A stretch of 61,887 nt of DNA from positions 1 to 61,887 of the IMG/VR virus record IMGVR_UViG_3300028392_000003; one strand, written 5' to 3'. Position 1 is the first letter of the stretch; each line of letters opens with the position of its first letter. A program made the translations under genes and the position numbers. The stretch is from a virus. Its lineage: Duplodnaviria; Caudoviricetes. The notes below the pieces were generated by a model that saw nothing but the letters and a program-made list of their open reading frames with translations, was not told where the DNA came from and searched no databases. Positions 1-61,887 of the stretch are shown piece after piece.

Positions 1-69
1 AAGAAGAGCAGTCAATAGCCCAACCATCCATGTGGCTGGATACTTTAGAACCGCCAACAGCAAGATTAA
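1..69. repeat. 69-bp direct terminal overlap (copy 1); circular assembly junction
   Basis: Identical to 61819-61887; an ORF reads uninterrupted through the join. Confidence 0.95.
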
Positions 70-256
70 CGTCGGGCAGGCGTAACCAAGAATTAACACG
101 CATAGGGCCAGTGACATTACGCACCTCCTCCAAATGCCCTGCCGCCGCTTTCATGTTTGCCAGTTGGCGTTCATCGGGCTGGTTGTTGATCCCCATGCGT
201 ATAGCAGTCTCGCTATACGTGGCTTCGTCTAAGGTGAAATGTTCTGAGAGCTGCAT
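1..256 (-). CDS. Endolysin, peptidase M15A family, N-terminal part (continues at 61818..61622; 150 aa total)
   Basis: Manual translation from ATG at 256: MQLSEHFTLDEATYS...VNSWLR..VNLAVGGSKVSSHMDGWAID; S-H-x6-D zinc motif of M15 peptidases; adjacent to holin. Confidence 0.85.
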   Translation of the reverse strand, partial: MQLSEHFTLDEATYSETAIRMGINNQPDERQLANMKAAAGHLEEVRNVTGPMRVNSWLRLPDVNLAVGGSKVSSHMDGWAIDCSS

Positions 257-257
257 A

Positions 258-719
258 TTAGTGTTTGTGACTTGCACCAAAGTAGTAGGACAACACCATA
301 ACCAAAGCGCCGTCCAGCGTACCCAATACACGGATGATAATCTCACGCATTTGGTCTGGCACGATGTGAGTCAATAAGTGATACTGGATGAGTCCCCATG
401 CAATCACCACCACAATAGCCAGAATAGGCGTTACGGACTTATTGAGTAGGGGTGTGTGCTCGCTTGTGGCTAAAGCCTGTTCGTTCTTGCGGGCAGAATC
501 TCTGTCGGCGGCATCTAGTTTTGCGTACTCTAACTCCAGTTCTTGAAGTTTTTGAGCCGCCTGTGGATCACCAGCAATCGCTTTTGCAACGGATTCGACA
601 GAATCGGAGACACCAAACTTAGAAGCCAGAGCGGACACCGCCATGCCACCCAGAGGACCAGCAACAGCAGTTGCCAACGTGGGCGCGATACCTTTGAGTA
701 AGCCGAATAGTTCATTCAT
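258..719 (-). CDS. Putative holin (GTA 3TM-holin-like)
   Basis: N-terminal APTLATAVAGPLGG helix, coiled segment, two C-terminal hydrophobic helices ending SYYFG; immediately upstream of endolysin. Confidence 0.65.
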   Translation of the reverse strand: MNELFGLLKGIAPTLATAVAGPLGGMAVSALASKFGVSDSVESVAKAIAGDPQAAQKLQELELEYAKLDAADRDSARKNEQALATSEHTPLLNKSVTPILAIVVVIAWGLIQYHLLTHIVPDQMREIIIRVLGTLDGALVMVLSYYFGASHKH

Positions 720-883
720 TTTTGCTCCTTTAGTTCCTGTTTAAGCCTACGCAACTCTTTGATTTCTCGTTTAAGCTGCGCTTTCATATATAGGGTTTCT
801 ACGTATGCCATCGAAGTTGTGCCTACAACAATACACAGCGCAACCGCAGTCAAAATCCATCCGACAAGACGCGCAGTTGCCAC
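716..883 (-). CDS. Small membrane-anchored coiled-coil protein, 55 aa (lysis region)
   Basis: Not in ORF track; GTG start, MATARLVGWILTAVALCIVVG... then basic coiled coil; stop overlaps holin start. Confidence 0.5.
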   Translation of the reverse strand: MATARLVGWILTAVALCIVVGTTSMAYVETLYMKAQLKREIKELRRLKQELKEQK

Positions 884-1566
884 ATTAGCCACCCAAAAAA
901 TAGAGATACAAACACTGTTGCAATTATCCCACTTGTTGTCTCGATATGCCTAATCTCTTCTTGCTCTCTTGCCCACCTCGCTAACCTAACCCTGCGTATC
1001 GTTTCTGCCCTAGCCCACTCTTGTTCTTGTTCTATTCTGGCGTGCATCTTCAAGAAACGCGTATACAAATCTTTCAACTCAGTCGGCGCATAGACCATCG
1101 CTTCCCTAGTCTGCTCCATCAACTTCTCCATCTGCAGTTCAATCAGCGCTCGCTCTATAGCCTTCTTGCTGGTATTTTGCGTTGGGTCGTAGTTGGTCTT
1201 TGATGTTTCCTCTAGCTCATGGTAGTGGTTGTTAATCTCTTGCTGTGTGTCAAAAAGAACCCCAAGGTTTGCACCAATTTCGCTAATGAGTTTGAGCTCA
1301 AGTTCTTCGTAGGACTGTTGCTTCTTTTGCGACACAGACTTTGGCGCGATTGCGTCTCGTTTTGTCGCAAGTTTGTCGTGAGATGGCGCGAATAATCCAA
1401 CAAACCAGTCAAAGATACCTTTGATTGCCTTGACATCGCCAATGACTCCCTCAACGGTTTTCTTTGCGCCCTCAAGTTCCATACGCCCCTCATGGAGCAT
1501 AGAACATCCCTGCTTAATAAAGCCAACAGCGGCTTGAGCCGCCATAAGTAGGGTGAATGGGTCAAT
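850..1566 (-). CDS. Coiled-coil protein with C-terminal TM helix; possible ATT start at 1566 (track start 1545)
   Basis: Long ORF; in-frame (M)DPFTLL extension with GGAG 6 nt upstream of ATT. Confidence 0.6.
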   Translation of the reverse strand: MDPFTLLMAAQAAVGFIKQGCSMLHEGRMELEGAKKTVEGVIGDVKAIKGIFDWFVGLFAPSHDKLATKRDAIAPKSVSQKKQQSYEELELKLISEIGANLGVLFDTQQEINNHYHELEETSKTNYDPTQNTSKKAIERALIELQMEKLMEQTREAMVYAPTELKDLYTRFLKMHARIEQEQEWARAETIRRVRLARWAREQEEIRHIETTSGIIATVFVSLFFGWLMWQLRVLSDGF

Positions 1567-1569
1567 GGC

Positions 1570-1722
1570 TTACTCCGTAGGTTCGGGCTTGGGGAGCTGC
1601 GCTTCCACTTGTGTTCGTAGTTTTAGATATAGCGGATGAGCGTTGGACTGGGTTGGTAATTGACCGATGATGTTAATAACGTCAACGGCTTCTTGTGCGG
1701 TCAGGGTGATTGTGACTTCCAT
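1570..1722 (-). CDS. Small tail-fibre-associated hypothetical protein, 50 aa
   Basis: MEVTITLTAQEAVDVINIIGQLP...; abuts tail fibre stop codon. Confidence 0.6.
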   Translation of the reverse strand: MEVTITLTAQEAVDVINIIGQLPTQSNAHPLYLKLRTQVEAQLPKPEPTE

Positions 1723-3021
1723 TTAGCCCACCTTTGCTTTGAGTTCCGCTATCTCTGCGGCTTGTGCGTCAACGATTGTCTTTAGTTCTTGAATGGCGGC
1801 TGTTAGTGTGGCTACCAAGAAAGATGTGTCAATACCTTGATGGATTGGTTTGCCATCTTCATCAACAGCATCTTTTTTACCAACTACCGCATCAGGCATT
1901 ACTTCTTGTAATTCGTGCGCTATAAAGCCTTGCCCATCAGAGCCATCTTGTTTCCATTTGTAGGTTACTGGCTTTAATTGAGCAACAGTAGCCAATGCGC
2001 CCGTCATAGGTGCAATGTTTTCTTTTAGTCTGTAATCAGATGATGTGGCGTAGGTTGTAGTTGTTGGGTTTATTTGGATACTACCAACTATGGTTGATGC
2101 GTTAGCGTTATAAAAACGCATTGCATTTACTGTTACATCTGATGGTCTTCCGCTAACAATAATCCCATAACTAGCACTAGCGGCTGAATTATTATTACAG
2201 TTAACAGTAACTGTTTCTCCGCTTGCTGGTGCATCTAACATTCCAAAAACAGTAGTGTTTTTTCCTGATGCGGCACTAGCACCAGCAGGGCGGTTATATA
2301 TGGCAGGATTACCATCCCCATCAGATAAAACAATCCAGTTACTTGCTGTACGAATGTCATAGCCACCAATGTTTCCATCGTAGCGACCAATGATTGTGTT
2401 CTTAGTACCACTTGTTATTGCTTCACCAGCACCTTGTCCAAGAAATGTGTTGTAACTTCCAGTTGAGTAATAGCCAGCATTTGTCCCAACAAAGGTTGAC
2501 GAAACTGAAGACACGCCCGAATAACCCGCAGTTTTTCCTATTGCAACAACACTATCGCCTGTTGTTCTTGAATATGAAGCCTGATAACCTACTGCTACTC
2601 CGTTAGATGCTGTGGTGTTGGATTTAAGTGCTTGCGCCCCTAATGCCGTATTAAAATCACCAGTAGTAATTGATGACATGGCTTGATAGCCAACAGCAGT
2701 TGCATAATCTATATCTGCGCCAGCAAGTCCTGCTTGTGAACCAACAAAAGTGCTTTGACCACCAGTAGATTGAGCAAGTCCTGCTTGATACCCGATTGCA
2801 ACATTGTTACCACCAGTTGTGTTTGCAGTTAAAGCACTTGCACCAACAGCAGTTGAAGTAGATACAGCACCACCGCCTTTACCTACTGTTAGACCAGAGA
2901 TAGTTGCGTCAGATGTTGTTGTGATTGTTGTTACAGAGGGCGTACTTGTAAACGCAGTAGTCTGTGTAGTGCTATCGCTAAAGGTAATGGAAGGTGAACT
3001 TCCCGATATTACTGTTGTCAT
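1723..3021 (-). CDS. Tail fibre/spike with C-terminal intramolecular chaperone (peptidase S74) domain
   Basis: Repeated (N/S)TAVGxxA beta-helix-type motifs; SDYRLKENI, GFIAHEL and terminal coiled coil. Confidence 0.85.
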   Translation of the reverse strand: MTTVISGSSPSITFSDSTTQTTAFTSTPSVTTITTTSDATISGLTVGKGGGAVSTSTAVGASALTANTTGGNNVAIGYQAGLAQSTGGQSTFVGSQAGLAGADIDYATAVGYQAMSSITTGDFNTALGAQALKSNTTASNGVAVGYQASYSRTTGDSVVAIGKTAGYSGVSSVSSTFVGTNAGYYSTGSYNTFLGQGAGEAITSGTKNTIIGRYDGNIGGYDIRTASNWIVLSDGDGNPAIYNRPAGASAASGKNTTVFGMLDAPASGETVTVNCNNNSAASASYGIIVSGRPSDVTVNAMRFYNANASTIVGSIQINPTTTTYATSSDYRLKENIAPMTGALATVAQLKPVTYKWKQDGSDGQGFIAHELQEVMPDAVVGKKDAVDEDGKPIHQGIDTSFLVATLTAAIQELKTIVDAQAAEIAELKAKVG

Positions 3022-4079
3022 GCTTTACTTTCAATCGCCACGATTCGGGCGGTTAGTGCGTTGATTGTTTCGGCTTGTGTGTCGTTTATTGCTTTTAGTT
3101 CTTGGATTGCTTTAATCATTGCTGGTACTAAAGCAGATGTATCAACAGACATCATGTCTTCTTCAGTACAACCTTTTGATACTACTTCTGGGGCTACTGT
3201 TTTTAATTCCTGTGCAATAACTCCAAAATCAGTATGAATTTTATTTTCAATCCAATCAAAAGCACGAATCTTTACATTACTTAATTTTTCTAGACCTGAG
3301 CCAGCATCAACAATATTTTCTTTTAATCTTTGGTCAGATGTAGTGTTATATAAGGTTACAGAACCATTAGAAGTAATAGAACCCCGTTGTGTTCCACCTT
3401 CTTGAATATTAAAATGGTAAAAAGTTCCACCATCAGATAACCCATTTGAAATGTATCTATAACCAGCGGCAGTAGTTGCGGCTTCAGAATAAATACCATT
3501 GCCCGATGTTTTACTTACTCTTAATAAACCACCAGTTGCACCACTACCAGCACTTGTAGTCCCCACCAGCAAGTTACCGCTAGAGTCGATACGAGCGCGT
3601 TCTGTCGCGTTGTTAGTTGCAAACACCAACGGGGTTGTGGTGTCGTTTAAATCTGGCCCAATTTGCATAAAAATACCGGGCGCGTATTTAATACTAGCAA
3701 TGCCATTAGCCCCACTAGACCCAATTCGCAAATCAACACGAACATACCCATTTGATGCCGTGTTATCAAAATAGTTGCCAATGTATCCCGCGGCAGACGA
3801 CCCAGATGTATTAAATTTAGCCGCAGGGCTAGTAGTACCAATCCCCACATTCTGTGAAGTATCAATAGTAATCGCAGTAGTGCCAGCAGACTGCAAAGTT
3901 AGCGCAGTAGATGCCGCACTTGTCAGCGTATTGGTTTTTACGCTTCCTGCAAATGTGGCGTTCTGTGAGGTGTCAAGTGTCAATGCTGTAGTAGAAGCCG
4001 TTTGCAGGGCTAACGACCCCGAAGTATCGGCAGTTTGAACCAGCCCTGCGCTGGTGCTGGCATTTATCGTAGTCGTCAT
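3018..4079 (-). CDS. Tail fibre with peptidase S74 chaperone domain
   Basis: NVGIGTTSP, ERARIDSSGNLLVGTT, SDQRLKENI, GVIAQEL motifs. Confidence 0.85.
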   Translation of the reverse strand: MTTTINASTSAGLVQTADTSGSLALQTASTTALTLDTSQNATFAGSVKTNTLTSAASTALTLQSAGTTAITIDTSQNVGIGTTSPAAKFNTSGSSAAGYIGNYFDNTASNGYVRVDLRIGSSGANGIASIKYAPGIFMQIGPDLNDTTTPLVFATNNATERARIDSSGNLLVGTTSAGSGATGGLLRVSKTSGNGIYSEAATTAAGYRYISNGLSDGGTFYHFNIQEGGTQRGSITSNGSVTLYNTTSDQRLKENIVDAGSGLEKLSNVKIRAFDWIENKIHTDFGVIAQELKTVAPEVVSKGCTEEDMMSVDTSALVPAMIKAIQELKAINDTQAETINALTARIVAIESKA

Positions 4080-4082
4080 GTC

Positions 4083-4139
4083 TTATCCTTTCAGAGCCGC
4101 AAGTTCGGCTTTTACTGTATCTAGTTCGGCTTTTATCAT
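4083..4139 (-). pseudogene. 18-aa remnant resembling the C-terminal coiled coil of an S74 tail fibre
   Basis: MIKAELDTVKAELAALKG*, compare AEIAELKAKVG* of 1723-3021. Confidence 0.45.
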
Positions 4140-4300
4140 TGTGTGTCCTCTGCGGGTTCAGGCGTGTTGCCAGCCTCAAGCCAGCGAAGATAGGCTTGGT
4201 AGTCGGTGTTGTCTGGGTCAAATGGGATGAATGCGCCATCGCTTGTGCGAATAACCCCCTGTGCAATTTTGTCATGAAAAGTTTTGTATTGTTTATACAT
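4136..4300 (-). CDS. Small tail fibre assembly-type protein, 54 aa
   Basis: Not in track; MYKQYK...IRTSDGAFIPFDPDNTDYQAYLRWLEAGNTPEPAE, a motif typical downstream of fibre genes. Confidence 0.7.
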   Translation of the reverse strand: MYKQYKTFHDKIAQGVIRTSDGAFIPFDPDNTDYQAYLRWLEAGNTPEPAEDTQ

Positions 4301-4302
4301 TT

Positions 4303-5352
4303 TTACAACTCCGCTGATGAAGTAAAGTCATAGTTATAACCAAAATTAGTTCCACCATTAGCAGTTGCATACGTAGAATAATAATCCGAACTATTTCTAT
4401 CAATTGTCAAACCTGAGCAATTGTCATAACTTATATTAGAAGTAGTAACTGTAGGTGTCGCTCTTTTTGTAACTTTATAAAACCATACTGAAGTTCTTAC
4501 TGTTCCATTTGCACCAGTTTTATACAAAGTTGGAACATAGATAGTAGTCAGTGTTTCAAAATATCTCTGACACAAAAACAACTCAGTTCCATAGTCGCGG
4601 TAGTCAAACGATGTTGCGGTACTGCCTTTTTCTAGTTGGACATTACCAATAGTCCAAGTGCCAGATGTTTGCGCACCAACATTTAATTGAATCATTAATC
4701 CATTTGATGCACTAGAAGGTAATGATATTTGAGTTGAATAATTTGTTAATGTTGAATTTACAGTAAATGTTCCTGTAGCAATTTGTGTATAACCAGAATA
4801 ATTATCAGAAGCTGTAGGGTAATATGCAGTCCACGTTACTGTTGTAAGTAAACTATTTGCTAAATTACAAGATAATGTAACTGTTGAATTAGCACAATCT
4901 GCAATATTTTTAGCTTCAATACGTTGAATAAGATAAATGCCTGTATTAGATGCTGCACCAGTAAATCTATAAGTGCTAATATTTGCTGATGTTATTTGTT
5001 GACCAGTTACGTTTGCTCCTGTTGGAACCGCATACCATCTATCTACTGTATATTGATTGCCACCACCAGTAGTGATAGTTTGTGCAGCCCCCGCATTACG
5101 CTGGTCAATCACCATCGCACCATTGATGATGCGGTTTTTAAAGCCGTAGTAGCCAGTATTCGTCCCTGTACCGCCATAAGCCTCTGGAACAGTACCAGAA
5201 GATATAGCACTACCACTTATGCCTGTGCTAGATGCTGTAGTCAACATCGTGCCGCTTGTGGCTGGTAGTGTGACTGTGACTGTTCCCGCTACCGCAGGTG
5301 CAGATAGGGTTACTGCCCCAGATGTATCGCCATTTATAACAACTGAACTCAT
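4303..5352 (-). CDS. Tail fibre / receptor-binding protein with carbohydrate-binding-like domain
   Basis: FKNRIINGAMVIDQRN ... VQLEKGSTATSFDYR...ELFLCQRYF motifs. Confidence 0.8.
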   Translation of the reverse strand: MSSVVINGDTSGAVTLSAPAVAGTVTVTLPATSGTMLTTASSTGISGSAISSGTVPEAYGGTGTNTGYYGFKNRIINGAMVIDQRNAGAAQTITTGGGNQYTVDRWYAVPTGANVTGQQITSANISTYRFTGAASNTGIYLIQRIEAKNIADCANSTVTLSCNLANSLLTTVTWTAYYPTASDNYSGYTQIATGTFTVNSTLTNYSTQISLPSSASNGLMIQLNVGAQTSGTWTIGNVQLEKGSTATSFDYRDYGTELFLCQRYFETLTTIYVPTLYKTGANGTVRTSVWFYKVTKRATPTVTTSNISYDNCSGLTIDRNSSDYYSTYATANGGTNFGYNYDFTSSAEL

Positions 5353-5361
5353 ATTTTTTCC

Positions 5362-6042
5362 TTACAAGACAACCCAGCGCTGTCCGCTAGTGATAGTTAC
5401 TGAAACACCAGAATTAACAGTTATAGGGCCAACAGACATGCCGTTAATACCAGAAGGCAAGGTGTAATCTGCCGTCACTACTGTCTTATTTGTTTGGATA
5501 ACGCCATTAGCCTGCGCTCCGCCAATACCACCCCAGTTTGTGCCGTCATAGCCTTCAAACTGTGTATTCGTTGTGTTAAACCGCAACATCCCCGTTGCTG
5601 GAGTTGACGGTCTTTGTGCGGTTGTGCCTACCGAAAGAGTAAGCGTTGTTATCGCTGTAAAGTCAGTCCCATTCCACGCACACAGCATACTCACGCCCGT
5701 GGGGATAATTACTCCCGTGGTAGCAGAACCTTTTAGTATGACTTGAAAGTCAGACTGGTTAACAACTATGTACGCTTTACTTGATGACGGTGCAACGATG
5801 TTTCTACTAACCCCGGGCGTGCCTGTCGGTATGAGAATAGCCATTCGAGCTTGATTGCTCGCACCTGATCCTGTGGTGGTCAGTGTCCAGTTTGCAGATG
5901 TAACACTTTGGGTTGCGTAGTTAGCGACCGAGTCTTCAACCAACTGCGTAATAGCGTCGTTGACTGTGGTGCCCCACGTTCCTGACAGTTCGCCAGTAAC
6001 GGGTAATGCAAATCCTAACAGTGAGGTATATGCTGTGGTCAC
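5362..6042 (-). CDS. Tail fibre/adaptor protein
   Basis: GTWGTTVN N-terminus, GTTAQRP..GMLRFN..FEGYDG module, C-terminal GPITV..RWVVL. Confidence 0.7.
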   Translation of the reverse strand: MTTAYTSLLGFALPVTGELSGTWGTTVNDAITQLVEDSVANYATQSVTSANWTLTTTGSGASNQARMAILIPTGTPGVSRNIVAPSSSKAYIVVNQSDFQVILKGSATTGVIIPTGVSMLCAWNGTDFTAITTLTLSVGTTAQRPSTPATGMLRFNTTNTQFEGYDGTNWGGIGGAQANGVIQTNKTVVTADYTLPSGINGMSVGPITVNSGVSVTITSGQRWVVL

Positions 6043-6081
6043 AGTGCGCTCCTATATTCTGTCATTTTATAGCCCTTTTTG

Positions 6082-6597
6082 TTAAAGCACAACCCAGCGA
6101 GCGCCGGAACCTAGTGTTACTGACTGACCGCTTGCAACGGTGATTGGACCTGCTGACATAGCTGAATTTCCAGCGGCTATGGTGTAACTTGCACTTACTG
6201 TCTGACTGTTGACATAAAGACCGTTGCTGGCAATTATGTTGGTTCCAGTGATGCTCCCTGCGTTGGTGACATTTCCACTAGCATCTTGATTTACCGACTT
6301 ACCAGATGGATAGGTGACAAATACGTCTTTTGTTCCAGCCGAGAAGTTGACCAATGAACCTGAGTTGCTGGATGACAAAACTGTCGTGCGGGCTAGGGTT
6401 GTCCCTGATGAAGTGTAAGTTCCAATACCCACTTCCCATTCAGAGCCTGTTTGCCCCGCAATTGTGTAGTAAGTAGTGTTTGCGTTACCTATGGCGGAAA
6501 AAGACTGGAATCCAGTAGAGGCACCAAGCAGAGTCACTGTTCCCGTACCAGTCGTTGTGGTGGTTTCTTTTACTCTGTCTGCTAGTACAAGCGCCAT
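6082..6597 (-). CDS. Tail structural protein
   Basis: MALVLADRVKETTTTTGTG..WEVGIGT..; C-terminus paralogous to 5362-6042. Confidence 0.7.
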   Translation of the reverse strand: MALVLADRVKETTTTTGTGTVTLLGASTGFQSFSAIGNANTTYYTIAGQTGSEWEVGIGTYTSSGTTLARTTVLSSSNSGSLVNFSAGTKDVFVTYPSGKSVNQDASGNVTNAGSITGTNIIASNGLYVNSQTVSASYTIAAGNSAMSAGPITVASGQSVTLGSGARWVVL

Positions 6598-6606
6598 ATT
6601 TATTCC

Positions 6607-7632
6607 TTACGATACCGTGTCAATCACTTGCCAGTTTGCTGTTTCGGGGTTATTTATAACCGCCCAGTTTGCAGTTTGGGAATCAACTATATTTTGCCAG
6701 TTTGCCGTCTGGCTGTCGACAATTGTTGTCCAGTAGAACTTACCTAGCGTACCAACAAACCCAGAAGCCGTATTACCTGTCAACGCCACCGATATAGTAA
6801 ACCCAACTGAGCCCCCTACCGCAGTAGCCCCCAAACCTGTTACCGCCGCAGCCTTGCCGGGCAACACAGTACCAACAGAACCAGACGCAACATCACCAGT
6901 CAACGCAACAGAAACGCTTTGCCCAACTGACCCAACAGCACCCGACGCCTCTACACCTGTCAATGCGACAGACATGGTGGGTACTACAGTACCAACAAAT
7001 CCCGACGCTACGTCTCCAGTTTCTGTGGGGGAAGCGCTTGGAGTAACAGTTCCAACAAACCCTGACGCTACAACACCTGTCAAAGCCACCGACATAGTCG
7101 GCGTAACAGTTCCTACGAAGCCTGACGCTACATCCCCTGACAGAGATGGATTGCTACTTACCCCAACTGTGCCTACCGCACCAGAAGCCGTCCTACCACT
7201 TAGAGCCTGAGACGCCGTTGGCGTTACTGTTCCGACAAAACCTGATGCCGCATTACCCGTTAGCGCAACAGACAGGCTAGGGGTAGCCGTTCCGACAAAA
7301 CCAGAAGCCGAGTCCCCAGATAGGGCAACAGTCTCGCTAGTAGTTACAGTACCAACAAACCCAGAACTGACTAGTCCGGTCAGAGCTACAGAAATCGTCG
7401 GTGTTACTGCCCCGACAAAGCCCGATGCGGCATTCCCAGAGACTGCCTGTGTACTACTCGGAGTTACTGTCCCTACAAAACCAGAAGCCAAATCACCCGT
7501 CAGGGCAGGGCTATTACTTACTCCAACTGTACCTACTGCGCCTGATGCTGCGTTACCTGTTAAGGCGACCGCAACCGTTACCCCAGAAAGCGAGGCAAAT
7601 GGCGTTTCAGCAAAAGCGGAGATACCAAACAT
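6607..7632 (-). CDS. Repeat-rich virion structural protein
   Basis: About 14 tandem ~19-aa repeats ALTGxxASG(F/A)VGTV. Confidence 0.7.
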   Translation of the reverse strand: MFGISAFAETPFASLSGVTVAVALTGNAASGAVGTVGVSNSPALTGDLASGFVGTVTPSSTQAVSGNAASGFVGAVTPTISVALTGLVSSGFVGTVTTSETVALSGDSASGFVGTATPSLSVALTGNAASGFVGTVTPTASQALSGRTASGAVGTVGVSSNPSLSGDVASGFVGTVTPTMSVALTGVVASGFVGTVTPSASPTETGDVASGFVGTVVPTMSVALTGVEASGAVGSVGQSVSVALTGDVASGSVGTVLPGKAAAVTGLGATAVGGSVGFTISVALTGNTASGFVGTLGKFYWTTIVDSQTANWQNIVDSQTANWAVINNPETANWQVIDTVS

Positions 7633-7660
7633 GGTCTAAACGGCCTTAAGCCGCCTCCGC

Positions 7661-8137
7661 TTATGTTGTAGAAATACGCAGTAAAGCGGTAGTCGTTGTG
7701 TTTGAAGGCATTGTTAACGCAAAAGTACCAGCAGTAATCGTTTGATTACCAAAGGTGTATACGCCAACAGCCTTGTTTGACTGGCTTGAGTTATACATAA
7801 GCATCGCATTGAACGAGGTGCTTAAAGTCACGTTGGTATAACTAATACTTGCAGAAGGAGTCCAGTAAGCCACGCCAGCAGTTACAGAACTATTAGTCGA
7901 GGCAGGAGCAGTAGCGTTTGTGATTGTTACACCACCCGCCGTGTAGTTAGTTCCAGTCACTTCACCTGTAGATGAATAGGCTGTAGTGGAAGCGTCAATC
8001 GTTGCGCTAGTCAAATACAAAGCCGCCTTAAAGGTGTCTGCTGTAGTTGCTGCACGGATAGGTGCTACGCCAAAGTTGTGGGTTGCGGTCAGCGCTTCGG
8101 CTAAAAACGAAGTGCATAGGGATGCGGTATTTGCCAT
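7661..8137 (-). CDS. Virion structural protein (paralog of 8334-8777)
   Basis: FKAALY..ATIDASTTAYSSTGEV.GTNYTAGG. Confidence 0.7.
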   Translation of the reverse strand: MANTASLCTSFLAEALTATHNFGVAPIRAATTADTFKAALYLTSATIDASTTAYSSTGEVTGTNYTAGGVTITNATAPASTNSSVTAGVAYWTPSASISYTNVTLSTSFNAMLMYNSSQSNKAVGVYTFGNQTITAGTFALTMPSNTTTTALLRISTT

Positions 8138-8148
8138 GATGTTTCCTT

Positions 8149-8334
8149 TTAGAAAGTGCCTACTTCACCGCCAATAGGCAGGGAGCGTTTAAGTGTTACA
8201 TGTGCTGAACGATGGACTAACTCTGCGTCTTTCCAATACTCAACCCAAGTGGTCAATTCGTTGTCATCCTCAAAAACCCCTTCTTTCTTTTCAAGAAGAG
8301 ATTCGTCCATATCGCCGTAAATTGTTGTGACCAT
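8149..8334 (-). CDS. Hypothetical protein
   Basis: Compact ORF coupled to neighbours in the late operon. Confidence 0.65.
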   Translation of the reverse strand: MVTTIYGDMDESLLEKKEGVFEDDNELTTWVEYWKDAELVHRSAHVTLKRSLPIGGEVGTF

Positions 8335-8777
8335 TACGAAATCCTTATGATTGCTGAGGTGTTAGTGTTTGCGGGGAATTGTACGGTGAATGTGGCTGTA
8401 GAGGTCTTATCTGCCCCAAAATCTAATACACAAACTGTTGGGTTTGTTGTACCGTTAGCCAAGTAAATCAATGCACCCCGCGCTGTAACAGAGGTTGACC
8501 ACACGGCATTTGTAAAGGACAAGTAGGTTGTAGCCGCACCTGTCTGGTTACCTATTGTGGGGATTTGGCTAATCACCAATGTTTGTCCACCGGCCGTGTA
8601 ACCTGTTGCAGATACCTCGCCCGTGCTTGTATATGCTGTTGTAGTGGCGTCTAGCGTAGCCGCGTTTGTATACAGGGCGATCTTAAATACCTGCGTTGTG
8701 CCTGTATCAAAATTAAATATCCCGTCAAGTAAACCTGTCTTGAACGTATTGGTTGTCCAGTTGCCAGTAAATGCCAT
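8334..8777 (-). CDS. Virion structural protein (paralog of 7661-8137)
   Basis: FKIALYT..ATLDATTTAYTSTGEV..TGYTAGG..VLDFGADK. Confidence 0.7.
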   Translation of the reverse strand: MAFTGNWTTNTFKTGLLDGIFNFDTGTTQVFKIALYTNAATLDATTTAYTSTGEVSATGYTAGGQTLVISQIPTIGNQTGAATTYLSFTNAVWSTSVTARGALIYLANGTTNPTVCVLDFGADKTSTATFTVQFPANTNTSAIIRIS

Positions 8778-9499
8778 TACTGAACCCCGTTATTCTGTGG
8801 TAGCGGAGCCACACGAGCCTGACCACTACGATACGCATCACTGCGCTCCAGACCATCTCCAAGGCGTTTAGCCAAGGCAAGTGCTTCCATGTATTTTTGG
8901 TTGTACAACTGGACAAGATCGGCTTCACCCTTCATAAAGGTATACGCCTCAACAAGTGATCCGTATAGCAGAACAGTGTCAAAGTTATCACCTAGCCAAG
9001 TTGTGCTTGCTGTAGTGATTGAATCAGGGTAGTAATAGTAGTGCAGTTCTGCCGTGTAAGCCACATCAGGCGTGGGGCCAAGAATGAAAGACAACTCGTT
9101 AGTAATTGCAGAAGACGTTACTGTCGGACCAAATAAAGCGTAATACTTAGGGGCACCAGTATCTGTAGGGATTGGGTAGGCTTCGCGAATAAAGTTAACA
9201 TCTTTGTTTAACAGATAGGTATACGCCCCTGTGGTTGGATCCACAACTGCCAAAGAATAAGTTGACAAGAAGTCGTTGGGGCACGACAAGTATTTATTGT
9301 TTGCGGTAGTGATACCCGTTGAGTTCTTACGTAACGATGGAAACTGAACCGAGTTGTAGATGCGTTGTTCTGCCTGATTGATGAAACGGTTGATCTGCTG
9401 TGTAGAAGACACAGTAGTAACGCCATCGGCAAGCGTGATCGTCGGAAAATTGTTTTCCGTGTACGTCTGAATTGCAGCTACAAGCTCGGTATAGGTCAT
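8777..9499 (-). CDS. Head-tail adaptor / tail tubular protein A-like
   Basis: MTYTEL..FINQAEQRI..P.YYA..LLYGSLVEAY pattern; position in morphogenesis operon. Confidence 0.65.
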   Translation of the reverse strand: MTYTELVAAIQTYTENNFPTITLADGVTTVSSTQQINRFINQAEQRIYNSVQFPSLRKNSTGITTANNKYLSCPNDFLSTYSLAVVDPTTGAYTYLLNKDVNFIREAYPIPTDTGAPKYYALFGPTVTSSAITNELSFILGPTPDVAYTAELHYYYYPDSITTASTTWLGDNFDTVLLYGSLVEAYTFMKGEADLVQLYNQKYMEALALAKRLGDGLERSDAYRSGQARVAPLPQNNGVQ

Positions 9500-9738
9500 G
9501 CCATCGGGCCTCGTGCCATCAAGCCTTTAGTGGCTGCGCCAGTACCACGGATTTTAATACCGTCTGTTTTAACAGTCTCATTACCAGCGGATTTGCTGAT
9601 ATTACCGACAGACATATCAACTGTGTCTGCTTTGCTACGGTTTGGCTCTTTGCCGGGGTTCGACTCAACGGTTACGCTTTTGCCCGACATGGTGTGTGGC
9701 TTTGCGTAGGCTGATGCGGGTAGGTTATTTATTGCCAT
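9496..9738 (-). CDS. Small hypothetical protein
   Basis: C-terminal RGTGAATKG..ARGPMA; tightly packed in operon. Confidence 0.6.
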   Translation of the reverse strand: MAINNLPASAYAKPHTMSGKSVTVESNPGKEPNRSKADTVDMSVGNISKSAGNETVKTDGIKIRGTGAATKGLMARGPMA

Positions 9739-9739
9739 A

Positions 9740-9955
9740 TTAGCCTCCGCGTCCAGAACCGCGCTGGTTTACTACTTTAGCCATACCACGACCATAAGAC
9801 TTCATCATCTCATTGGTCTTGCCACCTTTAGCCAGTTTGGCTAAGTTCGTACCTTTGCCGCCTTTGTGTTCTTGCTTGTCGTGCATTTTAAAGGCTTTTT
9901 TAATCATCGCCTTATCTTGCGCCATGTCAGCTTTGCCTGATTCCATTTTTGCCAT
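9740..9955 (-). CDS. Small Lys-rich protein
   Basis: AGGAG RBS before ATG at 9955; contains LAKGG motif. Confidence 0.6.
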   Translation of the reverse strand: MAKMESGKADMAQDKAMIKKAFKMHDKQEHKGGKGTNLAKLAKGGKTNEMMKSYGRGMAKVVNQRGSGRGG

Positions 9956-9964
9956 TTTCAACTC

Positions 9965-10354
9965 CTAAGTTGTTACTACTGTGACTGTACCCAATTGCAC
10001 GTTTAATGCCAAGTTATTTGGTGTTAACGCCGCGTCAAACTCGCTTGCACCTCCAACGGGATTCCACCCCCACTGAAATATGCGACTACCGCCTCCAAGA
10101 TACCCATCTGCGCCAAGTCCAGAAACCTGATAGCTTACGTCAGGACGGGGATCACGCACACCTTGCGGGTCATCAACTGGGTACATACCCAACTGCAACT
10201 GTGGTTGATCTGGGTCCCAACATGAGGGGCAGACCAGCAAGTTATACGTCTTTGTCTTAACTACTTCTTTGCGCAATGAGGTCAGTTTGAATCTGAAGCC
10301 GCATCGGTCACATTCAGCAATCGAGTTCTTGCCGGATGAAAACCTGTTACCCAT
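9965..10354 (-). CDS. Zinc-finger-containing hypothetical protein
   Basis: CDRCG ... VCPSCWDPDQPQL. Confidence 0.7.
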   Translation of the reverse strand: MGNRFSSGKNSIAECDRCGFRFKLTSLRKEVVKTKTYNLLVCPSCWDPDQPQLQLGMYPVDDPQGVRDPRPDVSYQVSGLGADGYLGGGSRIFQWGWNPVGGASEFDAALTPNNLALNVQLGTVTVVTT

Positions 10355-11304
10355 TAGGTGCTACTCCCAATGAACATCTGGCGCGGTACAAGCCGGATTG
10401 ATGCCCGTTCTTGATCTTCGTCCGCAGCCGTCATCCAAGCCTCATCGTATTGCGCTTTAAGTATCTGTATTCTATCCATTCCACCGGGGACTTTAAGTGC
10501 CAAGTAGTAAGCCAGTCCTGCTGTCATGCAATTAATAAACCTAAAAGGTACATCCATGACATTAACACCATTACCGGCATCTTGCACGCGACGCATGCGC
10601 CAGTACACAAACTGATATGTCTGGGAGCCGTCAGGCGTAGGCCAGACTGTGATGCTCTGCTTTTGCACCAAACTGATTGCGTCACCAGTAGCGTGTGTTG
10701 CCGCTGTTGTGCCGTCTTGCCCACGTGTGCAATTCAAAAGGTACGCTGGTGTAGCGCCAGAAGCTACAGAAAACTCGTTGTAGCCAATTAATTCGGTGCC
10801 TATCCGTACAAACCCTGCATTGGGAATACCCACCAAACTAGTGACTGGGATAGATGTTGCTGTGGCTGTTATGGTTGAGGATACGGTGCCCGTCAAGACG
10901 GAAGCCTGCCCCGTTAAGCGCTGAATCCATACTTGGATAGGGCGGCCTTGGGTTAACTTGTTTGGGAGTGTGGCATACGTAGAAACACTAATACGTGTAA
11001 TTGTTAAGTCCGCTTGATTACTTGGGCTATTGGCCTGTGTGCGGATAACGTGTTCCAAAATGTCCGCTGTGTCGTCTGGCAACGCGTAGGTTGGCTGTCC
11101 TTGGGTCAGGGTAATCACATCCTGCTCAAACGTCCACATGTTGACGCCACGATTAGCCCAGTCAGCAAACAACAAATTCAAAGACCTACGCGCTGTGCGC
11201 ATGTCATAGCCAGTGCGCAACTCCGAACCCACGCGTTCAAACGCTTCCTCCACTATTTCAGAGAGGTCTAAGTTAAACGACGAGTTTCCGGAGGTGTTGG
11301 CCAT
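10354..11304 (-). CDS. Head-completion/adaptor-like virion protein
   Basis: IVEEAFER..RTARRSLNLLFADWANRG..GRP.Q..VWPTPD..GLAYYLA; Thr-rich internal insertion. Confidence 0.65.
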   Translation of the reverse strand: MANTSGNSSFNLDLSEIVEEAFERVGSELRTGYDMRTARRSLNLLFADWANRGVNMWTFEQDVITLTQGQPTYALPDDTADILEHVIRTQANSPSNQADLTITRISVSTYATLPNKLTQGRPIQVWIQRLTGQASVLTGTVSSTITATATSIPVTSLVGIPNAGFVRIGTELIGYNEFSVASGATPAYLLNCTRGQDGTTAATHATGDAISLVQKQSITVWPTPDGSQTYQFVYWRMRRVQDAGNGVNVMDVPFRFINCMTAGLAYYLALKVPGGMDRIQILKAQYDEAWMTAADEDQERASIRLVPRQMFIGSST

Positions 11305-11305
11305 G

Positions 11306-11479
11306 TTACTTTAGCTTCTTTAGCGTCTGTGCCAGTCGTGCACGTTGGCCCATTTTTCCGGGGGCTTTGGCTGCTTTTGCCAACTTCGCGGCGGGAATCT
11401 TTTTCCCTTCTTTCACACCAAGCTCTGACCGCAGAGCCCCGGGCTTCTTGATTGCTTTTTGAATCCATTTTTCAGCCAT
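11306..11479 (-). CDS. Small basic protein
   Basis: MAEKWIQKAIKKPGALR...RARLAQTLKKLK; GGAG RBS supports start at 11479. Confidence 0.7.
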   Translation of the reverse strand: MAEKWIQKAIKKPGALRSELGVKEGKKIPAAKLAKAAKAPGKMGQRARLAQTLKKLK

Positions 11480-11688
11480 TATAAGTTCTCCACAGTTTGA
11501 TAAGCTTTTAAAAGACCTTGCAAACGCTCGATCTCTTCGTCGCGTTCTTTGAGTTTGTTTATAAGGCTTTCGTTCATGTCGGCCCAAACTAGTACCTGAC
11601 CCATGCGCTCTTTGTGGTCGCGGCGCATCATCTCAAATAGTTGTTCACTAATATCAAGTTGCTTTTGAATGTGGCTTGCTATGGTCAT
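11479..11688 (-). CDS. Small coiled-coil protein
   Basis: ORF coupled to both neighbours. Confidence 0.6.
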   Translation of the reverse strand: MTIASHIQKQLDISEQLFEMMRRDHKERMGQVLVWADMNESLINKLKERDEEIERLQGLLKAYQTVENL

Positions 11689-12023
11689 CTGTAACTCGCT
11701 GTTTTCTTTGCTATGCTTTTAGGCTGGGCTACGAATTGCTTCCCGGCTTTTTTGCCAGCACGCTTTGCACGTGTTGTAGCAGCGTACTCAGCAGGGCTGA
11801 GACTTTTGATCGCAGCTTTTGGAAGGTATCGTTCACCTGTGTCAGAAGATTTTTTACCACTTTTAGTCGTCCAATCTTGTTTGCCCCAGTCCTTGAGAGA
11901 CTGTTGCGGTTTAGCTAACCCGCCACCCGCCATTTTTTTCTTACCCGCACAGTGCGCCTTCTGCGAAAAACCTTTTGGGTTATCACAATCTATTGACGCT
12001 TTGTACTTTTTTGACCAAGTCAT
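11685..12023 (-). CDS. Small basic protein (DUF5872-like)
   Basis: SLKDWGKQDWTTKSGK..TGERYLPK. Confidence 0.65.
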   Translation of the reverse strand: MTWSKKYKASIDCDNPKGFSQKAHCAGKKKMAGGGLAKPQQSLKDWGKQDWTTKSGKKSSDTGERYLPKAAIKSLSPAEYAATTRAKRAGKKAGKQFVAQPKSIAKKTASYR

Positions 12024-12304
12024 TTGTATCCGCCACCCGCGGCTTTATAGCGCTTAGCCATGACCTGAGCTTTGCGTGCTGACCACTGACCTGCACCCGT
12101 GCCGACAATTGCCGCAGCTTTTACGCTGTTAAAAATACGTTTGCGTAACTCGGGTTTGGTGTAGTTACCAGCCGCATTTACTTTGGATTTTACCTTGCCA
12201 CCTTCTTTATACTGAGTAAAGTCGGTGTCATCACGGCGTGCTTTTTTCACGCCTTTAGGCATTTTGCTGGGGACTACCGCCCCCATTCCACGACTGGGCA
12301 TCAT
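12020..12304 (-). CDS. Small basic protein (DUF5872-like)
   Basis: NYTKPELRKRI..GQWSARKAQ..YKAAGGGYK. Confidence 0.65.
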   Translation of the reverse strand: MMPSRGMGAVVPSKMPKGVKKARRDDTDFTQYKEGGKVKSKVNAAGNYTKPELRKRIFNSVKAAAIVGTGAGQWSARKAQVMAKRYKAAGGGYK

Positions 12305-12308
12305 GGTT

Positions 12309-12662
12309 TTAGCAGGCTTTGCCGCCCATGTTCATGCGAACTTGTTTAGCCTTGGTTTTGCCTTTTGAAGCAATTCCGTCAGCAGAACGTGTAAAGCCGC
12401 CTGATGCCATTTTCTTAGCAGTGCCGCCTTTTTTCATTGGCATTTCTGCTTTAGCTCCGGCTTTTTTCTTAGCCATCATTGCCATAAATCCGGGGTTCAT
12501 TTTAGAAGCCATAGTATCACCACCTTTTTTAAAAGATTTGCCTTTGTCGGCGTTGTTGAAATCCTTGCCCACAGACTGCGGGACTCCTACTTTCTTAGCA
12601 AACGAAGGCGAGTGCGCTATCGCGGCCATGAAATTGTGCTGTTTTTTACTCGTGCTTGGCAT
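12309..12662 (-). CDS. Small Lys/Met-rich protein with four xxxGG motifs
   Basis: MPSTSKKQHNFMAA; FKKGG, MKKGG, MASGG, MNMGG. Confidence 0.65.
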   Translation of the reverse strand: MPSTSKKQHNFMAAIAHSPSFAKKVGVPQSVGKDFNNADKGKSFKKGGDTMASKMNPGFMAMMAKKKAGAKAEMPMKKGGTAKKMASGGFTRSADGIASKGKTKAKQVRMNMGGKAC

Positions 12663-12840
12663 ATTTGGCTATCAAGTTTTTAACAGTTTCGGTTTCGTAT
12701 ATACGAATAATCATCCACACAATGGTCAATATTCCACCACATAAAGCAACTACGGGTGGGAACCACTCCATAAAGCCACCGAGGCCGACTACAACGGCAG
12801 CGCCGTCAGCCATTACTTTTGCATCATGTGTGTTAGTCAT
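12646..12840 (-). CDS. Small membrane protein
   Basis: Hydrophobic helices followed by IRIYETETV. Confidence 0.6.
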   Translation of the reverse strand: MTNTHDAKVMADGAAVVVGLGGFMEWFPPVVALCGGILTIVWMIIRIYETETVKNLIAKYAKHE

Positions 12841-12841
12841 A

Positions 12842-13096
12842 TCAGCAGTTCCAAGCCCGTAGGCTCTTGTTAATTCGGGAGTTCGGGTCTTTCGCTGTCT
12901 TCGCGGAAGTGAGTTTCTTCTTCATGCCACTCATCCTTGCGCAAAAAGAGTCTCGCCGTGAGCCGCCTTCTGGTTGTGGGGCTTTTAACCCCGGCTTGCC
13001 CGGATTGGCTTTGTTGTAGGAAGCCCGCCCTTTGGCGTTCAACCCACCCTTCTCTGATTTGCCTTCTTTGCGAGTCCATGCTGGTGATTTAGCCAT
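12842..13096 (-). CDS. Small basic protein (DUF6321-like)
   Basis: AWTRKEGK..GGLNAKGRASY..RRDSFCARM..SRINKSLRAWNC. Confidence 0.7.
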   Translation of the reverse strand: MAKSPAWTRKEGKSEKGGLNAKGRASYNKANPGKPGLKAPQPEGGSRRDSFCARMSGMKKKLTSAKTAKDPNSRINKSLRAWNC

Positions 13097-13832
13097 TTAC
13101 AACTTTCAAGCGTGATTCCCGAATGCTATCCAGCAACGGGATAACAACTTCCTCGCGGAAGTTTCTGGTGAACGATTCACTACCAATATGGGGCAGACTA
13201 ATGTCTACATCAACGTGAACTGTAAACCCCATATCCGTCGCTCTGTCGCAGAACAAATAGTCTTCGCCAATATATTGGTCATCCTTGATGTCAAAATCAA
13301 ACAGTGCGTACATTCTCTCGCCTGTAGGCTTGTTCTTGTAAGACCACTCAGGGTGCGCTTCCACCATTTCTTCAATCACATGGCGTTGAATCAGCATGAA
13401 CCCTGTGCCGATACGCTTAACCCGCATGAGAGAACCGTCAAACTCAAGGTTTTCGTTCTTGTCCCAATACAGGTCTGTAAAGAATTTCTTGTCATGCGCT
13501 CTGCGTGGGTATGTGCCCGCAGTGATGTCTTTGCCGCTACTTTGCGCCATCAAACGCAAGATGTCATTGGGTGTTACCACAACGTCTGAATCAATAAACA
13601 ACAGTTCTGTGCAATCGGTCTTTAAAAATTCATGCACAAGCGAGTTACGCGCCATCGTAATGATGGAGCAGTTTGAAATATCAGATAGCGTTACAGAAAC
13701 GCCAAGGCGCATAGCTTCTGGCATTAACTGCGCAATAGCATATGCGGTCTTGACGTTCAAACGTCCATCATGGCAGGGTATGCCGATAAACAGCTTACGC
13801 CCTGTCAAAACTGCTTGCTTGGTATCAGCCAT
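13089..13832 (-). CDS. Glycosyltransferase, GT-A fold (GT2-like)
   Basis: IGIP, ARN, LLFIDSD (DxD), GTGFMLI, GEDYLFC motifs; likely start MADTKQ. Confidence 0.85.
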   Translation of the reverse strand: MADTKQAVLTGRKLFIGIPCHDGRLNVKTAYAIAQLMPEAMRLGVSVTLSDISNCSIITMARNSLVHEFLKTDCTELLFIDSDVVVTPNDILRLMAQSSGKDITAGTYPRRAHDKKFFTDLYWDKNENLEFDGSLMRVKRIGTGFMLIQRHVIEEMVEAHPEWSYKNKPTGERMYALFDFDIKDDQYIGEDYLFCDRATDMGFTVHVDVDISLPHIGSESFTRNFREEVVIPLLDSIRESRLKVVNG

Positions 13833-14331
13833 AGTAAATATTACACGCCGATACGTTAGACAGGTAAGCATATATGCCGTTTACAGCCAATACGCCATCA
13901 TCCGCAATAATTGGTGAGTTATTAAAAGTGTCACTTGCCGCTACGTCATAACTCAAAAGCCATTTGCTTGCATACACCATTGTTGGAGAAGCAGTAATAG
14001 TTCCCGAATTAATGTCTGTAACTGTAAATGTGCTTGAGTTTGTAACGGTTACTACATAGTTTCCGTTAGTGGCTGTTCCGCCCGTACCTGCGGCAAAGTC
14101 AATACCAATCGTGTCGCCAGTTGTAAATCCGTGTGCGGATTGTGTGACGGTTACAGTATTTCCAGAGCGCCCGTAGGTAGCCGTAGTTACAGGTGCCGTA
14201 GTAGTATCAAACAAAGCCAAAAACCCAGCACTTGATGTGCCAGTAAATGAGATGCCTTTGATTCGGTTCCTACCAAGAACTAAAAAACCACTGCCGTTTA
14301 GGTGCGCTTGTTTTACATTGGTTTGATTCAT
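13825..14331 (-). CDS. Thr-rich virion structural protein
   Basis: TVTVTQSAHGFTTGD..NGNYVVTV..TFT beta-sandwich-like insertion; AGGAG RBS. Confidence 0.6.
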   Translation of the reverse strand: MNQTNVKQAHLNGSGFLVLGRNRIKGISFTGTSSAGFLALFDTTTAPVTTATYGRSGNTVTVTQSAHGFTTGDTIGIDFAAGTGGTATNGNYVVTVTNSSTFTVTDINSGTITASPTMVYASKWLLSYDVAASDTFNNSPIIADDGVLAVNGIYAYLSNVSACNIYYG

Positions 14332-14374
14332 AATTAATCTCCTGTTATGAGGGGGCCGAAGCCCCCGTGATTAA

Positions 14375-14839
14375 TTACTGTTGTAAAGCAGGTTGTGCTT
14401 GGTTACCGCTTGAATCACGCACAGCGTAACTGATGATGATTGTTGCAGCACCAGTAGACAGGGAAGTGCCTGCCATTGTGTAAGTGATGAATACATCAGT
14501 AGAACCAGTGTTCAACCACAATGCTGGGGTACTTGAATTAGCACCCAAAGCAACGCTACCAACGCTGGTAATCGTTCCTGTAGTGGTGAAGTCTGTTCCA
14601 CCGTTAGATAGTTTAAGAGTTGTTGCCGCACTAAATACGGTAGTCGTTACGACTTTGATATCAACGATCTGTGAGCCAGCAGGAATGGAAATAGCATTTC
14701 CAGTCAATGTACCGTACACGACGTCAACAGATTGAGAAACAACGGTACAACCAGTGTTACGGGTTGTAGCGGCAGTAGTGCCAGTTGTGTTTTTTGTGGT
14801 GCCCAATAACCAAGGGCCTAGGTGAGTTGCGAATCCCAT
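14375..14839 (-). CDS. Virion structural protein (capsid decoration-like)
   Basis: Thr-rich beta protein, IPAGSQIVDI; AGGAG RBS; follows capsid region. Confidence 0.6.
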   Translation of the reverse strand: MGFATHLGPWLLGTTKNTTGTTAATTRNTGCTVVSQSVDVVYGTLTGNAISIPAGSQIVDIKVVTTTVFSAATTLKLSNGGTDFTTTGTITSVGSVALGANSSTPALWLNTGSTDVFITYTMAGTSLSTGAATIIISYAVRDSSGNQAQPALQQ

Positions 14840-14863
14840 GAGGATCTCCTATACATGCGTTGG

Positions 14864-14922
14864 GGCGTATCAATCTGCATGAGGTCAGCCGAGCCTGTTT
14901 GATACACCGATGGATCTCGGAT
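14864..14922 (-). ncRNA. Structured pseudoknotted leader RNA (possibly Mu-gpT-DE-like)
   Basis: CCGAG(14920-14916)/CUCGG(14893-14889) crosses GGUGUAUCAA(14908-14899)/UUGAUACGCC(14873-14864); U-G pair favours minus strand. Confidence 0.55.
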
Positions 14923-14928
14923 GCGTTT

Positions 14929-14956
14929 AATATACACTATTTTCAAAAGATGTCAA
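14929..14956 (-). promoter_or_regulatory. Sigma70-type promoter
   Basis: TTGACA-16 nt-TATATT on minus strand directly upstream of structured leader. Confidence 0.65.
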
Positions 14957-14995
14957 CGCCATATTTATGTCACGATAATCGAAAATAATGCAACT

Positions 14996-15424
14996 ATGAC
15001 ATACAAAGTCCGCCTCGTAAATCACCAAGACCCCAAGTGGCGGGCTACCCTCAAATCTTTGCAAAAAGAATGCTTACCCGGAGACACTGTTTATGCGCCC
15101 AACAACGGATACTGGCACTTGGCTTTTGGACAAGATATGGTACCTGTTGGTTTCTCCGGTCTTGTTCCTTCTCAGCGCTGGGGTGATTGCATGTATCTGT
15201 GCCGTTCAGGTGTGCTACCTAGTCATCGTGGACAAGGACTGCAGAAGAGACTTATTAGAGCCCGTATACAAGTGGCTAAAGAAAAAGGTATGGCGTGGCT
15301 AGTAACAGACACGCACTCTAACCCAGCATCAGCAAACAGCTTGATTGCTTGTGGTTTTAAAATGTTTGACCCCTCTGTGCCGTGGGCTGCAAAAGGTGCG
15401 GTCTATTGGCGGCTAAAACTGTAA
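14996..15424 (+). CDS. GNAT-family acetyltransferase
   Basis: Motif A VLPSHRGQGLQKRLI, N.AS.NSLI.CGF; opposite strand to late operon; start uncertain (14921 or 14996). Confidence 0.85.
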   Translation: MTYKVRLVNHQDPKWRATLKSLQKECLPGDTVYAPNNGYWHLAFGQDMVPVGFSGLVPSQRWGDCMYLCRSGVLPSHRGQGLQKRLIRARIQVAKEKGMAWLVTDTHSNPASANSLIACGFKMFDPSVPWAAKGAVYWRLKL

Positions 15425-15476
15425 TGGTTCATATATAGCCCATTAAGCCCCTTAATGACACATTAATGGATCATAT

Positions 15477-15866
15477 ATGCCCTATAAAGACAAAGAAAAA
15501 CGCAAAGCCGCTTCTAAAAAAGGGTCAGCAACCTATTACGAAAAAAACAAAGACGCTGTAAAAGCTAGGACTGACAAGAAAAGAAAGCAACAAAATGCAG
15601 AATGGCGGGCCTTTAAAGCAACGCTAAGTTGTAGCCAGTGCGGGTTTAGCCACCCAGCGGCTATGGACTTTCACCACACAAACAAAGACGACAAAGAAGG
15701 CGGAGTGCACGAATTTGCCCGTATGCGTAACTACAAAAAAGCCTACGAAGAAATAAAAAAATGTATCGTATTATGCGCAAACTGCCACAGAATTGTTCAT
15801 TATACTGACCATTATCAAAAGAAAGCTGCCAAAAAGGCAAAGAAAAACGGGGCCGAAGCCCCGTAA
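15477..15866 (+). CDS. HNH endonuclease-like protein
   Basis: CSQCG..AMDFHH..KCIVLCANCHRIVH. Confidence 0.8.
   Translation: MPYKDKEKRKAASKKGSATYYEKNKDAVKARTDKKRKQQNAEWRAFKATLSCSQCGFSHPAAMDFHHTNKDDKEGGVHEFARMRNYKKAYEEIKKCIVLCANCHRIVHYTDHYQKKAAKKAKKNGAEAP
15841..15864 (-). terminator. Rho-independent terminator with UUCG loop (possibly bidirectional)
   Basis: ACGGGGC-TTCG-GCCCCGT then T-run on minus strand, between convergent genes. Confidence 0.75.
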
Positions 15867-15886
15867 AATCCGGAAACTAAACCCGA

Positions 15887-16267
15887 TTATTTTTCTTCAG
15901 GGGCTTGAGTAATGTTGAAAATGTATGTATTTCCAGCATCTTCTCCGACGGTTTCGTCAGATTCATCTTCATCCTCTTCTGGATCGACTTCAAACCACTC
16001 GTCAGTTTCTGCATCGTATTGATACCATGCGTCATTTTCTGCATCATAGAAATAATCGCCGTCTTCGTCTTCGTACTCTTCGTCTTCGGCTTCTTCTTCG
16101 TCTTCGTCTTCGTCTTCTACGACGTCGTAGTCTACAGCCCAGCCGTAATCTTTTTGGAATTCAATGAACTCGCGGATGATTTCAATCTTTTCAAAATCAA
16201 AGGTCTCAATAGTCATTACTTCGTCGTCGGTACCCCAAGCGCTGAGGTCAATAGTGATTTTATACAT
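15887..16267 (-). CDS. Highly acidic protein with aromatic octamer (OCRE-like) repeats
   Basis: Long D/E tracts; YFYDAENDAWYQYDAETDEWFE; GGAG RBS before ATG 16267. Confidence 0.65.
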   Translation of the reverse strand: MYKITIDLSAWGTDDEVMTIETFDFEKIEIIREFIEFQKDYGWAVDYDVVEDEDEDEEEAEDEEYEDEDGDYFYDAENDAWYQYDAETDEWFEVDPEEDEDESDETVGEDAGNTYIFNITQAPEEK

Positions 16268-16348
16268 AGGTGCTCCAAGGTTAAAAAGGATACAGCGTCG
16301 GGGCTGTAACTCCATGCTAGACGACCTTTATTACTTACACAAGACAAT

Positions 16349-16373
16349 AAAAAAGGCCCCTTGTGGGGGCCTT
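16349..16373 (-). terminator. Terminator after major capsid gene
   Basis: AAGGCCCC-N5-GGGGCCTT followed by T-run on minus strand. Confidence 0.75.
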
Positions 16374-16396
16374 CCGTTGGAACCAAAGTTTTACTT

Positions 16397-17308
16397 TTAG
16401 GTAGAACCGGGTGAACCAAACACACCTAAAGGATCAGACCAGCCGAAGCTGTAACGCTCACGAGACTTGTAACGGACGTTGCCGGTATCAAAGTCACCGT
16501 CCATTGAATTGCTCAATGGTGTGCGCTCAAAATGCTTCAAGCCGTTAGGTACATCAGTAGTCAAGAACCAACCGTTTGTGTCGGTCAAGAAGTGATTAAC
16601 TGTGTAGCCTTCAGGGATTGCACCGTTGTTCTTCAATGCGTTGATATCGTTATCAGTAGTACCAACACGGAGGTTAGTCTCTAACAAACGGGTAGCAACG
16701 AACATCAAAGCTGGCGGAATAATCAACTTGCGTGGTTTAGCAGCGATCAACAGACCACGCTCATCAGTCCAAGCGGCGATTTGAATGACGGCATTCTCAA
16801 GAGAAGTTTCGTTCAAGTCAGCGTTGGTAGAAGGACGATTGCTGTTGGTGCCACCAGAAACCAAGGGGTGTGCTGTAGAGAACAATGCAACGCCGTCGCC
16901 ACCGAGGTAGCTAGAAGAGAAGCCGTTGTTCAAAACAGAAGCTGCCTTGACTTGCTTGGTGTAAGACATAGCACGAGCCAAAGCCTTGGTGTAACGTGCA
17001 GACAAGGAGTCATACAAGTTATCTTCCACAGCTTCTTCAGTGATGGAGAAGCCAAGAGCGATAGTTTCGTGGTTGTAACGTGCGGTAAATGCTTCCTGTG
17101 CGTTGTCGTACTGGATTGCAGAACCTTCGTTCTTAACAGGAGCAGCAGAGAAACCAGAAAGTTTGGTCTCTTCTTCAAAGCTACGCTCAGATTTCTCTGT
17201 TTCGTAGATTTCTTTGTGCTCTTCGCCGTAACGGGCGTACTCAAGACCGAACAATGCGTTCAGGCCGGGGAGCAGTTCTTTAAGTAGTTGTGCGCGTGAA
17301 ATAGCCAT
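16397..17308 (-). CDS. Major capsid protein (Mu gpT-like family)
   Basis: MAISRAQLLKELLPGLNALFGLEY, GDGVALFSTAHP, RERYSFGWSD; strong RBS, downstream terminator. Confidence 0.9.
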   Translation of the reverse strand: MAISRAQLLKELLPGLNALFGLEYARYGEEHKEIYETEKSERSFEEETKLSGFSAAPVKNEGSAIQYDNAQEAFTARYNHETIALGFSITEEAVEDNLYDSLSARYTKALARAMSYTKQVKAASVLNNGFSSSYLGGDGVALFSTAHPLVSGGTNSNRPSTNADLNETSLENAVIQIAAWTDERGLLIAAKPRKLIIPPALMFVATRLLETNLRVGTTDNDINALKNNGAIPEGYTVNHFLTDTNGWFLTTDVPNGLKHFERTPLSNSMDGDFDTGNVRYKSRERYSFGWSDPLGVFGSPGST

Positions 17309-17321
17309 GATTAATTACTCC

Positions 17322-17936
17322 TTAGATACCGGTGGTATCGGTGTACTGGTGCAAGTTGAACTTGACCAAGAACTCGTAATAGGTCGTAGCTGCAACACCG
17401 GCAGGGCCAGTGGCGGTATCAGGCACAACGTCAATTACACGAACGGGCAATGTGTTAGTGGTAGCAGCGGCAGTGCCGTCAATACCATAGTACGAATCGC
17501 CTGTGACAGTATTACCAGTAGTAACGGAAATTGGCACGTTAGCGCCAACGATTGCACGGGTAAACGCGGTAGGAACCGTAGTTTGACCGCTAGTTGCTAC
17601 AACTCTAAACACTGCGTTTGGATCATCCACAACATAGCCGAAAGCCATTGCTGTAGAAGTAGACACGCCTGCTGGGTAGTACTGTCCTTGAACAGTCTGG
17701 CTTTGGCTATTAAGATACTGGCAACCAACCAACACACCAACACTGTCGCCAGTGGCAGTAGCTGTTTTGGCAACCAAGTAGCCGCTAGTGTCCACCTGTA
17801 CGGTGTCACCATTTAAAATTGCAGTAGCGTAAGCTGGTGCAATAGGGATTTGACGGATCGCTCCGGCGTATGGAAGCCCATCCAGTCGGTTGACTGGTTT
17901 GAACCCGTACGTCTTATCAACGGTGGGATAAGCCAT
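17322..17936 (-). CDS. Head-associated structural protein
   Basis: YGFKPV..GDTV..GVLVGCQY..DDPN; immediately upstream of capsid gene. Confidence 0.65.
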   Translation of the reverse strand: MAYPTVDKTYGFKPVNRLDGLPYAGAIRQIPIAPAYATAILNGDTVQVDTSGYLVAKTATATGDSVGVLVGCQYLNSQSQTVQGQYYPAGVSTSTAMAFGYVVDDPNAVFRVVATSGQTTVPTAFTRAIVGANVPISVTTGNTVTGDSYYGIDGTAAATTNTLPVRVIDVVPDTATGPAGVAATTYYEFLVKFNLHQYTDTTGI

Positions 17937-17947
17937 TTAAGACTCCT

Positions 17948-18400
17948 TTATTTAGAACCTGAACCAAATCCGCTTCCTCTGCTGGTCGTTGACTTTCGGT
18001 CTGAAAACAGCGGCATACGCGGGTCGTTATTTTTCATGAAGTGGTTGTCCACTGAATCCATCTGGTTCTGAGCTTGCTCGTTATAGTAATCTTTCATGGC
18101 CATGAGTCTTTCGGTTGGAATTTTGCAAAGCATCAATCCACCAATTTCCACATTACCATTTGCATTACCCGGAAGCATCAGTTCTGGATGGTCTGCTGCC
18201 TTCACTGGTTCCCAACCGTCGCGCATCTTGTGAGATACGTTTGTAGGATGGGCCTGACCTAAGATATGAGTCGCTATATAGCGGAACTCCCATCCGGGTT
18301 CAGGGGTAGGATCGGGCAACGAGCTCGAAGGTTTATACACCATTCGGACTGCTTTTTCGCGTGTCAAATTGTCACGAGGGGTGGTACGGTTTTCAGCCAT
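17948..18400 (-). CDS. Conserved head-module hypothetical protein
   Basis: LPDP..GW.FRY..GWEPV..IGGLMLCKIP. Confidence 0.7.
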   Translation of the reverse strand: MAENRTTPRDNLTREKAVRMVYKPSSSLPDPTPEPGWEFRYIATHILGQAHPTNVSHKMRDGWEPVKAADHPELMLPGNANGNVEIGGLMLCKIPTERLMAMKDYYNEQAQNQMDSVDNHFMKNNDPRMPLFSDRKSTTSRGSGFGSGSK

Positions 18401-19352
18401 TTTGATTCTCCAATATCAATACTTGTTCAGCATACTGCTTAGGGGTTAATTTGAATTTTTGTGCTAACGCTAACTGTGTTCTCGTTAACTCAATCTTTCT
18501 CTTGCCTGACGAACGCGTCGCAGGCGCAACCACGGAAGCAGGTTTTTTTGGAGCATCACCGGACCTTGGCTTGTCTTCGTTACCACCGAAAACTTCAGGG
18601 AACTTCGACTTCACGCGAGCATCAATTTGCTCGAAGTATTCATTTGACCGCGGGTCCATGCCCGAATTGACTAGTTTTTGATGCAGCCCTAGTGCAAAGC
18701 TGGTAACTTCTTCGAACCCATCGCTTCCAAACCACTGGTTTTTTGCTTGCCAGCGCAAGGTTTTTTCGTCCGGTTGAACGCGTTGGGGTTCTTGATAGCC
18801 CGTTTGTACCTCAAAATTTTCATCTTGTAAAGGGGTTGGACGAATATTTTTCGTCGTCTCCAACTTCATCTTGGCATCAAGCAGGGCTTCCTGTGCAGCA
18901 AGTATAGCATCAGAGTCAAATGCTTCTTGTGCCGCTTTGTATTCTCGGCGTGCTTTGTCCAACTCAGCTTCGGCAGCGGTTTTAGCCATCTGCGTGTACT
19001 GTTCGGAACCGGTGTTGACGTTTTGACGTAGCTTCTTGTTCTCGTCTAGCAAACGTTGTGCAAGAACTTCGAGTTCTTGTTTCTCACGCAAAGTAGCTTC
19101 TTTGGCTCTACGTTCGTCGTGACGAGCGTGTGTTAACTCCTTGATACGCTTTTGCGCACCTTGGGTATACGACTCGATCTCTTCCTCTGATGGGTCTTCA
19201 ACGTCCCTGTCTAGTGGTCGACGACCACGGTCTTGTTCAGGGGTATCGTCAATAACTTCAACTTCAATATCTTCGTCGTTACTTGTAACAACTTCAATAT
19301 CTATGTTTTTGTCTTCTACTTCATCAGGGAACTTAAATTGTTCTCCAGCCAT
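18393..19352 (-). CDS. Capsid scaffolding protein (putative)
   Basis: Acidic N-terminus, long coiled coil, W..KN.WFG, C-terminal helix; between portal and capsid. Confidence 0.7.
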   Translation of the reverse strand: MAGEQFKFPDEVEDKNIDIEVVTSNDEDIEVEVIDDTPEQDRGRRPLDRDVEDPSEEEIESYTQGAQKRIKELTHARHDERRAKEATLREKQELEVLAQRLLDENKKLRQNVNTGSEQYTQMAKTAAEAELDKARREYKAAQEAFDSDAILAAQEALLDAKMKLETTKNIRPTPLQDENFEVQTGYQEPQRVQPDEKTLRWQAKNQWFGSDGFEEVTSFALGLHQKLVNSGMDPRSNEYFEQIDARVKSKFPEVFGGNEDKPRSGDAPKKPASVVAPATRSSGKRKIELTRTQLALAQKFKLTPKQYAEQVLILENQNG

Positions 19353-19362
19353 ATCTGCTCCT

Positions 19363-19797
19363 TTAAGCGCGGGTTATCCCACGAGGGTCTTGCACAACAC
19401 AGTCCACTTGGTCATCGTTGATGACACGGAACTCCTTACCAAATATCTTTACACGCGTACCGGAGTACGTACGTACCAAGACGAAGTCGCCTTCTTGACA
19501 CCAAGGACCTGATGGGAACTTAGCGGTATCTTTGTACGCATCTGGTCCCATACGCATAACAAACAACACGGTTGTGCCGTGCTCTTCTTGGCGCATAGAA
19601 GCCGTATCTCGAATTAAATCGAGGTCTGTCCCAGCAATCTTCTCGTCTACGGGCGGAACCGCACATAAGAGTTTGTATCCTGTGGGAGTAGGAAGTGCTG
19701 AGGCTTTTGTTTCCTCTGACGCTTCCGGTTCTGGGGCATCCATTTGTTGGATGGTAGGCGGCACTAATATGCCGGGGGGTAGGAGTAGTTCACTCAT
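19363..19797 (-). CDS. groES: GroES-like co-chaperonin
   Basis: PTGYKLL..GPDAY..GDFVLV..YSGT..GKEFRVINDDQV. Confidence 0.8.
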   Translation of the reverse strand: MSELLLPPGILVPPTIQQMDAPEPEASEETKASALPTPTGYKLLCAVPPVDEKIAGTDLDLIRDTASMRQEEHGTTVLFVMRMGPDAYKDTAKFPSGPWCQEGDFVLVRTYSGTRVKIFGKEFRVINDDQVDCVVQDPRGITRA

Positions 19798-19984
19798 CTA
19801 TGTCTTCAACTTTCTTTGCAAGGTCGAGTAAGTAACCCTCTGCGATGGCTAGACCATGAATCACCCCACAGAGTTTTTGATATTGTTCAAACGACTGGCA
19901 AGTACCTGCGGCTAGGTCATCTGCGTAGTTGTTCATATCAGTACGTATTTTTTCGCGCAATACGCGTGCGAAGTCTTGGATCAT
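19790..19984 (-). CDS. Hypothetical protein
   Basis: Y..LCGVIHGL helical protein between portal and GroES. Confidence 0.7.
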   Translation of the reverse strand: MIQDFARVLREKIRTDMNNYADDLAAGTCQSFEQYQKLCGVIHGLAIAEGYLLDLAKKVEDIDE

Positions 19985-22452
19985 TTGTTAGTTTTACCCC
20001 TAGTTTGGTTTTGCATTTCTGCCCTGTGTTTGGCTACATCTATTCCTAAACGTAGCCCCTCTTGCTCTTGTTGCGCCGCTTGTTTGGCTTGGCTGTCTTT
20101 AATTTGTGCGCCAACTTTCAAGCCTGCGATTTGCTGTTCTCCGCTTACTTTCTTCTCATCTAACATGAGGCGTGCTTGTGCAAGCTGTGCGTCAGCTTGG
20201 GCTTTTTGCGCTTTAATTTGCACTTCTTGTTGTCTGACCTGCAACTCTTGTTGTTGCATTTGTAGCACTGGGTCTTGTGCATTTTGTTGGGCTTGCATCT
20301 GTGCGGCTTGGCCTTGGCTTTGCTGAAGCACTTGTTGTGCGGCTTGCGCCATCATGCCTGACAAGGCCAACTCAATCTCTGGTGGCAACTTCTCGTCTTC
20401 TGGGGGCAGTGGCATACCCAACTGCTGCTCGATCTTTTGGCGGTATGCGTAACCAACGTGCTCCGTAACGTGCGCCATGATAGCGGCTTGGATTCTTGCG
20501 GCGTTTGGACTTTGTCCTACCAACTGTTGCACGATCGGGTCTTGTAACAGGGACATGTGCACTTTAATATGCGCCTCATGGTCTTGGAACAAGAACGCTT
20601 TAGCCGCACTACCTTTTAACAACGCCATGTTTTCGGACACGGGGTCTTTGGGCTTCTCGTCGTCTGGCAGTGGTATTAACTTATCTGGGTTTTTAATGCC
20701 CAGAACCTCAAGCATCCTGCGATGTAACTGCGGTAAGTCATAAATGTCCGGAGCCATCTGCGCCATCTGAATGACCGCTTGGTACTGCACAACCCGCTGG
20801 CTCATAGTTGCCGCGTTGGGGTCGCTCACAGGAATAATGTCTACGTACGAATAGTCGCCTTGTTTAGCAGAGCGGCTACCAGAGTCTGGGTCATAGTCGT
20901 AGTCTGGGTCGGTATTGTCGCGGATGATGGTTGCAAGGAGCCCTAGTTCTTGTTTGAATGTGTAGTGCAAACGGGCTTGAACAGCCGTCATCACCTTTAG
21001 CTGGCGCTCTAGGAGAGCCAACGTGGTGCCCACAGGAGCCTGTGCCGACATGTCGGACACTTTCATATCCGCTGTAGCCGCAAAGCGCCGGCCTTCTTCC
21101 ACGATTTTGTCGAGGAGTCCAGCCAGTACCGCCGACGGTTCCTTATAGGGAAGGGGGAGGATATTCTCGCGCAGTGCGCCTGAACCAATATCTACATCGC
21201 GGAACTCGCCGGGGGCGATCGGTGTGTCATCACCCTTAATGCGAAGTCCACGAGATTTAAGCCCACCGGGGAGGTTAGACAACGTGCCTGCGTCAACCAA
21301 CTGCCGCATGATGCTTGTGGCTGATTTAGCAAACCCACCGATAAGGTGGAAGAGTCCGAAGCCGTAGGCTCCAAAGCCGGGAATGTATTGGTAGTGCACA
21401 AAGTGCTGGCGCTTGAGTCGTAGGTCATCTTCTTGTTTCCAATTGCGTCGGATGGCTAGTACTTCGTTTGTGCCTTTTATTAGGGTAACTACGTATGGTA
21501 GTGCTATGCCCGTTTCTTCCCCGTCTTCATCTTTGTCTTCGTACCCCTTGATATCCAAGTCAGCATGCACTTCATACAACACATAACGGTCGTCGTTTAA
21601 GTCAGAAAATCCCGTTTCTTTATCTTTGGCTTTTTTGATGTCGTCTTGCGAAGCCTGCATGGGGTCAGGCAAATCCATTTCGCGGTAGAACCCGACTTGT
21701 TGCAGTTTTAATATTTCGTTTTTGGTCTTACGCATGACGTGCGTCACGCGGTAGCAACTATCCATATCTGTCGCGCCATACGGCAAGATGATGTCTTCTG
21801 CTGGGATAAACATCGAGACCTGACGTCCCAAGTTGGGATCATCGTAGACCTTCTTAAAGGCTGAACCTGTGGCTGGCAAACTCCACAACATGCGTTCTTG
21901 TTCTGGGCGGAACTCCTTCATGACCTCAGTCAGTTCGTAGTTCATGTCGTTTTCAACACGTTGCGCGGCTTCTTTTTTCTCTGGCGTTTCTTTACCAATA
22001 ATTTTGGTACGTACCGGTCCCTGCGCAGGGAACATCTCCGTGATTGTCTCGCTCTGGAAGCGTACCACAGCTTCTGTAATCATTGGATGGAACACGCCTG
22101 ACGCGCCGTTCCAAGGTTCTGTACGCTCTTCATACTGGAGGCCAAGCAACTTCAAGCCCTGTGTGTAGGCTTTCTCCCAGTCCTTGCGGGAGTTCTTGTC
22201 GTTTTCAATATCGCCAACCAACTCGCTAGCAAACGAATCCATCGCGCTCTCATCCATCTCTTCCGCCAAGTTAGCGTTAAAGTCTTCTCCATCTTCCTCG
22301 CCCGGCTTAATGCTGATGTCCAGATCACCTGCATGGATGTTGACTTCTTCGGGATCAATGATCTCAATCTCGAAATCATTTGGCTGGTCTTGCGCTAAGT
22401 CTTCAATGCCTTGGGGTTGTGTGTATAGCGCTTTGTCGATATTGGTTGCCAT
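19981..22452 (-). CDS. Portal protein (P22-like)
   Basis: 823 aa following terL; HPMITEAVVRFQ, GSAFKKVY, Q-rich C-terminal helical barrel. Confidence 0.85.
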   Translation of the reverse strand: MATNIDKALYTQPQGIEDLAQDQPNDFEIEIIDPEEVNIHAGDLDISIKPGEEDGEDFNANLAEEMDESAMDSFASELVGDIENDKNSRKDWEKAYTQGLKLLGLQYEERTEPWNGASGVFHPMITEAVVRFQSETITEMFPAQGPVRTKIIGKETPEKKEAAQRVENDMNYELTEVMKEFRPEQERMLWSLPATGSAFKKVYDDPNLGRQVSMFIPAEDIILPYGATDMDSCYRVTHVMRKTKNEILKLQQVGFYREMDLPDPMQASQDDIKKAKDKETGFSDLNDDRYVLYEVHADLDIKGYEDKDEDGEETGIALPYVVTLIKGTNEVLAIRRNWKQEDDLRLKRQHFVHYQYIPGFGAYGFGLFHLIGGFAKSATSIMRQLVDAGTLSNLPGGLKSRGLRIKGDDTPIAPGEFRDVDIGSGALRENILPLPYKEPSAVLAGLLDKIVEEGRRFAATADMKVSDMSAQAPVGTTLALLERQLKVMTAVQARLHYTFKQELGLLATIIRDNTDPDYDYDPDSGSRSAKQGDYSYVDIIPVSDPNAATMSQRVVQYQAVIQMAQMAPDIYDLPQLHRRMLEVLGIKNPDKLIPLPDDEKPKDPVSENMALLKGSAAKAFLFQDHEAHIKVHMSLLQDPIVQQLVGQSPNAARIQAAIMAHVTEHVGYAYRQKIEQQLGMPLPPEDEKLPPEIELALSGMMAQAAQQVLQQSQGQAAQMQAQQNAQDPVLQMQQQELQVRQQEVQIKAQKAQADAQLAQARLMLDEKKVSGEQQIAGLKVGAQIKDSQAKQAAQQEQEGLRLGIDVAKHRAEMQNQTRGKTNK

Positions 22453-22460
22453 GTTGGTCC

Positions 22461-23996
22461 TCAGTAGTAAGCGTGTTGCTTACGTTTAAAAATTATTGGT
22501 TCATCTTTCTCGTCTGTGTCTAACGATATGAACCCGCCTTGTCTGAACCGCATCAGTGCTTGGGATGTAGTATCCACGAAGTCGTCATGCTCTCCAACTG
22601 GGAACGCCGCAACTTCCTCAATCACTTCACGCGCCCAGCGCGTATCCGGTGCCCATACCATGCCTGACGCAAATAAATCCGCAATCGCGTTCAATCGTAC
22701 CATTTTGTCGTTGCCACGGCTAGGGTTTGTCTCCCACGCAGGGATACCCATCGCTCTAAACTCTTGTATAAGTGGCGCTCCCGCAGACTTCTTCTCCACA
22801 ATAAACGCATCAGGCTCCCATTCTCTGTAATGCTTGAGCGCTGTAGCCTTTAACTCTGGGAATGTCATCCTGTCTTTAAACGCATCGAGCAAAATAATCT
22901 GCGCTTTGTGCCCTTCTTCCTCGTTGTAGAACACCCCCCACGTTGTGCATGCCGAATAGTCCGAGTTTGTCTTGACTTCGTGCGCCGTATCCCATGACTG
23001 AATTACATAATCACATACTGGCGGCTCATCTGACTCCCATATACGCCACATTTTGCGAGAAATAACCGCGCTGTTGTCCGAAGTGGGCTGCTGCATGTAC
23101 TGCGCGTTCCAATATCGGGGGTCAATACTGGCTTTGGTAGCCTTTAACGCTTGGAGTGCCCATTGTTCTGGCCATAACGACTTCTCGTTGTCCGTGCCCT
23201 CGTTCAATATGGCGGGTAACTCAACGATTTCCCACGGTACGGACTCAGGATTCTTAGTCTGGTAGTCAATTAGGCGTCCTGTAAGGTCAAGAAGCGACCA
23301 ACGGGTCATGATTACGATGATTGCACCACCTGGCATCAAACGCTGCAAAGGGCCTGTTTGAAACCAAGACCAAGCTGTGTCAAATGCTAGACGGCTGTTT
23401 ACTTTAACGTCTTGTTCCGAATGCGGGTCATCAATAACGAATAGATCAGCGCCGCGCCCAGCAAGCGCTCCGCCGACACCTGCCGCGTAGTACTGTCCGC
23501 CGGCAGAGGTAGACCATTTTCCAGCGGCTTTTTGGTCGTCAGCCACATGCGTTGAGGGGAAGATTTCACGATACTCCTCCGTGTCGATCAAGTTACGAAC
23601 TCTACGTCCAAAGTCTTCAGACAAACCTGCGGTGTGCGTACCCATGATAATCTTCTTATTAGGGTATTTACCTAGGAAGTATGCTGGAAACAAGTAACTA
23701 GAGAACTCAGACTTACCCATACGCGGTGCAATATTAATAATCACACGCTTTTTCTTGCCTTCAATCACATCTTCAAATATTTTGGCTAACTTCTTGTGTT
23801 GCGGTCCAACCTTAAAGCCCGGATACACATGCTTGGCAAAATCTAATATGTCTTCTCTGGCGTTATAGAGAGAGGAGCGGCGTTCGCGCTCCTCAAGCAT
23901 GTCCATAAGCTCAATCTTTTCCTGCACTGTCATGTTAGGCAGCGCTAGTTGGAGTGCTTTTATTTCACTCGGGCTTAGGTTCAGCTTGGCTGTCAT
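22461..23996 (-). CDS. terL: Terminase large subunit
   Basis: Walker A APRMGKS, Walker B VIDDP, YMQQP, nuclease SWDTA and HDDFVD. Confidence 0.95.
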   Translation of the reverse strand: MTAKLNLSPSEIKALQLALPNMTVQEKIELMDMLEERERRSSLYNAREDILDFAKHVYPGFKVGPQHKKLAKIFEDVIEGKKKRVIINIAPRMGKSEFSSYLFPAYFLGKYPNKKIIMGTHTAGLSEDFGRRVRNLIDTEEYREIFPSTHVADDQKAAGKWSTSAGGQYYAAGVGGALAGRGADLFVIDDPHSEQDVKVNSRLAFDTAWSWFQTGPLQRLMPGGAIIVIMTRWSLLDLTGRLIDYQTKNPESVPWEIVELPAILNEGTDNEKSLWPEQWALQALKATKASIDPRYWNAQYMQQPTSDNSAVISRKMWRIWESDEPPVCDYVIQSWDTAHEVKTNSDYSACTTWGVFYNEEEGHKAQIILLDAFKDRMTFPELKATALKHYREWEPDAFIVEKKSAGAPLIQEFRAMGIPAWETNPSRGNDKMVRLNAIADLFASGMVWAPDTRWAREVIEEVAAFPVGEHDDFVDTTSQALMRFRQGGFISLDTDEKDEPIIFKRKQHAYY

Positions 23997-24591
23997 GCGT
24001 ATTTACTTCATCCACTTGCTTTACATCTTCGACCTGCTTTACATCTTCTACGTCGACTACTCCCATGAACTTGTTTAGCTTTTCCTTGATCTTTTTGTCA
24101 ATCTCTGAGTCTGACATGTCCGCCTTCTTAATCTCCACCCGTTCCGTAAACAGTGCCACTTCCGTGATGCGTCCCAGCATGTCTAATGCTTTAAGTCTCA
24201 CTCTGGCGTCTGGGTGATTTGTCTCCTCCAGAATTTTGGCTACCGCCATACCGCGTAAATGTTTAGCTTGTTCAACAAACTCCCAGTCATACGCAGCCAG
24301 CATCGCTACTAAATGCCTTACTGCCTCTGGGGTCTTTATTTGGGTGAGTTGGTGTTTTGTTTCTGCAACAGGCGTATTAGTTGAAAGTGCAGTAAATACT
24401 TTTTGCGCTGCTTTGGCGTTGGCTTCCTTGAGCGCCTTGTCATCGTCGTCTACGCCTAGCTTCTCTAGCCATGCCGTGGTATTTACTTGGGCATTGAGTG
24501 TTTGCTCCGGAGAAACTTTATCCAGAGGGATGGCCGCCTTCGCCTTGTGCTCTTGCACAGGGGGTTCAAAATCAATCAAATGTTCGAGCAT
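23965..24591 (-). CDS. terS: Terminase small subunit (putative)
   Basis: Upstream of terL; RLKALDMLGR...LFTER helical motif. Confidence 0.65.
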   Translation of the reverse strand: MLEHLIDFEPPVQEHKAKAAIPLDKVSPEQTLNAQVNTTAWLEKLGVDDDDKALKEANAKAAQKVFTALSTNTPVAETKHQLTQIKTPEAVRHLVAMLAAYDWEFVEQAKHLRGMAVAKILEETNHPDARVRLKALDMLGRITEVALFTERVEIKKADMSDSEIDKKIKEKLNKFMGVVDVEDVKQVEDVKQVDEVNTHDSQAEPKPE

Positions 24592-24612
24592 TTACACCTA
24601 AAGGTTTGCGGG

Positions 24613-24641
24613 TTGCGTTCCCGATTGGGCTGAAGTATACT
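24613..24641 (+). promoter_or_regulatory. Sigma70 promoter for small RNA; palindromic -10 may also serve the leftward late promoter
   Basis: TTGCGT-17-TATACT on plus; TTGCAC-16-TATACT on minus (24661-24634). Confidence 0.6.
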
Positions 24642-24647
24642 ACTTTC

Positions 24648-24735
24648 TAGTAGGTGTGCAAGCAGTTGCGCATTTGCTTCTCCTGATGGATGAAACCATC
24701 TTAAGCCCCCTGTGGAAACACCGGGGGCTTTTTTT
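24648..24735 (+). ncRNA. Candidate anti-Shine-Dalgarno small RNA
   Basis: Promoter, 12-bp GU-rich hairpin, unpaired UUCUCCU, 5-bp hairpin, intrinsic terminator; complementary to early-gene RBSs. Confidence 0.65.
24703..24735 (+). terminator. Rho-independent terminator
   Basis: AAGCCCCC...GGGGGCTT stem running into a 7-nt T-run. Confidence 0.8.
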
Positions 24736-24744
24736 ATCTAGGGG

Positions 24745-24760
24745 TGTCTAGAGTTAGACA
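24745..24760. promoter_or_regulatory. Palindromic operator TGTCTA-GAGT-TAGACA (copy 1 of 3)
   Basis: Related sites at 33143-33158 and 41423-41438. Confidence 0.55.
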
Positions 24761-24945
24761 GGGTATTGCTGGATTTTTTATAAAATTTATGGGGTGCGGT
24801 ATTTAGTACTACAGAAAAGTGAAATGTGGTTACGAAACAGTGTTCATGTCCATGCCAATGACGGCATCGTATAAGGGGTGATGGGGGTAGGGTGGGGTCT
24901 AAAGGATACAGATTGTGTCCCTGAGTAATACCAAATACTCCGTCA

Positions 24946-24954
24946 TGCTATAAT
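24946..24954 (+). promoter_or_regulatory. Extended -10 early promoter
   Basis: TGcTATAAT ~90 nt upstream of first early gene. Confidence 0.6.
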
Positions 24955-25045
24955 CGGTGCATCGGTTGGGGATTCGCTCTAGCCGATAGATGGGGAGGTT
25001 TCTCCCCATTTGTATTTCTATCATTCATTCAATCAGGAGTTAATC

Positions 25046-25504
25046 ATGCTAGTTTCACACAATACTTTTTTCCACAAACTCGGTGGCTCTGACCGCCTTA
25101 CGCTCGAAGCGAGCAAGCCTTTGCACGATGCCTACACCAAGGCTACGCCCGAACAACAAAAGGACTTGTTCTCTCGTGCCGTGTTCAACTACACGCTTGG
25201 CAACATGGGCTTTGATGAGACTGATGCCAAGGGTATCAAGACTGTCGAGGGCATCATCGCCAAGACACGCACAGCACGCACCAAGGAGCAAGAACGCATT
25301 GTCAACAGTGCGGGTCAAAAGGCACGCTATCACTTGGTCAATCGTGGCAAGCCGATGCCCGCTAAGAAAGCATCGAGTGGCAAGCAACACTTCACAGTCG
25401 AGCAACGCCACGCCGTTGACAACGCTTTGGCTTCCTTTGAAGCCGAGACACTTGCGGAGCAAGTCAAGATGCTTCGTGCTTACTTGGCTACTTTGGAAGT
25501 TTGA
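25046..25504 (+). CDS. First early gene, hypothetical protein
   Basis: ATCAGGAG RBS before ATG 25046. Confidence 0.75.
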   Translation: MLVSHNTFFHKLGGSDRLTLEASKPLHDAYTKATPEQQKDLFSRAVFNYTLGNMGFDETDAKGIKTVEGIIAKTRTARTKEQERIVNSAGQKARYHLVNRGKPMPAKKASSGKQHFTVEQRHAVDNALASFEAETLAEQVKMLRAYLATLEV

Positions 25505-25593
25505 TTGGGGAGATTTCTCCCCGATTGTTCATGGCGGTGCGGGCGCGAGTCTTCACCGCCGTTTCTTTTTGTGTCTAACCTTTGGAGTTCATC

Positions 25594-25737
25594 ATGTATT
25601 ACAAAAGCAAAGTCTTGCGCCTTGGCGCATTTTGGAAGGTTCAAATCCACTTCTTGGGTAACTGGGAAACCATGCCCGACAACTTCTGCACTCGTGCCGA
25701 AGCCCGCAACGCTCAACAATACTGGAGAAACAAATGA
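25594..25737 (+). CDS. Small early protein, 47 aa
   Basis: GGAG RBS; MYYKSKVLRLGAFWKVQ...; not in track. Confidence 0.55.
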   Translation: MYYKSKVLRLGAFWKVQIHFLGNWETMPDNFCTRAEARNAQQYWRNK

Positions 25738-25847
25738 AACTACGCCACATCAAACGCACTCTAAACACACGCCCTGTCTCTGTTTGGGAATGGGCAAGCA
25801 CTTACTACTCTCTGCGCTTCGAGCGCAAGATGTATCGTCTTCGGTAG
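25734..25847 (+). CDS. Small early protein, 37 aa
   Basis: GGAGAAACAAATG, ATGA overlap. Confidence 0.5.
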   Translation: MKLRHIKRTLNTRPVSVWEWASTYYSLRFERKMYRLR

Positions 25848-25913
25848 GAGATTCTGCAAGCCTAGCGTGCTAGGTTTGCGGGGCAATCTTGCCCTTTTCA
25901 TCAGGAGAAAATC

Positions 25914-26093
25914 ATGAAAGCAGCAGTCATCATCTCTCACATGGCACTGGCGCAAATGCTCGTGCTATCCACTCTCGTGGGCATCTTTGCACTACAAGAC
26001 CAAGGCGGGTATCTCTCCATGTTCTTGTGTGTCGCTTCACCCTTTGTTCTCGGTCTTCAAATCATGTTCATCGTCAGTTCATTCAAGGAGTAA
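25914..26093 (+). CDS. Small two-TM membrane protein, 59 aa
   Basis: CATCAGGAG RBS; two hydrophobic helices; not in track. Confidence 0.6.
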   Translation: MKAAVIISHMALAQMLVLSTLVGIFALQDQGGYLSMFLCVASPFVLGLQIMFIVSSFKE

Positions 26094-26098
26094 TCATC

Positions 26099-26332
26099 AT
26101 GCGTAAATTCCAACAACTCAAGACAGTAGCCAACATTCCTACACCCAAGGGCACACTCGTAGTCCAAGACTACTACCCAAGCAAGCCACACGATAAGAAG
26201 TGGCGTGAGTATGTCCTCCACTGTGCTGGCTTCATAGGTGGCAAGGGCTTAGTCTTCACAAGCGAAGACGCACGCAACAAATGGGTAGCCCAACAAGGCG
26301 TAAGCATGGTTCAACAGCCCCTTGCTTGGTAA
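26099..26332 (+). CDS. Small early protein
   Basis: AAGGAG RBS before MRKFQQL. Confidence 0.65.
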   Translation: MRKFQQLKTVANIPTPKGTLVVQDYYPSKPHDKKWREYVLHCAGFIGGKGLVFTSEDARNKWVAQQGVSMVQQPLAW

Positions 26333-26367
26333 ATATCGGGGAGATTCCTCCCCATTTGTTATTTCTA

Positions 26368-26702
26368 CTGCGAAATTACATTTAAAAAAATACCTATCCG
26401 TAATTTCGCACACTATCCAAAAGTTCGGACACCGAATTCGTGGCGTCAATGCTGGCGTTCCGACAAAACCGTCCTATATATATATCTATTTATTTATTTA
26501 TATATATAAGGAGGGGAGTATTTATATATGTGCATATTTTCTTGCTTGTAATTTCGCAGGTTTTTATACACCTTTGTATGCTTTGGTTAGTGTCTCCACA
26601 ATTTTGGATAGATACCACGGACACTTTTGCTCCATCGTCAAGGCTCATGCGGGCTACCGAGTGTCGCAACTCTTGGATAGTGTAAGAAATAACGGATAGG
26701 TA
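26368..26702. other. Putative replication origin: AT-rich core bracketed by 42-bp inverted repeats
   Basis: 26391-26432 vs 26661-26702 match at 36/42 as inverted repeats; (TA)n core ~26475-26530; TAATTTCGCA x3. Confidence 0.5.
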
Positions 26703-26735
26703 GGATATAATTTCTAATTTCTCTGGAGAAATAAC

Positions 26736-27431
26736 ATGACTTTCGCATACCCCAAATACATAAAACTCACGCTCAATCAAGTGATGACAGATTTATCAAC
26801 GCAAGACCTACCATCACACATCAAACAAGAAATCATCGAAAGCGTGAGAAATGAGAAGCAACGCTTGCGCTCCATCAAGTCGCAGAAGAATCAGCACACA
26901 CGCCTTTGGGCAGAACTACGCCAACCCCTTGAATACGAAATGCGTTTGGTTCGGCGAATGGTTGCCTACAAAAATGGCGAAACCCTGAGAAATGATGCGC
27001 TCAATGGGTATCTTTTGGTGCTTGGGAAATTACACGAGCGACTACACAAACTGTCGCAAGATGGCGCAACCATGCCAAGTGAGGTAGCCAAGGACAAGCA
27101 GTATCCCAACAATGGTGTGCATTGGTCTGACTGGGTTAAGCGTGAGGTCAAAGATGCCGTGCTCGAACTGTTCGATGCGATACCCAAACAAGGGCAGAAG
27201 GTGAAAGTCCCATTCGAGCGCAAGATACCCAAGGCACTACACGCACAACTCAAGTCAAGGCTTAGACAACGCACCGAGAAGGAACTTGTCAACGAGCAAC
27301 GCAAGCAAACAGTGGACTACACCGAGGGGCGGGCGTCCACCATCACCAAGATAACGCAAGCCCTCGCATGGGTAGACGCTAGTGCGGAGGGCGAAGCCTT
27401 GCCAACAACATGGCATGGCTTCTTTAAATGA
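26736..27431 (+). CDS. Hypothetical early protein
   Basis: 231-aa ORF, GGAG RBS. Confidence 0.75.
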   Translation: MTFAYPKYIKLTLNQVMTDLSTQDLPSHIKQEIIESVRNEKQRLRSIKSQKNQHTRLWAELRQPLEYEMRLVRRMVAYKNGETLRNDALNGYLLVLGKLHERLHKLSQDGATMPSEVAKDKQYPNNGVHWSDWVKREVKDAVLELFDAIPKQGQKVKVPFERKIPKALHAQLKSRLRQRTEKELVNEQRKQTVDYTEGRASTITKITQALAWVDASAEGEALPTTWHGFFK

Positions 27432-27537
27432 CCAATGTTTGTAGATTTCGGGGAGATTTCTCCCCAAAAGTGTTCGGCAGTTTCGTTGGGCTATGCCGTG
27501 CACCATCCCGTTAGTAGCCCACATCAGGAGAAATGAA

Positions 27538-27777
27538 ATGTTAAGAGTAATCGTAGTTCTTGAGTTCAATGGCATCAACGATGCCGATAGTGAGAAAGCC
27601 AGCAACATCACAGACAGCATCACCGATGAGTGTCTGATTCTGCAACACGAGTTGGGTGCGGATGCTTGCTATGTCGATGATGTAGTAGTGGAGATAGAAG
27701 AGGAAGAAGAGACATACGACGAGTTCGGTGTCAACACCAAGAACAGTTTCAACACACCACCAAAGGAAGAAGCATGA
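27538..27777 (+). CDS. Small acidic protein (paralog of 31228-31395)
   Basis: CATCAGGAG RBS; VIVVLEF..I.D.DS..A..CYVDD. Confidence 0.65.
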   Translation: MLRVIVVLEFNGINDADSEKASNITDSITDECLILQHELGADACYVDDVVVEIEEEEETYDEFGVNTKNSFNTPPKEEA

Positions 27778-28001
27778 GAACAGTATCAATCGGTTTCTAT
27801 AAAGACAACGGCGACTTTGCCATCGTATCTACGCTCAACAACAACGAGGGGCGTATGAGTGACCAAGCGTTTGACGCATTGGTAAAGCAAGTGTCGGCGT
27901 TACTTGTTCCGCATTTAGGTATGTGGCACACCTTTGTGCTCGAGCGTCAAGACACGCCCGACTATGTAACTTTAGAAGAAGGAGATTACCAAGGCACATA
28001 A
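27774..28001 (+). CDS. Hypothetical protein
   Basis: ATGA overlap with upstream gene. Confidence 0.65.
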   Translation: MRTVSIGFYKDNGDFAIVSTLNNNEGRMSDQAFDALVKQVSALLVPHLGMWHTFVLERQDTPDYVTLEEGDYQGT

Positions 28002-28068
28002 CCAAGGGACTAGCGTATCCCATTCATCGGGGAGGAATCTCCCCATTCATTCAATCAGGAGAATCAAA

Positions 28069-29790
28069 ATGAAATTATTCTTTGTCACTTATCGTGATGT
28101 CAATTCAAACTTTTCGCGTGCAATCGTTGGTCAAATCGGCACTAAGTATGCAGTCGCTCGTATCTTTGCAGGTGTTCAGCACAGTGTGTTCAGTGAGGCT
28201 ATGTTCGCAACCTCTCGTTACTCTCGTAACTATGAGACACGCTCTCGTGCCATTCTTGGTGCTCGGCATATCGAAGATGTCCTCAATATTATTGACGATG
28301 TAACTGAGGTGCACATAGCACCGATGACTGCGTATCAACGCAAAATCATCAAGACCTTTGGGCGTGTGATGTATCGAGAGATGCTTAATTCGTTCTACAT
28401 GGTGTCCGATACCGTTAGTCAAAACAGAGTCTACTCACGCTTGGTCAACGAGTATTACAGCACCGATACCAAGCAGGGGTATTTCCAATGGCGTGGCTGT
28501 TCTGTGTATCCCAACAAATACAAACAGGTGCGTCAGTTATATGCTGACCTCGGCAAGTTAGTTGCTCAAGCGGTTCACGATGGCGATACTAGCCCAGTCG
28601 CTGAGTTCATCATGAACGAGTGCACTGGCTCAGGTGTCGACAACATAGCGTTGTATCAGAAGATTAGTGAGGTGCTTGAACTAGACATCACGCACTGCGA
28701 CTGCGGGCATCTTGAACACAACGACAACACGCATGAGGTTGGGCGTCGTAACTCTGACACATGGTGTGACAACTGCTTCTCTGAGGACGCTGTGTATGTT
28801 GAGAATCGTGACGAGTATTGGTCACGAGACGATGCGTATTACCACGAGAGCGATGGCTGTTACTACTCGTATGAGGAAGAAGACGAGTATGACGATGATG
28901 ACGACAGCGACCAAGACAGCGATATGCTCATGTCTTACAGCACCAATGTGCTCAACTTCTTATCCAAGGACACCACCATCAACTCTTCTCCGCATGGCGA
29001 GTTCCTCATGGGTATTGAGTTCGAGATGGAGACCAAGGAGGGTTGCTCAGTCAATGCTGCGGTGTCCGATGTGCGTAGCCAACTCGGTGAGGAGTATTGC
29101 GTGTGTAAGTCAGACGGCTCGCTTGGCTCGTATGGCTTGGAGATTGTGACTGCGCCCCGTGGTCTTGCCGAGCACATCAAACGCTTCAAGAGTTGGGAGG
29201 TTGACTCGAGCTATCGTGCGTGGGATACCAAGCGTTGCGGTCTTCATGTGCACATCGACTCTCATGCGTTCACGCAGATGACTCTCGGCAAGTTTCTTAT
29301 GCTTATCAACAGCGAGAGCAATGTCGAGTTCATACGCAAGATTGCAGGTCGCCATCCCAACACCGATGACCAAGCCCGTAGTTACTGTGCGTCTGAGCAT
29401 CAGTCCATCCTCGTCAACCCCAAGAAGGCAGTCAAGGACAAGTCGCATGAACGCTATCGCATGGTCAATCTACAGAACCTCGGTTGCAAGGAGTCCAAGC
29501 GTCTGACTGGTATGTCCGCATACGAGGGCAAGTATGACACTGTCGAGTTGCGTATCTTCCGTGCGTCTCTCAACAAGCCTCGTATGTTGGCGCAGATTGA
29601 GTTCACTCATGCGTGTGTCAACTTCTGTCGTGTCGCATCGTGGCGTGACTTGAACCAAGTCAGCTTCGTCAAGTGGCTCAAGACTGTATCGAGTCTGTAT
29701 CCCAACCTTGCCGATTGGTATGGCGTGCGTCGTCGCAACACCAAGGTTACTGCTGAGTCGCAATGTCGTGACACAGTTGAGTCAGTTTAA
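28069..29790 (+). CDS. Putative amidoligase (COOH-NH2 ligase) with N-terminal Zn-ribbon region
   Basis: GIEFEME, KSDGSL, GLEIVT, CGLHVH, RY..VN, TVELRIF motifs. Confidence 0.85.
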   Translation: MKLFFVTYRDVNSNFSRAIVGQIGTKYAVARIFAGVQHSVFSEAMFATSRYSRNYETRSRAILGARHIEDVLNIIDDVTEVHIAPMTAYQRKIIKTFGRVMYREMLNSFYMVSDTVSQNRVYSRLVNEYYSTDTKQGYFQWRGCSVYPNKYKQVRQLYADLGKLVAQAVHDGDTSPVAEFIMNECTGSGVDNIALYQKISEVLELDITHCDCGHLEHNDNTHEVGRRNSDTWCDNCFSEDAVYVENRDEYWSRDDAYYHESDGCYYSYEEEDEYDDDDDSDQDSDMLMSYSTNVLNFLSKDTTINSSPHGEFLMGIEFEMETKEGCSVNAAVSDVRSQLGEEYCVCKSDGSLGSYGLEIVTAPRGLAEHIKRFKSWEVDSSYRAWDTKRCGLHVHIDSHAFTQMTLGKFLMLINSESNVEFIRKIAGRHPNTDDQARSYCASEHQSILVNPKKAVKDKSHERYRMVNLQNLGCKESKRLTGMSAYEGKYDTVELRIFRASLNKPRMLAQIEFTHACVNFCRVASWRDLNQVSFVKWLKTVSSLYPNLADWYGVRRRNTKVTAESQCRDTVESV

Positions 29791-29817
29791 TTTTTACAAT
29801 CATCAGGAGTATTTAAT

Positions 29818-30900
29818 ATGTGTTTAATCATTACAGGTCAGTCATCCAAAGTTCGTTCAACATTACTCAACACCAAGGGTATGCTCAACGAGATTTATTC
29901 ATCCAACCCCGATGGCATCGGCATCATGTATTCAACAGCCAAGGGGCTCAAGGTCGTCAAGACATTGCCTAAGAACATCAACGATGCCAATGCGTTCATC
30001 ACCAAGTTACCCACAGATGACCGCGAGATTGCTATCCACTTCCGTTGGACTACGCATGGCGACACCGACTTAATCAACTGCCATCCATACGATGTCGTTA
30101 CTGGCTATGTGGCGATGATGCACAACGGCGTGTTGCATACAGGCAATGACGCTGACAAGACCAAGTCCGACACATGGCACTTCATCAATGACTATCTCAA
30201 GGAGGCGGTGCATGACGCACCCAATCTCGTGCATACCAAGGGCTTCTTGACTATGCTCGCTGACTTCATCGGTGACAACCGCTTCGTGTTCATGGATGGT
30301 GAGGGGCGTATGTCTCATGTCAACTATGACCAAGGCATCGAGCACGATGGGCTATGGTTCAGCAACACCTATGCGTGGAAGCCCGCGACTCTCATACCCA
30401 ACTACTACACGTCCACCAAGCATTACAACTATGCCAACTACAACAAGGCATTCAACAACTACATGGACGACGACGAGTATGAGATGGAAGCATGGAACAA
30501 CTCATGGGCGAGCAAGCCCTTGCGTGCATCCGCACACAGCGCAGATTGGAAGGACGATGACTATGAAGACGCTGTGACTATGGACGATATGTGTGGTGCA
30601 CTCAGCGAGTGCGATGTCGATACAGTGGAGTCTTACCTTGAGACATTCCCTATCACATTCATCAACACTATCTTCGGCGAGATGTCGCCTGTAGCCACAC
30701 GACACACAACCATCAAAGACTTACCAAGTTATGAGCAAGACATCTACAAAGCGCTGCTTGACTGTGACCTCGCTGCGTTGCATGACTTCGTGCGTGATGG
30801 TAAGTCGGCGTCTCTCGTGGCGGAGGTGATGTGCTTCTATATAGATTGGTATGCCAAGATGGAAGAGCCTACCCGCCCTCTGTTGCCAGCCATGCTGTAA
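29818..30900 (+). CDS. Class II (Ntn) glutamine amidotransferase
   Basis: N-terminal Cys2, NPDGIG, HFRWTTHG, NCHPY, HNG, SDT. Confidence 0.9.
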   Translation: MCLIITGQSSKVRSTLLNTKGMLNEIYSSNPDGIGIMYSTAKGLKVVKTLPKNINDANAFITKLPTDDREIAIHFRWTTHGDTDLINCHPYDVVTGYVAMMHNGVLHTGNDADKTKSDTWHFINDYLKEAVHDAPNLVHTKGFLTMLADFIGDNRFVFMDGEGRMSHVNYDQGIEHDGLWFSNTYAWKPATLIPNYYTSTKHYNYANYNKAFNNYMDDDEYEMEAWNNSWASKPLRASAHSADWKDDDYEDAVTMDDMCGALSECDVDTVESYLETFPITFINTIFGEMSPVATRHTTIKDLPSYEQDIYKALLDCDLAALHDFVRDGKSASLVAEVMCFYIDWYAKMEEPTRPLLPAML

Positions 30901-30960
30901 CAACCAGTGTTAGTCGCGGGGAGGTTTCTCCCCGCATTTTTTAAACCAAAGGAGAAGTAA

Positions 30961-31071
30961 ATGAAAAATGCAATGAATGAAGGTATAGCACCGTGGCACG
31001 AATTGCAATCGGTATTTATTGATGACTGGGATTTGTATAACTATTGGTTGTGCATAGCAACCATGCCATGA
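30961..31071 (+). CDS. Small hypothetical protein, 36 aa
   Basis: AGGAGAAGTAAATG RBS/start. Confidence 0.5.
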   Translation: MKNAMNEGIAPWHELQSVFIDDWDLYNYWLCIATMP

Positions 31072-31084
31072 AAGGAGAAAGCAA

Positions 31085-31231
31085 ATGGAAGATTTAACAA
31101 CAGTGCTTGAGATAGCAAGGGTAGGTTTGGCTATGGTGTTTGATGAGATAGCAGAAGAACTAGATATATCAGATGCTGAACTAAAACGCATTCAATTAAA
31201 CATACTTAAAACTTTAGGAGAAAACAAATGA
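31085..31231 (+). CDS. Small acidic protein, 48 aa
   Basis: AGGAGAAAGCAAATG RBS/start. Confidence 0.6.
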   Translation: MEDLTTVLEIARVGLAMVFDEIAEELDISDAELKRIQLNILKTLGENK

Positions 31232-31395
31232 AAGTAATCGTATCGTTCGAGTTCGAGAACATCAAAGACCCCAACAGTCCTGAAGCCACGCAGAAGGTGC
31301 AAGAGATAGCCGAGGCGTGCGAGACGATGGGTATAGCGTTCGACGCTAACTCATGTTGGGTGGATGATTGTGTAATTAGTTTTGCCGACTGGTAA
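31228..31395 (+). CDS. Small acidic protein (paralog of 27538-27777)
   Basis: MKVIVSFEFENIKDPNS...CWVDD; AGGAG RBS. Confidence 0.6.
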   Translation: MKVIVSFEFENIKDPNSPEATQKVQEIAEACETMGIAFDANSCWVDDCVISFADW

Positions 31396-31410
31396 ATAAG
31401 GAGAAAACAA

Positions 31411-31752
31411 ATGAGTGACTTAGACATAAATGAATTATTAGCAGGGATGCAAGCATCGGGCTTGCGAACCATTGTCATAACCGATGAGGAGATACCTACG
31501 AAAGAAGACCGCTTGTCGCGTATGTGCGACTTACTTTTTGAACTTAACAGAGAAGCCATCTTGCGAGACGGGGACTGGTGGTATGGCACAGATGACTATG
31601 ACATTAACTTCTTTGATTGGGAAGATAAGCCAGACCACATGAGTGTGGTCGTGTATGACATGACAAAAGGGGAGTATTTTGAATACTCAGAAGAGCAAAC
31701 AATTTTCAGTAAGCATATTTATACAGGAGAAACAAATGGCGCTAACGCATAG
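31411..31752 (+). CDS. Acidic hypothetical protein
   Basis: AGGAG RBS. Confidence 0.65.
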   Translation: MSDLDINELLAGMQASGLRTIVITDEEIPTKEDRLSRMCDLLFELNREAILRDGDWWYGTDDYDINFFDWEDKPDHMSVVVYDMTKGEYFEYSEEQTIFSKHIYTGETNGANA

Positions 31753-31909
31753 ACAAAACGAAAGACTACGCGAGTGGTTCAATGACTCAGAAATTGCGTA
31801 TCTTATTGATTGGATTATGGATAACTCGTACGATTCCAAACTAGAAGACCTTGCAAGCCAACTACTAAAGTTTGATAGCGAAAATTACCCTGAAGGAGAA
31901 GAAGTATGA
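31736..31909 (+). CDS. Small acidic protein
   Basis: AGGAGAAACAAATG. Confidence 0.6.
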   Translation: MALTHRQNERLREWFNDSEIAYLIDWIMDNSYDSKLEDLASQLLKFDSENYPEGEEV

Positions 31910-32118
31910 AACGATTGATTGAGATGATTGGACGCGCATATGACTTGAGTATGCAAGCGCAAGACAACAAGGTAGACCTAGCCCTAGCCGAAGAGGTGTC
32001 GGGTGAGTGTGCCGAGTTTCTTGCTATATGGGACGAGGACTGGGGTGCGTATGACTCTATGGATAGCGTAGACCAGGAGTTGTGGCGCATGATTACACAG
32101 ATAAAACAAGGAGAATGA
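31906..32118 (+). CDS. Small acidic protein
   Basis: RBS and ATGA overlap. Confidence 0.6.
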   Translation: MKRLIEMIGRAYDLSMQAQDNKVDLALAEEVSGECAEFLAIWDEDWGAYDSMDSVDQELWRMITQIKQGE

Positions 32119-32273
32119 GTATGTGGATAGTTTGTAATGGTGACTTGCTAAAGGGTCACACTTTCTATGGTGTATTCGACACAATAGAAGAAGCGTATCA
32201 ATGGGGGAGCGACAACTTCGATGTAAGTGGGTTCTATGTAACAGAGTTAAAACCACGAAAGGAAACAGTATGA
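32115..32273 (+). CDS. Small hypothetical protein
   Basis: FYGVFDTIEEAYQWG; ATGA overlaps. Confidence 0.55.
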   Translation: MSMWIVCNGDLLKGHTFYGVFDTIEEAYQWGSDNFDVSGFYVTELKPRKETV

Positions 32274-32452
32274 AGATAACTAAATGCCTATTGGCTTTTC
32301 AATGGAGTGATGGCGAGCACGAAGCAATGTATGAGGGCTTGCCTGAGTATTTGCGTGAAGAAATCAACCGATACATACAAGAGCTGGAAGAACTCCGAGA
32401 GCGAGACCCAGATGAGTATTCAATGTTCAATGACGAAGGAGAAGTGAAATGA
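32270..32452 (+). CDS. Small acidic protein
   Basis: ATGA overlaps on both sides. Confidence 0.55.
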   Translation: MKITKCLLAFQWSDGEHEAMYEGLPEYLREEINRYIQELEELRERDPDEYSMFNDEGEVK

Positions 32453-32838
32453 CAAACGAACAAGCAATCAAAGAGATATACAAACTGATTCACTCTGATA
32501 CAACGCCCCCTGCGGAAGAAGTATCAGACGGGGGAATCATCGACATGATTTTTCAAATCGTTGCGCCAATAGTGGAAGGAGCAAAGCCTTTTAGTAACGC
32601 AATACGCATGAGAGATGACCTTGCCGAAGAAGGCTTGGCTGTGCCCGCATCTAAATCTTTTAAGGACTACGACACGCAAGTCGATGTTGTTTATATTGGC
32701 GCAGAAGAACTGCAAGGTGCGACATATGGTGATGACCCCGCGCATCCTGACGAGCATCCGTTTTGCTATGTTGAATTGAAAGATGGACGCTCGTTGTATT
32801 TCTTAAGCGTTGATTTAGATTTTGGAGAAACAGCATGA
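32449..32838 (+). CDS. Hypothetical protein
   Basis: AGGAG RBS, coupled. Confidence 0.65.
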   Translation: MTNEQAIKEIYKLIHSDTTPPAEEVSDGGIIDMIFQIVAPIVEGAKPFSNAIRMRDDLAEEGLAVPASKSFKDYDTQVDVVYIGAEELQGATYGDDPAHPDEHPFCYVELKDGRSLYFLSVDLDFGETA

Positions 32839-33140
32839 CAGACAAGACATACAACGGATGGACTAACTACGCCACATGGCGTGTGAACCTAGAGATTTTT
32901 GATGGGCATCAACTGTCGGATTTTCCGTTCGATCAAGGTGCGTCTGCTGACGCTGAACTCATAGACCCGTATGAGTTATCGCTTGCACTACAAAACTATG
33001 TGGAGGACTACATCTACGAGGCGGGAGGTGGCGAGAACAACATCGCTGTGTCATACGCACTTGCGTTCTTATCCGATGTGAATTGGTTTGAGATTGCAGG
33101 GCACATGATTGAAGACGCTATCGAGGAGAGTAGCCACTAA
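32835..33140 (+). CDS. Conserved phage acidic protein (YNGWTNYATW family)
   Basis: YNGWTNYATWRVNL ... VNWFEIA. Confidence 0.75.
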   Translation: MTDKTYNGWTNYATWRVNLEIFDGHQLSDFPFDQGASADAELIDPYELSLALQNYVEDYIYEAGGGENNIAVSYALAFLSDVNWFEIAGHMIEDAIEESSH

Positions 33141-33142
33141 CT

Positions 33143-33181
33143 TGTCTATCGTTTGACAGAAAGTGAGATTCGAGATATGCT
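33143..33181 (+). promoter_or_regulatory. Sigma70 promoter overlapped by operator copy 2
   Basis: TTGACA(33153)-17-TATGCT(33176); TGTCTATCGTTTGACA covers the -35. Confidence 0.75.
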
Positions 33182-33202
33182 TAACACACAAGGAGAGGCA
33201 TC

Positions 33203-33772
33203 ATGCCAGATATGAAAACTGCACTATCAACAGTTCTTAATCAATGGGAACAAGACGAACAAAAACAAATCACACAACAACAGGAGAAGCCCGTGGGCAA
33301 ACAACTATTTAAAGCCACTAACAATGTGACACGCGAGACTTTCAACTACATCAGAGACAACCCCAACAAGACCACCGCAGAGGTGGCGCAAGCCTTAGAG
33401 CAACGCGGGTTCAAGGAAGGCTCAGTCACATCCATCTGTGCTCAGATGTCCAAGCAAGGCATGGTTACGAAGGACATATATACAAAGCGTTTGGTGGCGA
33501 TAGTGCCTGAGTATCAGCCACTGAAAGCGGCATCAGCGTTCAAAACGGAGAAACCCACCGCTAAGGTAGTAAAAATAACCAAGCGCCCGCAACCACAGAA
33601 TGCTCCGCAAGACGCGGGCATTGCCGCTATTGCCCCGAAAGAAGAAGCCGTGCGCAAAGCAGCACTGGTATTCTTGAACGCAGACTTTGACCCGAACGAC
33701 TTACTAAACAAACTCTCTGTTGTGCAAGCCCGTGCGTTGTATGACGCACTCAAACAAATCTTTGGAGGTTAA
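33203..33772 (+). CDS. Winged-helix DNA-binding protein (putative)
   Basis: TFNYIRDNP..T.AEVA..L..GSVTSI..QM.KQG.V. Confidence 0.6.
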   Translation: MPDMKTALSTVLNQWEQDEQKQITQQQEKPVGKQLFKATNNVTRETFNYIRDNPNKTTAEVAQALEQRGFKEGSVTSICAQMSKQGMVTKDIYTKRLVAIVPEYQPLKAASAFKTEKPTAKVVKITKRPQPQNAPQDAGIAAIAPKEEAVRKAALVFLNADFDPNDLLNKLSVVQARALYDALKQIFGG

Positions 33773-33774
33773 AC

Positions 33775-33954
33775 ATGGGCAAGATGAAACAAATGGCCAT
33801 CGAGATGATGGAAGACGATGACGATATACAAACATACAAACAACCTTGGCAGGGGTTGAACTGGGGCGATATGCCTGTCGGTCAGGTAAATAACCTCGAC
33901 TTCATGGAAGGCGCACGCTGGGCAGAGAAGTGGCTCAAGGAGAGGAACGCATGA
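33775..33954 (+). CDS. Small protein (paralog of 35002-35232)
   Basis: GGAGG RBS; EDDDDIQTYKQPWQGL...LKERNA; not in track. Confidence 0.6.
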   Translation: MGKMKQMAIEMMEDDDDIQTYKQPWQGLNWGDMPVGQVNNLDFMEGARWAEKWLKERNA

Positions 33955-34505
33955 AAGAAACAACTAGCGACACACTCGCGCAATTTGCCCGCCATGATGG
34001 ACAAAACACACCTAAATTGCCCAAAATGACCGCCGTAACGGACAACGATTTAAGTATCAAGTCGCAAGATTTAAGTATCAAGTCGAAAAAAATATGGGTT
34101 GACCCACCTGAGGGCTGGAAGTTTGGCTTTCCTGCTATCTATGACCCTGATACCGATGGTCAATTAAGCGAATGGATAATTAGTAAAGGTTATCCAGTAC
34201 AGATAATTAAAGAATATGGTGAGCAGTGGCACATCCGTTGTTGGCCTGCTGAAGAGCCCGAAAAATATCCCGATCAGGTCATAAATGCACAAAAACACTC
34301 TGAAGTGATAAAAAATGCCCCGATCGGGACAAAAATGCGCAAAACCACACGCGAGGAAAAGATAAGTAAGCCCGCCGTGTATGAAGTGCCAGAAGAGACT
34401 CATCGGAAGGTTACAGTTTCTGAGCTTATGGAAGAGCTAGCAATCGCAAGGATGCTGATACGCGAGTTGGGTGACCGACTGGCTAGGTTGGAGAAGAACA
34501 CATGA
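33951..34505 (+). CDS. Mosaic hypothetical protein
   Basis: WVDPPEGWKFGFP module; internal tandem duplication with 21-bp period. Confidence 0.6.
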   Translation: MKETTSDTLAQFARHDGQNTPKLPKMTAVTDNDLSIKSQDLSIKSKKIWVDPPEGWKFGFPAIYDPDTDGQLSEWIISKGYPVQIIKEYGEQWHIRCWPAEEPEKYPDQVINAQKHSEVIKNAPIGTKMRKTTREEKISKPAVYEVPEETHRKVTVSELMEELAIARMLIRELGDRLARLEKNT

Positions 34506-34714
34506 GCGAAGGACTGTTTGATGATGTGCCGTTGATGAACAAAGAGCGGGATGCATCGTGGGAAGCGTTTATCAAACGCAAAGATGTGAAGGCTATGTTT
34601 TCAGAGGAGGGTTTTGGCTTTCCTCTTAACCGTGGCTACTACGACCTATGGTGTATTGCTTGGGCAAAGGCATGGGACAAAGGCTTTATGGCAGGAAGGG
34701 AGAAAAACACATGA
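34502..34714 (+). CDS. Hypothetical protein
   Basis: ATGA-coupled. Confidence 0.6.
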   Translation: MSEGLFDDVPLMNKERDASWEAFIKRKDVKAMFSEEGFGFPLNRGYYDLWCIAWAKAWDKGFMAGREKNT

Positions 34715-34902
34715 AGATGCGAGAACGTAAACATTTATTTTGGTGGTTGCCCCGTGCAAAGATGTTTGTGCGTAGCCATAACAGGAAAGTCAAACCGTAT
34801 CCGCAAACCTATTGGGTTGGCAAAGGTAGCCACGCGTACTTGAAAGATAAAAAGAATTGCAAACTGGGTGGAATTGAATGGTATGAGGAGATGAGAAAAT
34901 GA
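34711..34902 (+). CDS. Small basic protein
   Basis: ATGA-coupled. Confidence 0.5.
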   Translation: MKMRERKHLFWWLPRAKMFVRSHNRKVKPYPQTYWVGKGSHAYLKDKKNCKLGGIEWYEEMRK

Positions 34903-35009
34903 CACCAGACCAATTAAATTATTTTGTGGGCGGTTTTTTTGTTGGGGCTTTAACTGCTTTGCTCTTTTGCATTCTTCATGATGCTGTGAAAGGGGACAAG
35001 CATGACTAA
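34899..35009 (+). CDS. Small single-TM protein, 36 aa
   Basis: GAGGAG RBS; hydrophobic helix. Confidence 0.45.
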   Translation: MTPDQLNYFVGGFFVGALTALLFCILHDAVKGDKHD

Positions 35010-35232
35010 GCGCATAGAAATAGAGTACGAATTAAAAGCAGAAGATGACGATGACATCCAAGAATACAAAAAGCCTTGGGTAGGGCTGACGGATGAAGAG
35101 CGGTTGTTTGTTTTGGTTACTGCACCACCAACTTTTATAAATCATAAAGGTGATGTAAGAGAAACAGCGTACACCTTTGCGGAGGTTGTGCAAAAACTAA
35201 CAGAGAAAAAACTCAAGGAGAAGAACACATGA
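35002..35232 (+). CDS. Hypothetical protein
   Basis: DDDIQEYKKPWVGLTDEE...KLKEKNT. Confidence 0.65.
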   Translation: MTKRIEIEYELKAEDDDDIQEYKKPWVGLTDEERLFVLVTAPPTFINHKGDVRETAYTFAEVVQKLTEKKLKEKNT

Positions 35233-35468
35233 AAGGAAAAGGACAGTACAGTGTATTTGCACAAAACAAACTTGCAACCGACGCATTTTTTCAACACAAA
35301 GTTGACACCAAAACTAAACCTAAGTTGTGTTGGAAGTGCCAAAAAGAATCGAGTTACGAAGACGGCGCTTATTTGCGGTTTGCGTCAGGTATACACCAAT
35401 ACATATGCAAGCCTTGCATGGACATAAAACGAGAGAAACAGAAACTTAAGGAGGAATCAAATGCTTGA
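35229..35468 (+). CDS. Zinc-finger protein
   Basis: CWKC...CKPC. Confidence 0.65.
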   Translation: MKGKGQYSVFAQNKLATDAFFQHKVDTKTKPKLCWKCQKESSYEDGAYLRFASGIHQYICKPCMDIKREKQKLKEESNA

Positions 35469-35562
35469 AACAATCGCTTGGATAGTTTTACTACTGTGTA
35501 GTGGTGGGGTGGTAGTTGTCACAGTTGCTGTAGCAATTTTTATGTTGAGCAGCGAAGAATGA
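35461..35562 (+). CDS. Small single-TM protein, 33 aa
   Basis: AGGAGG RBS; hydrophobic. Confidence 0.45.
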   Translation: MLETIAWIVLLLCSGGVVVVTVAVAIFMLSSEE

Positions 35563-35804
35563 AGTGCCCCACCTGTGGCACATGGTCGCTAGTAAAACAA
35601 ACCAAGAAATCGCCCACATTTGGGTATACCAGAAGGAGAGAATGTGCAAATGAACACCGATTCACAACCCAAGAAGTCGTTGTCCCGCAAGAGGCAATTG
35701 ATGAAGAAAGAAGAACTCATATCGAGAATAACCTCAAACGATTGGAACCCATTCGAAAGAGCGACCCCAAGCGTTTTAAAAACACTACATACCGAGAATA
35801 CTAA
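35559..35804 (+). CDS. NrdR-N-like zinc ribbon protein
   Basis: MKCPTCG...RRRECANEHRFTTQE. Confidence 0.7.
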   Translation: MKCPTCGTWSLVKQTKKSPTFGYTRRRECANEHRFTTQEVVVPQEAIDEERRTHIENNLKRLEPIRKSDPKRFKNTTYREY

Positions 35805-35837
35805 ACAACGAATCAACAACTACGGAGAAGCACTACT

Positions 35838-36086
35838 ATGACCACACCAGCCGATGACATGCAAGTTAGTGGTAACCACTACAAGGAGATGCCCATACAG
35901 CCTTGGGCTGTGATGGAAGCTGTGCTTACGCACGAAGAGTTTGTGGGCTTTCTCAAAGGTAACATACTCAAGTACAGCCTACGGGCTGGACACAAAGAGG
36001 GTAGTGATGACGTAAACAAAGCGTGGCACTACAAACAAAAACTCATGGAGGTAACCGATGGTCACAACACCAGAAGCACGGGTTAA
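35838..36086 (+). CDS. DUF3310 (SaV-like / T7 gp1.7-like) protein
   Basis: QVSGNHY..IQPW..GFLKGNILKY..RAGHK..D..KA.HY. Confidence 0.8.
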   Translation: MTTPADDMQVSGNHYKEMPIQPWAVMEAVLTHEEFVGFLKGNILKYSLRAGHKEGSDDVNKAWHYKQKLMEVTDGHNTRSTG

Positions 36087-36363
36087 GAAAGTAGTCAAGA
36101 ACACGCTAGACCTGTTGAACATATACCACTTCTCCCCTGCCGCTAATGGCTTCGGGCGGGCGGGTATCCCAGACATCATTGCTTGCTCTAACGGACGCTT
36201 CATCGCTTTCGAGTGCAAGGCGGGCAAGAATACAACGACCGCTCTACAAGAACGCGAACTCAACAAGATACGTTCAGCCAAGGGGCTAGCGTTTGTAATC
36301 AACGAAGACAATATGCACAACATAGAGGAGCTATTAACATGGAGCCGACAAGACACACACTAG
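36058..36363 (+). CDS. VRR-NUC domain nuclease
   Basis: TPEARVK..GIPDII..FIAFECKA..T.LQ. Confidence 0.85.
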   Translation: MVTTPEARVKKVVKNTLDLLNIYHFSPAANGFGRAGIPDIIACSNGRFIAFECKAGKNTTTALQERELNKIRSAKGLAFVINEDNMHNIEELLTWSRQDTH

Positions 36364-36638
36364 GACAAACCAAAGAAGCCTTGGAGTTCATGACAAAACT
36401 TGACCAGCTATCAGAAGAGAAACGCGATCACTTGCGCCTGATCTTCAAAGGGTTGGTTGACTGTTGCTTGGACGACAAGATGCACGGGGTCGTGGTACTG
36501 GGGCACGAGGACAGCCACGCGGGTATCTTCACCCTTAACTGCAACGAGATGGAAGCAGCGTTCATACTGAACCAAGTCACGGGTAGTTTCAACGATATGA
36601 ACATGGCGGGTGCGCCAGCCAAGGAGATGTTTAATTGA
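36339..36638 (+). CDS. Hypothetical protein
   Basis: GAGGAG RBS before ATG 36339. Confidence 0.6.
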   Translation: MEPTRHTLGQTKEALEFMTKLDQLSEEKRDHLRLIFKGLVDCCLDDKMHGVVVLGHEDSHAGIFTLNCNEMEAAFILNQVTGSFNDMNMAGAPAKEMFN

Positions 36639-38599
36639 AACCATTCGACAGAATAATAACGATTGACTTTGAGACCCGATGGGCTAAGAAGGACTACACA
36701 TTATCAAAACTAACAACAGAGGAGTACATACGTGACCAACGATTCAAGGCATTTGGACTATGCGCCCATGAGTACGGGAGTGATGAACCAATTAGATGGG
36801 TTAGCGGAAGAGACTTACCTGAATTCTTTTCTGGAATCGACTGGGGACGAACCGCCGTGCTTGCGCATAACGCACAGTTCGATATATCCATCTGTGAGTG
36901 GGTCTACGATATTCACCCAGCCTTTATCTTCGACACGCTATCAATGGCGCGAGCTTTACGTGGCGTGGAAGTTGGCAATAGTCTCGCCAGACTCGCAGCG
37001 GATTTTGGACTACCAGCAAAAGGCACCGCCGTTTATTCAACTGATGGAGTTCACGAGCTACACCCCACGCTCGAAGGAGAACTCGCTGAGTACTGCAAAC
37101 ATGATGTGTTTCTGTGCGAAGAAATATTCAAACGGTTGGTTGTATCCTATCCACAGAAGGAGCTAAGACTCATAGACATGACGCTCAAGATGTACACGCA
37201 ACCAATGTTAATTCTTGATCCCAATATGTTGACCGATGCCATACTAGAAGAAAAGGAGAAGCGTGATGAATTATTACAAAGGCTCGGCGTGGAGGAAACT
37301 TCGCTCGCGTCGAATCCAAAGTTTGCGACCTTACTTGACGCGCTTGGGGTGGCTGTCCCCACCAAAGTCAGTAAAACTACTGGCAAGCAAACGCTTGCGT
37401 TGGCTAAGAACGATGCGATGTTCCAAGCGTTACTCAACGGTGAACGTGAAGACGTTGCCCTCCTTTGTGAAGCGCGCCTTCGGGTTAAATCTACCACCGA
37501 GCGCACAAGGGCTCAGAGATTCCTCGACATTAGTCAACGCGGTGCCTTACCAGTTCCTCTCTCCTACTACGGTGCGGCGACGGGTCGTTGGACGGCAGCC
37601 AAAGGCTCGGCCATCAACATGCAAAACCTCAAGCGTGGTTCATTCTTACGCAAAGCGGTTATGGCTCCCCAAGGTAGCCAGCTTGTCGTTGGTGACTTAT
37701 CGCAGATTGAACCGCGAGTACTCGCGTGGCTTTCGGATTACTCAGAGATGCTTGAAATCTTCCGGTCAGGAGGTGACCCTTACGCAGCGTTCGGTGCGCA
37801 GATGTTTAACATACCCGGACTTAGTAAGGAATCGCACCCAGATTTACGGCAGTCTGCGAAGAGCGCACTCTTGGGTTGCGGATACGGTTTGGGCTGGGCT
37901 TCATTTGCGTCCCAACTCCTTACTGGCTTCCTTGGTGCTCCGCCAGTCAGGTACGACATGGCTTTCGCGAAAAAGCTGGGTGTCACGAAGGAAGTTGTTG
38001 AGCGTTTCATAGACTGGGACGAGAACGTCGAGAAGATGCGGGAGATTCCCCACACTTGTAGCGAGAAAGAATTGCTCATCCACTGCGTGGCTTCCAAGAA
38101 GATCATCGACATCTACCGCTCGACTGCTACGCCTGTGGTTGACTTTTGGGGGATGCTTGGACAACTCATTGAGACGAGCCTGTACGGGGGCAAGGAGTAC
38201 ACCTACAAATGCCTGACGTTTAAGAAGGAGGCAATCGTTCTGCCCTCTGGTATGAGCCTGCTGTATCCTGACTTAAAGCGCACCAAGGACGACAAGGGTA
38301 GGCCGCAGTGGACATACGGACAGGATTCGACTAAACTGTATGCAGGTAAGATAACAAACAACATCACGCAAGGCGTAGCAAGATGCGTGATGACAGACGG
38401 GATGCTCCGCGTAGCAAAGAGATATCCAGTCAAAGGCACGGTACATGACGAGTTGATCGCCGTTGTGCCAGATGCAGAGGTTGATGACGCTAAGACTTGG
38501 GTCTTGGCGCAGATGACTATGGAGCCACGGTATATGCCGAGGATTCCACTAGACGCTGACGGTGGCGCGCACCGTAGATACGGGTTAGCAAAACAATAG
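36635..38599 (+). CDS. polA: DNA polymerase family A with 3'-5' exonuclease
   Basis: ExoI IDFET, AHNAQFD; TGRW, NMQN, motif A DLSQIEPR, motif B RQSAKSALLGCGYG, motif C VHDE. Confidence 0.95.
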   Translation: MKPFDRIITIDFETRWAKKDYTLSKLTTEEYIRDQRFKAFGLCAHEYGSDEPIRWVSGRDLPEFFSGIDWGRTAVLAHNAQFDISICEWVYDIHPAFIFDTLSMARALRGVEVGNSLARLAADFGLPAKGTAVYSTDGVHELHPTLEGELAEYCKHDVFLCEEIFKRLVVSYPQKELRLIDMTLKMYTQPMLILDPNMLTDAILEEKEKRDELLQRLGVEETSLASNPKFATLLDALGVAVPTKVSKTTGKQTLALAKNDAMFQALLNGEREDVALLCEARLRVKSTTERTRAQRFLDISQRGALPVPLSYYGAATGRWTAAKGSAINMQNLKRGSFLRKAVMAPQGSQLVVGDLSQIEPRVLAWLSDYSEMLEIFRSGGDPYAAFGAQMFNIPGLSKESHPDLRQSAKSALLGCGYGLGWASFASQLLTGFLGAPPVRYDMAFAKKLGVTKEVVERFIDWDENVEKMREIPHTCSEKELLIHCVASKKIIDIYRSTATPVVDFWGMLGQLIETSLYGGKEYTYKCLTFKKEAIVLPSGMSLLYPDLKRTKDDKGRPQWTYGQDSTKLYAGKITNNITQGVARCVMTDGMLRVAKRYPVKGTVHDELIAVVPDAEVDDAKTWVLAQMTMEPRYMPRIPLDADGGAHRRYGLAKQ

Positions 38600-38606
38600 G
38601 AGAAGC

Positions 38607-38915
38607 ATGCAGATACCAAAGAAAATTAGAGTCGGTCATAAATGGTACAGCGTGGAAGTTGTCGAGGCTATGGCCGAGAAAGGTTACATGGGCAAGGTTT
38701 ACTACCCTGAACAAAAAATCCGAATCGGTTTAGCCAACACACAGACAGGCCAGAAATTTAAACAAACCGATGTAAACGATACGTTCTGGCATGAGTTAGT
38801 GCACGCAATACTTGACGACATGGGGTATGACACCTTAAATCGTAATGAGCGATTCGTGACGGGTTTTGCCAAGAGATTAACCAAAGCAATAGAGACTGCG
38901 AAATTCAATGACTAA
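38607..38915 (+). CDS. Small HExxH metallopeptidase-like protein
   Basis: TFWHELVHAIL..NERFV. Confidence 0.7.
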   Translation: MQIPKKIRVGHKWYSVEVVEAMAEKGYMGKVYYPEQKIRIGLANTQTGQKFKQTDVNDTFWHELVHAILDDMGYDTLNRNERFVTGFAKRLTKAIETAKFND

Positions 38916-39573
38916 AGTTGTTTGGAGCCACAGCTCCCTTAAAGACTATGAAGGCTGCGCTCGTCGCTACCACGAAGTAAAGATTCTTAAGAAGTACCCC
39001 TTCAAAGAAACCGAAGCCGTGTTGTATGGCAAAGAGCTACACAAAGCAGCCGAAGATTATGTTGGTAAAGGGGAGCCGTTGCCCCAACAATTTGAGTTCA
39101 TTAAAACTACGCTAGACGCGTTGATGGCTAAGCCCGGTCGCAAGTTGGTCGAGTACCAAATGGCGTTAACCGAAGACCTACAGCCCACAGGTTGGTTTGA
39201 TAAGGACGTGTGGGTTCGGGGTGTGGCTGACTTGTTGATACTAGATGACGAGAACATGACTGCATGGGTGGTTGACTACAAGACGGGCAACAACAAATAC
39301 CCTGATCGTGAGCAACTCAAACTCATGTCTCTCATGGTCTTCGCCAACTTCCCACACATTCGAGAAATCAAATCCGCCTTGCTATTCGTAGTTAAAAACG
39401 ATATGGTTAAGCACGCCATGACCGTTGACCAAACCGATGCAGAGTGGTGGAGATACAGAGAACGCGTCGGACGCATAGCGGCCTCGATGGACGCTGATGT
39501 GTGGAACCCAACACGCACCCCGTTATGCGGATGGTGCCCAGTTAAATCATGCGAATTTCATAAGGAGCACTAG
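38908..39573 (+). CDS. PD-(D/E)XK exonuclease (Cas4/RecB-like)
   Basis: WSHSSL..C; RGVADL..VVDYKTG; QL; C-terminal CGWCP..C. Confidence 0.85.
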   Translation: MTKVVWSHSSLKDYEGCARRYHEVKILKKYPFKETEAVLYGKELHKAAEDYVGKGEPLPQQFEFIKTTLDALMAKPGRKLVEYQMALTEDLQPTGWFDKDVWVRGVADLLILDDENMTAWVVDYKTGNNKYPDREQLKLMSLMVFANFPHIREIKSALLFVVKNDMVKHAMTVDQTDAEWWRYRERVGRIAASMDADVWNPTRTPLCGWCPVKSCEFHKEH

Positions 39574-39574
39574 C

Positions 39575-39811
39575 ATGACACAAGTAAATGGCAAACGTGA
39601 TTACAAACACGCATACAAACTACAAAAGAAAACAGGTGAAACAGACGATCAACTTGAGCGCCAAAAGGCCAGGCAGTTGTATGACAAGAAAAAGATTGAT
39701 CGCTCTAGCAAAGACATCGACCACAAAACACCACTGCGCAAAGGCGGCAAGACCACAGCAGGTAACTTAAGACTACGTAATAGAAGCGCCAACCAAGGCG
39801 ACAACAAATAA
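39575..39811 (+). CDS. Small HNH-like protein
   Basis: DIDHKTPL.KGG...NLR....AN; AGGAG RBS before ATG 39575. Confidence 0.7.
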   Translation: MTQVNGKRDYKHAYKLQKKTGETDDQLERQKARQLYDKKKIDRSSKDIDHKTPLRKGGKTTAGNLRLRNRSANQGDNK

Positions 39812-39825
39812 CATCAGAGAAGCAA

Positions 39826-41388
39826 ATGGAAATAATCGAAGACAAAGCACTCTTACTACGAACCAGAACCCCAGAAAAATACAGCATCATTCCACGCAGT
39901 CAGATCGTTGAGCAATACGATGATGGGTCTGCGGATGTTGCTGTCTTCTGGGGACTGGATGAAGCACGCGTGCTTAAAAACATGGGCGTTAAAAACGTAC
40001 CATCCCCCATCACGAAACGCTACAACTGGCCGGGCAAGTACAAGCCTATGGAGCACCAAGTTACAACGTCTTCGTTCCTCACACTACATCGCAAAGCGTT
40101 TGTGTTCTCCGAACCCGGCACAGGCAAGACATTGTCGGCGCTATGGGCAGCAGACTACCTGATGCAACGCGGTGAGGTTCGTAGGTGTTTGATACTGTGC
40201 CCGCTCTCCATCATGCAGTCAGCGTGGATGCAAGACTTAAACGCCAGCATCATTCACCGTAGCGCAGTCATCGCACACCACCCACAAGCATCTCGTCGCA
40301 TCGAGATGGTTCAACAAAAATACGACTTTGTCATCACCAACTACGAGGGCTTGAACCTTATAGCGGACGAGATAAATTCCAACGGCAAGTTTGATTTGGT
40401 TATTGTGGATGAGGCAAACGCGTACAAGACCGTTACTACTCGGAGATGGAAATCACTGCAATCCATCATCAAACCCGATACCCTGTTGTGGATGATGACT
40501 GGCACGCCAGCATCGCAATCTCCTGCGGATGCTTATGGCTTAGCGAAGTTGGTAAACCCAAGCGGAGTCCCGAAGTTCTACACAGCGTGGCGGGATCAGG
40601 TAATGAATAAGGTGACGCTGTTTAAGTGGGCACCGAAAGCAAATGCGGCGGAGCAAGTGCACGAAGCGCTTCAACCCGCTATACGCTTTACCAAGGAAGA
40701 GTGCTTGGATTTACCACCTGTTATAACGATGACCCGCGAGATTATGTTGACACCGCAACAAAGAAAGTATTACGACTTACTCAAAGAACGTATGCTCATT
40801 CAAGCGGCGGGCGAAACAATCAGTGCGGTCAACGCGGCGGCAGGTGTCTCCAAACTATTACAGATTTCATGTGGTGCTGCTTACACCGACGACGGTGAGG
40901 TGGTTGAGTTTGATGCTGCGCCCCGCTTGTCGGTACTGGAAGAGATACTGACAGAGACCTCAAGGAAAGTAATTGTGTTTGCTATGTTCACTAGCAGTAT
41001 CGACGCCATCATCAAACACCTTGCCAAACAAAACATACCAGCAGAAATGATTCGTGGAGACGTGCCGGCATCCAAGCGTGGTGACATCATCCGCCGATTC
41101 CAAACTGACCCAGAACCCCGCATCCTCGTGATGCAACCACAAGCAACCGCACACGGCATCACATTGACCGCCGCTGATACAGTTGTTTTCTACGGCCCAC
41201 TGATGTCTGTTGAACAGTACATCCAGTGTATTGCCCGCGCTGACCGGAAAGGTCAGACTTCCGACAAGGTTACAGTTCTTCACATAGAAGGTAGCCCGAT
41301 AGAGAAGAAGATGTTTAAAGCATTGACTTCCAAAGTGAGTGACCACTCACTCTTAACACAGTTGTTCGAGAATGAAATTAAATCTTGA
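39826..41388 (+). CDS. SNF2-family helicase
   Basis: EPGTGKT, VDEA, TGTP, HGITLT, Q..ARADRKGQ. Confidence 0.9.
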   Translation: MEIIEDKALLLRTRTPEKYSIIPRSQIVEQYDDGSADVAVFWGLDEARVLKNMGVKNVPSPITKRYNWPGKYKPMEHQVTTSSFLTLHRKAFVFSEPGTGKTLSALWAADYLMQRGEVRRCLILCPLSIMQSAWMQDLNASIIHRSAVIAHHPQASRRIEMVQQKYDFVITNYEGLNLIADEINSNGKFDLVIVDEANAYKTVTTRRWKSLQSIIKPDTLLWMMTGTPASQSPADAYGLAKLVNPSGVPKFYTAWRDQVMNKVTLFKWAPKANAAEQVHEALQPAIRFTKEECLDLPPVITMTREIMLTPQQRKYYDLLKERMLIQAAGETISAVNAAAGVSKLLQISCGAAYTDDGEVVEFDAAPRLSVLEEILTETSRKVIVFAMFTSSIDAIIKHLAKQNIPAEMIRGDVPASKRGDIIRRFQTDPEPRILVMQPQATAHGITLTAADTVVFYGPLMSVEQYIQCIARADRKGQTSDKVTVLHIEGSPIEKKMFKALTSKVSDHSLLTQLFENEIKS

Positions 41389-41394
41389 AAGGAG

Positions 41395-41438
41395 TTTGCA
41401 AACAAATTAATTTCGTGTACACTGTCAAACCTTAGACA
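41395..41438 (+). promoter_or_regulatory. Sigma70-type promoter with operator copy 3 over the start site
   Basis: TTTGCA-17-TACACT followed by TGTCAAACCTTAGACA. Confidence 0.6.
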
Positions 41439-41458
41439 AAACATCAGGAGAAAACAAA

Positions 41459-41866
41459 ATGAGTGACCAACCAATTCCACTCGACAAATTAGCAAAAGTC
41501 TATCGTAGAATGCGCGACCAAATCTCTGAACTGACCAAGGAGTACGACACGAAAGTCGAAGTACTTAAGGCACAACAGGAAGAGGTAGCAAACGCTATGA
41601 AAGAGCAAATGCAAGCGCTCGGCGTAACATCCGTTCGCACTGACCAAGGCACCGTAGTCCTGTCTGTCAAGACTCGCTACTCAACCGCCGACTGGGACTC
41701 ATTCAAGAAGTTTGTGACCGAGCACGATGCACTCGACTTGTTCGAGAAGCGGATTGCCCAGACAAACATGAAGCAGTTCCTCGAAGAAAACCCCGGTGTC
41801 GTACCCCCGGGACTGAATTCAAATTCAGAGTATGACGTATCGGTACGCAAACCTTCAGCAAAGTGA
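41459..41866 (+). CDS. Coiled-coil DNA-metabolism protein (Gam/gp157-like, uncertain)
   Basis: N-terminal coiled coil, SVRTDQGTV, DWDSF, VPPGL. Confidence 0.55.
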   Translation: MSDQPIPLDKLAKVYRRMRDQISELTKEYDTKVEVLKAQQEEVANAMKEQMQALGVTSVRTDQGTVVLSVKTRYSTADWDSFKKFVTEHDALDLFEKRIAQTNMKQFLEENPGVVPPGLNSNSEYDVSVRKPSAK

Positions 41867-41874
41867 GAAACTAA

Positions 41875-42834
41875 ATGAGTAACGTAGCAGTATTTAATCC
41901 CGCCCAACTCCCAGCGTTTGCACGCACGGGCGAACTCTCTGACATAGCACGAGCCCTAGCGGGTGGCGGTGGTGCTAACAACGCTGGCAAGCGTATCTCC
42001 ATCAAGGGCGGTGTGTTCCGTCTCTTGTCCGGTGGTAAGGAAGTTGCCGCTATCGACGAGCGCTTCCTTGATGTGGTGATTGTTAAAGCCGCCCCTAAAG
42101 TGGCACGCACCTTCTATGCCAAGGCATACGACGGTGAAACAGTTTCTGCCCCTGACTGCTGGTCAAACGATGGCGACAAGCCAGATGCCAAGTCCAAGAA
42201 CGCGCAGTCTGATACCTGTGCAAGCTGTCCACAAAACGTGGCTGGTTCCGGTACTGGACAAAGCCGTGCTTGCCGTTACCAACAGCGCCTTGCTGTTGTC
42301 TTGGCTAACAATGTTGAAGGTGACGTAATGCAGTTGGCTTTGCCCGCTACATCCATCTTTGGCAAGGAAGACGGCGAGAACCGCCCACTCCAAGCGTATG
42401 CCCGTTGGTTGGTTGCCCAGTCAGTTGACCCTAGCATGGTCGTGACCCGCATGAAGTTTGATACTAAAGCCGAAGCGCCCAAGTTGCACTTCAAGGCTAT
42501 GCGTTGGTTGACTGATGAGGAGTATGCGCAAGCCGCCGATCAAGGCGCGACAGACGATGCGGCTAAAGCCGTTGTGTTGAATGTGTCTTCACAGGACAGC
42601 AAACCTGCTGACGCCATCAAGGGACTTGCTCCTAAGAAGAGCGTTGCTCAGTTAGCCGACGACGAGGCAGATGAGCCACCAGCACCAGCACCGAAAGCCA
42701 AGGCTAAGCCCAAGGCAGTTGAGGTTGAGGCGGAAGACGAGCCAACCGTACGCAAGGAAGAGAAGAAGCCTAGCGCCGTGCCCGGCAAGAAGTCACTCGC
42801 TGACGTAGTCGGTGCGTGGGACGACGAAGACTAA
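41875..42834 (+). CDS. ssDNA-binding/annealing protein (putative)
   Basis: RISIKGG, PDCWS, CASCP..GS..RACR; acidic WDDED tail. Confidence 0.6.
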   Translation: MSNVAVFNPAQLPAFARTGELSDIARALAGGGGANNAGKRISIKGGVFRLLSGGKEVAAIDERFLDVVIVKAAPKVARTFYAKAYDGETVSAPDCWSNDGDKPDAKSKNAQSDTCASCPQNVAGSGTGQSRACRYQQRLAVVLANNVEGDVMQLALPATSIFGKEDGENRPLQAYARWLVAQSVDPSMVVTRMKFDTKAEAPKLHFKAMRWLTDEEYAQAADQGATDDAAKAVVLNVSSQDSKPADAIKGLAPKKSVAQLADDEADEPPAPAPKAKAKPKAVEVEAEDEPTVRKEEKKPSAVPGKKSLADVVGAWDDED

Positions 42835-42842
42835 GTAGGAAC

Positions 42843-42863
42843 GGGGGCTTCGTGCCCCCTCTT
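42843..42863 (+). terminator. Weak terminator hairpin
   Basis: GGGGG-CTTCGTG-CCCCC then TCTT. Confidence 0.45.
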
Positions 42864-42868
42864 CAACC

Positions 42869-43147
42869 ATGCCATATTCACAAAAAATTATTGACGAGAT
42901 TGCGAAGACGCCTAAGTCTTTAGGGACACAGCTAGGGCGTTGGGCAATCCACCATGACTTTTCGGTGGTGCGTATATCAAAAGCATTGGGTGTTACACGC
43001 CAAACAGTTTACAACTGGTTCTTGGGCAAAGACATCTTCCCCGCTTATGAGTACCGCGCCGAAGTCCTTCTTGAAATATTACAAAAAACAAAATCAGCCG
43101 ATGAGGCTTGGAGAGAAACATGCAAAGTATTCAACCTAAAAACCTAA
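42869..43147 (+). CDS. Cro/CI-type HTH transcriptional regulator
   Basis: SVVRISKALGVTRQTVYNWF. Confidence 0.8.
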   Translation: MPYSQKIIDEIAKTPKSLGTQLGRWAIHHDFSVVRISKALGVTRQTVYNWFLGKDIFPAYEYRAEVLLEILQKTKSADEAWRETCKVFNLKT

Positions 43148-43305
43148 GTAACACAGAACTAATCCGTATTGCAGCGGATGAACTTGACATGTACGGCACA
43201 TTGCCGGACACATGGCAGAAGGAATTGTTGCGCCGTTTTACTGCACTAGCGCCAGCCAATGAGTTCCCACCCATTGACGAAAAACAACTAAGCCTCTTCT
43301 ACTAA
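43120..43305 (+). CDS. Hypothetical protein
   Basis: GGAGAG RBS; ends QLSLFY (beta-clamp-binding-like QLxLF). Confidence 0.6.
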   Translation: MQSIQPKNLSNTELIRIAADELDMYGTLPDTWQKELLRRFTALAPANEFPPIDEKQLSLFY

Positions 43306-43323
43306 GCAAAACCAAGGACTTTC

Positions 43324-46221
43324 ATGAACCCGCTTGAATTCCTAGCGGTGGTTTTGCCGTCTCCGGGTCACGGGGCGTATTGCACGGCGGAACTGTCTAA
43401 GAAAAAAGAACATCTATTCTCGGAGAACTTGGATGACTTTTACCCCAAGGTTGACACTTGGGTGGAGCAGAAGGCTGATGTATTTTTTGCATTGGCTACA
43501 TTCGATGACGCAAAGAAACGCAAGGCAGAGAACGCCCGTTTCATCAAAGCGCTGTTCATCGATATGGATGGGTATGACACCAAGAAGCAAGCTGCATACG
43601 CGCTTAAAGCATTCCTTGCCGAGACTGGCTTGGACTTACTTGGCACGCCGTGGATTGTTGGCTCTGGTGGAGGGCTGCATTGTTACTGGCCGTTCAATGA
43701 AACAGTAGAGATTGCTGAATGGAAACCGCTTGCAGAGAACTTCAAACGCTTGTGCAAGCAACAAAAACTCAGCATCGACATGACTGTGACGGCGGACGCC
43801 GCTCGTGTGCTACGCATACCTGAGACGTTTAACTTCAAAGCCAAGTACGAAACCCCACGCCCAGTCAAGTTACTGGCAGAGGGCGACACATTTAACTTTG
43901 AAGATTTGAAAGCTCACGTAGTGAGCCAGTTAAAGAGTATTGCCCCAGTCTCTGCACTGACGGCTCTGCCCGGCAAACGCCCAACCAACGCCCCCACCAC
44001 GCCCCTGTCTACGACTGCCGTGACCCTGTTCGAGAACAGCACGACTAAGTTTGGCAACATCTTTAAGAAGACTAAGGCGGGTACAGGCTGTGCCCAGTTG
44101 CGCCACTACGCAGAGAACGCTAGTGATGACGGCATGGAGCCCTTGTGGCGTGGGTGGTTGAGTATTGCTAAGCCCTGTTCGGATGCAGAGAAAGCGACAA
44201 TATGGTTAACGGAACTGCACCCCTACACGCATGAGCGTATGCAACAAAAGCTGGCCGAGATAAAGGGTCCCTATCCATGTGTCAAGTTCGATAGTGAAAA
44301 CCCCGGCATCTGTGATGGCTGTCAGCACTTTGGAAAGATAACAAACCCACTGGCGCTTGGACGCGAGATCATGCTCGATACCTCCCCTAAAGAGATTGAA
44401 GTGCATGTACCGACTACGAGCCCATCGCTCCATGAAGAAGTGCGTAAAGTACTTCGCCCTACCCCACCTAAAGGATACGCATACGGTGCGCGTGGTGGTG
44501 TATTCATGGAGAAAGAAGACGAGGATAGCCAAGGCAACAAGACCAAGCGACAGATCATGATCTTGCCGTACGAGTTGTTTGTCGTGGACATTCTTCGTCA
44601 CAACGGAGAGCACACAGTGCACATGCTTTGCATGCGCCCTGAAGGTGTTGAGACAGTCACCATGTCCCAAAAGGCTGTGGTGAGTAAAGACGAAACGGTC
44701 AAAGCGCTTGCGCTTCAGAACGTAATTGCCTCTTATGGTTCGGGCAACGACAAGAACCTATTTGATTATGTAAGGGCGAGTGTGGAACAAGCAAGTACTG
44801 GGAAGGCCCCCGTTAGAGTGCCTACAAACTATGGCTGGCAAGAAAACGATACGTTCGTTTTTGCTGGGAAGATTTTTTCTAAGGGTATGCCGCCTGTAAG
44901 CGTGCCGATGCCGGGTCTGGAGAACATTGTCTCCAACACCAAACCAACAGGAACGATTGAGGCATGGCGCACATTTGTGCAGATGCTTATTAAGAAGGGG
45001 ATGTGGGAGCACCTAACAATCATGTTGGCTGGAGCAAGCGCTCCGCTGATGCGCTTCACGGGTATCTATGGCATCACATACCATTGTGGTTCGACTGAGT
45101 CGGGTACAGGCAAGTCGCTTGCGCTAGAAGCCGCCGCTTCCATCTGGGGTCACCCAGTCCACTACCGCACGGGTAAGAGCACATCGCCTGTTGCCATGCA
45201 ACAGCGTCTTGGTTTGCTTTGCAGCATGCCTTTGATTACTGATGAGTTGACTAGTAAGAACCGCGCTAACTTTGAATGGTTGCCTGAGTTCCTACTGGAT
45301 ATGACTGAGGGTCGGGGCAAGGAGCGCATGGAGTCAGGCGCTAACAAGGAACGTATCAACTTGTCGACATGGATGACCAACGCGATCATGTCATCTAATA
45401 CCCACGTCGTAGACGGCTTAACTGGTGGACGCAAGCACTCATCTGAGGGCGAGTTGCGACGCTTGCTGGAATTCATCCTGACCCAAGAGTTAGCGTGGGA
45501 GCCATACGAGATCGAGGTCATCAAGTCGTTGCATAGCAACTACGCAGTAGCAGGCCACATGTTGTCGCAGTACATGGTGGACAACTTAGACCGCCTACAT
45601 AAAGATGTACCTGATTCTGTCGTGCAGATGTACAAAGAGTTTGGCGCTACTAACGATGAGCGTTTCTGGATGGCTGGCATCGGCACCATCATCATGGCGG
45701 CAGTGCTTATGAAAGACGCGGGCGTTGTGAATATCCCAGTCAAGCCTGTGATTGCTTGCTTGAAGAAGGTGGTGCACTCGATGCGGGGCAACATCAAGGC
45801 CAATGTGCGTAGCGCGGAAGATGTGTTGAATTCCTATGTGCGTGAGAGTTATGGACACTTTATTGTCATCCGCAACATGGAGTCAGGCATCTTGGCAGAA
45901 CTTGGCGGTGGCGGAGAAGTTGACAAGGCTACAACACGTTCAGAAATTATGGGTCGCGTTGAGCACGGATTCACGCCAGACCACGTAGACTTCTATATTG
46001 AGGAACAACTGCTTAAAGCCTACTGCTCGTCAATGAGTTTTGGTTATGCGGACTTTAAGCGTCAGTTGGCAGGGCAGTTCACCGTGTCGCATATGGCTAA
46101 GAAGGACATGACTGCTAAGACTCAAGGCCCCCAGATGCGCGTGTCAGTGCTCAAGATAAGCCGTCGAATTTCTGATATGGACAATGAAGCTAAAAATACA
46201 CTATCCGTGGGATCAGACTGA
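43324..46221 (+). CDS. Primase-helicase: RepB/AEP-like primase plus DUF927 ATPase
   Basis: FIDMD, SGGGLHCYW, DAARVLRIP; CDGC zinc site; Walker A GSTESGTGKS, LITDE. Confidence 0.85.
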   Translation: MNPLEFLAVVLPSPGHGAYCTAELSKKKEHLFSENLDDFYPKVDTWVEQKADVFFALATFDDAKKRKAENARFIKALFIDMDGYDTKKQAAYALKAFLAETGLDLLGTPWIVGSGGGLHCYWPFNETVEIAEWKPLAENFKRLCKQQKLSIDMTVTADAARVLRIPETFNFKAKYETPRPVKLLAEGDTFNFEDLKAHVVSQLKSIAPVSALTALPGKRPTNAPTTPLSTTAVTLFENSTTKFGNIFKKTKAGTGCAQLRHYAENASDDGMEPLWRGWLSIAKPCSDAEKATIWLTELHPYTHERMQQKLAEIKGPYPCVKFDSENPGICDGCQHFGKITNPLALGREIMLDTSPKEIEVHVPTTSPSLHEEVRKVLRPTPPKGYAYGARGGVFMEKEDEDSQGNKTKRQIMILPYELFVVDILRHNGEHTVHMLCMRPEGVETVTMSQKAVVSKDETVKALALQNVIASYGSGNDKNLFDYVRASVEQASTGKAPVRVPTNYGWQENDTFVFAGKIFSKGMPPVSVPMPGLENIVSNTKPTGTIEAWRTFVQMLIKKGMWEHLTIMLAGASAPLMRFTGIYGITYHCGSTESGTGKSLALEAAASIWGHPVHYRTGKSTSPVAMQQRLGLLCSMPLITDELTSKNRANFEWLPEFLLDMTEGRGKERMESGANKERINLSTWMTNAIMSSNTHVVDGLTGGRKHSSEGELRRLLEFILTQELAWEPYEIEVIKSLHSNYAVAGHMLSQYMVDNLDRLHKDVPDSVVQMYKEFGATNDERFWMAGIGTIIMAAVLMKDAGVVNIPVKPVIACLKKVVHSMRGNIKANVRSAEDVLNSYVRESYGHFIVIRNMESGILAELGGGGEVDKATTRSEIMGRVEHGFTPDHVDFYIEEQLLKAYCSSMSFGYADFKRQLAGQFTVSHMAKKDMTAKTQGPQMRVSVLKISRRISDMDNEAKNTLSVGSD

Positions 46222-46384
46222 GAAGGGGCAGGGGTTCTTTGTCCCCTGCCTTGATACGGATGCCGTGCGCGAAGAAGGATTAAAGCAAGCAGTACGCCTG
46301 CGTATCCTTGACGCCAAAGCCTACCCCTCAATCCGCAACGAACTTATCGGGGTGTGGTTTCACCGAGTCGGGGTAAAGACCTAA
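46184..46384 (+). CDS. Small conserved protein
   Basis: YPW....GQGFFVP...GVWFHRV; last plus-strand gene, overlaps convergent gene end. Confidence 0.6.
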   Translation: MKLKIHYPWDQTEKGQGFFVPCLDTDAVREEGLKQAVRLRILDAKAYPSIRNELIGVWFHRVGVKT

Positions 46385-49300
46385 TGTCTGACGCCCTTTC
46401 AACCATACGAGCAAACTGAATTTTGGCTTGGCGCACATCATCGAGTTTTTTACGTTGCACTTCTGGCGTCATGTTAGAAGCTCTAATAGCTTGCTCCATC
46501 TGAGTCAAGTCCTTCATAGTAGAGGTGTACATATCTGCAACTTCTGCTGCTACATACTCGTTACCGCGGGTGTTAATAAGCTCCATCGCTCTGGCTCTAT
46601 CACCTTTGTTTATGGCTTCATTTACAGATGCCTCTACTTGCTTATACTGCCCCATGCGGTCGTACACACGGTTAATAATGGCACCAGCGTCATTTGGTTG
46701 GAACGCTCCACCGACAACAGGCATTTCAGACAGACGCTTATACGCGCCTTCTGGCCCTTCTCTTTTTGGCACGCCCGTGCTTACGGCTTGTAAGAAAGCC
46801 AACCCCATCGTACCGGTATAGCCTTGAACCAATTGCTCTAGCACAATAGGCGATACACCCGCTACTTTACCAACAAGTTTAGCGGCTTCGGTTGTGTTAG
46901 CACGGAACTGATCTTCTGGCAGTAGTTGCTTTTCATGCGCTGACAAAATGTCGCGCCCTGTGTAAAACGATTTGCCAAGTCCTGCTTCAATAGCGGGACG
47001 CAACGCTTGCGGTATACCATAGGAAGAGCCTCCGGGAATTGTGTTTTGCATAATGCTGCCAAACGCTTTAACTGCTTCCTCACCGCCGTGCTCATTTACC
47101 ATGGTGTTGTACAACGCTTCGGGTAAAGCCTTAAAGATGTAACCAATTTCAAACGGTATTGGGATGCGAATAGGCTCATCCACACCGGGCAAACGCATAA
47201 ACCAGTTGCCGTATTTTTGTTCTGGTGTAGCGTTCTTATAGGCTTCGTCGTCTTGCATCATTGCGGTGTACGCTAGCGTACCGGCGGCTAACATCATGCC
47301 CCGCGTCATTAACTTCTCTTGTATTTTAAGTTTCTCGTTGAACGGCAGTTTGCCAGTCAACGCTTTGTATAAAACATTCAAGCCTTGAATTTGTGAGTTA
47401 AAGAACGGGATAAGCGAGTTAATAACATGGATGCTTGGAGATGCGCCACGTTTGTTAAAGTTCATAGATTCCAACGACATCAGCGTGGCTTCCATCTCGG
47501 ACAAACCCTGTTTGATATAGCTGTTGTACTGAGCACGGCGAGTCAACGCATCCGCTTCCATAGAGATAGCTTCAAACTTAGACACCAGTGAAGACCAGTT
47601 GGACTTGCCAGCCGTAATGTCACGCAGGATGTTTGTTAAATCTTCGCTTGTTCCAGTAAATACTTGGCCGCCTGTGATACCACGGCTCTCCAATGTGCCC
47701 TTGGCAGCGCCACCTATTTCTTTAAGTGCGCCCATAACAGGTGTAAAGTCTGCGCCAGAAATTAAAGGTGCGGCTAACGAGTCACGAAATAACTGCTTAG
47801 CGGCATATAACGGTGTAGCAGTAACAAGTTTGCGTAATAATCTTGCAGGAGCACCAAGCACACGCAAAGCAAACGGCATCTGGGTAGGAATACCTTCCAT
47901 GCCTTTAACTAAGATGTCTGCGGGTATACCAACTTGGTCAGTATCAATCAACGCAAACCGGTCTTCTCCGTCTACTTTAAATTTAACAACGTCAGGACCA
48001 GCTACTTTAGCTTTGCTAATCTTTGCCAAGTCTAGGTTGACCAACTCCAACACAGCGTTCTTCGTGGCTATATTGCGCAAGCCCATGTCGGTCAAGATGT
48101 TTGTGTTCTGTACCGAACTGGTTAAGAAATCAATGATTGGTTCATCGCCACCCACTAATTCTTTTAGATAAGGTTGTTCAGCAATACTGCCAACACGGAT
48201 TGGATTTTCACCACCAATCATTAATTCAGCTACACCCCCACGCTGACGATAAAACGGTATGTAGTCGTTGGACTCAGACAAACGCGTAGCAACTTCTTTA
48301 GAAATAGCGCCAGTCTGTGCAAGGAAACTAATCAGTCCCTTGTTGTACTCGTTGTACTCCATGCGCGCACGCTCAAAATTTTCTTTTAATCCGGGCGTGT
48401 CTTCAATAGCCTTCATGGCTTTGTTCAAGTCTGCTTGAGTTATACGACCATTAAAGTTTAGTTTATCTAAGCCAACACGTTCAGCACGCTTAGCAGCTAA
48501 GAACATGGTAAACAACCGATTTGCAGCATCTGGACTACCAGCGGGAGCATCTTTCAAAATGTCCACTACGCCTTTGAGGCTTGGCCCTTTCTTGCTTTCA
48601 ATCAAATACTCAGTCTTGCCGTCTGCACGTTTCTTTTCCACGATTTGCAGAGCGCCGTTGCCAACAGATTGAGCCGTAAAATTCATGCGTTGGTCGTACA
48701 TGCGCAAGTAGTACATCATCTGTGAACCCTTGAGCGAGTCCATTAATTTAGACAAACGCTCAAAACCAGCAAAACGATCAACTAACTGCGTCTCAAAGGC
48801 TAAGCCACTAGAGTTAGCGCGTATGGTGTCAATGACCCCTTTTTGTTTAGCAACAAGTTTGTCCGCAATATCACCCGCCGCCGCAAGATCAGGGTTTGCG
48901 TACTTAGGAACTGTTCTGTATAAGATGCCAGACGTATCAACTTCGCCGCCTAGACCGCCTTCGCCTTTTTGTACATAGCGTCTAGCGTTAGCTACGATTT
49001 GACGTACAGCGTTATCGCTAACAGTCTTGGTACCAAACGTACGGCTAAACCAGTTCTTAATGGTATCGAATATGCGGCGCAAAGCGCTGCGTGTATCTGG
49101 AGTCGGCTCGACGCCAGTCTCTGCCATTTCAGCCAAAACTTCTTCCACCGCAACTTCACGGCTCAAATTAGGTTCGGCTTTCATCTTGGCATCGGCTTGG
49201 TTGCGCACCGTTTCGTTGCCGTTGTAGATGTTGTTCATGGCGCGGTTGTAGCTGTCGCCTAGCATCTCACGCAAACCAAAGTGACCGGCAATCTCGTGGG

Positions 49301-52300
49301 CAATAGTCAACGCTACATCTTCGCCTGTGTGCAAGTTAGACGCCACCATGTACACGGTGTTGGTCTTTGGGTCATACAGACCGGGGATCATGCCAGTCTT
49401 ATTATCGCGTGCAGCCTGATCTTGGATGCGTTGAGGCAAACCAGTCTCGTCGTCTACCACCACAACTTCTGGCGTAATTTTCCAATCAGCAATGATGCGG
49501 TCAACAAGACGCGTAACCTCTGCCGCCTTCATACCGGTGCCACCTTGTGTGGCTGTACGGAACAGGCTGTTTAAATCTGTGTCGCCAGCCTCAAGTTCAC
49601 CAACCGGAGTGCCAACATCCATTGTGTCCATGCGGACAATCTCTTTACCGACTGTGCGTACCTGTTTCTTTTCTTTCTTAGTCTGTTTACTTTCTGTAAC
49701 TGCGGCAGTTTGCGCTATAGACAAGTCTTTAAGTTCTGCGCGCAAGTCCGCTTTACGTTGGGTAGCCGTAGCCTTTGCGGCTTTCTGTTTGGCTTTGCCT
49801 TCTTTGGTTGCAGACGGATTGTTCTTGATGTACTCAAGTTGGTTCTCAATAGTCTGTAACTCGTTGCGTACTTTGGCAATCTTCTCCAGCACAGACATTT
49901 GTGCTTTAGCGGCGGCTTTTTCCTGTTGCGCTACGCTTGGCTCTTTGATAGTGGATACAACCGCGCCGCGCTGTGTACGTGCCACAGCGCCCATCTTACG
50001 TTCGGTCAACTTCAATGATGGCAAGTCAAGACGCATGCGCAGTCTTGTAACGTCTGCTTCCAACGCCGCTTGCTGTGCACGCTCGTATTCCTCAAAGGCT
50101 TTAGTCTCCGCCGCGTTCTCTGGCGTAATGCTCTTGAATGGGGCGTTGTTCAGTATGTCATTGATCTTGTCGTAGTGCCCTTGAATGCGATCTGCAATTT
50201 TCTCTGCCGCTTCCATGTTGTCTGCTTCAACTGCTTTGGTATAAGCGCTTTCGTCTTTACCGATAATCCCGCGCAGGCCTTTAACTTGGCGTTGTATAGC
50301 AGGGTCAGACGTATCGCGGTAACCGCGAGTAACACGTTCGACAGGAGCGGCTTCCGCCATCTCACGCAAAGTTTGTTCTTTAGGCTGTTTGGGTATCTCA
50401 AGTCGTGCTTTTTCTAATGCGTTCTGTGCCCTGACTTCTGCGGCTTGCGCTTCGGTTACGCGGTCTTTGGCGCGTTGGTATTCACGATCGGCTTTCTCGC
50501 CTTCTCTGACCAACGAGTTGCTAATAGTGTCGTCGGCTTGATCTTTAATAATACGCTCTTGCGTAGCTTTGGCAGCATCTAAAGCCTTTTGCGTAGACGC
50601 TACGCGCTTCTCGGCTTTCTTAAGTTCTTTTTCGTAGAAGTCCAGACCAACACTAACCTTGGTATTTTTTGGTTTTAACAAGAACTGTTGCACGATGTAG
50701 TCGTACAAACCTTGAATTTCGTCTAACTGTTTTTGTGCTTTTCTATGAGAAGAATCAATTTGCTCAACCATTGTGGCAATACGTATACGAGCCCCCATAC
50801 GTTGCTTGCGTATAGCATCGGCTGTCTTGATCGCCATCTGTACATTAGAGTCTGCGGCGTTTACCTTAGCAAATGCAGCTCTGGCTTTTTCCAACGGTGT
50901 CTTGTTGTTAGCCGCTTCAACTTTCTTAGCAAACTCATCGGCTTTACGGGCTTCATCTTCAACCTTGGCGGCAATCGTTGCGGCACGCTTGGCTTGGAAC
51001 TCTGCTTGTTTCGCTTCCTCGGCAATAGTAAGGCGTAGTTTTTGTACCTCACCGCTATCCAAGAAGTTCATGAAGCGTTTGGATGTGGTTCGGGTTACGC
51101 CTTTCTCTGACTCACCGGGGAACAGTTCGTTCTGTCCTGTGTCGCTCACACCTGCTTGGCGCAAGTCCGCCAACTCGTCGGTAAGTTGACGCGGCATATC
51201 TAAATCACGGCCTGTCTCAACTCTACGCAACTGCTCCCGCGCCATGTCCTGTGCTTCGGGGGATAAGTTTTTGTATTTAGCTTGTAAGTCTTCTAACGTT
51301 TTTGTCTCTGCTTCGTCGGCACGAGCCAGCGCGGCTTTAAATTGTTCATCAAGTGAACGCTCTTGTCCTTGGAACTGCGTACGCAAATCTGGTTCGACGC
51401 GCTTTGGTTCTGCCGGAGCTTTACGTTCTACAGGCGTTGCTTGTGCGCCAGACGCTTCATCAATAGTGTCACGCACCTGTGTGCGTAATGAATCAATTGC
51501 CGCAGAAAAATTATTAAATACCCGTTTTCCTAATGGCGCACGGCGTAGTTCTTCTGTAGAACCCCGCACAACCTTGTTGGCACGCATCTGGGCTTTCTCG
51601 CCCACCATTACAGGCTTTTCAAACAGCCCAGCACCGCGCTCAATGAGTTCTGTATAAAGTTGTTCTAACTTACCGACAGCTTCTACTTGCTCCTGCGTAG
51701 TTAGTGGGGGCTTACCGGCTTGAGCACGTCGTGCTTGCATTTCAGTCAGCGCCATGCCGATAGAAGTATCTTTAACGCGTTCGGCTACATCACGCAACGC
51801 TTGCTGACGCTCTGATGAAACGTCTTGGTTACTCTCCCGCACATTGTTAACAAAGTTGGCTAAACGATCAAATGAACCAATTTGCTTTTGCATCACGCGT
51901 TGCACGCGGTTAGCTGCCATAGCTTCGGGAGTCAGGCGTCCTTCAATACCAGCAGCACGGGCGGTATCTTTAATATCTAAGTCTCCGCCAGTCTCTGTCT
52001 CAGGCACACCCAGATCATCCAAACGCTTACGGATTTCTTGTGCGCGAACTTTGTTGTTTGTAATGTCTGCGTGGGCAAGTTGTGCCCTTAACGCATCAAT
52101 CTCGTCAACCTTGTTAAGTTTTGTTGTAGATGCGCCAAGCACCACACGCCCAGAAATAGGTGTGTCTTTCTTAAACAGTGTGTCTACTAATTGATCGACT
52201 TGTGTTGATACTTGCCCTTGTCCTACTGTACCAGCGGGTCTTTCAGCAATACGTTGTAGGGCGTTCTTCTCTGGGGCCAGCATGCGGTTACGTTCTGCAT

Positions 52301-54227
52301 CGGCTGCTGCTTGTCTGTCTTGCTCATCACGCAAAGCAAACAAATCTTGCTCTTGTCCTTCAATAGCCTCAGCACCGGGTTTGTATACACGCGCACCAAA
52401 TGAACTTTTGCTCTCAGACACGCCACCTGCGGGGCGGTAATCTTCTTTAGCAAACCCTGTTGGAACACCACCATACTCGGACAATGCTTTCTCAAGGGCT
52501 TTAATTTCTTCGCGCTTCTTTCTAACTTTGACAGGATCAATACCTTCGCCGGCCATATTGGTCAGGTCTGCTTTTGCCTTGTCTAACTTAGCGGCAATAC
52601 GCTGTGCTTCTTGCTCTTGGACGATTGGATGACCAGTGTCTTTTAATAACGACGTAACTTTGTCTTGTTCTTTTTGCAACATGTCACGCTCATTGAGCGT
52701 GCGATCAAGAGCGTCATAATCTTGTTTAGCGGCTGCTTCTGATAGACGCGTCTGGTTATCCTCCAACAACCCCTGCATTTCTTTTTGTTGTTGGAACAAC
52801 GCTAAGGCTTTGGCGTTCTTATCTTCTTCGATTGGGGGCGCTGGGTTAATTGTTTCTGTTTGAGCAAAACCGGGAAGCCCTTGCTGTACGCCGGGGGCTT
52901 GTTTCATCTTCTCCAAGTCCGCTTGGATTTGTGTTTGTCTATCGGCGTTCTCTTGAGCAACGCGTTGCTGTTCTATTAAAGGTTTGATGCGGCGATACTC
53001 CGGAGCCATCTCCGCAAGTTGTTTACCTAATTCTTTGCGTTTAGCTTGGGCTTCTTTATACGCATCTTTTTGATCAAATGTGGCGTCAGCACCGGGCTTT
53101 GGCATTTTTAGCGCGGTGTACTGCGCTTGTAAGTCATTAAATTTTTTACCAAAATCAACCGCGTACTCGGGGGTTTGTTTTTGCGCCTCAGCCGCGGCTT
53201 CTTCAGCCGCTTTCTTTGTTGCCGCTTCTTCGTCTAAACCCATCTGCTCAAGTTGAGCCTTACGTTTTTCTTCGGCTTCCTTGGCGGCAACTTCTTGTCT
53301 TGCCGCACCCTTGTCAAATGTCCTACCCGCCGCACCTAACGGAGCCAACAACCCTACTTGATATGCTGTTTCGCCATATTCTTTAAGAGCATCTGGGCTA
53401 GACAATGACAAACCTGCTTGTGCCCGCTCCAACATTTGTTGGGCAACTTCTGTTGGAATTTCTGCGGCAAAACCTGTGGCGGTGCCTTTAGTTAAAGTTT
53501 TTAATAGTGTTTCGTTAGCCAGTTTCTCAGCATTAGCGCCTCCTGCCAACAACAGTTTCTCGGGCAAACCGGTCATCTTACTGACTAGTCGTCCACCAAG
53601 CGGAATAAATGTACCCGCAACATCAAGCGCGGCTTGTGGAACAGCGGCTGCGGCGGCGGCACTACGACTAACAGGAGCGCCTTCTTGAACTTGACGTTCA
53701 ACGTTTCCACCAAACTGGGTTAGCAATGAGGGCACTAACGCTCCGCCAACACCACCAACTACCGCACCGACAGGACCGGCCAAAGAACCAAGCGCGGCAC
53801 CAGCACGAGCACTGCCTACCGTAGCGGCAATATTAGGGGCTTGTTCTGCTAAAGCGGCAGGGATTTGGCTTAACGCTTCTCCAGCCGCGGGTAAGATGCC
53901 ACGTTTTTTGTACGTGTCAATAACTTTGTCAAGACTCACCTGTTCGGCATAACGCGAACTTATGTCGCGTCCGCGTTCTATTCCTTCACGGCCTGCTTCT
54001 TCTGGAGCACCTAGTAAAGAACTTACACCCGTGCGGGCTTGGGATAATAAAGACTCCGCACCTTTACTAAGCGCTGCGCCAAGGCCTTCTTTAGCTAATC
54101 CAACACGCTCGTAAAAGTCGGAGATTGGCATCTCCGGATAAAACTTGTTATGTAGTGCATTTGCCAGTTCCTTATCGCTTAACTCGTCATACTGCGGGTA
54201 TTGCTGGCGTATTTCACTAATTTTCAT
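46344..54227 (-). CDS. Giant internal virion/ejection polyvalent protein (zincin-like MPTase + LPD38-like C-terminus)
   Basis: 2627 aa; long coiled coils; GLYDP..AHEIAGHFGLR..AVEEVLAE; C-terminal PFFN..IQG..IRIPIPFEIG..FYTGRDI. Confidence 0.75.
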   Translation of the reverse strand: MKISEIRQQYPQYDELSDKELANALHNKFYPEMPISDFYERVGLAKEGLGAALSKGAESLLSQARTGVSSLLGAPEEAGREGIERGRDISSRYAEQVSLDKVIDTYKKRGILPAAGEALSQIPAALAEQAPNIAATVGSARAGAALGSLAGPVGAVVGGVGGALVPSLLTQFGGNVERQVQEGAPVSRSAAAAAAVPQAALDVAGTFIPLGGRLVSKMTGLPEKLLLAGGANAEKLANETLLKTLTKGTATGFAAEIPTEVAQQMLERAQAGLSLSSPDALKEYGETAYQVGLLAPLGAAGRTFDKGAARQEVAAKEAEEKRKAQLEQMGLDEEAATKKAAEEAAAEAQKQTPEYAVDFGKKFNDLQAQYTALKMPKPGADATFDQKDAYKEAQAKRKELGKQLAEMAPEYRRIKPLIEQQRVAQENADRQTQIQADLEKMKQAPGVQQGLPGFAQTETINPAPPIEEDKNAKALALFQQQKEMQGLLEDNQTRLSEAAAKQDYDALDRTLNERDMLQKEQDKVTSLLKDTGHPIVQEQEAQRIAAKLDKAKADLTNMAGEGIDPVKVRKKREEIKALEKALSEYGGVPTGFAKEDYRPAGGVSESKSSFGARVYKPGAEAIEGQEQDLFALRDEQDRQAAADAERNRMLAPEKNALQRIAERPAGTVGQGQVSTQVDQLVDTLFKKDTPISGRVVLGASTTKLNKVDEIDALRAQLAHADITNNKVRAQEIRKRLDDLGVPETETGGDLDIKDTARAAGIEGRLTPEAMAANRVQRVMQKQIGSFDRLANFVNNVRESNQDVSSERQQALRDVAERVKDTSIGMALTEMQARRAQAGKPPLTTQEQVEAVGKLEQLYTELIERGAGLFEKPVMVGEKAQMRANKVVRGSTEELRRAPLGKRVFNNFSAAIDSLRTQVRDTIDEASGAQATPVERKAPAEPKRVEPDLRTQFQGQERSLDEQFKAALARADEAETKTLEDLQAKYKNLSPEAQDMAREQLRRVETGRDLDMPRQLTDELADLRQAGVSDTGQNELFPGESEKGVTRTTSKRFMNFLDSGEVQKLRLTIAEEAKQAEFQAKRAATIAAKVEDEARKADEFAKKVEAANNKTPLEKARAAFAKVNAADSNVQMAIKTADAIRKQRMGARIRIATMVEQIDSSHRKAQKQLDEIQGLYDYIVQQFLLKPKNTKVSVGLDFYEKELKKAEKRVASTQKALDAAKATQERIIKDQADDTISNSLVREGEKADREYQRAKDRVTEAQAAEVRAQNALEKARLEIPKQPKEQTLREMAEAAPVERVTRGYRDTSDPAIQRQVKGLRGIIGKDESAYTKAVEADNMEAAEKIADRIQGHYDKINDILNNAPFKSITPENAAETKAFEEYERAQQAALEADVTRLRMRLDLPSLKLTERKMGAVARTQRGAVVSTIKEPSVAQQEKAAAKAQMSVLEKIAKVRNELQTIENQLEYIKNNPSATKEGKAKQKAAKATATQRKADLRAELKDLSIAQTAAVTESKQTKKEKKQVRTVGKEIVRMDTMDVGTPVGELEAGDTDLNSLFRTATQGGTGMKAAEVTRLVDRIIADWKITPEVVVVDDETGLPQRIQDQAARDNKTGMIPGLYDPKTNTVYMVASNLHTGEDVALTIAHEIAGHFGLREMLGDSYNRAMNNIYNGNETVRNQADAKMKAEPNLSREVAVEEVLAEMAETGVEPTPDTRSALRRIFDTIKNWFSRTFGTKTVSDNAVRQIVANARRYVQKGEGGLGGEVDTSGILYRTVPKYANPDLAAAGDIADKLVAKQKGVIDTIRANSSGLAFETQLVDRFAGFERLSKLMDSLKGSQMMYYLRMYDQRMNFTAQSVGNGALQIVEKKRADGKTEYLIESKKGPSLKGVVDILKDAPAGSPDAANRLFTMFLAAKRAERVGLDKLNFNGRITQADLNKAMKAIEDTPGLKENFERARMEYNEYNKGLISFLAQTGAISKEVATRLSESNDYIPFYRQRGGVAELMIGGENPIRVGSIAEQPYLKELVGGDEPIIDFLTSSVQNTNILTDMGLRNIATKNAVLELVNLDLAKISKAKVAGPDVVKFKVDGEDRFALIDTDQVGIPADILVKGMEGIPTQMPFALRVLGAPARLLRKLVTATPLYAAKQLFRDSLAAPLISGADFTPVMGALKEIGGAAKGTLESRGITGGQVFTGTSEDLTNILRDITAGKSNWSSLVSKFEAISMEADALTRRAQYNSYIKQGLSEMEATLMSLESMNFNKRGASPSIHVINSLIPFFNSQIQGLNVLYKALTGKLPFNEKLKIQEKLMTRGMMLAAGTLAYTAMMQDDEAYKNATPEQKYGNWFMRLPGVDEPIRIPIPFEIGYIFKALPEALYNTMVNEHGGEEAVKAFGSIMQNTIPGGSSYGIPQALRPAIEAGLGKSFYTGRDILSAHEKQLLPEDQFRANTTEAAKLVGKVAGVSPIVLEQLVQGYTGTMGLAFLQAVSTGVPKREGPEGAYKRLSEMPVVGGAFQPNDAGAIINRVYDRMGQYKQVEASVNEAINKGDRARAMELINTRGNEYVAAEVADMYTSTMKDLTQMEQAIRASNMTPEVQRKKLDDVRQAKIQFARMVERASDIRSLPRLGETTPR

Positions 54228-54229
54228 AA

Positions 54230-56140
54230 CTAGCCTTTACCTAGGATTCCTAGTGGGTCATTTCGTGGCGCCCCTTGCTGTGCTATGGCTTGAGGCATTT
54301 TTATACCGAAGGCGCTATACGCATCCATACGGTATTTATCTCGCATCTGATCGTACAGACCCGGAGATTGTAACAACGCCATTTTATTGTTTTTTGACCA
54401 ATTATCAAGTGCTTCTTGTGCAGCTTTTTCCGCCGATTGAACTTCGTTCTTTTCTTTGGCTCCACGTTCGATTGCGTCTGCGTAAGCGCCGTAGTATTTA
54501 CCCATTGCTTTACGGTACTCGGATTCGCTTGACGCTTTTTCTGCCGCAGCAAGATCGCCAACTGTACCAATACCGGCTTCGCCTGCAGCCCCAAGGAATC
54601 GTGGGTCCTTGCTTGCCATCAAACGCATACCCATCAAGAACGCTGGGTCTTTAAACAAACTAGCTAATCCACCACTTGTGGTCTTTTCACCAGTTGCTGG
54701 CGCGGCAGCCACCGGTTCTGGTGGTTTAACTTGGACATCTTCAGCAGCGCTACGTTGTGCGGATTCAATACGTTTAAGTTCATCAGGAACTTGTGGGGAC
54801 AAACGATCTGTTGATGCGGGTACTTCTTCTTTTGGTTTTTCGCCTGTTGGGTAGCTAACAATACGTTTACCCAGTTCTGTCATTTGTTGCCCGTACGGCA
54901 TCTGATTTGGCTGTGGTCCACGATTAGCGGGATTCATGATAGCGGCGGCTAATCCAGTATCGCTTCCAACCTCGTTTTGCAACATTTCCAATTGTTCTGG
55001 CGTAGCATTAGATAGGGCATTAGCTGCGCCTTGCGCAAGAGTTGCGCCTCCCATACCAACAGCAGAAACTGGAAGCGCGGTAGCCGCAGCACCTTCAGCC
55101 GCAATACCCAGTTGTGTTGCTGGACGTAAATTACGGAACATAGACCCCGTACGTGTAGTAGGGCCATACGTGTTATACAGTCCGCGAATTTTATCTAACG
55201 CTCCTATGCCAGCGCCTGCCAGTTGCGAAGCCGGAATAATTGCGCCGGTTCTTTGGCTGGTTGGTACGTTTTCTGTAGCGGTTGTATCTGACGCGGCTTC
55301 GGGTTTCGTTGCTTGTGTGTTTCCAACAATTTTTTGTACTTCCGCCGCTTCGGCAGACCCAACAGGCAAAAACTTTACCATGCGCTCAGCCACGGATTTA
55401 CCGTAACCTTCAGTTGTAGGAGCTTTTGGATTTTGTGGGTCGCTGACGGCTTTGCCCTCCATAAGCTTTTTCATGCCCCCCGGACCACCATAATAGTAAG
55501 CGCCAGCCAACACGGGGTTGCCGTTAGATGCGTCAAAACCTTTCATGGCATAGCGAATACCGGCACGCATATTGTCAAACGGATTTTTAGGACTCATGTC
55601 AGCTGTGGCCACGTCTTTCCATGCCGCGCCTCTAACTTGCATTGGACCAGCAGCACCACGATTTGACGTTGGGGCGTCTGCTCTACCACTAGATTCTTGG
55701 CCGTGAACAGCTTTGGCAAACGCTCTACGTAGTGGGTCAGTAATGCCTTCTTCGTTTAAAGCTTTTTCAAACAAGTCAGCGCCAGACATGCGAGTTACGC
55801 TACCTTCATCGCCTGCAAAACCAACAATCCCACCGTCAGCCATGCGCTTTAAGTTAGGAGCCGCTAACTTGCCAATGCCCATATCTTCTGGAAGTGCGCC
55901 TATGACGTTGCCCATTGGGTCAACTGCGGCCATACCTGCAATATCTTGGTCAACCACTTTAGGTGGTTGCATGCCAGCCGTTTTTGCTTGTTGGCTGGTT
56001 CGTACCTGTTTGCGGGTATTGGCTTCGGACAACGCTAACGACACCGTATATGGGTCGTTTTTATTTTGCATGGCGTACTGTTGAAGTTGTTGATCCGGCA
56101 TCATCCGGAGTTTTGACGTGATTTGTTGGACGTTAATCAT
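54230..56140 (-). CDS. Internal virion protein with lytic transglycosylase (SLT) domain
   Basis: QESSG..SNRGAAGPMQV..NMRAGIRY..AYYYGGPG. Confidence 0.8.
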   Translation of the reverse strand: MINVQQITSKLRMMPDQQLQQYAMQNKNDPYTVSLALSEANTRKQVRTSQQAKTAGMQPPKVVDQDIAGMAAVDPMGNVIGALPEDMGIGKLAAPNLKRMADGGIVGFAGDEGSVTRMSGADLFEKALNEEGITDPLRRAFAKAVHGQESSGRADAPTSNRGAAGPMQVRGAAWKDVATADMSPKNPFDNMRAGIRYAMKGFDASNGNPVLAGAYYYGGPGGMKKLMEGKAVSDPQNPKAPTTEGYGKSVAERMVKFLPVGSAEAAEVQKIVGNTQATKPEAASDTTATENVPTSQRTGAIIPASQLAGAGIGALDKIRGLYNTYGPTTRTGSMFRNLRPATQLGIAAEGAAATALPVSAVGMGGATLAQGAANALSNATPEQLEMLQNEVGSDTGLAAAIMNPANRGPQPNQMPYGQQMTELGKRIVSYPTGEKPKEEVPASTDRLSPQVPDELKRIESAQRSAAEDVQVKPPEPVAAAPATGEKTTSGGLASLFKDPAFLMGMRLMASKDPRFLGAAGEAGIGTVGDLAAAEKASSESEYRKAMGKYYGAYADAIERGAKEKNEVQSAEKAAQEALDNWSKNNKMALLQSPGLYDQMRDKYRMDAYSAFGIKMPQAIAQQGAPRNDPLGILGKG

Positions 56141-56148
56141 GTTAATCC

Positions 56149-57156
56149 TTATGCCATTTGGTGAATTGCTAACTCAGCCAAACCTGCTGGGCGCTGGTCT
56201 TTAATTGCGCCACCGTCAGCTTTAAACAAAGTGGGGAACGCATTACCAACCGCGGCTCCAGTTAAACCAAGACCCGCCACTTGAGACAACATGCTGGGGT
56301 TCGAGTACACAGACTGTGTTGTTTGGGACAAAGGTAACCCGCGCAACATGTCAGACATGTAAGACAACTGTTGATATGGATATTGTTTTTGCGCAAGGAA
56401 GTCTTGATACTGCTGGTTAAGGATGTTTTGCTGTTGTTGCTGTTGCTGAACACCCATCTGCCCTTGAATACCAAGAGTCTGTGCTTGCTGACCGAACTGC
56501 GTAGCACCAAGATTGCCCAATGCCCCCGCGCTTTGCAAAGCCGTTTGTAATCCTTGCAATCCAAGACCCGCGCCAAACTGGCGAGACTGTTCACCAAGTT
56601 GTGCATTCTGTTGATATTGATTAGCCGCTTGTCCGTAGGCGTTGTTGTAGCCTTGACCAATAATGTTTGCCAAGCCCATGTTGCGATTGCGTTCGTTCTC
56701 GGCTTGCATCAGTGCTTGCCTACTTCCTCCAAACGCCCCAGCGCCAACAGATTGGCCTTTTGCTTGGTTACCACTAATGTCATATGCACGGTTGGCTTCA
56801 GCAATCTGCGGAGCCAAAGACATCTGCAAGTAGGGGTTCATGTACCCGCCTACTTGGTTCTGGAATTGCTGGGGTCCAAACTGACCCGGCTGATAGTTTG
56901 TATTTAAAGCACCCGCACCCGCATACCCAGCCAAGTCTGTAGCCGCGCCTATCTGCCTTGCAGGACCTAAGTTTTGTGCGCCTTGAAATGCTTGTTGGCT
57001 AAGCGGAGTAAAGTCCGCAGTGCGTTGACCGGGATACGCCTGATAAGGGTTCTGGCTTGTAATCGCTTCCGTTTTACCTAATAGCGTTTCTACATAAGGC
57101 CGCGCATAGTCGGGTATCGTGGTTTGCGATATATTGGTTTGGGTTGGATCTGCCAT
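56149..57156 (-). CDS. Internal virion / DNA ejection protein
   Basis: Q/G/A-rich; YMNPY, AGAFGGSRQ, YPYQQL motifs. Confidence 0.7.
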   Translation of the reverse strand: MADPTQTNISQTTIPDYARPYVETLLGKTEAITSQNPYQAYPGQRTADFTPLSQQAFQGAQNLGPARQIGAATDLAGYAGAGALNTNYQPGQFGPQQFQNQVGGYMNPYLQMSLAPQIAEANRAYDISGNQAKGQSVGAGAFGGSRQALMQAENERNRNMGLANIIGQGYNNAYGQAANQYQQNAQLGEQSRQFGAGLGLQGLQTALQSAGALGNLGATQFGQQAQTLGIQGQMGVQQQQQQQNILNQQYQDFLAQKQYPYQQLSYMSDMLRGLPLSQTTQSVYSNPSMLSQVAGLGLTGAAVGNAFPTLFKADGGAIKDQRPAGLAELAIHQMA

Positions 57157-57165
57157 TTCTTTTCC

Positions 57166-59121
57166 TTATGCGGGTAAATACTTAGCCGCGTTAGTGTTCT
57201 TAGCCAGTTTCTGTTTGCCTGTTGTTTTTGCGCGGGCTTTTTGAACTCTGTCCATCATCTTGTACAACTGTCTAGCACCGGCTTCAGTCGAACCGTTACC
57301 CAACTCAGAGACGATACGGGCGGGTACTACAAACTCACCATCGGCAAGTCGTGCGGGTTGATGGTTACCAATCTGCGCTGGGATGGAATCAGATACGCCA
57401 TCACCGGGGCCGCGCAATAAACGACCACCATCAGAGTAGCCGCCAAGCGAACCTAGTCCACCACTTGCAAGCATTGCAAGACCGCCGTAGGCCATGTGTG
57501 GATGGTAATTAAATTGACCGTTATGGTAAAAACCCCCACGAGCGTCGCCACCACTACCGCCACCATCGCCACCAGAACCAGAGCCAGAGCCACCATCACC
57601 ACTGCTACCGCTAGAGCCAGAGCCACCATCACCTGCGGCTCCGCCACCTCCACCACCGGTTGCTCCGCTATCACCGGCTGCACCCCCGCCAGTTGCTGCA
57701 CCAGCAGAAGCACCTTCGCCACCTGTATCGCTACCCATACCAGTAGAACCAGCGCCAGCAGGGCCGTCAGCGCCAGCGGCTGTACTTGCACCAGCGGCAG
57801 TAGCCGCATCACTTTCTACGTCCATACCGTTTGTAGCATTAACTGAATTTACGCTGGTAGAAGACATTGCATCCATCATTGCAGAAGCAATCGCTGCTGC
57901 CATAGGAGAAATAGATTGGTTAGATATGGCGTAGCCAATATCACCCATAGTAGAACCTGTTGGGGAGCCCGTGCTGTTTGAAGAACTGCTACTGTCTGTG
58001 TTTCCGCCACCCCCGTTGCTACCTGTGTCCGAACTACTTACATTACCGCCACCAGTATCACCACCCATACCACTGCCATCAGAAGCCGTAGAAGAATCCG
58101 TTACTGAAGCGGGGAGAAGTTCAAAGCGGCCTGTAGCTGGATTAAATCTATAGCGTGGTAATTTGCCATAGTTAACTGAACCGGCTGATGGGTCAAAACC
58201 AACGGTTGAGGGGTTGTATGCGTATTTTTGTAAGTTGCCGTACAGATCAGGTACACCACCCTCCGCCATTTTTATAACGCCGCCTTCTGCGGCATACTCG
58301 GGACCGGGCGCTTTGTAAGGAGTCTGGGCAGTAAAGTTACCCGTCATCCAGTTGCGTTCGCTTGTGTCTTCGCCGGGACGGTACTGTGTACCCACCATGT
58401 TTGTAGGTGTAGTAGGGCGGGCTGTGTATGTGTATGGTCTTATCAATGAAGGTGTTTGTGCAGGCGGTTGGGTCGTAGTTTTGACCATTTTTGCTGCCAA
58501 TATAGGAGCTGTCGCGGCACCTAAAATACCCGCCCCTTTCATTAAACTACCGCTACCAAGGGCGGCTAAAGCATCTTTGGGATTACTTGCGGCATAACTA
58601 GCACCCGCGCCTAACTTATCTACGGCAGACATGTTATTGGTCAACGCACTTGCTTCGGATAAAGGCGTACCCGCCGCTATTTCTGGGGTATACCCTGCAT
58701 TAGATAGAAGCGATGCTTGCCCCATATTAGACAACCCAGCAGCCAAACCTGCGCCACCATACGCGCCAAGACCGGCCATTAGTCCTTTACCTAAATCACC
58801 AGAAGACAGTGCAGAGATGCCGCCGTACGCTAAGCCCGCTTCTGCCGCAGTCAACCCAAACCCTGCTGGACCCAAAGCCGCACCTACTAACAGAGGGGCT
58901 ACACCCGTTTTACTAATAGCACTGTTGGGGTTTAGTGGGTTTAAATCACTAAAAAAGTTGGCTTCAGGGAGACCCGTATCTGGGTTAACAGTTAATGAAC
59001 CACCTTGTGCTCGTGCAACGCGTTGTAACTTATCGACTTCGTCGGGTGTTACGTGCATAAGCATAGTGTCGCCGTGTCGACCATGCTCGGCTAAGTGTCG
59101 TGCTAAATGGGATAGGCTCAT
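57166..59121 (-). CDS. Internal virion / ejection protein with Gly-Ser low-complexity tract
   Basis: N-terminal GRHGDTMLMH..NPDTGLPE; C-terminal GPGDGVSDSIPA..LADGEFVVPA. Confidence 0.7.
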   Translation of the reverse strand: MSLSHLARHLAEHGRHGDTMLMHVTPDEVDKLQRVARAQGGSLTVNPDTGLPEANFFSDLNPLNPNSAISKTGVAPLLVGAALGPAGFGLTAAEAGLAYGGISALSSGDLGKGLMAGLGAYGGAGLAAGLSNMGQASLLSNAGYTPEIAAGTPLSEASALTNNMSAVDKLGAGASYAASNPKDALAALGSGSLMKGAGILGAATAPILAAKMVKTTTQPPAQTPSLIRPYTYTARPTTPTNMVGTQYRPGEDTSERNWMTGNFTAQTPYKAPGPEYAAEGGVIKMAEGGVPDLYGNLQKYAYNPSTVGFDPSAGSVNYGKLPRYRFNPATGRFELLPASVTDSSTASDGSGMGGDTGGGNVSSSDTGSNGGGGNTDSSSSSNSTGSPTGSTMGDIGYAISNQSISPMAAAIASAMMDAMSSTSVNSVNATNGMDVESDAATAAGASTAAGADGPAGAGSTGMGSDTGGEGASAGAATGGGAAGDSGATGGGGGGAAGDGGSGSSGSSGDGGSGSGSGGDGGGSGGDARGGFYHNGQFNYHPHMAYGGLAMLASGGLGSLGGYSDGGRLLRGPGDGVSDSIPAQIGNHQPARLADGEFVVPARIVSELGNGSTEAGARQLYKMMDRVQKARAKTTGKQKLAKNTNAAKYLPA

Positions 59122-59161
59122 TTTTGCCTCGTAAATAGGGGGTTAATCGAGTTTATCATGT

Positions 59162-59512
59162 TCACCCAACTTTCCAAACAGTCCCGTCAGAATAAACAGG
59201 CACCTTTACAGCGCCTCCAGTAACTACCGTTGAGCCAAATGCGGGAGCCAAAGCGTCCGATACAAAGGCTCTAGCCCCCACACCAGAAGTTGCCGCGCTG
59301 GGTAGCGTAGCTACTGTATACACAGTAAGCGCTGGGATTACTCCACTAGCCGTACTAAGTTGTCCTAAGATATTGTCAATCTGGTTGAAGTACAACCGCA
59401 AGACGTTGTTTAATTGGTTTATGTAGTTAATGTCGTACTCAGGCGTAGCCGCAGGTAGGCGCGGTTGAACTGCGCGGTTGAGTTCAAATTTTGATGTGAC
59501 GATATAACTCAT
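59162..59512 (-). CDS. Tail-associated protein
   Basis: PRLPAA..Y...LNNVLRLYF; YTVATLPSA..GARAFVSD..PVYSDGTVW. Confidence 0.65.
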   Translation of the reverse strand: MSYIVTSKFELNRAVQPRLPAATPEYDINYINQLNNVLRLYFNQIDNILGQLSTASGVIPALTVYTVATLPSAATSGVGARAFVSDALAPAFGSTVVTGGAVKVPVYSDGTVWKVG

Positions 59513-61620
59513 CTACGTCCGTCCGGTCTGATGTCGATACGAGGAGCGCCAAGTTGCCACTGCACACCAATAATGTTAGAGGTAATCTTCATCTGCATTT
59601 GACGCCCGCGTATACGGATATACAACTGCCCCGTGAATTGATCAACGTTAATAACGGCTGGAGCCGTCCCTGTATACGTCACATTGGCGTTGCCTGTCTG
59701 CGTTATGCCTGAGCCAGAGTTGTTTAGCCCCTGTAAATACATAGTTACTTGGGGAGTCGTACCGCTTGTGGAGCCACGGAATGTCATATCAGGAATCATG
59801 CGATAGACAAACGCAAAGTTATGCCCATCCCCAATATCAAACTGAGCGGAAGTTATAGACGCCTCTATAGGCAAAGTTGTACCTGTCTCGTTGTCATCAA
59901 CGCCGTATTCTTGGTTGACGACGTTGTAGCTGTATGTTGCCGCCAACGGGTAGTTGCGCAGCCCAGTATCGAGCCATGCGGTTCTAGCCATTGTGCCGTA
60001 GTACCAGACATCTTCAAAGTAGTTATACACCACATACCTGTCTACTGTCGTAGAAGTTTCAGAACAATAGAAGAACCACACCTCATTAAAGCCTTCATTG
60101 GTGCTGGCAAATACTTGGTCGTATTGTTGGGGGTTGATGTCGCTATAAATAAATTGGCGCAAGTCGCAACGCAGAGTTTGAATCCGTCCATCGTATTTGT
60201 AAAACTTATCCACGCCCATCCAGTAAGTAACCCCCGATGCAAGCGTTGCAGCATTTGGCCCAGCAATAGATACGTTGTCGCCAAGAAGCTGAGTCCCCCA
60301 CACATATGGAGGTCCAAGGTATTGCAAAGAATAAACTGATTGGTCTGTATAAACCAAAATTTCCTGACGGCTTTGTACAGTGGTAACTATTTTGGAGCCG
60401 TGAGATAACCGCACACTACCTGCTTGGTTGGTGACTGCGGGATACCATGTAGTCAAAGATTCTTGGTCTGACCAACGAATTAACATCGGATCAAGCACCG
60501 TGCTTCCATAGTCATTTGTACCAAAGACAAGCACAAACCGACTGGCGTCTGACACAGTAAATGCGTTTTGAAAGAGTGGCGCGTACCCATCCGAGCCTGT
60601 TAAAGAAGACAGCAATACCCCACGCTGGGTTATTTTTTGCGTACCACTTTGCGTACCAGTTGTGTTTATGGATGCCCCACCTGATGTAGCCGCAAGATTA
60701 AATGTGTAGGTTGAAACATACTTGGTGTAATAAGTAACGCCCGGAACTAACCCCGTTGGTAACCAACCCGTTGTAGAAAACGTAATGGGCGTTCCATCCG
60801 TAAAAGCTACAGTAGAAGTCACTACGCAAGGGGTAGCAATCGTCATTGTTACGGACTGTCCAGTTACGCCTTGTATAGCGTCCCAGTAATACAGTGGTGC
60901 GCCGCGAGGTCCGTACAGCAGGTTCTGCCCCCAGTTTATTTGGTTCCATATACGAAGAGCGTCTGTTGTCGCAGTGCCGATACCCCAAGAGCCTGACCCC
61001 CAAGTGCTAGACCCCCAGCCCGTTAGTGGCACGGCGTATGAGGGGCCAGTATTAACTTGATAGACCGCGTAAATTGTTCCGCCACCAGCGGAACTAGCGC
61101 TGGCTGTACCTGTAACGGATATGGTGTATGTAGTAGCACTTACATAGGTAAGTTGGTATTGGGTGTTACTTGTAATAGTTATCCCGTTAAACGTAACGGA
61201 TGCCGCCCCCGGAATGTAGTAGGTGACGTAGTCATTGTTAACAAACCCGCCATTGGTATCTTGTACTGTTACTGTAGTCGTTGTGCCTGTATTAGTTGCC
61301 GTGTTTGTTGTGAACTTGTTTACCAGCGTGTTGGTGGTCCGGACCGGTGTGATGTCGTTATATGCACCGCCACTCTCGATGTAGAACTTTAAGTTAGTGC
61401 CTACTCCCAGCAGATTCAAAGAAGCCAGCGTAATCCAGTTCCACAAAGAACGACAGACGCCCAAAAAAGAAGCAGAAGAAATACGTTGCCACCCACCAAT
61501 TTTCTCAGGCGTGCCTTGACGAAAGCGTACCTTGTCGGATTCATACCAACCACCTTCATTTGTATAGCGCGTGTTTTCACGATTGACGCCGGGTTTTAGT
61601 TGAAGTTTACTTAGTGGCAT
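59509..61620 (-). CDS. Tail nozzle / tubular protein B-like (virion stabilisation protein)
   Basis: LKPGVNRE..VRFR.G.PEKIGGW; IRWSDQE; beta-propeller-like; precedes ejection genes. Confidence 0.7.
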   Translation of the reverse strand: MPLSKLQLKPGVNRENTRYTNEGGWYESDKVRFRQGTPEKIGGWQRISSASFLGVCRSLWNWITLASLNLLGVGTNLKFYIESGGAYNDITPVRTTNTLVNKFTTNTATNTGTTTTVTVQDTNGGFVNNDYVTYYIPGAASVTFNGITITSNTQYQLTYVSATTYTISVTGTASASSAGGGTIYAVYQVNTGPSYAVPLTGWGSSTWGSGSWGIGTATTDALRIWNQINWGQNLLYGPRGAPLYYWDAIQGVTGQSVTMTIATPCVVTSTVAFTDGTPITFSTTGWLPTGLVPGVTYYTKYVSTYTFNLAATSGGASINTTGTQSGTQKITQRGVLLSSLTGSDGYAPLFQNAFTVSDASRFVLVFGTNDYGSTVLDPMLIRWSDQESLTTWYPAVTNQAGSVRLSHGSKIVTTVQSRQEILVYTDQSVYSLQYLGPPYVWGTQLLGDNVSIAGPNAATLASGVTYWMGVDKFYKYDGRIQTLRCDLRQFIYSDINPQQYDQVFASTNEGFNEVWFFYCSETSTTVDRYVVYNYFEDVWYYGTMARTAWLDTGLRNYPLAATYSYNVVNQEYGVDDNETGTTLPIEASITSAQFDIGDGHNFAFVYRMIPDMTFRGSTSGTTPQVTMYLQGLNNSGSGITQTGNANVTYTGTAPAVINVDQFTGQLYIRIRGRQMQMKITSNIIGVQWQLGAPRIDIRPDGRR

Positions 61621-61621
61621 A

Positions 61622-61818
61622 TTACTTTGTATGGTATTGGGCTTCTGTCCAGATGCCTGACTTGTATTTACCTTCTGGTTTAAAAATTGTCAACTCTTGC
61701 TGACGCATCTCAGGCGCAAAGGAAATGTGCATCCAACGTCCATACTCGTGAATCATCTGGTCAAACTTAATACCAGCCTTCAAAACAAGCTGACATAGTT
61801 CGTGAGGAGTATGAGCAG
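61622..61818 (-). CDS. Endolysin M15A, C-terminal part (joined to 256..1)
   Basis: FDQMIHEYGRWMHISF supplies third zinc ligand (WxH). Confidence 0.85.
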
Positions 61819-61887
61819 AAGAAGAGCAGTCAATAGCCCAACCATCCATGTGGCTGGATACTTTAGAACCGCCAACAGCAAGATTAA
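61819..61887. repeat. 69-bp direct terminal overlap (copy 2)
   Basis: Identical to 1-69. Confidence 0.95.

What the first reader, a model, noticed from the sequence alone, without database searches (positions are those of the whole stretch)
24613..24735. Phage-encoded anti-Shine-Dalgarno sRNA matching the RBS/start codons of its own early and replication genes
Seen: a sigma70 promoter (TTGCGT-17-TATACT) and an intrinsic terminator delimit an ~88-nt ORF-free plus-strand unit. It folds into hairpin 1 (24650-24677, 12 bp with four G-U pairs, favouring this strand), an unpaired UUCUCCU (24678-24684), hairpin 2 (24685-24700) and the terminator. Segment 24671-24688 is the reverse complement of CATCAGGAGAAGCAAATG. 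Near-copies of that string are the translation starts of plus-strand genes: SNF2 helicase CATCAG-AGAAGCAAATG (39812-39828, 17/18), CATCAGGAGAA at 25899, 27522 and 41442, ATCAGGAGAA at 28054 (amidoligase), CATCAGGAG at 29801 (GATase), ATCAGGAG at 25032, and AGGAGAA(A/G)..AAATG or close variants before 30961, 31085, 31228, 31411, 31736, 32449 and 38607. Late-gene RBSs I checked (capsid AAGGAGTAA, AAGGAGTCT, AAGGAGCAG, TAGGAGATC) mostly diverge after AGGAG. Inference: one trans-acting sRNA silences translation of a whole early/replication regulon through a shared RBS 'barcode'. This could be an early-to-late switch or a dormancy/immunity mechanism in a phage with no visible integrase. Its -10 (AGTATACT) is palindromic and could be shared with the leftward terS promoter, which would couple it to late expression.
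Basis: partly seen in the sequence, partly recalled or inferred. Interest (0 to 1): 0.92.

Follow-up and report, generated by a model that had tools for sequence, protein, structure and literature searches.

The report
Phage small RNA mirroring replication-gene start sites
An uncultured lake-type phage and its many relatives keep a gene for a small folded RNA whose conserved stretch is the mirror image of the ribosome-binding site and start codon of the phage's own helicase and other replication genes, so it probably holds down their translation, though the RNA has never been observed.

Summary
At 24613-24735 (+) a promoter-like site, three hairpins and a U-tract form an ORF-free unit of about 87 nt (MFE -42.1 kcal/mol, z -5.6). 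Rfam has no match.

A covariance model finds it upstream of the putative terS in 78 of 80 related IMG/VR loci. The other 2 are cut off. It also occurs in 5 of 5 near-complete genomes picked through a different gene. Pairing covaries strongly: 91.8% of cells paired against 68.2% in shuffles, 0/500.

The conserved CAUUUGCUUCUCCU is antisense to SD plus AUG. AGGAGAA occurs 19 times in the window against 5.4 expected. Seventeen lie on the early strand, and the only minus-strand copy is the sRNA's own complement.

The new result is seed-target covariation. The SNF2 helicase start site (39812-39828) changes with the seed across 12 distinct genomes (own pairs -20.6 against -16.8 kcal/mol permuted, 0/20000). 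The next gene does so more weakly (P=0.019).

Best reading: a trans-acting anti-start-site sRNA that represses replication-module genes. No transcript, host or effect has been shown. Earlier notes of this scan describe similar phage RNAs on other DNA, possibly including this family.

The parts
24613..24618 (+). -35-like hexamer TTGCGT of the sRNA promoter
   Evidence: The TTG sits at a fixed 17-nt distance from the -10 in all printed relatives. The consensus scan does not call it.
24634..24641 (.). Palindrome AGTATACT holding the -10 TATACT (24636-24641, + strand) and the same hexamer on the minus strand (24634-24639)
   Evidence: Read from the sequence. Relatives have AGTGTATACT, AGTGTACACT or AATGTACACT. 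Use as a two-way promoter is inferred.
24649..24735 (+). Predicted sRNA transcript of about 87 nt
   Evidence: Fold. Covariance model R2 scores 60.4 bits, E 1.9e-13, on 24647-24736. Covariation. The start is inferred from the -10 spacing and the 3' end from the U-tract.
24649..24678 (+). Hairpin 1, 13 bp with 4 G-U. Its 3' arm belongs to the conserved seed.
   Evidence: Helix 1 has 10 of 13 pairs with changes on both sides. In the seed-side basal pairs of model columns 3, 5, 6 and 7 the commonest alternative pair type changes only the 5' partner, though a few two-sided changes occur. The upper part varies in length among relatives.
24671..24684 (+). Conserved seed CAUUUGCUUCUCCU. UCUCCU (24679-24684) is unpaired. 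Its complement reads AGGAGAAGCAAAUG, which is SD plus spacer plus AUG.
   Evidence: UUCUCCU is invariant in 41 unique sequences. G008 has UCUCCA.
24685..24700 (+). Hairpin 2
   Evidence: All 6 of 6 pairs show changes on both sides.
24703..24735 (+). Intrinsic terminator: stem of 8+3 bp, then a run of 7 T (24729-24735)
   Evidence: In helix 3, 100% of cells are paired and 3 of 6 pairs change on both sides. The simple scan does not list it.
24745..24760 (.). Neighbouring inverted repeat TGTCTAGAGTTAGACA, an operator-like site overlapping the -35 of the likely rightward early promoter. It is not part of the RNA.
   Evidence: TGTCWA-N4-TWGACA has 3 exact and 4 one-mismatch sites against 0.61 expected. 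It is conserved after the terminator in many relatives.
39812..39828 (+). Start site of the SNF2 helicase gene (39826-41388), CAUCAG-AGAAGCAAAUG. This is the best-supported target.
   Evidence: Twelve contiguous complementary bases that include the AUG. It covaries with the seed in 12 distinct genomes. Cofold ddG is -12.5.
41442..41461 (+). Start site of the 135-aa gene after SNF2, CAUCAGGAGAAAACAAAAUG. A predicted target.
   Evidence: Best cofold ddG in the window, -14.7 to -14.9. The tag is present at this position in 37 hits over 46 loci. Covariation P=0.019.
38596..38609 (+). Start site of the 102-aa gene after the DNA polymerase, UAGGAGAAGCAUG. A predicted target.
   Evidence: The orthologues keep AGGAGAA(A)GC..AUG. 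In G006 it is a 13/13 complement of that genome's own seed.
25899..25916 (+). Start site of the 59-aa gene, CAUCAGGAGAAAAUCAUG
   Evidence: ddG is -9.2.
28054..28071 (+). Start site of the amidoligase-like gene, AUCAGGAGAAUCAAAAUG
   Evidence: ddG is -13.0.
29801..29820 (+). Start site of the 360-aa gene, CAUCAGGAGUAUUUAAUAUG
   Evidence: ddG is -12.4.
25032..25048 (+). Start site of the first rightward gene, AUCAGGAGUUAAUCAUG
   Evidence: ddG is -13.0.

Best explanation
The locus encodes an independently transcribed, terminator-ended small RNA of about 87 nt. It belongs to a large family, absent from Rfam, found in uncultured phages of about 60 kb.

Its conserved stretch, 5'-CAUUUGCUUCUCCU, is antisense to a complete translation start site: SD, spacer and AUG. 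It is half exposed (UCUCCU) and half held in a weak, G-U-rich stem.

The RNA most likely pairs in trans with the start sites of the phage's own SNF2 helicase gene, the gene after it, and other early and replication genes that carry the tag AGGAGAA(G/A)C..AUG. Pairing would block 30S binding and so lower their translation. Late genes lack the tag and would escape.

Shown by computation: the gene, its structure, its conservation, the tag's restriction to the early strand, and seed-target covariation.

Inferred: transcription from the sigma70-like promoter, pairing in the cell, repression rather than activation, and the timing.
For: Structure and strand:
- MFE -42.1 kcal/mol, z -5.6, against -31.5 on the minus strand.
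- G-U pairs dominate several basal pairs of hairpin 1 and would be A-C on the other strand.

Conservation:
- Model R2 hits the expected place in 78 of 80 terS-selected loci. The other 2 have under 75 nt upstream.
- It is present in 5 of 5 records that are at least 90% complete and were selected through SNF2 instead.

Covariation of the fold:
- 91.8% of cells paired against 68.2 +/- 0.9 in shuffles (0/500) and 42.5-48.6% when partners are slid.
- 293 double-change cells against 90.2. One search gives the same picture on 38 sequences.

Tag restricted to early genes:
- AGGAGAA: 19 against 5.4 expected. Seventeen are on the early strand and none is in late mRNAs.
- The same strand bias appears in all 10 relatives with long contigs. 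The two shortest show small counts, 6/2 and 6/3.
- Contiguous complement of at least 7 nt: 11 of 45 early against 1 of 47 late starts.

Predicted pairing energies:
- Cofold ddG of -8 or better: 29% of early against 2% of late starts in the window.
- The early mean is lower than the late mean in all 11 genomes, and the median in 9. The test gives p<0.05 in 7 and p<0.07 in 9. No core-mutant test reaches p<0.05.
- Pairing to a generic 16S tail differs little (-6.38 against -6.03). Pairing to the sRNA core differs clearly (-7.61 against -6.03, pooled p=2e-9).

Target covariation:
- SNF2 start sites match their own seed variant: UUU with AAA in G000 and G013, UU with AA in most, GCUUUC with GAAAGC in G006 and G011, and A with U in G012.
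- Own pairs average -20.60 against -16.83 +/- 0.79 for permuted pairs, 0 of 20000. The own seed ranks 1st or 2nd in 8 of 12.
- For the next gene, own -18.89 against -17.41 +/- 0.70, P=0.019.

Tag conservation:
- In 46 full-flank SNF2 loci the tag GAGAA(A)G[CT]A occurs 134 times on the + strand against 1 on the minus strand.
- There are 40 hits at the SNF2 start and 37 at the next gene's start.
Against: - No transcript evidence. The two lake metatranscriptome runs that share words with the region hold only contigs of relatives and do not cover 24504-24772.
- The host is unknown, so host mRNAs could not be tested as targets.
- The consensus scan calls neither the promoter nor the terminator.
- Only 6 nt of the seed are unpaired in the MFE. 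Longer pairing needs hairpin 1 to open.
- In G005 the SNF2 start site matches only GGAGA.
- G002 and G003 show no early/late difference with the sRNA core. In the cofold test it is G003 and G009 that show none. In the window itself the rank test on medians is weak (p=0.064; p=0.14).
- G001 has more GGAGAAAGC than GGAGAAGC although its seed predicts the latter.
- Gene calls are from my own crude caller. The pooled statistics mix related genomes. The 16S tail is a generic recalled motif.
- An A-rich 3' flank of GGAG is also the T4 RegB/S1 cleavage consensus (PMC3014915, passages read). A protein could therefore read the same tag.
Confidence: 0.6

Rival explanations
1. It is a generic anti-Shine-Dalgarno sRNA aimed mainly at host mRNAs, for host shut-off or for one conserved host gene. 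The fit to phage early genes would be a by-product of their strong SDs.
For: The exposed part is only UCUCCU, which fits any AGGAG site. Cellular CU-rich sRNAs of this build target many ribosome-binding sites (PMC5688073, passages read). The 3' half gives weak sub-threshold Rfam matches to such RNAs: RF02278 at 15.5 bits and anti-hemB at 13.2 bits.
Against: The conserved stretch is 13-14 nt, not 6. Its variants are matched by compensating variants in phage start sites. The early/late difference exceeds what a generic 16S tail gives. The genomes span 48-59% G+C yet keep the seed, which suggests the target travels with the phage. That last step is inference.
Confidence: 0.15
2. The RNA is real, but its complementarity to early start sites is a relic. 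The seed would have arisen as an inverted copy of a repeated intergenic start-site cassette, and the RNA would do something else, for instance titrate an RNA-binding protein such as Hfq.
For: Early intergenic regions carry repeated modules. For example, TCATTCAATCAGGAG stands before both 25046 and 28069. The 3' end has a hairpin, a U-rich linker and a U-tail, as Hfq-bound sRNAs do. That comparison is recalled knowledge and was not tested.
Against: A relic would decay. Instead the seed is the most conserved part of the RNA. Own seed-target pairs fit better than swapped pairs, which neutral divergence from a common ancestor does not predict.
Confidence: 0.1
3. It is a cis element, not a trans-acting RNA. 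Either the minus strand is the functional one, as a leader with a mini-ORF in front of terS, or the unit only insulates or occupies a two-way promoter for the late operon.
For: The minus strand reads SD plus ATG in 47 of 55 unique true family variants (of 57 rows, 2 are spurious matches without CUCC). GTG occurs in 2 and TTG in 1. The -10 is palindromic, and a leftward TTGCAC-16-TATACT can be read.
Against: Five variants have no start codon. The 'peptides' are unrelated between clades and range from 2 to more than 20 codons. Conserved G-U pairs and the much better fold mark the + strand. The U-tract follows the hairpin only on the + strand. A pure insulator would not need an invariant UCUCC.
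Confidence: 0.05
4. The early tag GGAGAA.. is read by a protein, such as a RegB-like nuclease working with S1 or a RegA-like repressor. The sRNA would be unrelated to that control.
For: The consensus for strong T4 RegB sites is GGAG followed by an A-rich stretch, GG*AGRAYARAA. RegA binds about 30 start regions (PMC3014915, passages read).
Against: No RegA or RegB relative was seen among the proteins I scanned, but only about 20 of some 90 genes were scanned. A protein reader does not explain a conserved antisense RNA whose variants compensate the tag's variants.
Confidence: 0.05

Closest known systems
c4 antisense RNA of phages P1 and P7 (Rfam RF01695), with P4 CI RNA and P22 sar as the wider class. 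The description is from my own knowledge.
   Same: A small phage-encoded RNA that pairs with the ribosome-binding region of the phage's own genes. RNA and target sequences differ together between related phages.
   Different: c4 is cut out of the same operon that it controls, in temperate phages, and serves immunity. Here there is an own promoter and terminator, no integrase was seen, and targets lie 0.3-17 kb away in several operons. No Rfam c4 match appears at E up to 10.
T4 RegA translational repressor and RegB endoribonuclease (PMC3014915, passages read)
   Same: Class-wide post-transcriptional control of early and replication genes through their start regions. RegA competes with ribosomes on about 30 mRNAs. 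RegB cuts GGAG followed by an A-rich stretch in early SDs, while late mRNAs are spared. This parallels the tag and no-tag split seen here.
   Different: Those regulators are proteins. Here the reader of the tag would be an RNA, with specificity set by base pairing. This is a functional analogy only, with no homology.
CU-rich 'double-hairpin' or 'toxic' sRNAs of Burkholderiales (Rfam RF02278; ncS03, ncS05, ncS27, ncS62 of B. cenocepacia; PMC5688073, passages read), and Neisseria NmsRs as cited there
   Same: Short RNAs made of hairpins plus a terminator, with unpaired CU-rich stretches complementary to ribosome-binding sites of many mRNAs.
   Different: Those are cellular and have two CU-rich sites and other targets. 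This RNA scores 15.5 bits against a gathering score of 50, has one seed that extends to the start codon, and is phage-borne.
Lambda PreS, a phage sRNA acting on host replication (bioRxiv 10.1101/2024.10.31.621285, abstract start seen in the listings only)
   Same: A phage-encoded trans-acting sRNA active in the lytic cycle.
   Different: By its title it targets host machinery. Here the supported targets are the phage's own genes.

Membership tests
Rfam RF02278 (Betaproteobacteria toxic / double-hairpin sRNA) | Match to the family covariance model at or above the gathering score of 50 bits | tested here: not met
   15.5 bits, E 2.6, on 24677-24736. No family reaches its gathering score anywhere in the window.
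Rfam RF01695 (c4 antisense RNA) | Match to the family covariance model | tested here: not met
   Not among the 11 matches listed at E up to 10 for 24400-25200, nor at gathering score.
Rfam RF00262 (sar RNA) | Match to the family covariance model at the gathering score of 43 bits | tested here: not met
   14.5 bits, E 8.7, and on the minus strand.
Trans-acting base-pairing sRNA (general class) | Own promoter and intrinsic terminator bounding an ORF-free unit | tested here: inconclusive
   The TTG-N17-TAYAYT arrangement and a hairpin plus U-tract are conserved in all printed relatives. Hairpin length changes that are not multiples of 3 rule out a conserved + strand ORF. The consensus scan does not call either signal, and there are no transcript data.
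Trans-acting base-pairing sRNA (general class) | Conserved secondary structure supported by covariation | tested here: met
   Of 25 pairs, 18-19 show changes on both sides, and 0 of 500 shuffles reach the observed pairing or covariation score. The alignment was fitted to the model, which favours the structure.
Trans-acting base-pairing sRNA (general class) | Accessible conserved seed complementary to target mRNAs, with seed-target covariation | tested here: met
   The seed is invariant and UCUCCU is unpaired. Covariation with the SNF2 start site gives 0/20000, and with the next gene P=0.019.
Trans-acting base-pairing sRNA (general class) | Detected transcript and a measured effect on targets | not testable with these tools
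   The available runs are contigs of relatives without cover of the locus. The host is unknown.

The most novel reading that the evidence does not exclude
Seed and start-site tag form a lineage-specific code that works between phages as well as within one. In a co-infected or persistently infected cell, the sRNA of one phage would silence the replication genes of incoming relatives that carry the same tag. Lineages that changed seed and tag together would escape. That would be an RNA-based heteroimmunity among phages without an integrase, comparable to P1/P7 c4. Within a single infection the same RNA would act as an RNA counterpart of T4 RegA.
Probability: 0.12. Interest if true: 0.9.

Novelty: new variant of a known kind. 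Interest (0 to 1): 0.74.

Why it matters
From my own knowledge, few phage sRNAs are understood, and almost all of those are either cis-antisense or immunity RNAs of temperate phages or regulators of host genes.

This is a family found in every examined relative in which the terS-early junction was present. It carries sequence-level evidence, in the form of compensatory change, that it pairs with the start sites of the phage's own replication genes.

If confirmed, it would show that lytic phages can run class-wide translational control with one RNA, a job that T4 does with the proteins RegA and RegB. It would also give a simple rule, seed against tag, for predicting such regulons in metagenomic phage genomes.

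My literature searches found no paper describing this arrangement.

Tried and rejected
Searches that led nowhere:
- Rfam at gathering score and at E up to 10: no family.
- tRNA and tmRNA: none.
- blastn of 24300-25300 against GenBank phages: no match.
- TerL against GenBank phages. The nearest cultured relatives are at 45-51% identity (Pelagibacter phages HTVC027P and HTVC023P, phage DSL-LC04, 023Pt_psg01, Synechococcus phage MinM2). Model R2 finds nothing in four of these whole records apart from one 16-bit hit in MinM2.
- I hoped to use those records as controls without the sRNA for the strand bias of AGGAGAA. Nearly all their genes face one way, so the control says nothing.
- A regex for UCUCC plus a terminator in them gave a few unconvincing candidates, for example DSL-LC04 near 28023 on the minus strand, where the motif is paired in the MFE.
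- terS against 185,579 prokaryote genomes: no relative, so no prophage or host clue.

Expression:
- Two lake metatranscriptome runs share 5-9% of the sampled words.
- When laid, they give contigs of relatives (mostly under 95% alike), with no depth in the 24504-24670 bin and no piece over 24493-24772.
- This says nothing about expression.

Alignments and tests that did not help:
- MAFFT alignments of all clades were not structure-aware, and RNAalifold found only 3 pairs on them. I therefore seeded a model by hand on one clade and iterated.
- Two extra R2 hits, window 34309-34374 (-) and L021 2435-2585, lack CUCC. I regard them as terminator look-alikes.
- A seed against first-early-gene comparison in the 3-kb terS loci had too few sites to say anything.
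- A strand-blind own-against-foreign seed count over all early starts gave a clear signal only for clades A and F, and a contrary one for G004 and G005.
- The terS orthogroup's low mean ddG is an artefact of my gene caller, which ran the start into the sRNA's antisense.
- Of 20 SNF2-selected contigs searched with R2, 13 are fragments (30-78% complete) without an sRNA hit. Of these 13, 5 were tested for terS and none holds it. Absence there is uninformative.
Full report
**What the window is**

The window is a complete IMG/VR virus record of 61,887 bp with a 69-bp direct terminal repeat.
- Genes on the minus strand at 258-24591 and 46344-60846 are virion and packaging genes. They include TerL at 22461-23996, a capsid protein at 16397-17308 and a 2627-aa polyvalent protein.
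- Genes on the plus strand at 25046-46221 are early and replication genes. They include an amidoligase-like protein, family-A DNA polymerase, SNF2-type helicase and a DUF927 protein.
- The finding lies in the divergent gap between the 208-aa gene upstream of terL and the first rightward gene. That 208-aa gene is 'terS' by position only, with no family match.

**The observation**

- The plus strand of 24645-24735 folds into three hairpins with UCUCCU unpaired between the first two. The MFE is -42.1 kcal/mol, z is -5.64, and 0 of 200 shuffles do as well.
- The minus strand reaches -31.5.
- Rfam 15 has no family at gathering score in the whole window. Only sub-threshold matches lie over the locus, the most relevant being RF02278 at 15.5 bits against 50.
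- The simple consensus scan does not call the promoter (the -35 TTGCGT matches 3 of 6) or the bulged terminator. Both rest on conservation, described next.

**It is a conserved RNA gene**

- The 208-aa protein has 233 relatives in IMG/VR, and the best 80 loci were kept.
- nhmmer and a regex found the element just upstream of the gene in most of them, with 50 distinct sequence variants.
- I seeded a covariance model on one clade with a hand-drawn structure and rebuilt it from 38 confident matches.
- The second model hits the expected place in 78 of 80 loci. The two misses have only 74 and 59 nt upstream of the gene. It hits the window at 60.4 bits.
- In an independent sample of contigs chosen through the SNF2 gene, all 5 records that are at least 90% complete carry it, as do 2 fragments. 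The 13 records without it are fragments. The 5 of those that I tested lack terS too.

Pair counts:

| Measure | 57 distinct sequences | 38 sequences |
|---|---|---|
| Cells paired | 91.8% | 93.6% |
| Shuffled control | 68.2 +/- 0.9% (0/500 reach it) | 74.0% |
| Partners slid | 42.5-48.6% | 40.5-47.6% |
| Cells changed on both sides | 293 against 90.2 | 166 against 48.1 |

- Hairpin 2 covaries at all 6 pairs.
- The alignment was fitted to the model, which favours the structure. The slid-partner control and the plainly different hairpin-2 and terminator sequences in the raw alignment argue that the signal is real.
- Upstream, TTG at -35, a 17-nt spacer and TA(T/C)A(C/T)T are kept in every clade.
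- Hairpin 1 differs in length between clades by numbers that are not multiples of three, so no plus-strand ORF is conserved.

**The seed**

- UUCUCCU is invariant in 41 unique sequences. One genome has UCUCCA.
- The conserved block is longer than that, CAU(U)UGCUUCUCCU. Its 5' part forms the 3' arm of hairpin 1.
- In the basal pairs on the seed side (model columns 3, 5, 6 and 7), the commonest alternative pair type changes only the 5' partner: A-U to G-U, or U-G to C-G. A few two-sided changes also occur there.
- The seed side is therefore under a constraint beyond pairing within the RNA.
- Its complement, AGGAGAAGCA(A)AUG, is a textbook start site.
- That raised a rival: a mini-ORF on the minus strand. 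I reject it for these reasons:
  - Of the 55 true family variants among 57 unique rows, 47 have ATG there, 2 GTG and 1 TTG. Five have no start.
  - The 'peptides' are unrelated and range from 2 to more than 20 codons.
  - The G-U pairs fit only the plus strand.

**Early against late start sites**

I used a crude ORF caller of my own on the window and 10 relatives with long contigs.
- GGAGAA lies in 27% of plus-strand start regions and 2% of minus-strand ones in the window. The bias points the same way in all 10 relatives, though only slightly in G003.
- After GGAG the next two bases are A in 69% and 63% of 183 early sites, against 36% and 44% of 133 late sites.
- Without any gene calls, AGGAGAA occurs 18 against 0 times (sRNA masked) on the two strands of the window. 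In nine of the ten relatives the counts run from 5-22 against 1-7. G010 has 6/2, or 6/3 unmasked.
- The search tool gives 19 against 5.4 expected.
- Contiguous complement of at least 7 nt: 11 of 45 early against 1 of 47 late starts.
- Net cofold energies, which charge for opening both RNAs, are -8 kcal/mol or better for 29% of early and 2% of late starts in the window.
- The early mean is lower than the late mean in all 11 genomes and the median in 9. The test gives p<0.05 in 7 and p<0.07 in 9. With the core replaced, no test reaches p<0.05.
- The difference is not just SD strength. These pooled figures mix related genomes and rest on a recalled rRNA motif:

| Pairing partner | Early mean | Late mean | Pooled p |
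|---|---|---|---|
| Generic 16S tail | -6.38 | -6.03 | 0.0037 |
| sRNA 10-nt core | -7.61 | -6.03 | 2e-9 |

- G002 and G003 show no early/late difference with the sRNA core. In the cofold test it is G003 and G009 that show none.

**Specific targets and covariation**

- Grouping proteins into orthologues showed that a few replication-module genes keep start sites that mirror the whole seed. These are the SNF2 helicase, the 135-aa gene after it, the 102-aa gene after the polymerase and a 189-aa gene.
- The SNF2 gene has more than 598 relatives in IMG/VR. In the best 80 loci its start region is nearly always (G)GAGAA(A)G(C/U)A..AUG, while the sequence further upstream varies.
- In 46 loci with full flanks the tag occurs 134 times on the gene strand and once on the other. 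There are 40 hits at the SNF2 start and 37 at the next gene's start.
- For 12 distinct genomes I could pair the sRNA seed with the SNF2 start site of the same genome. The variants compensate:

| Genome(s) | Seed | SNF2 start site | Note |
|---|---|---|---|
| Window | CAUUUGCUUCUC | GAGAAGCAAAUG | 12 contiguous |
| G013 | CAUUUGCUUCUC | AGGAGAAGUAAAUGC | 15 bp with one G-U wobble |
| G008, G028 | CAUUGCUUCUCC | GGAGAAGCAAUG | G008 reads GAGAAGCAAUGC |
| G006 | CAUGCUUUCUCCU | AGGAGAAAGCAUG | 13 of 13 |
| G011 | GCUUUCUCC | GGAGAAAGC | otherwise different RNA |
| G012 | GAUGCUUCUCC | GGAGAAGCAU | |

- G002, G004, G025 and G026 differ from a perfect complement only by G-U wobbles.
- G005 is the exception, matching GGAGA only.
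- Mean duplex energy of own pairs is -20.60 kcal/mol against -16.83 +/- 0.79 for permuted pairs. None of 20,000 permutations reaches it, and the own seed ranks first or second in 8 of 12.
- Under neutral divergence from a complementary ancestor, own and swapped pairs should decay alike. The excess therefore points to compensation.
- For the gene after SNF2 the figures are -18.89 against -17.41 +/- 0.70, P=0.019.

**How it probably works**

- A host-type promoter makes the RNA. Transcription starts at the foot of hairpin 1 and ends at the terminator. These steps are inferred.
- The open UCUCCU nucleates on AGGAG(A). The weak, G-U-rich foot of hairpin 1 then opens so that pairing runs on to the AUG. 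The cofold model shows this for SNF2, with ddG -12.5.
- The 30S subunit would be excluded. That step follows from established knowledge of anti-SD sRNAs.
- Late genes, whose SDs extend upstream (UAAGGA) and lack the AA, escape.
- Whether this is a timer, a threshold or a brake cannot be said.
- The promoter has no operator of its own. The TGTCTA-N4-TAGACA site begins 10 nt after the U-tract and overlaps the -35 of the likely rightward early promoter.
- A similar promoter plus operator precedes the 41459 target gene.

**Comparison with known systems**

- It works like the c4, CI and sar class of phage antisense RNAs, and like CU-rich multi-target sRNAs of bacteria. It is a member of none.
- In function it resembles T4 RegA and RegB, which are proteins (PMC3014915, passages).
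- The RegB site consensus, GGAG plus an A-rich 3' flank, is a reminder that a protein could read the same tag.
- Full-text searches found no paper describing a phage sRNA aimed at its own early or replication start sites. Most subscription journals and all supplements were out of reach.

**Earlier notes of this scan**

Earlier notes describe the same theme in other phage genomes. Two of them may be this very family on other DNA (e1-6237450, e1-6240881). They are unchecked notes, and I used them only as leads.

**Verdict**

- The thing itself is a new variant of a known kind of regulator.
- It is well supported as a gene and as a partner of specific start sites. It is untested as a transcript or a repressor.

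Noticed in passing
window 24745-24760, 33143-33158, 41423-41438: There are three exact TGTCWA-N4-TWGACA inverted repeats, plus 4 one-mismatch sites, against 0.61 expected. The first overlaps the -35 of the likely early promoter. The second overlaps a TTGACA. The third lies just after a TTGCAA-N17-TACACT promoter. The half-site TTAGACA also precedes the gene after SNF2 in most relatives.
   Followed up: partly
window 25025-25039 and 28047-28061: The same 15-nt string TCATTCAATCAGGAG stands before two early genes. Early intergenic regions look modular: hairpin, AT-rich stretch, shared start site. That may explain part of the upstream CAUCAGGAG match to the sRNA in this clade.
   Followed up: no
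window 34309-34374 (-): A terminator-like hairpin with a U-tract lies on the strand antisense to the early gene 33951-34505. It was picked up at 22 bits by the sRNA model but has no CUCC.
   Followed up: partly
window 23965-24591 (-): The 208-aa protein called terS by position has no Pfam or PHROG match. It nevertheless has 233 relatives in IMG/VR and none in 185,579 prokaryote genomes.
   Followed up: partly
window 46344-54227 (-): A 2627-aa protein has only an LPD38 (large polyvalent protein) domain recognised, near its C-terminus.
   Followed up: no
window 30900-31900: Five AGGAGAA sites (30950, 31073, 31216, 31399, 31725) suggest a run of very small plus-strand genes. My crude ORF caller instead picked longer minus-strand ORFs there.
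   Followed up: no
window 57904-57910 (+): This is the only AGGAGAA outside the early arm. It lies antisense to a late gene.
   Followed up: no
G002 (record behind L015), SNF2 gene: The SNF2 reading frame runs 809 codons there, against about 520 elsewhere. It may be a fusion with the next gene or a read-through in that contig.
   Followed up: no
GenBank OR003939.1 (phage DSL-LC04), near 28023 on the minus strand: UGUCUCCUCAAG is followed by a strong terminator. It could be an analogous RNA, but the motif is paired in the MFE fold and the model does not match.
   Followed up: partly
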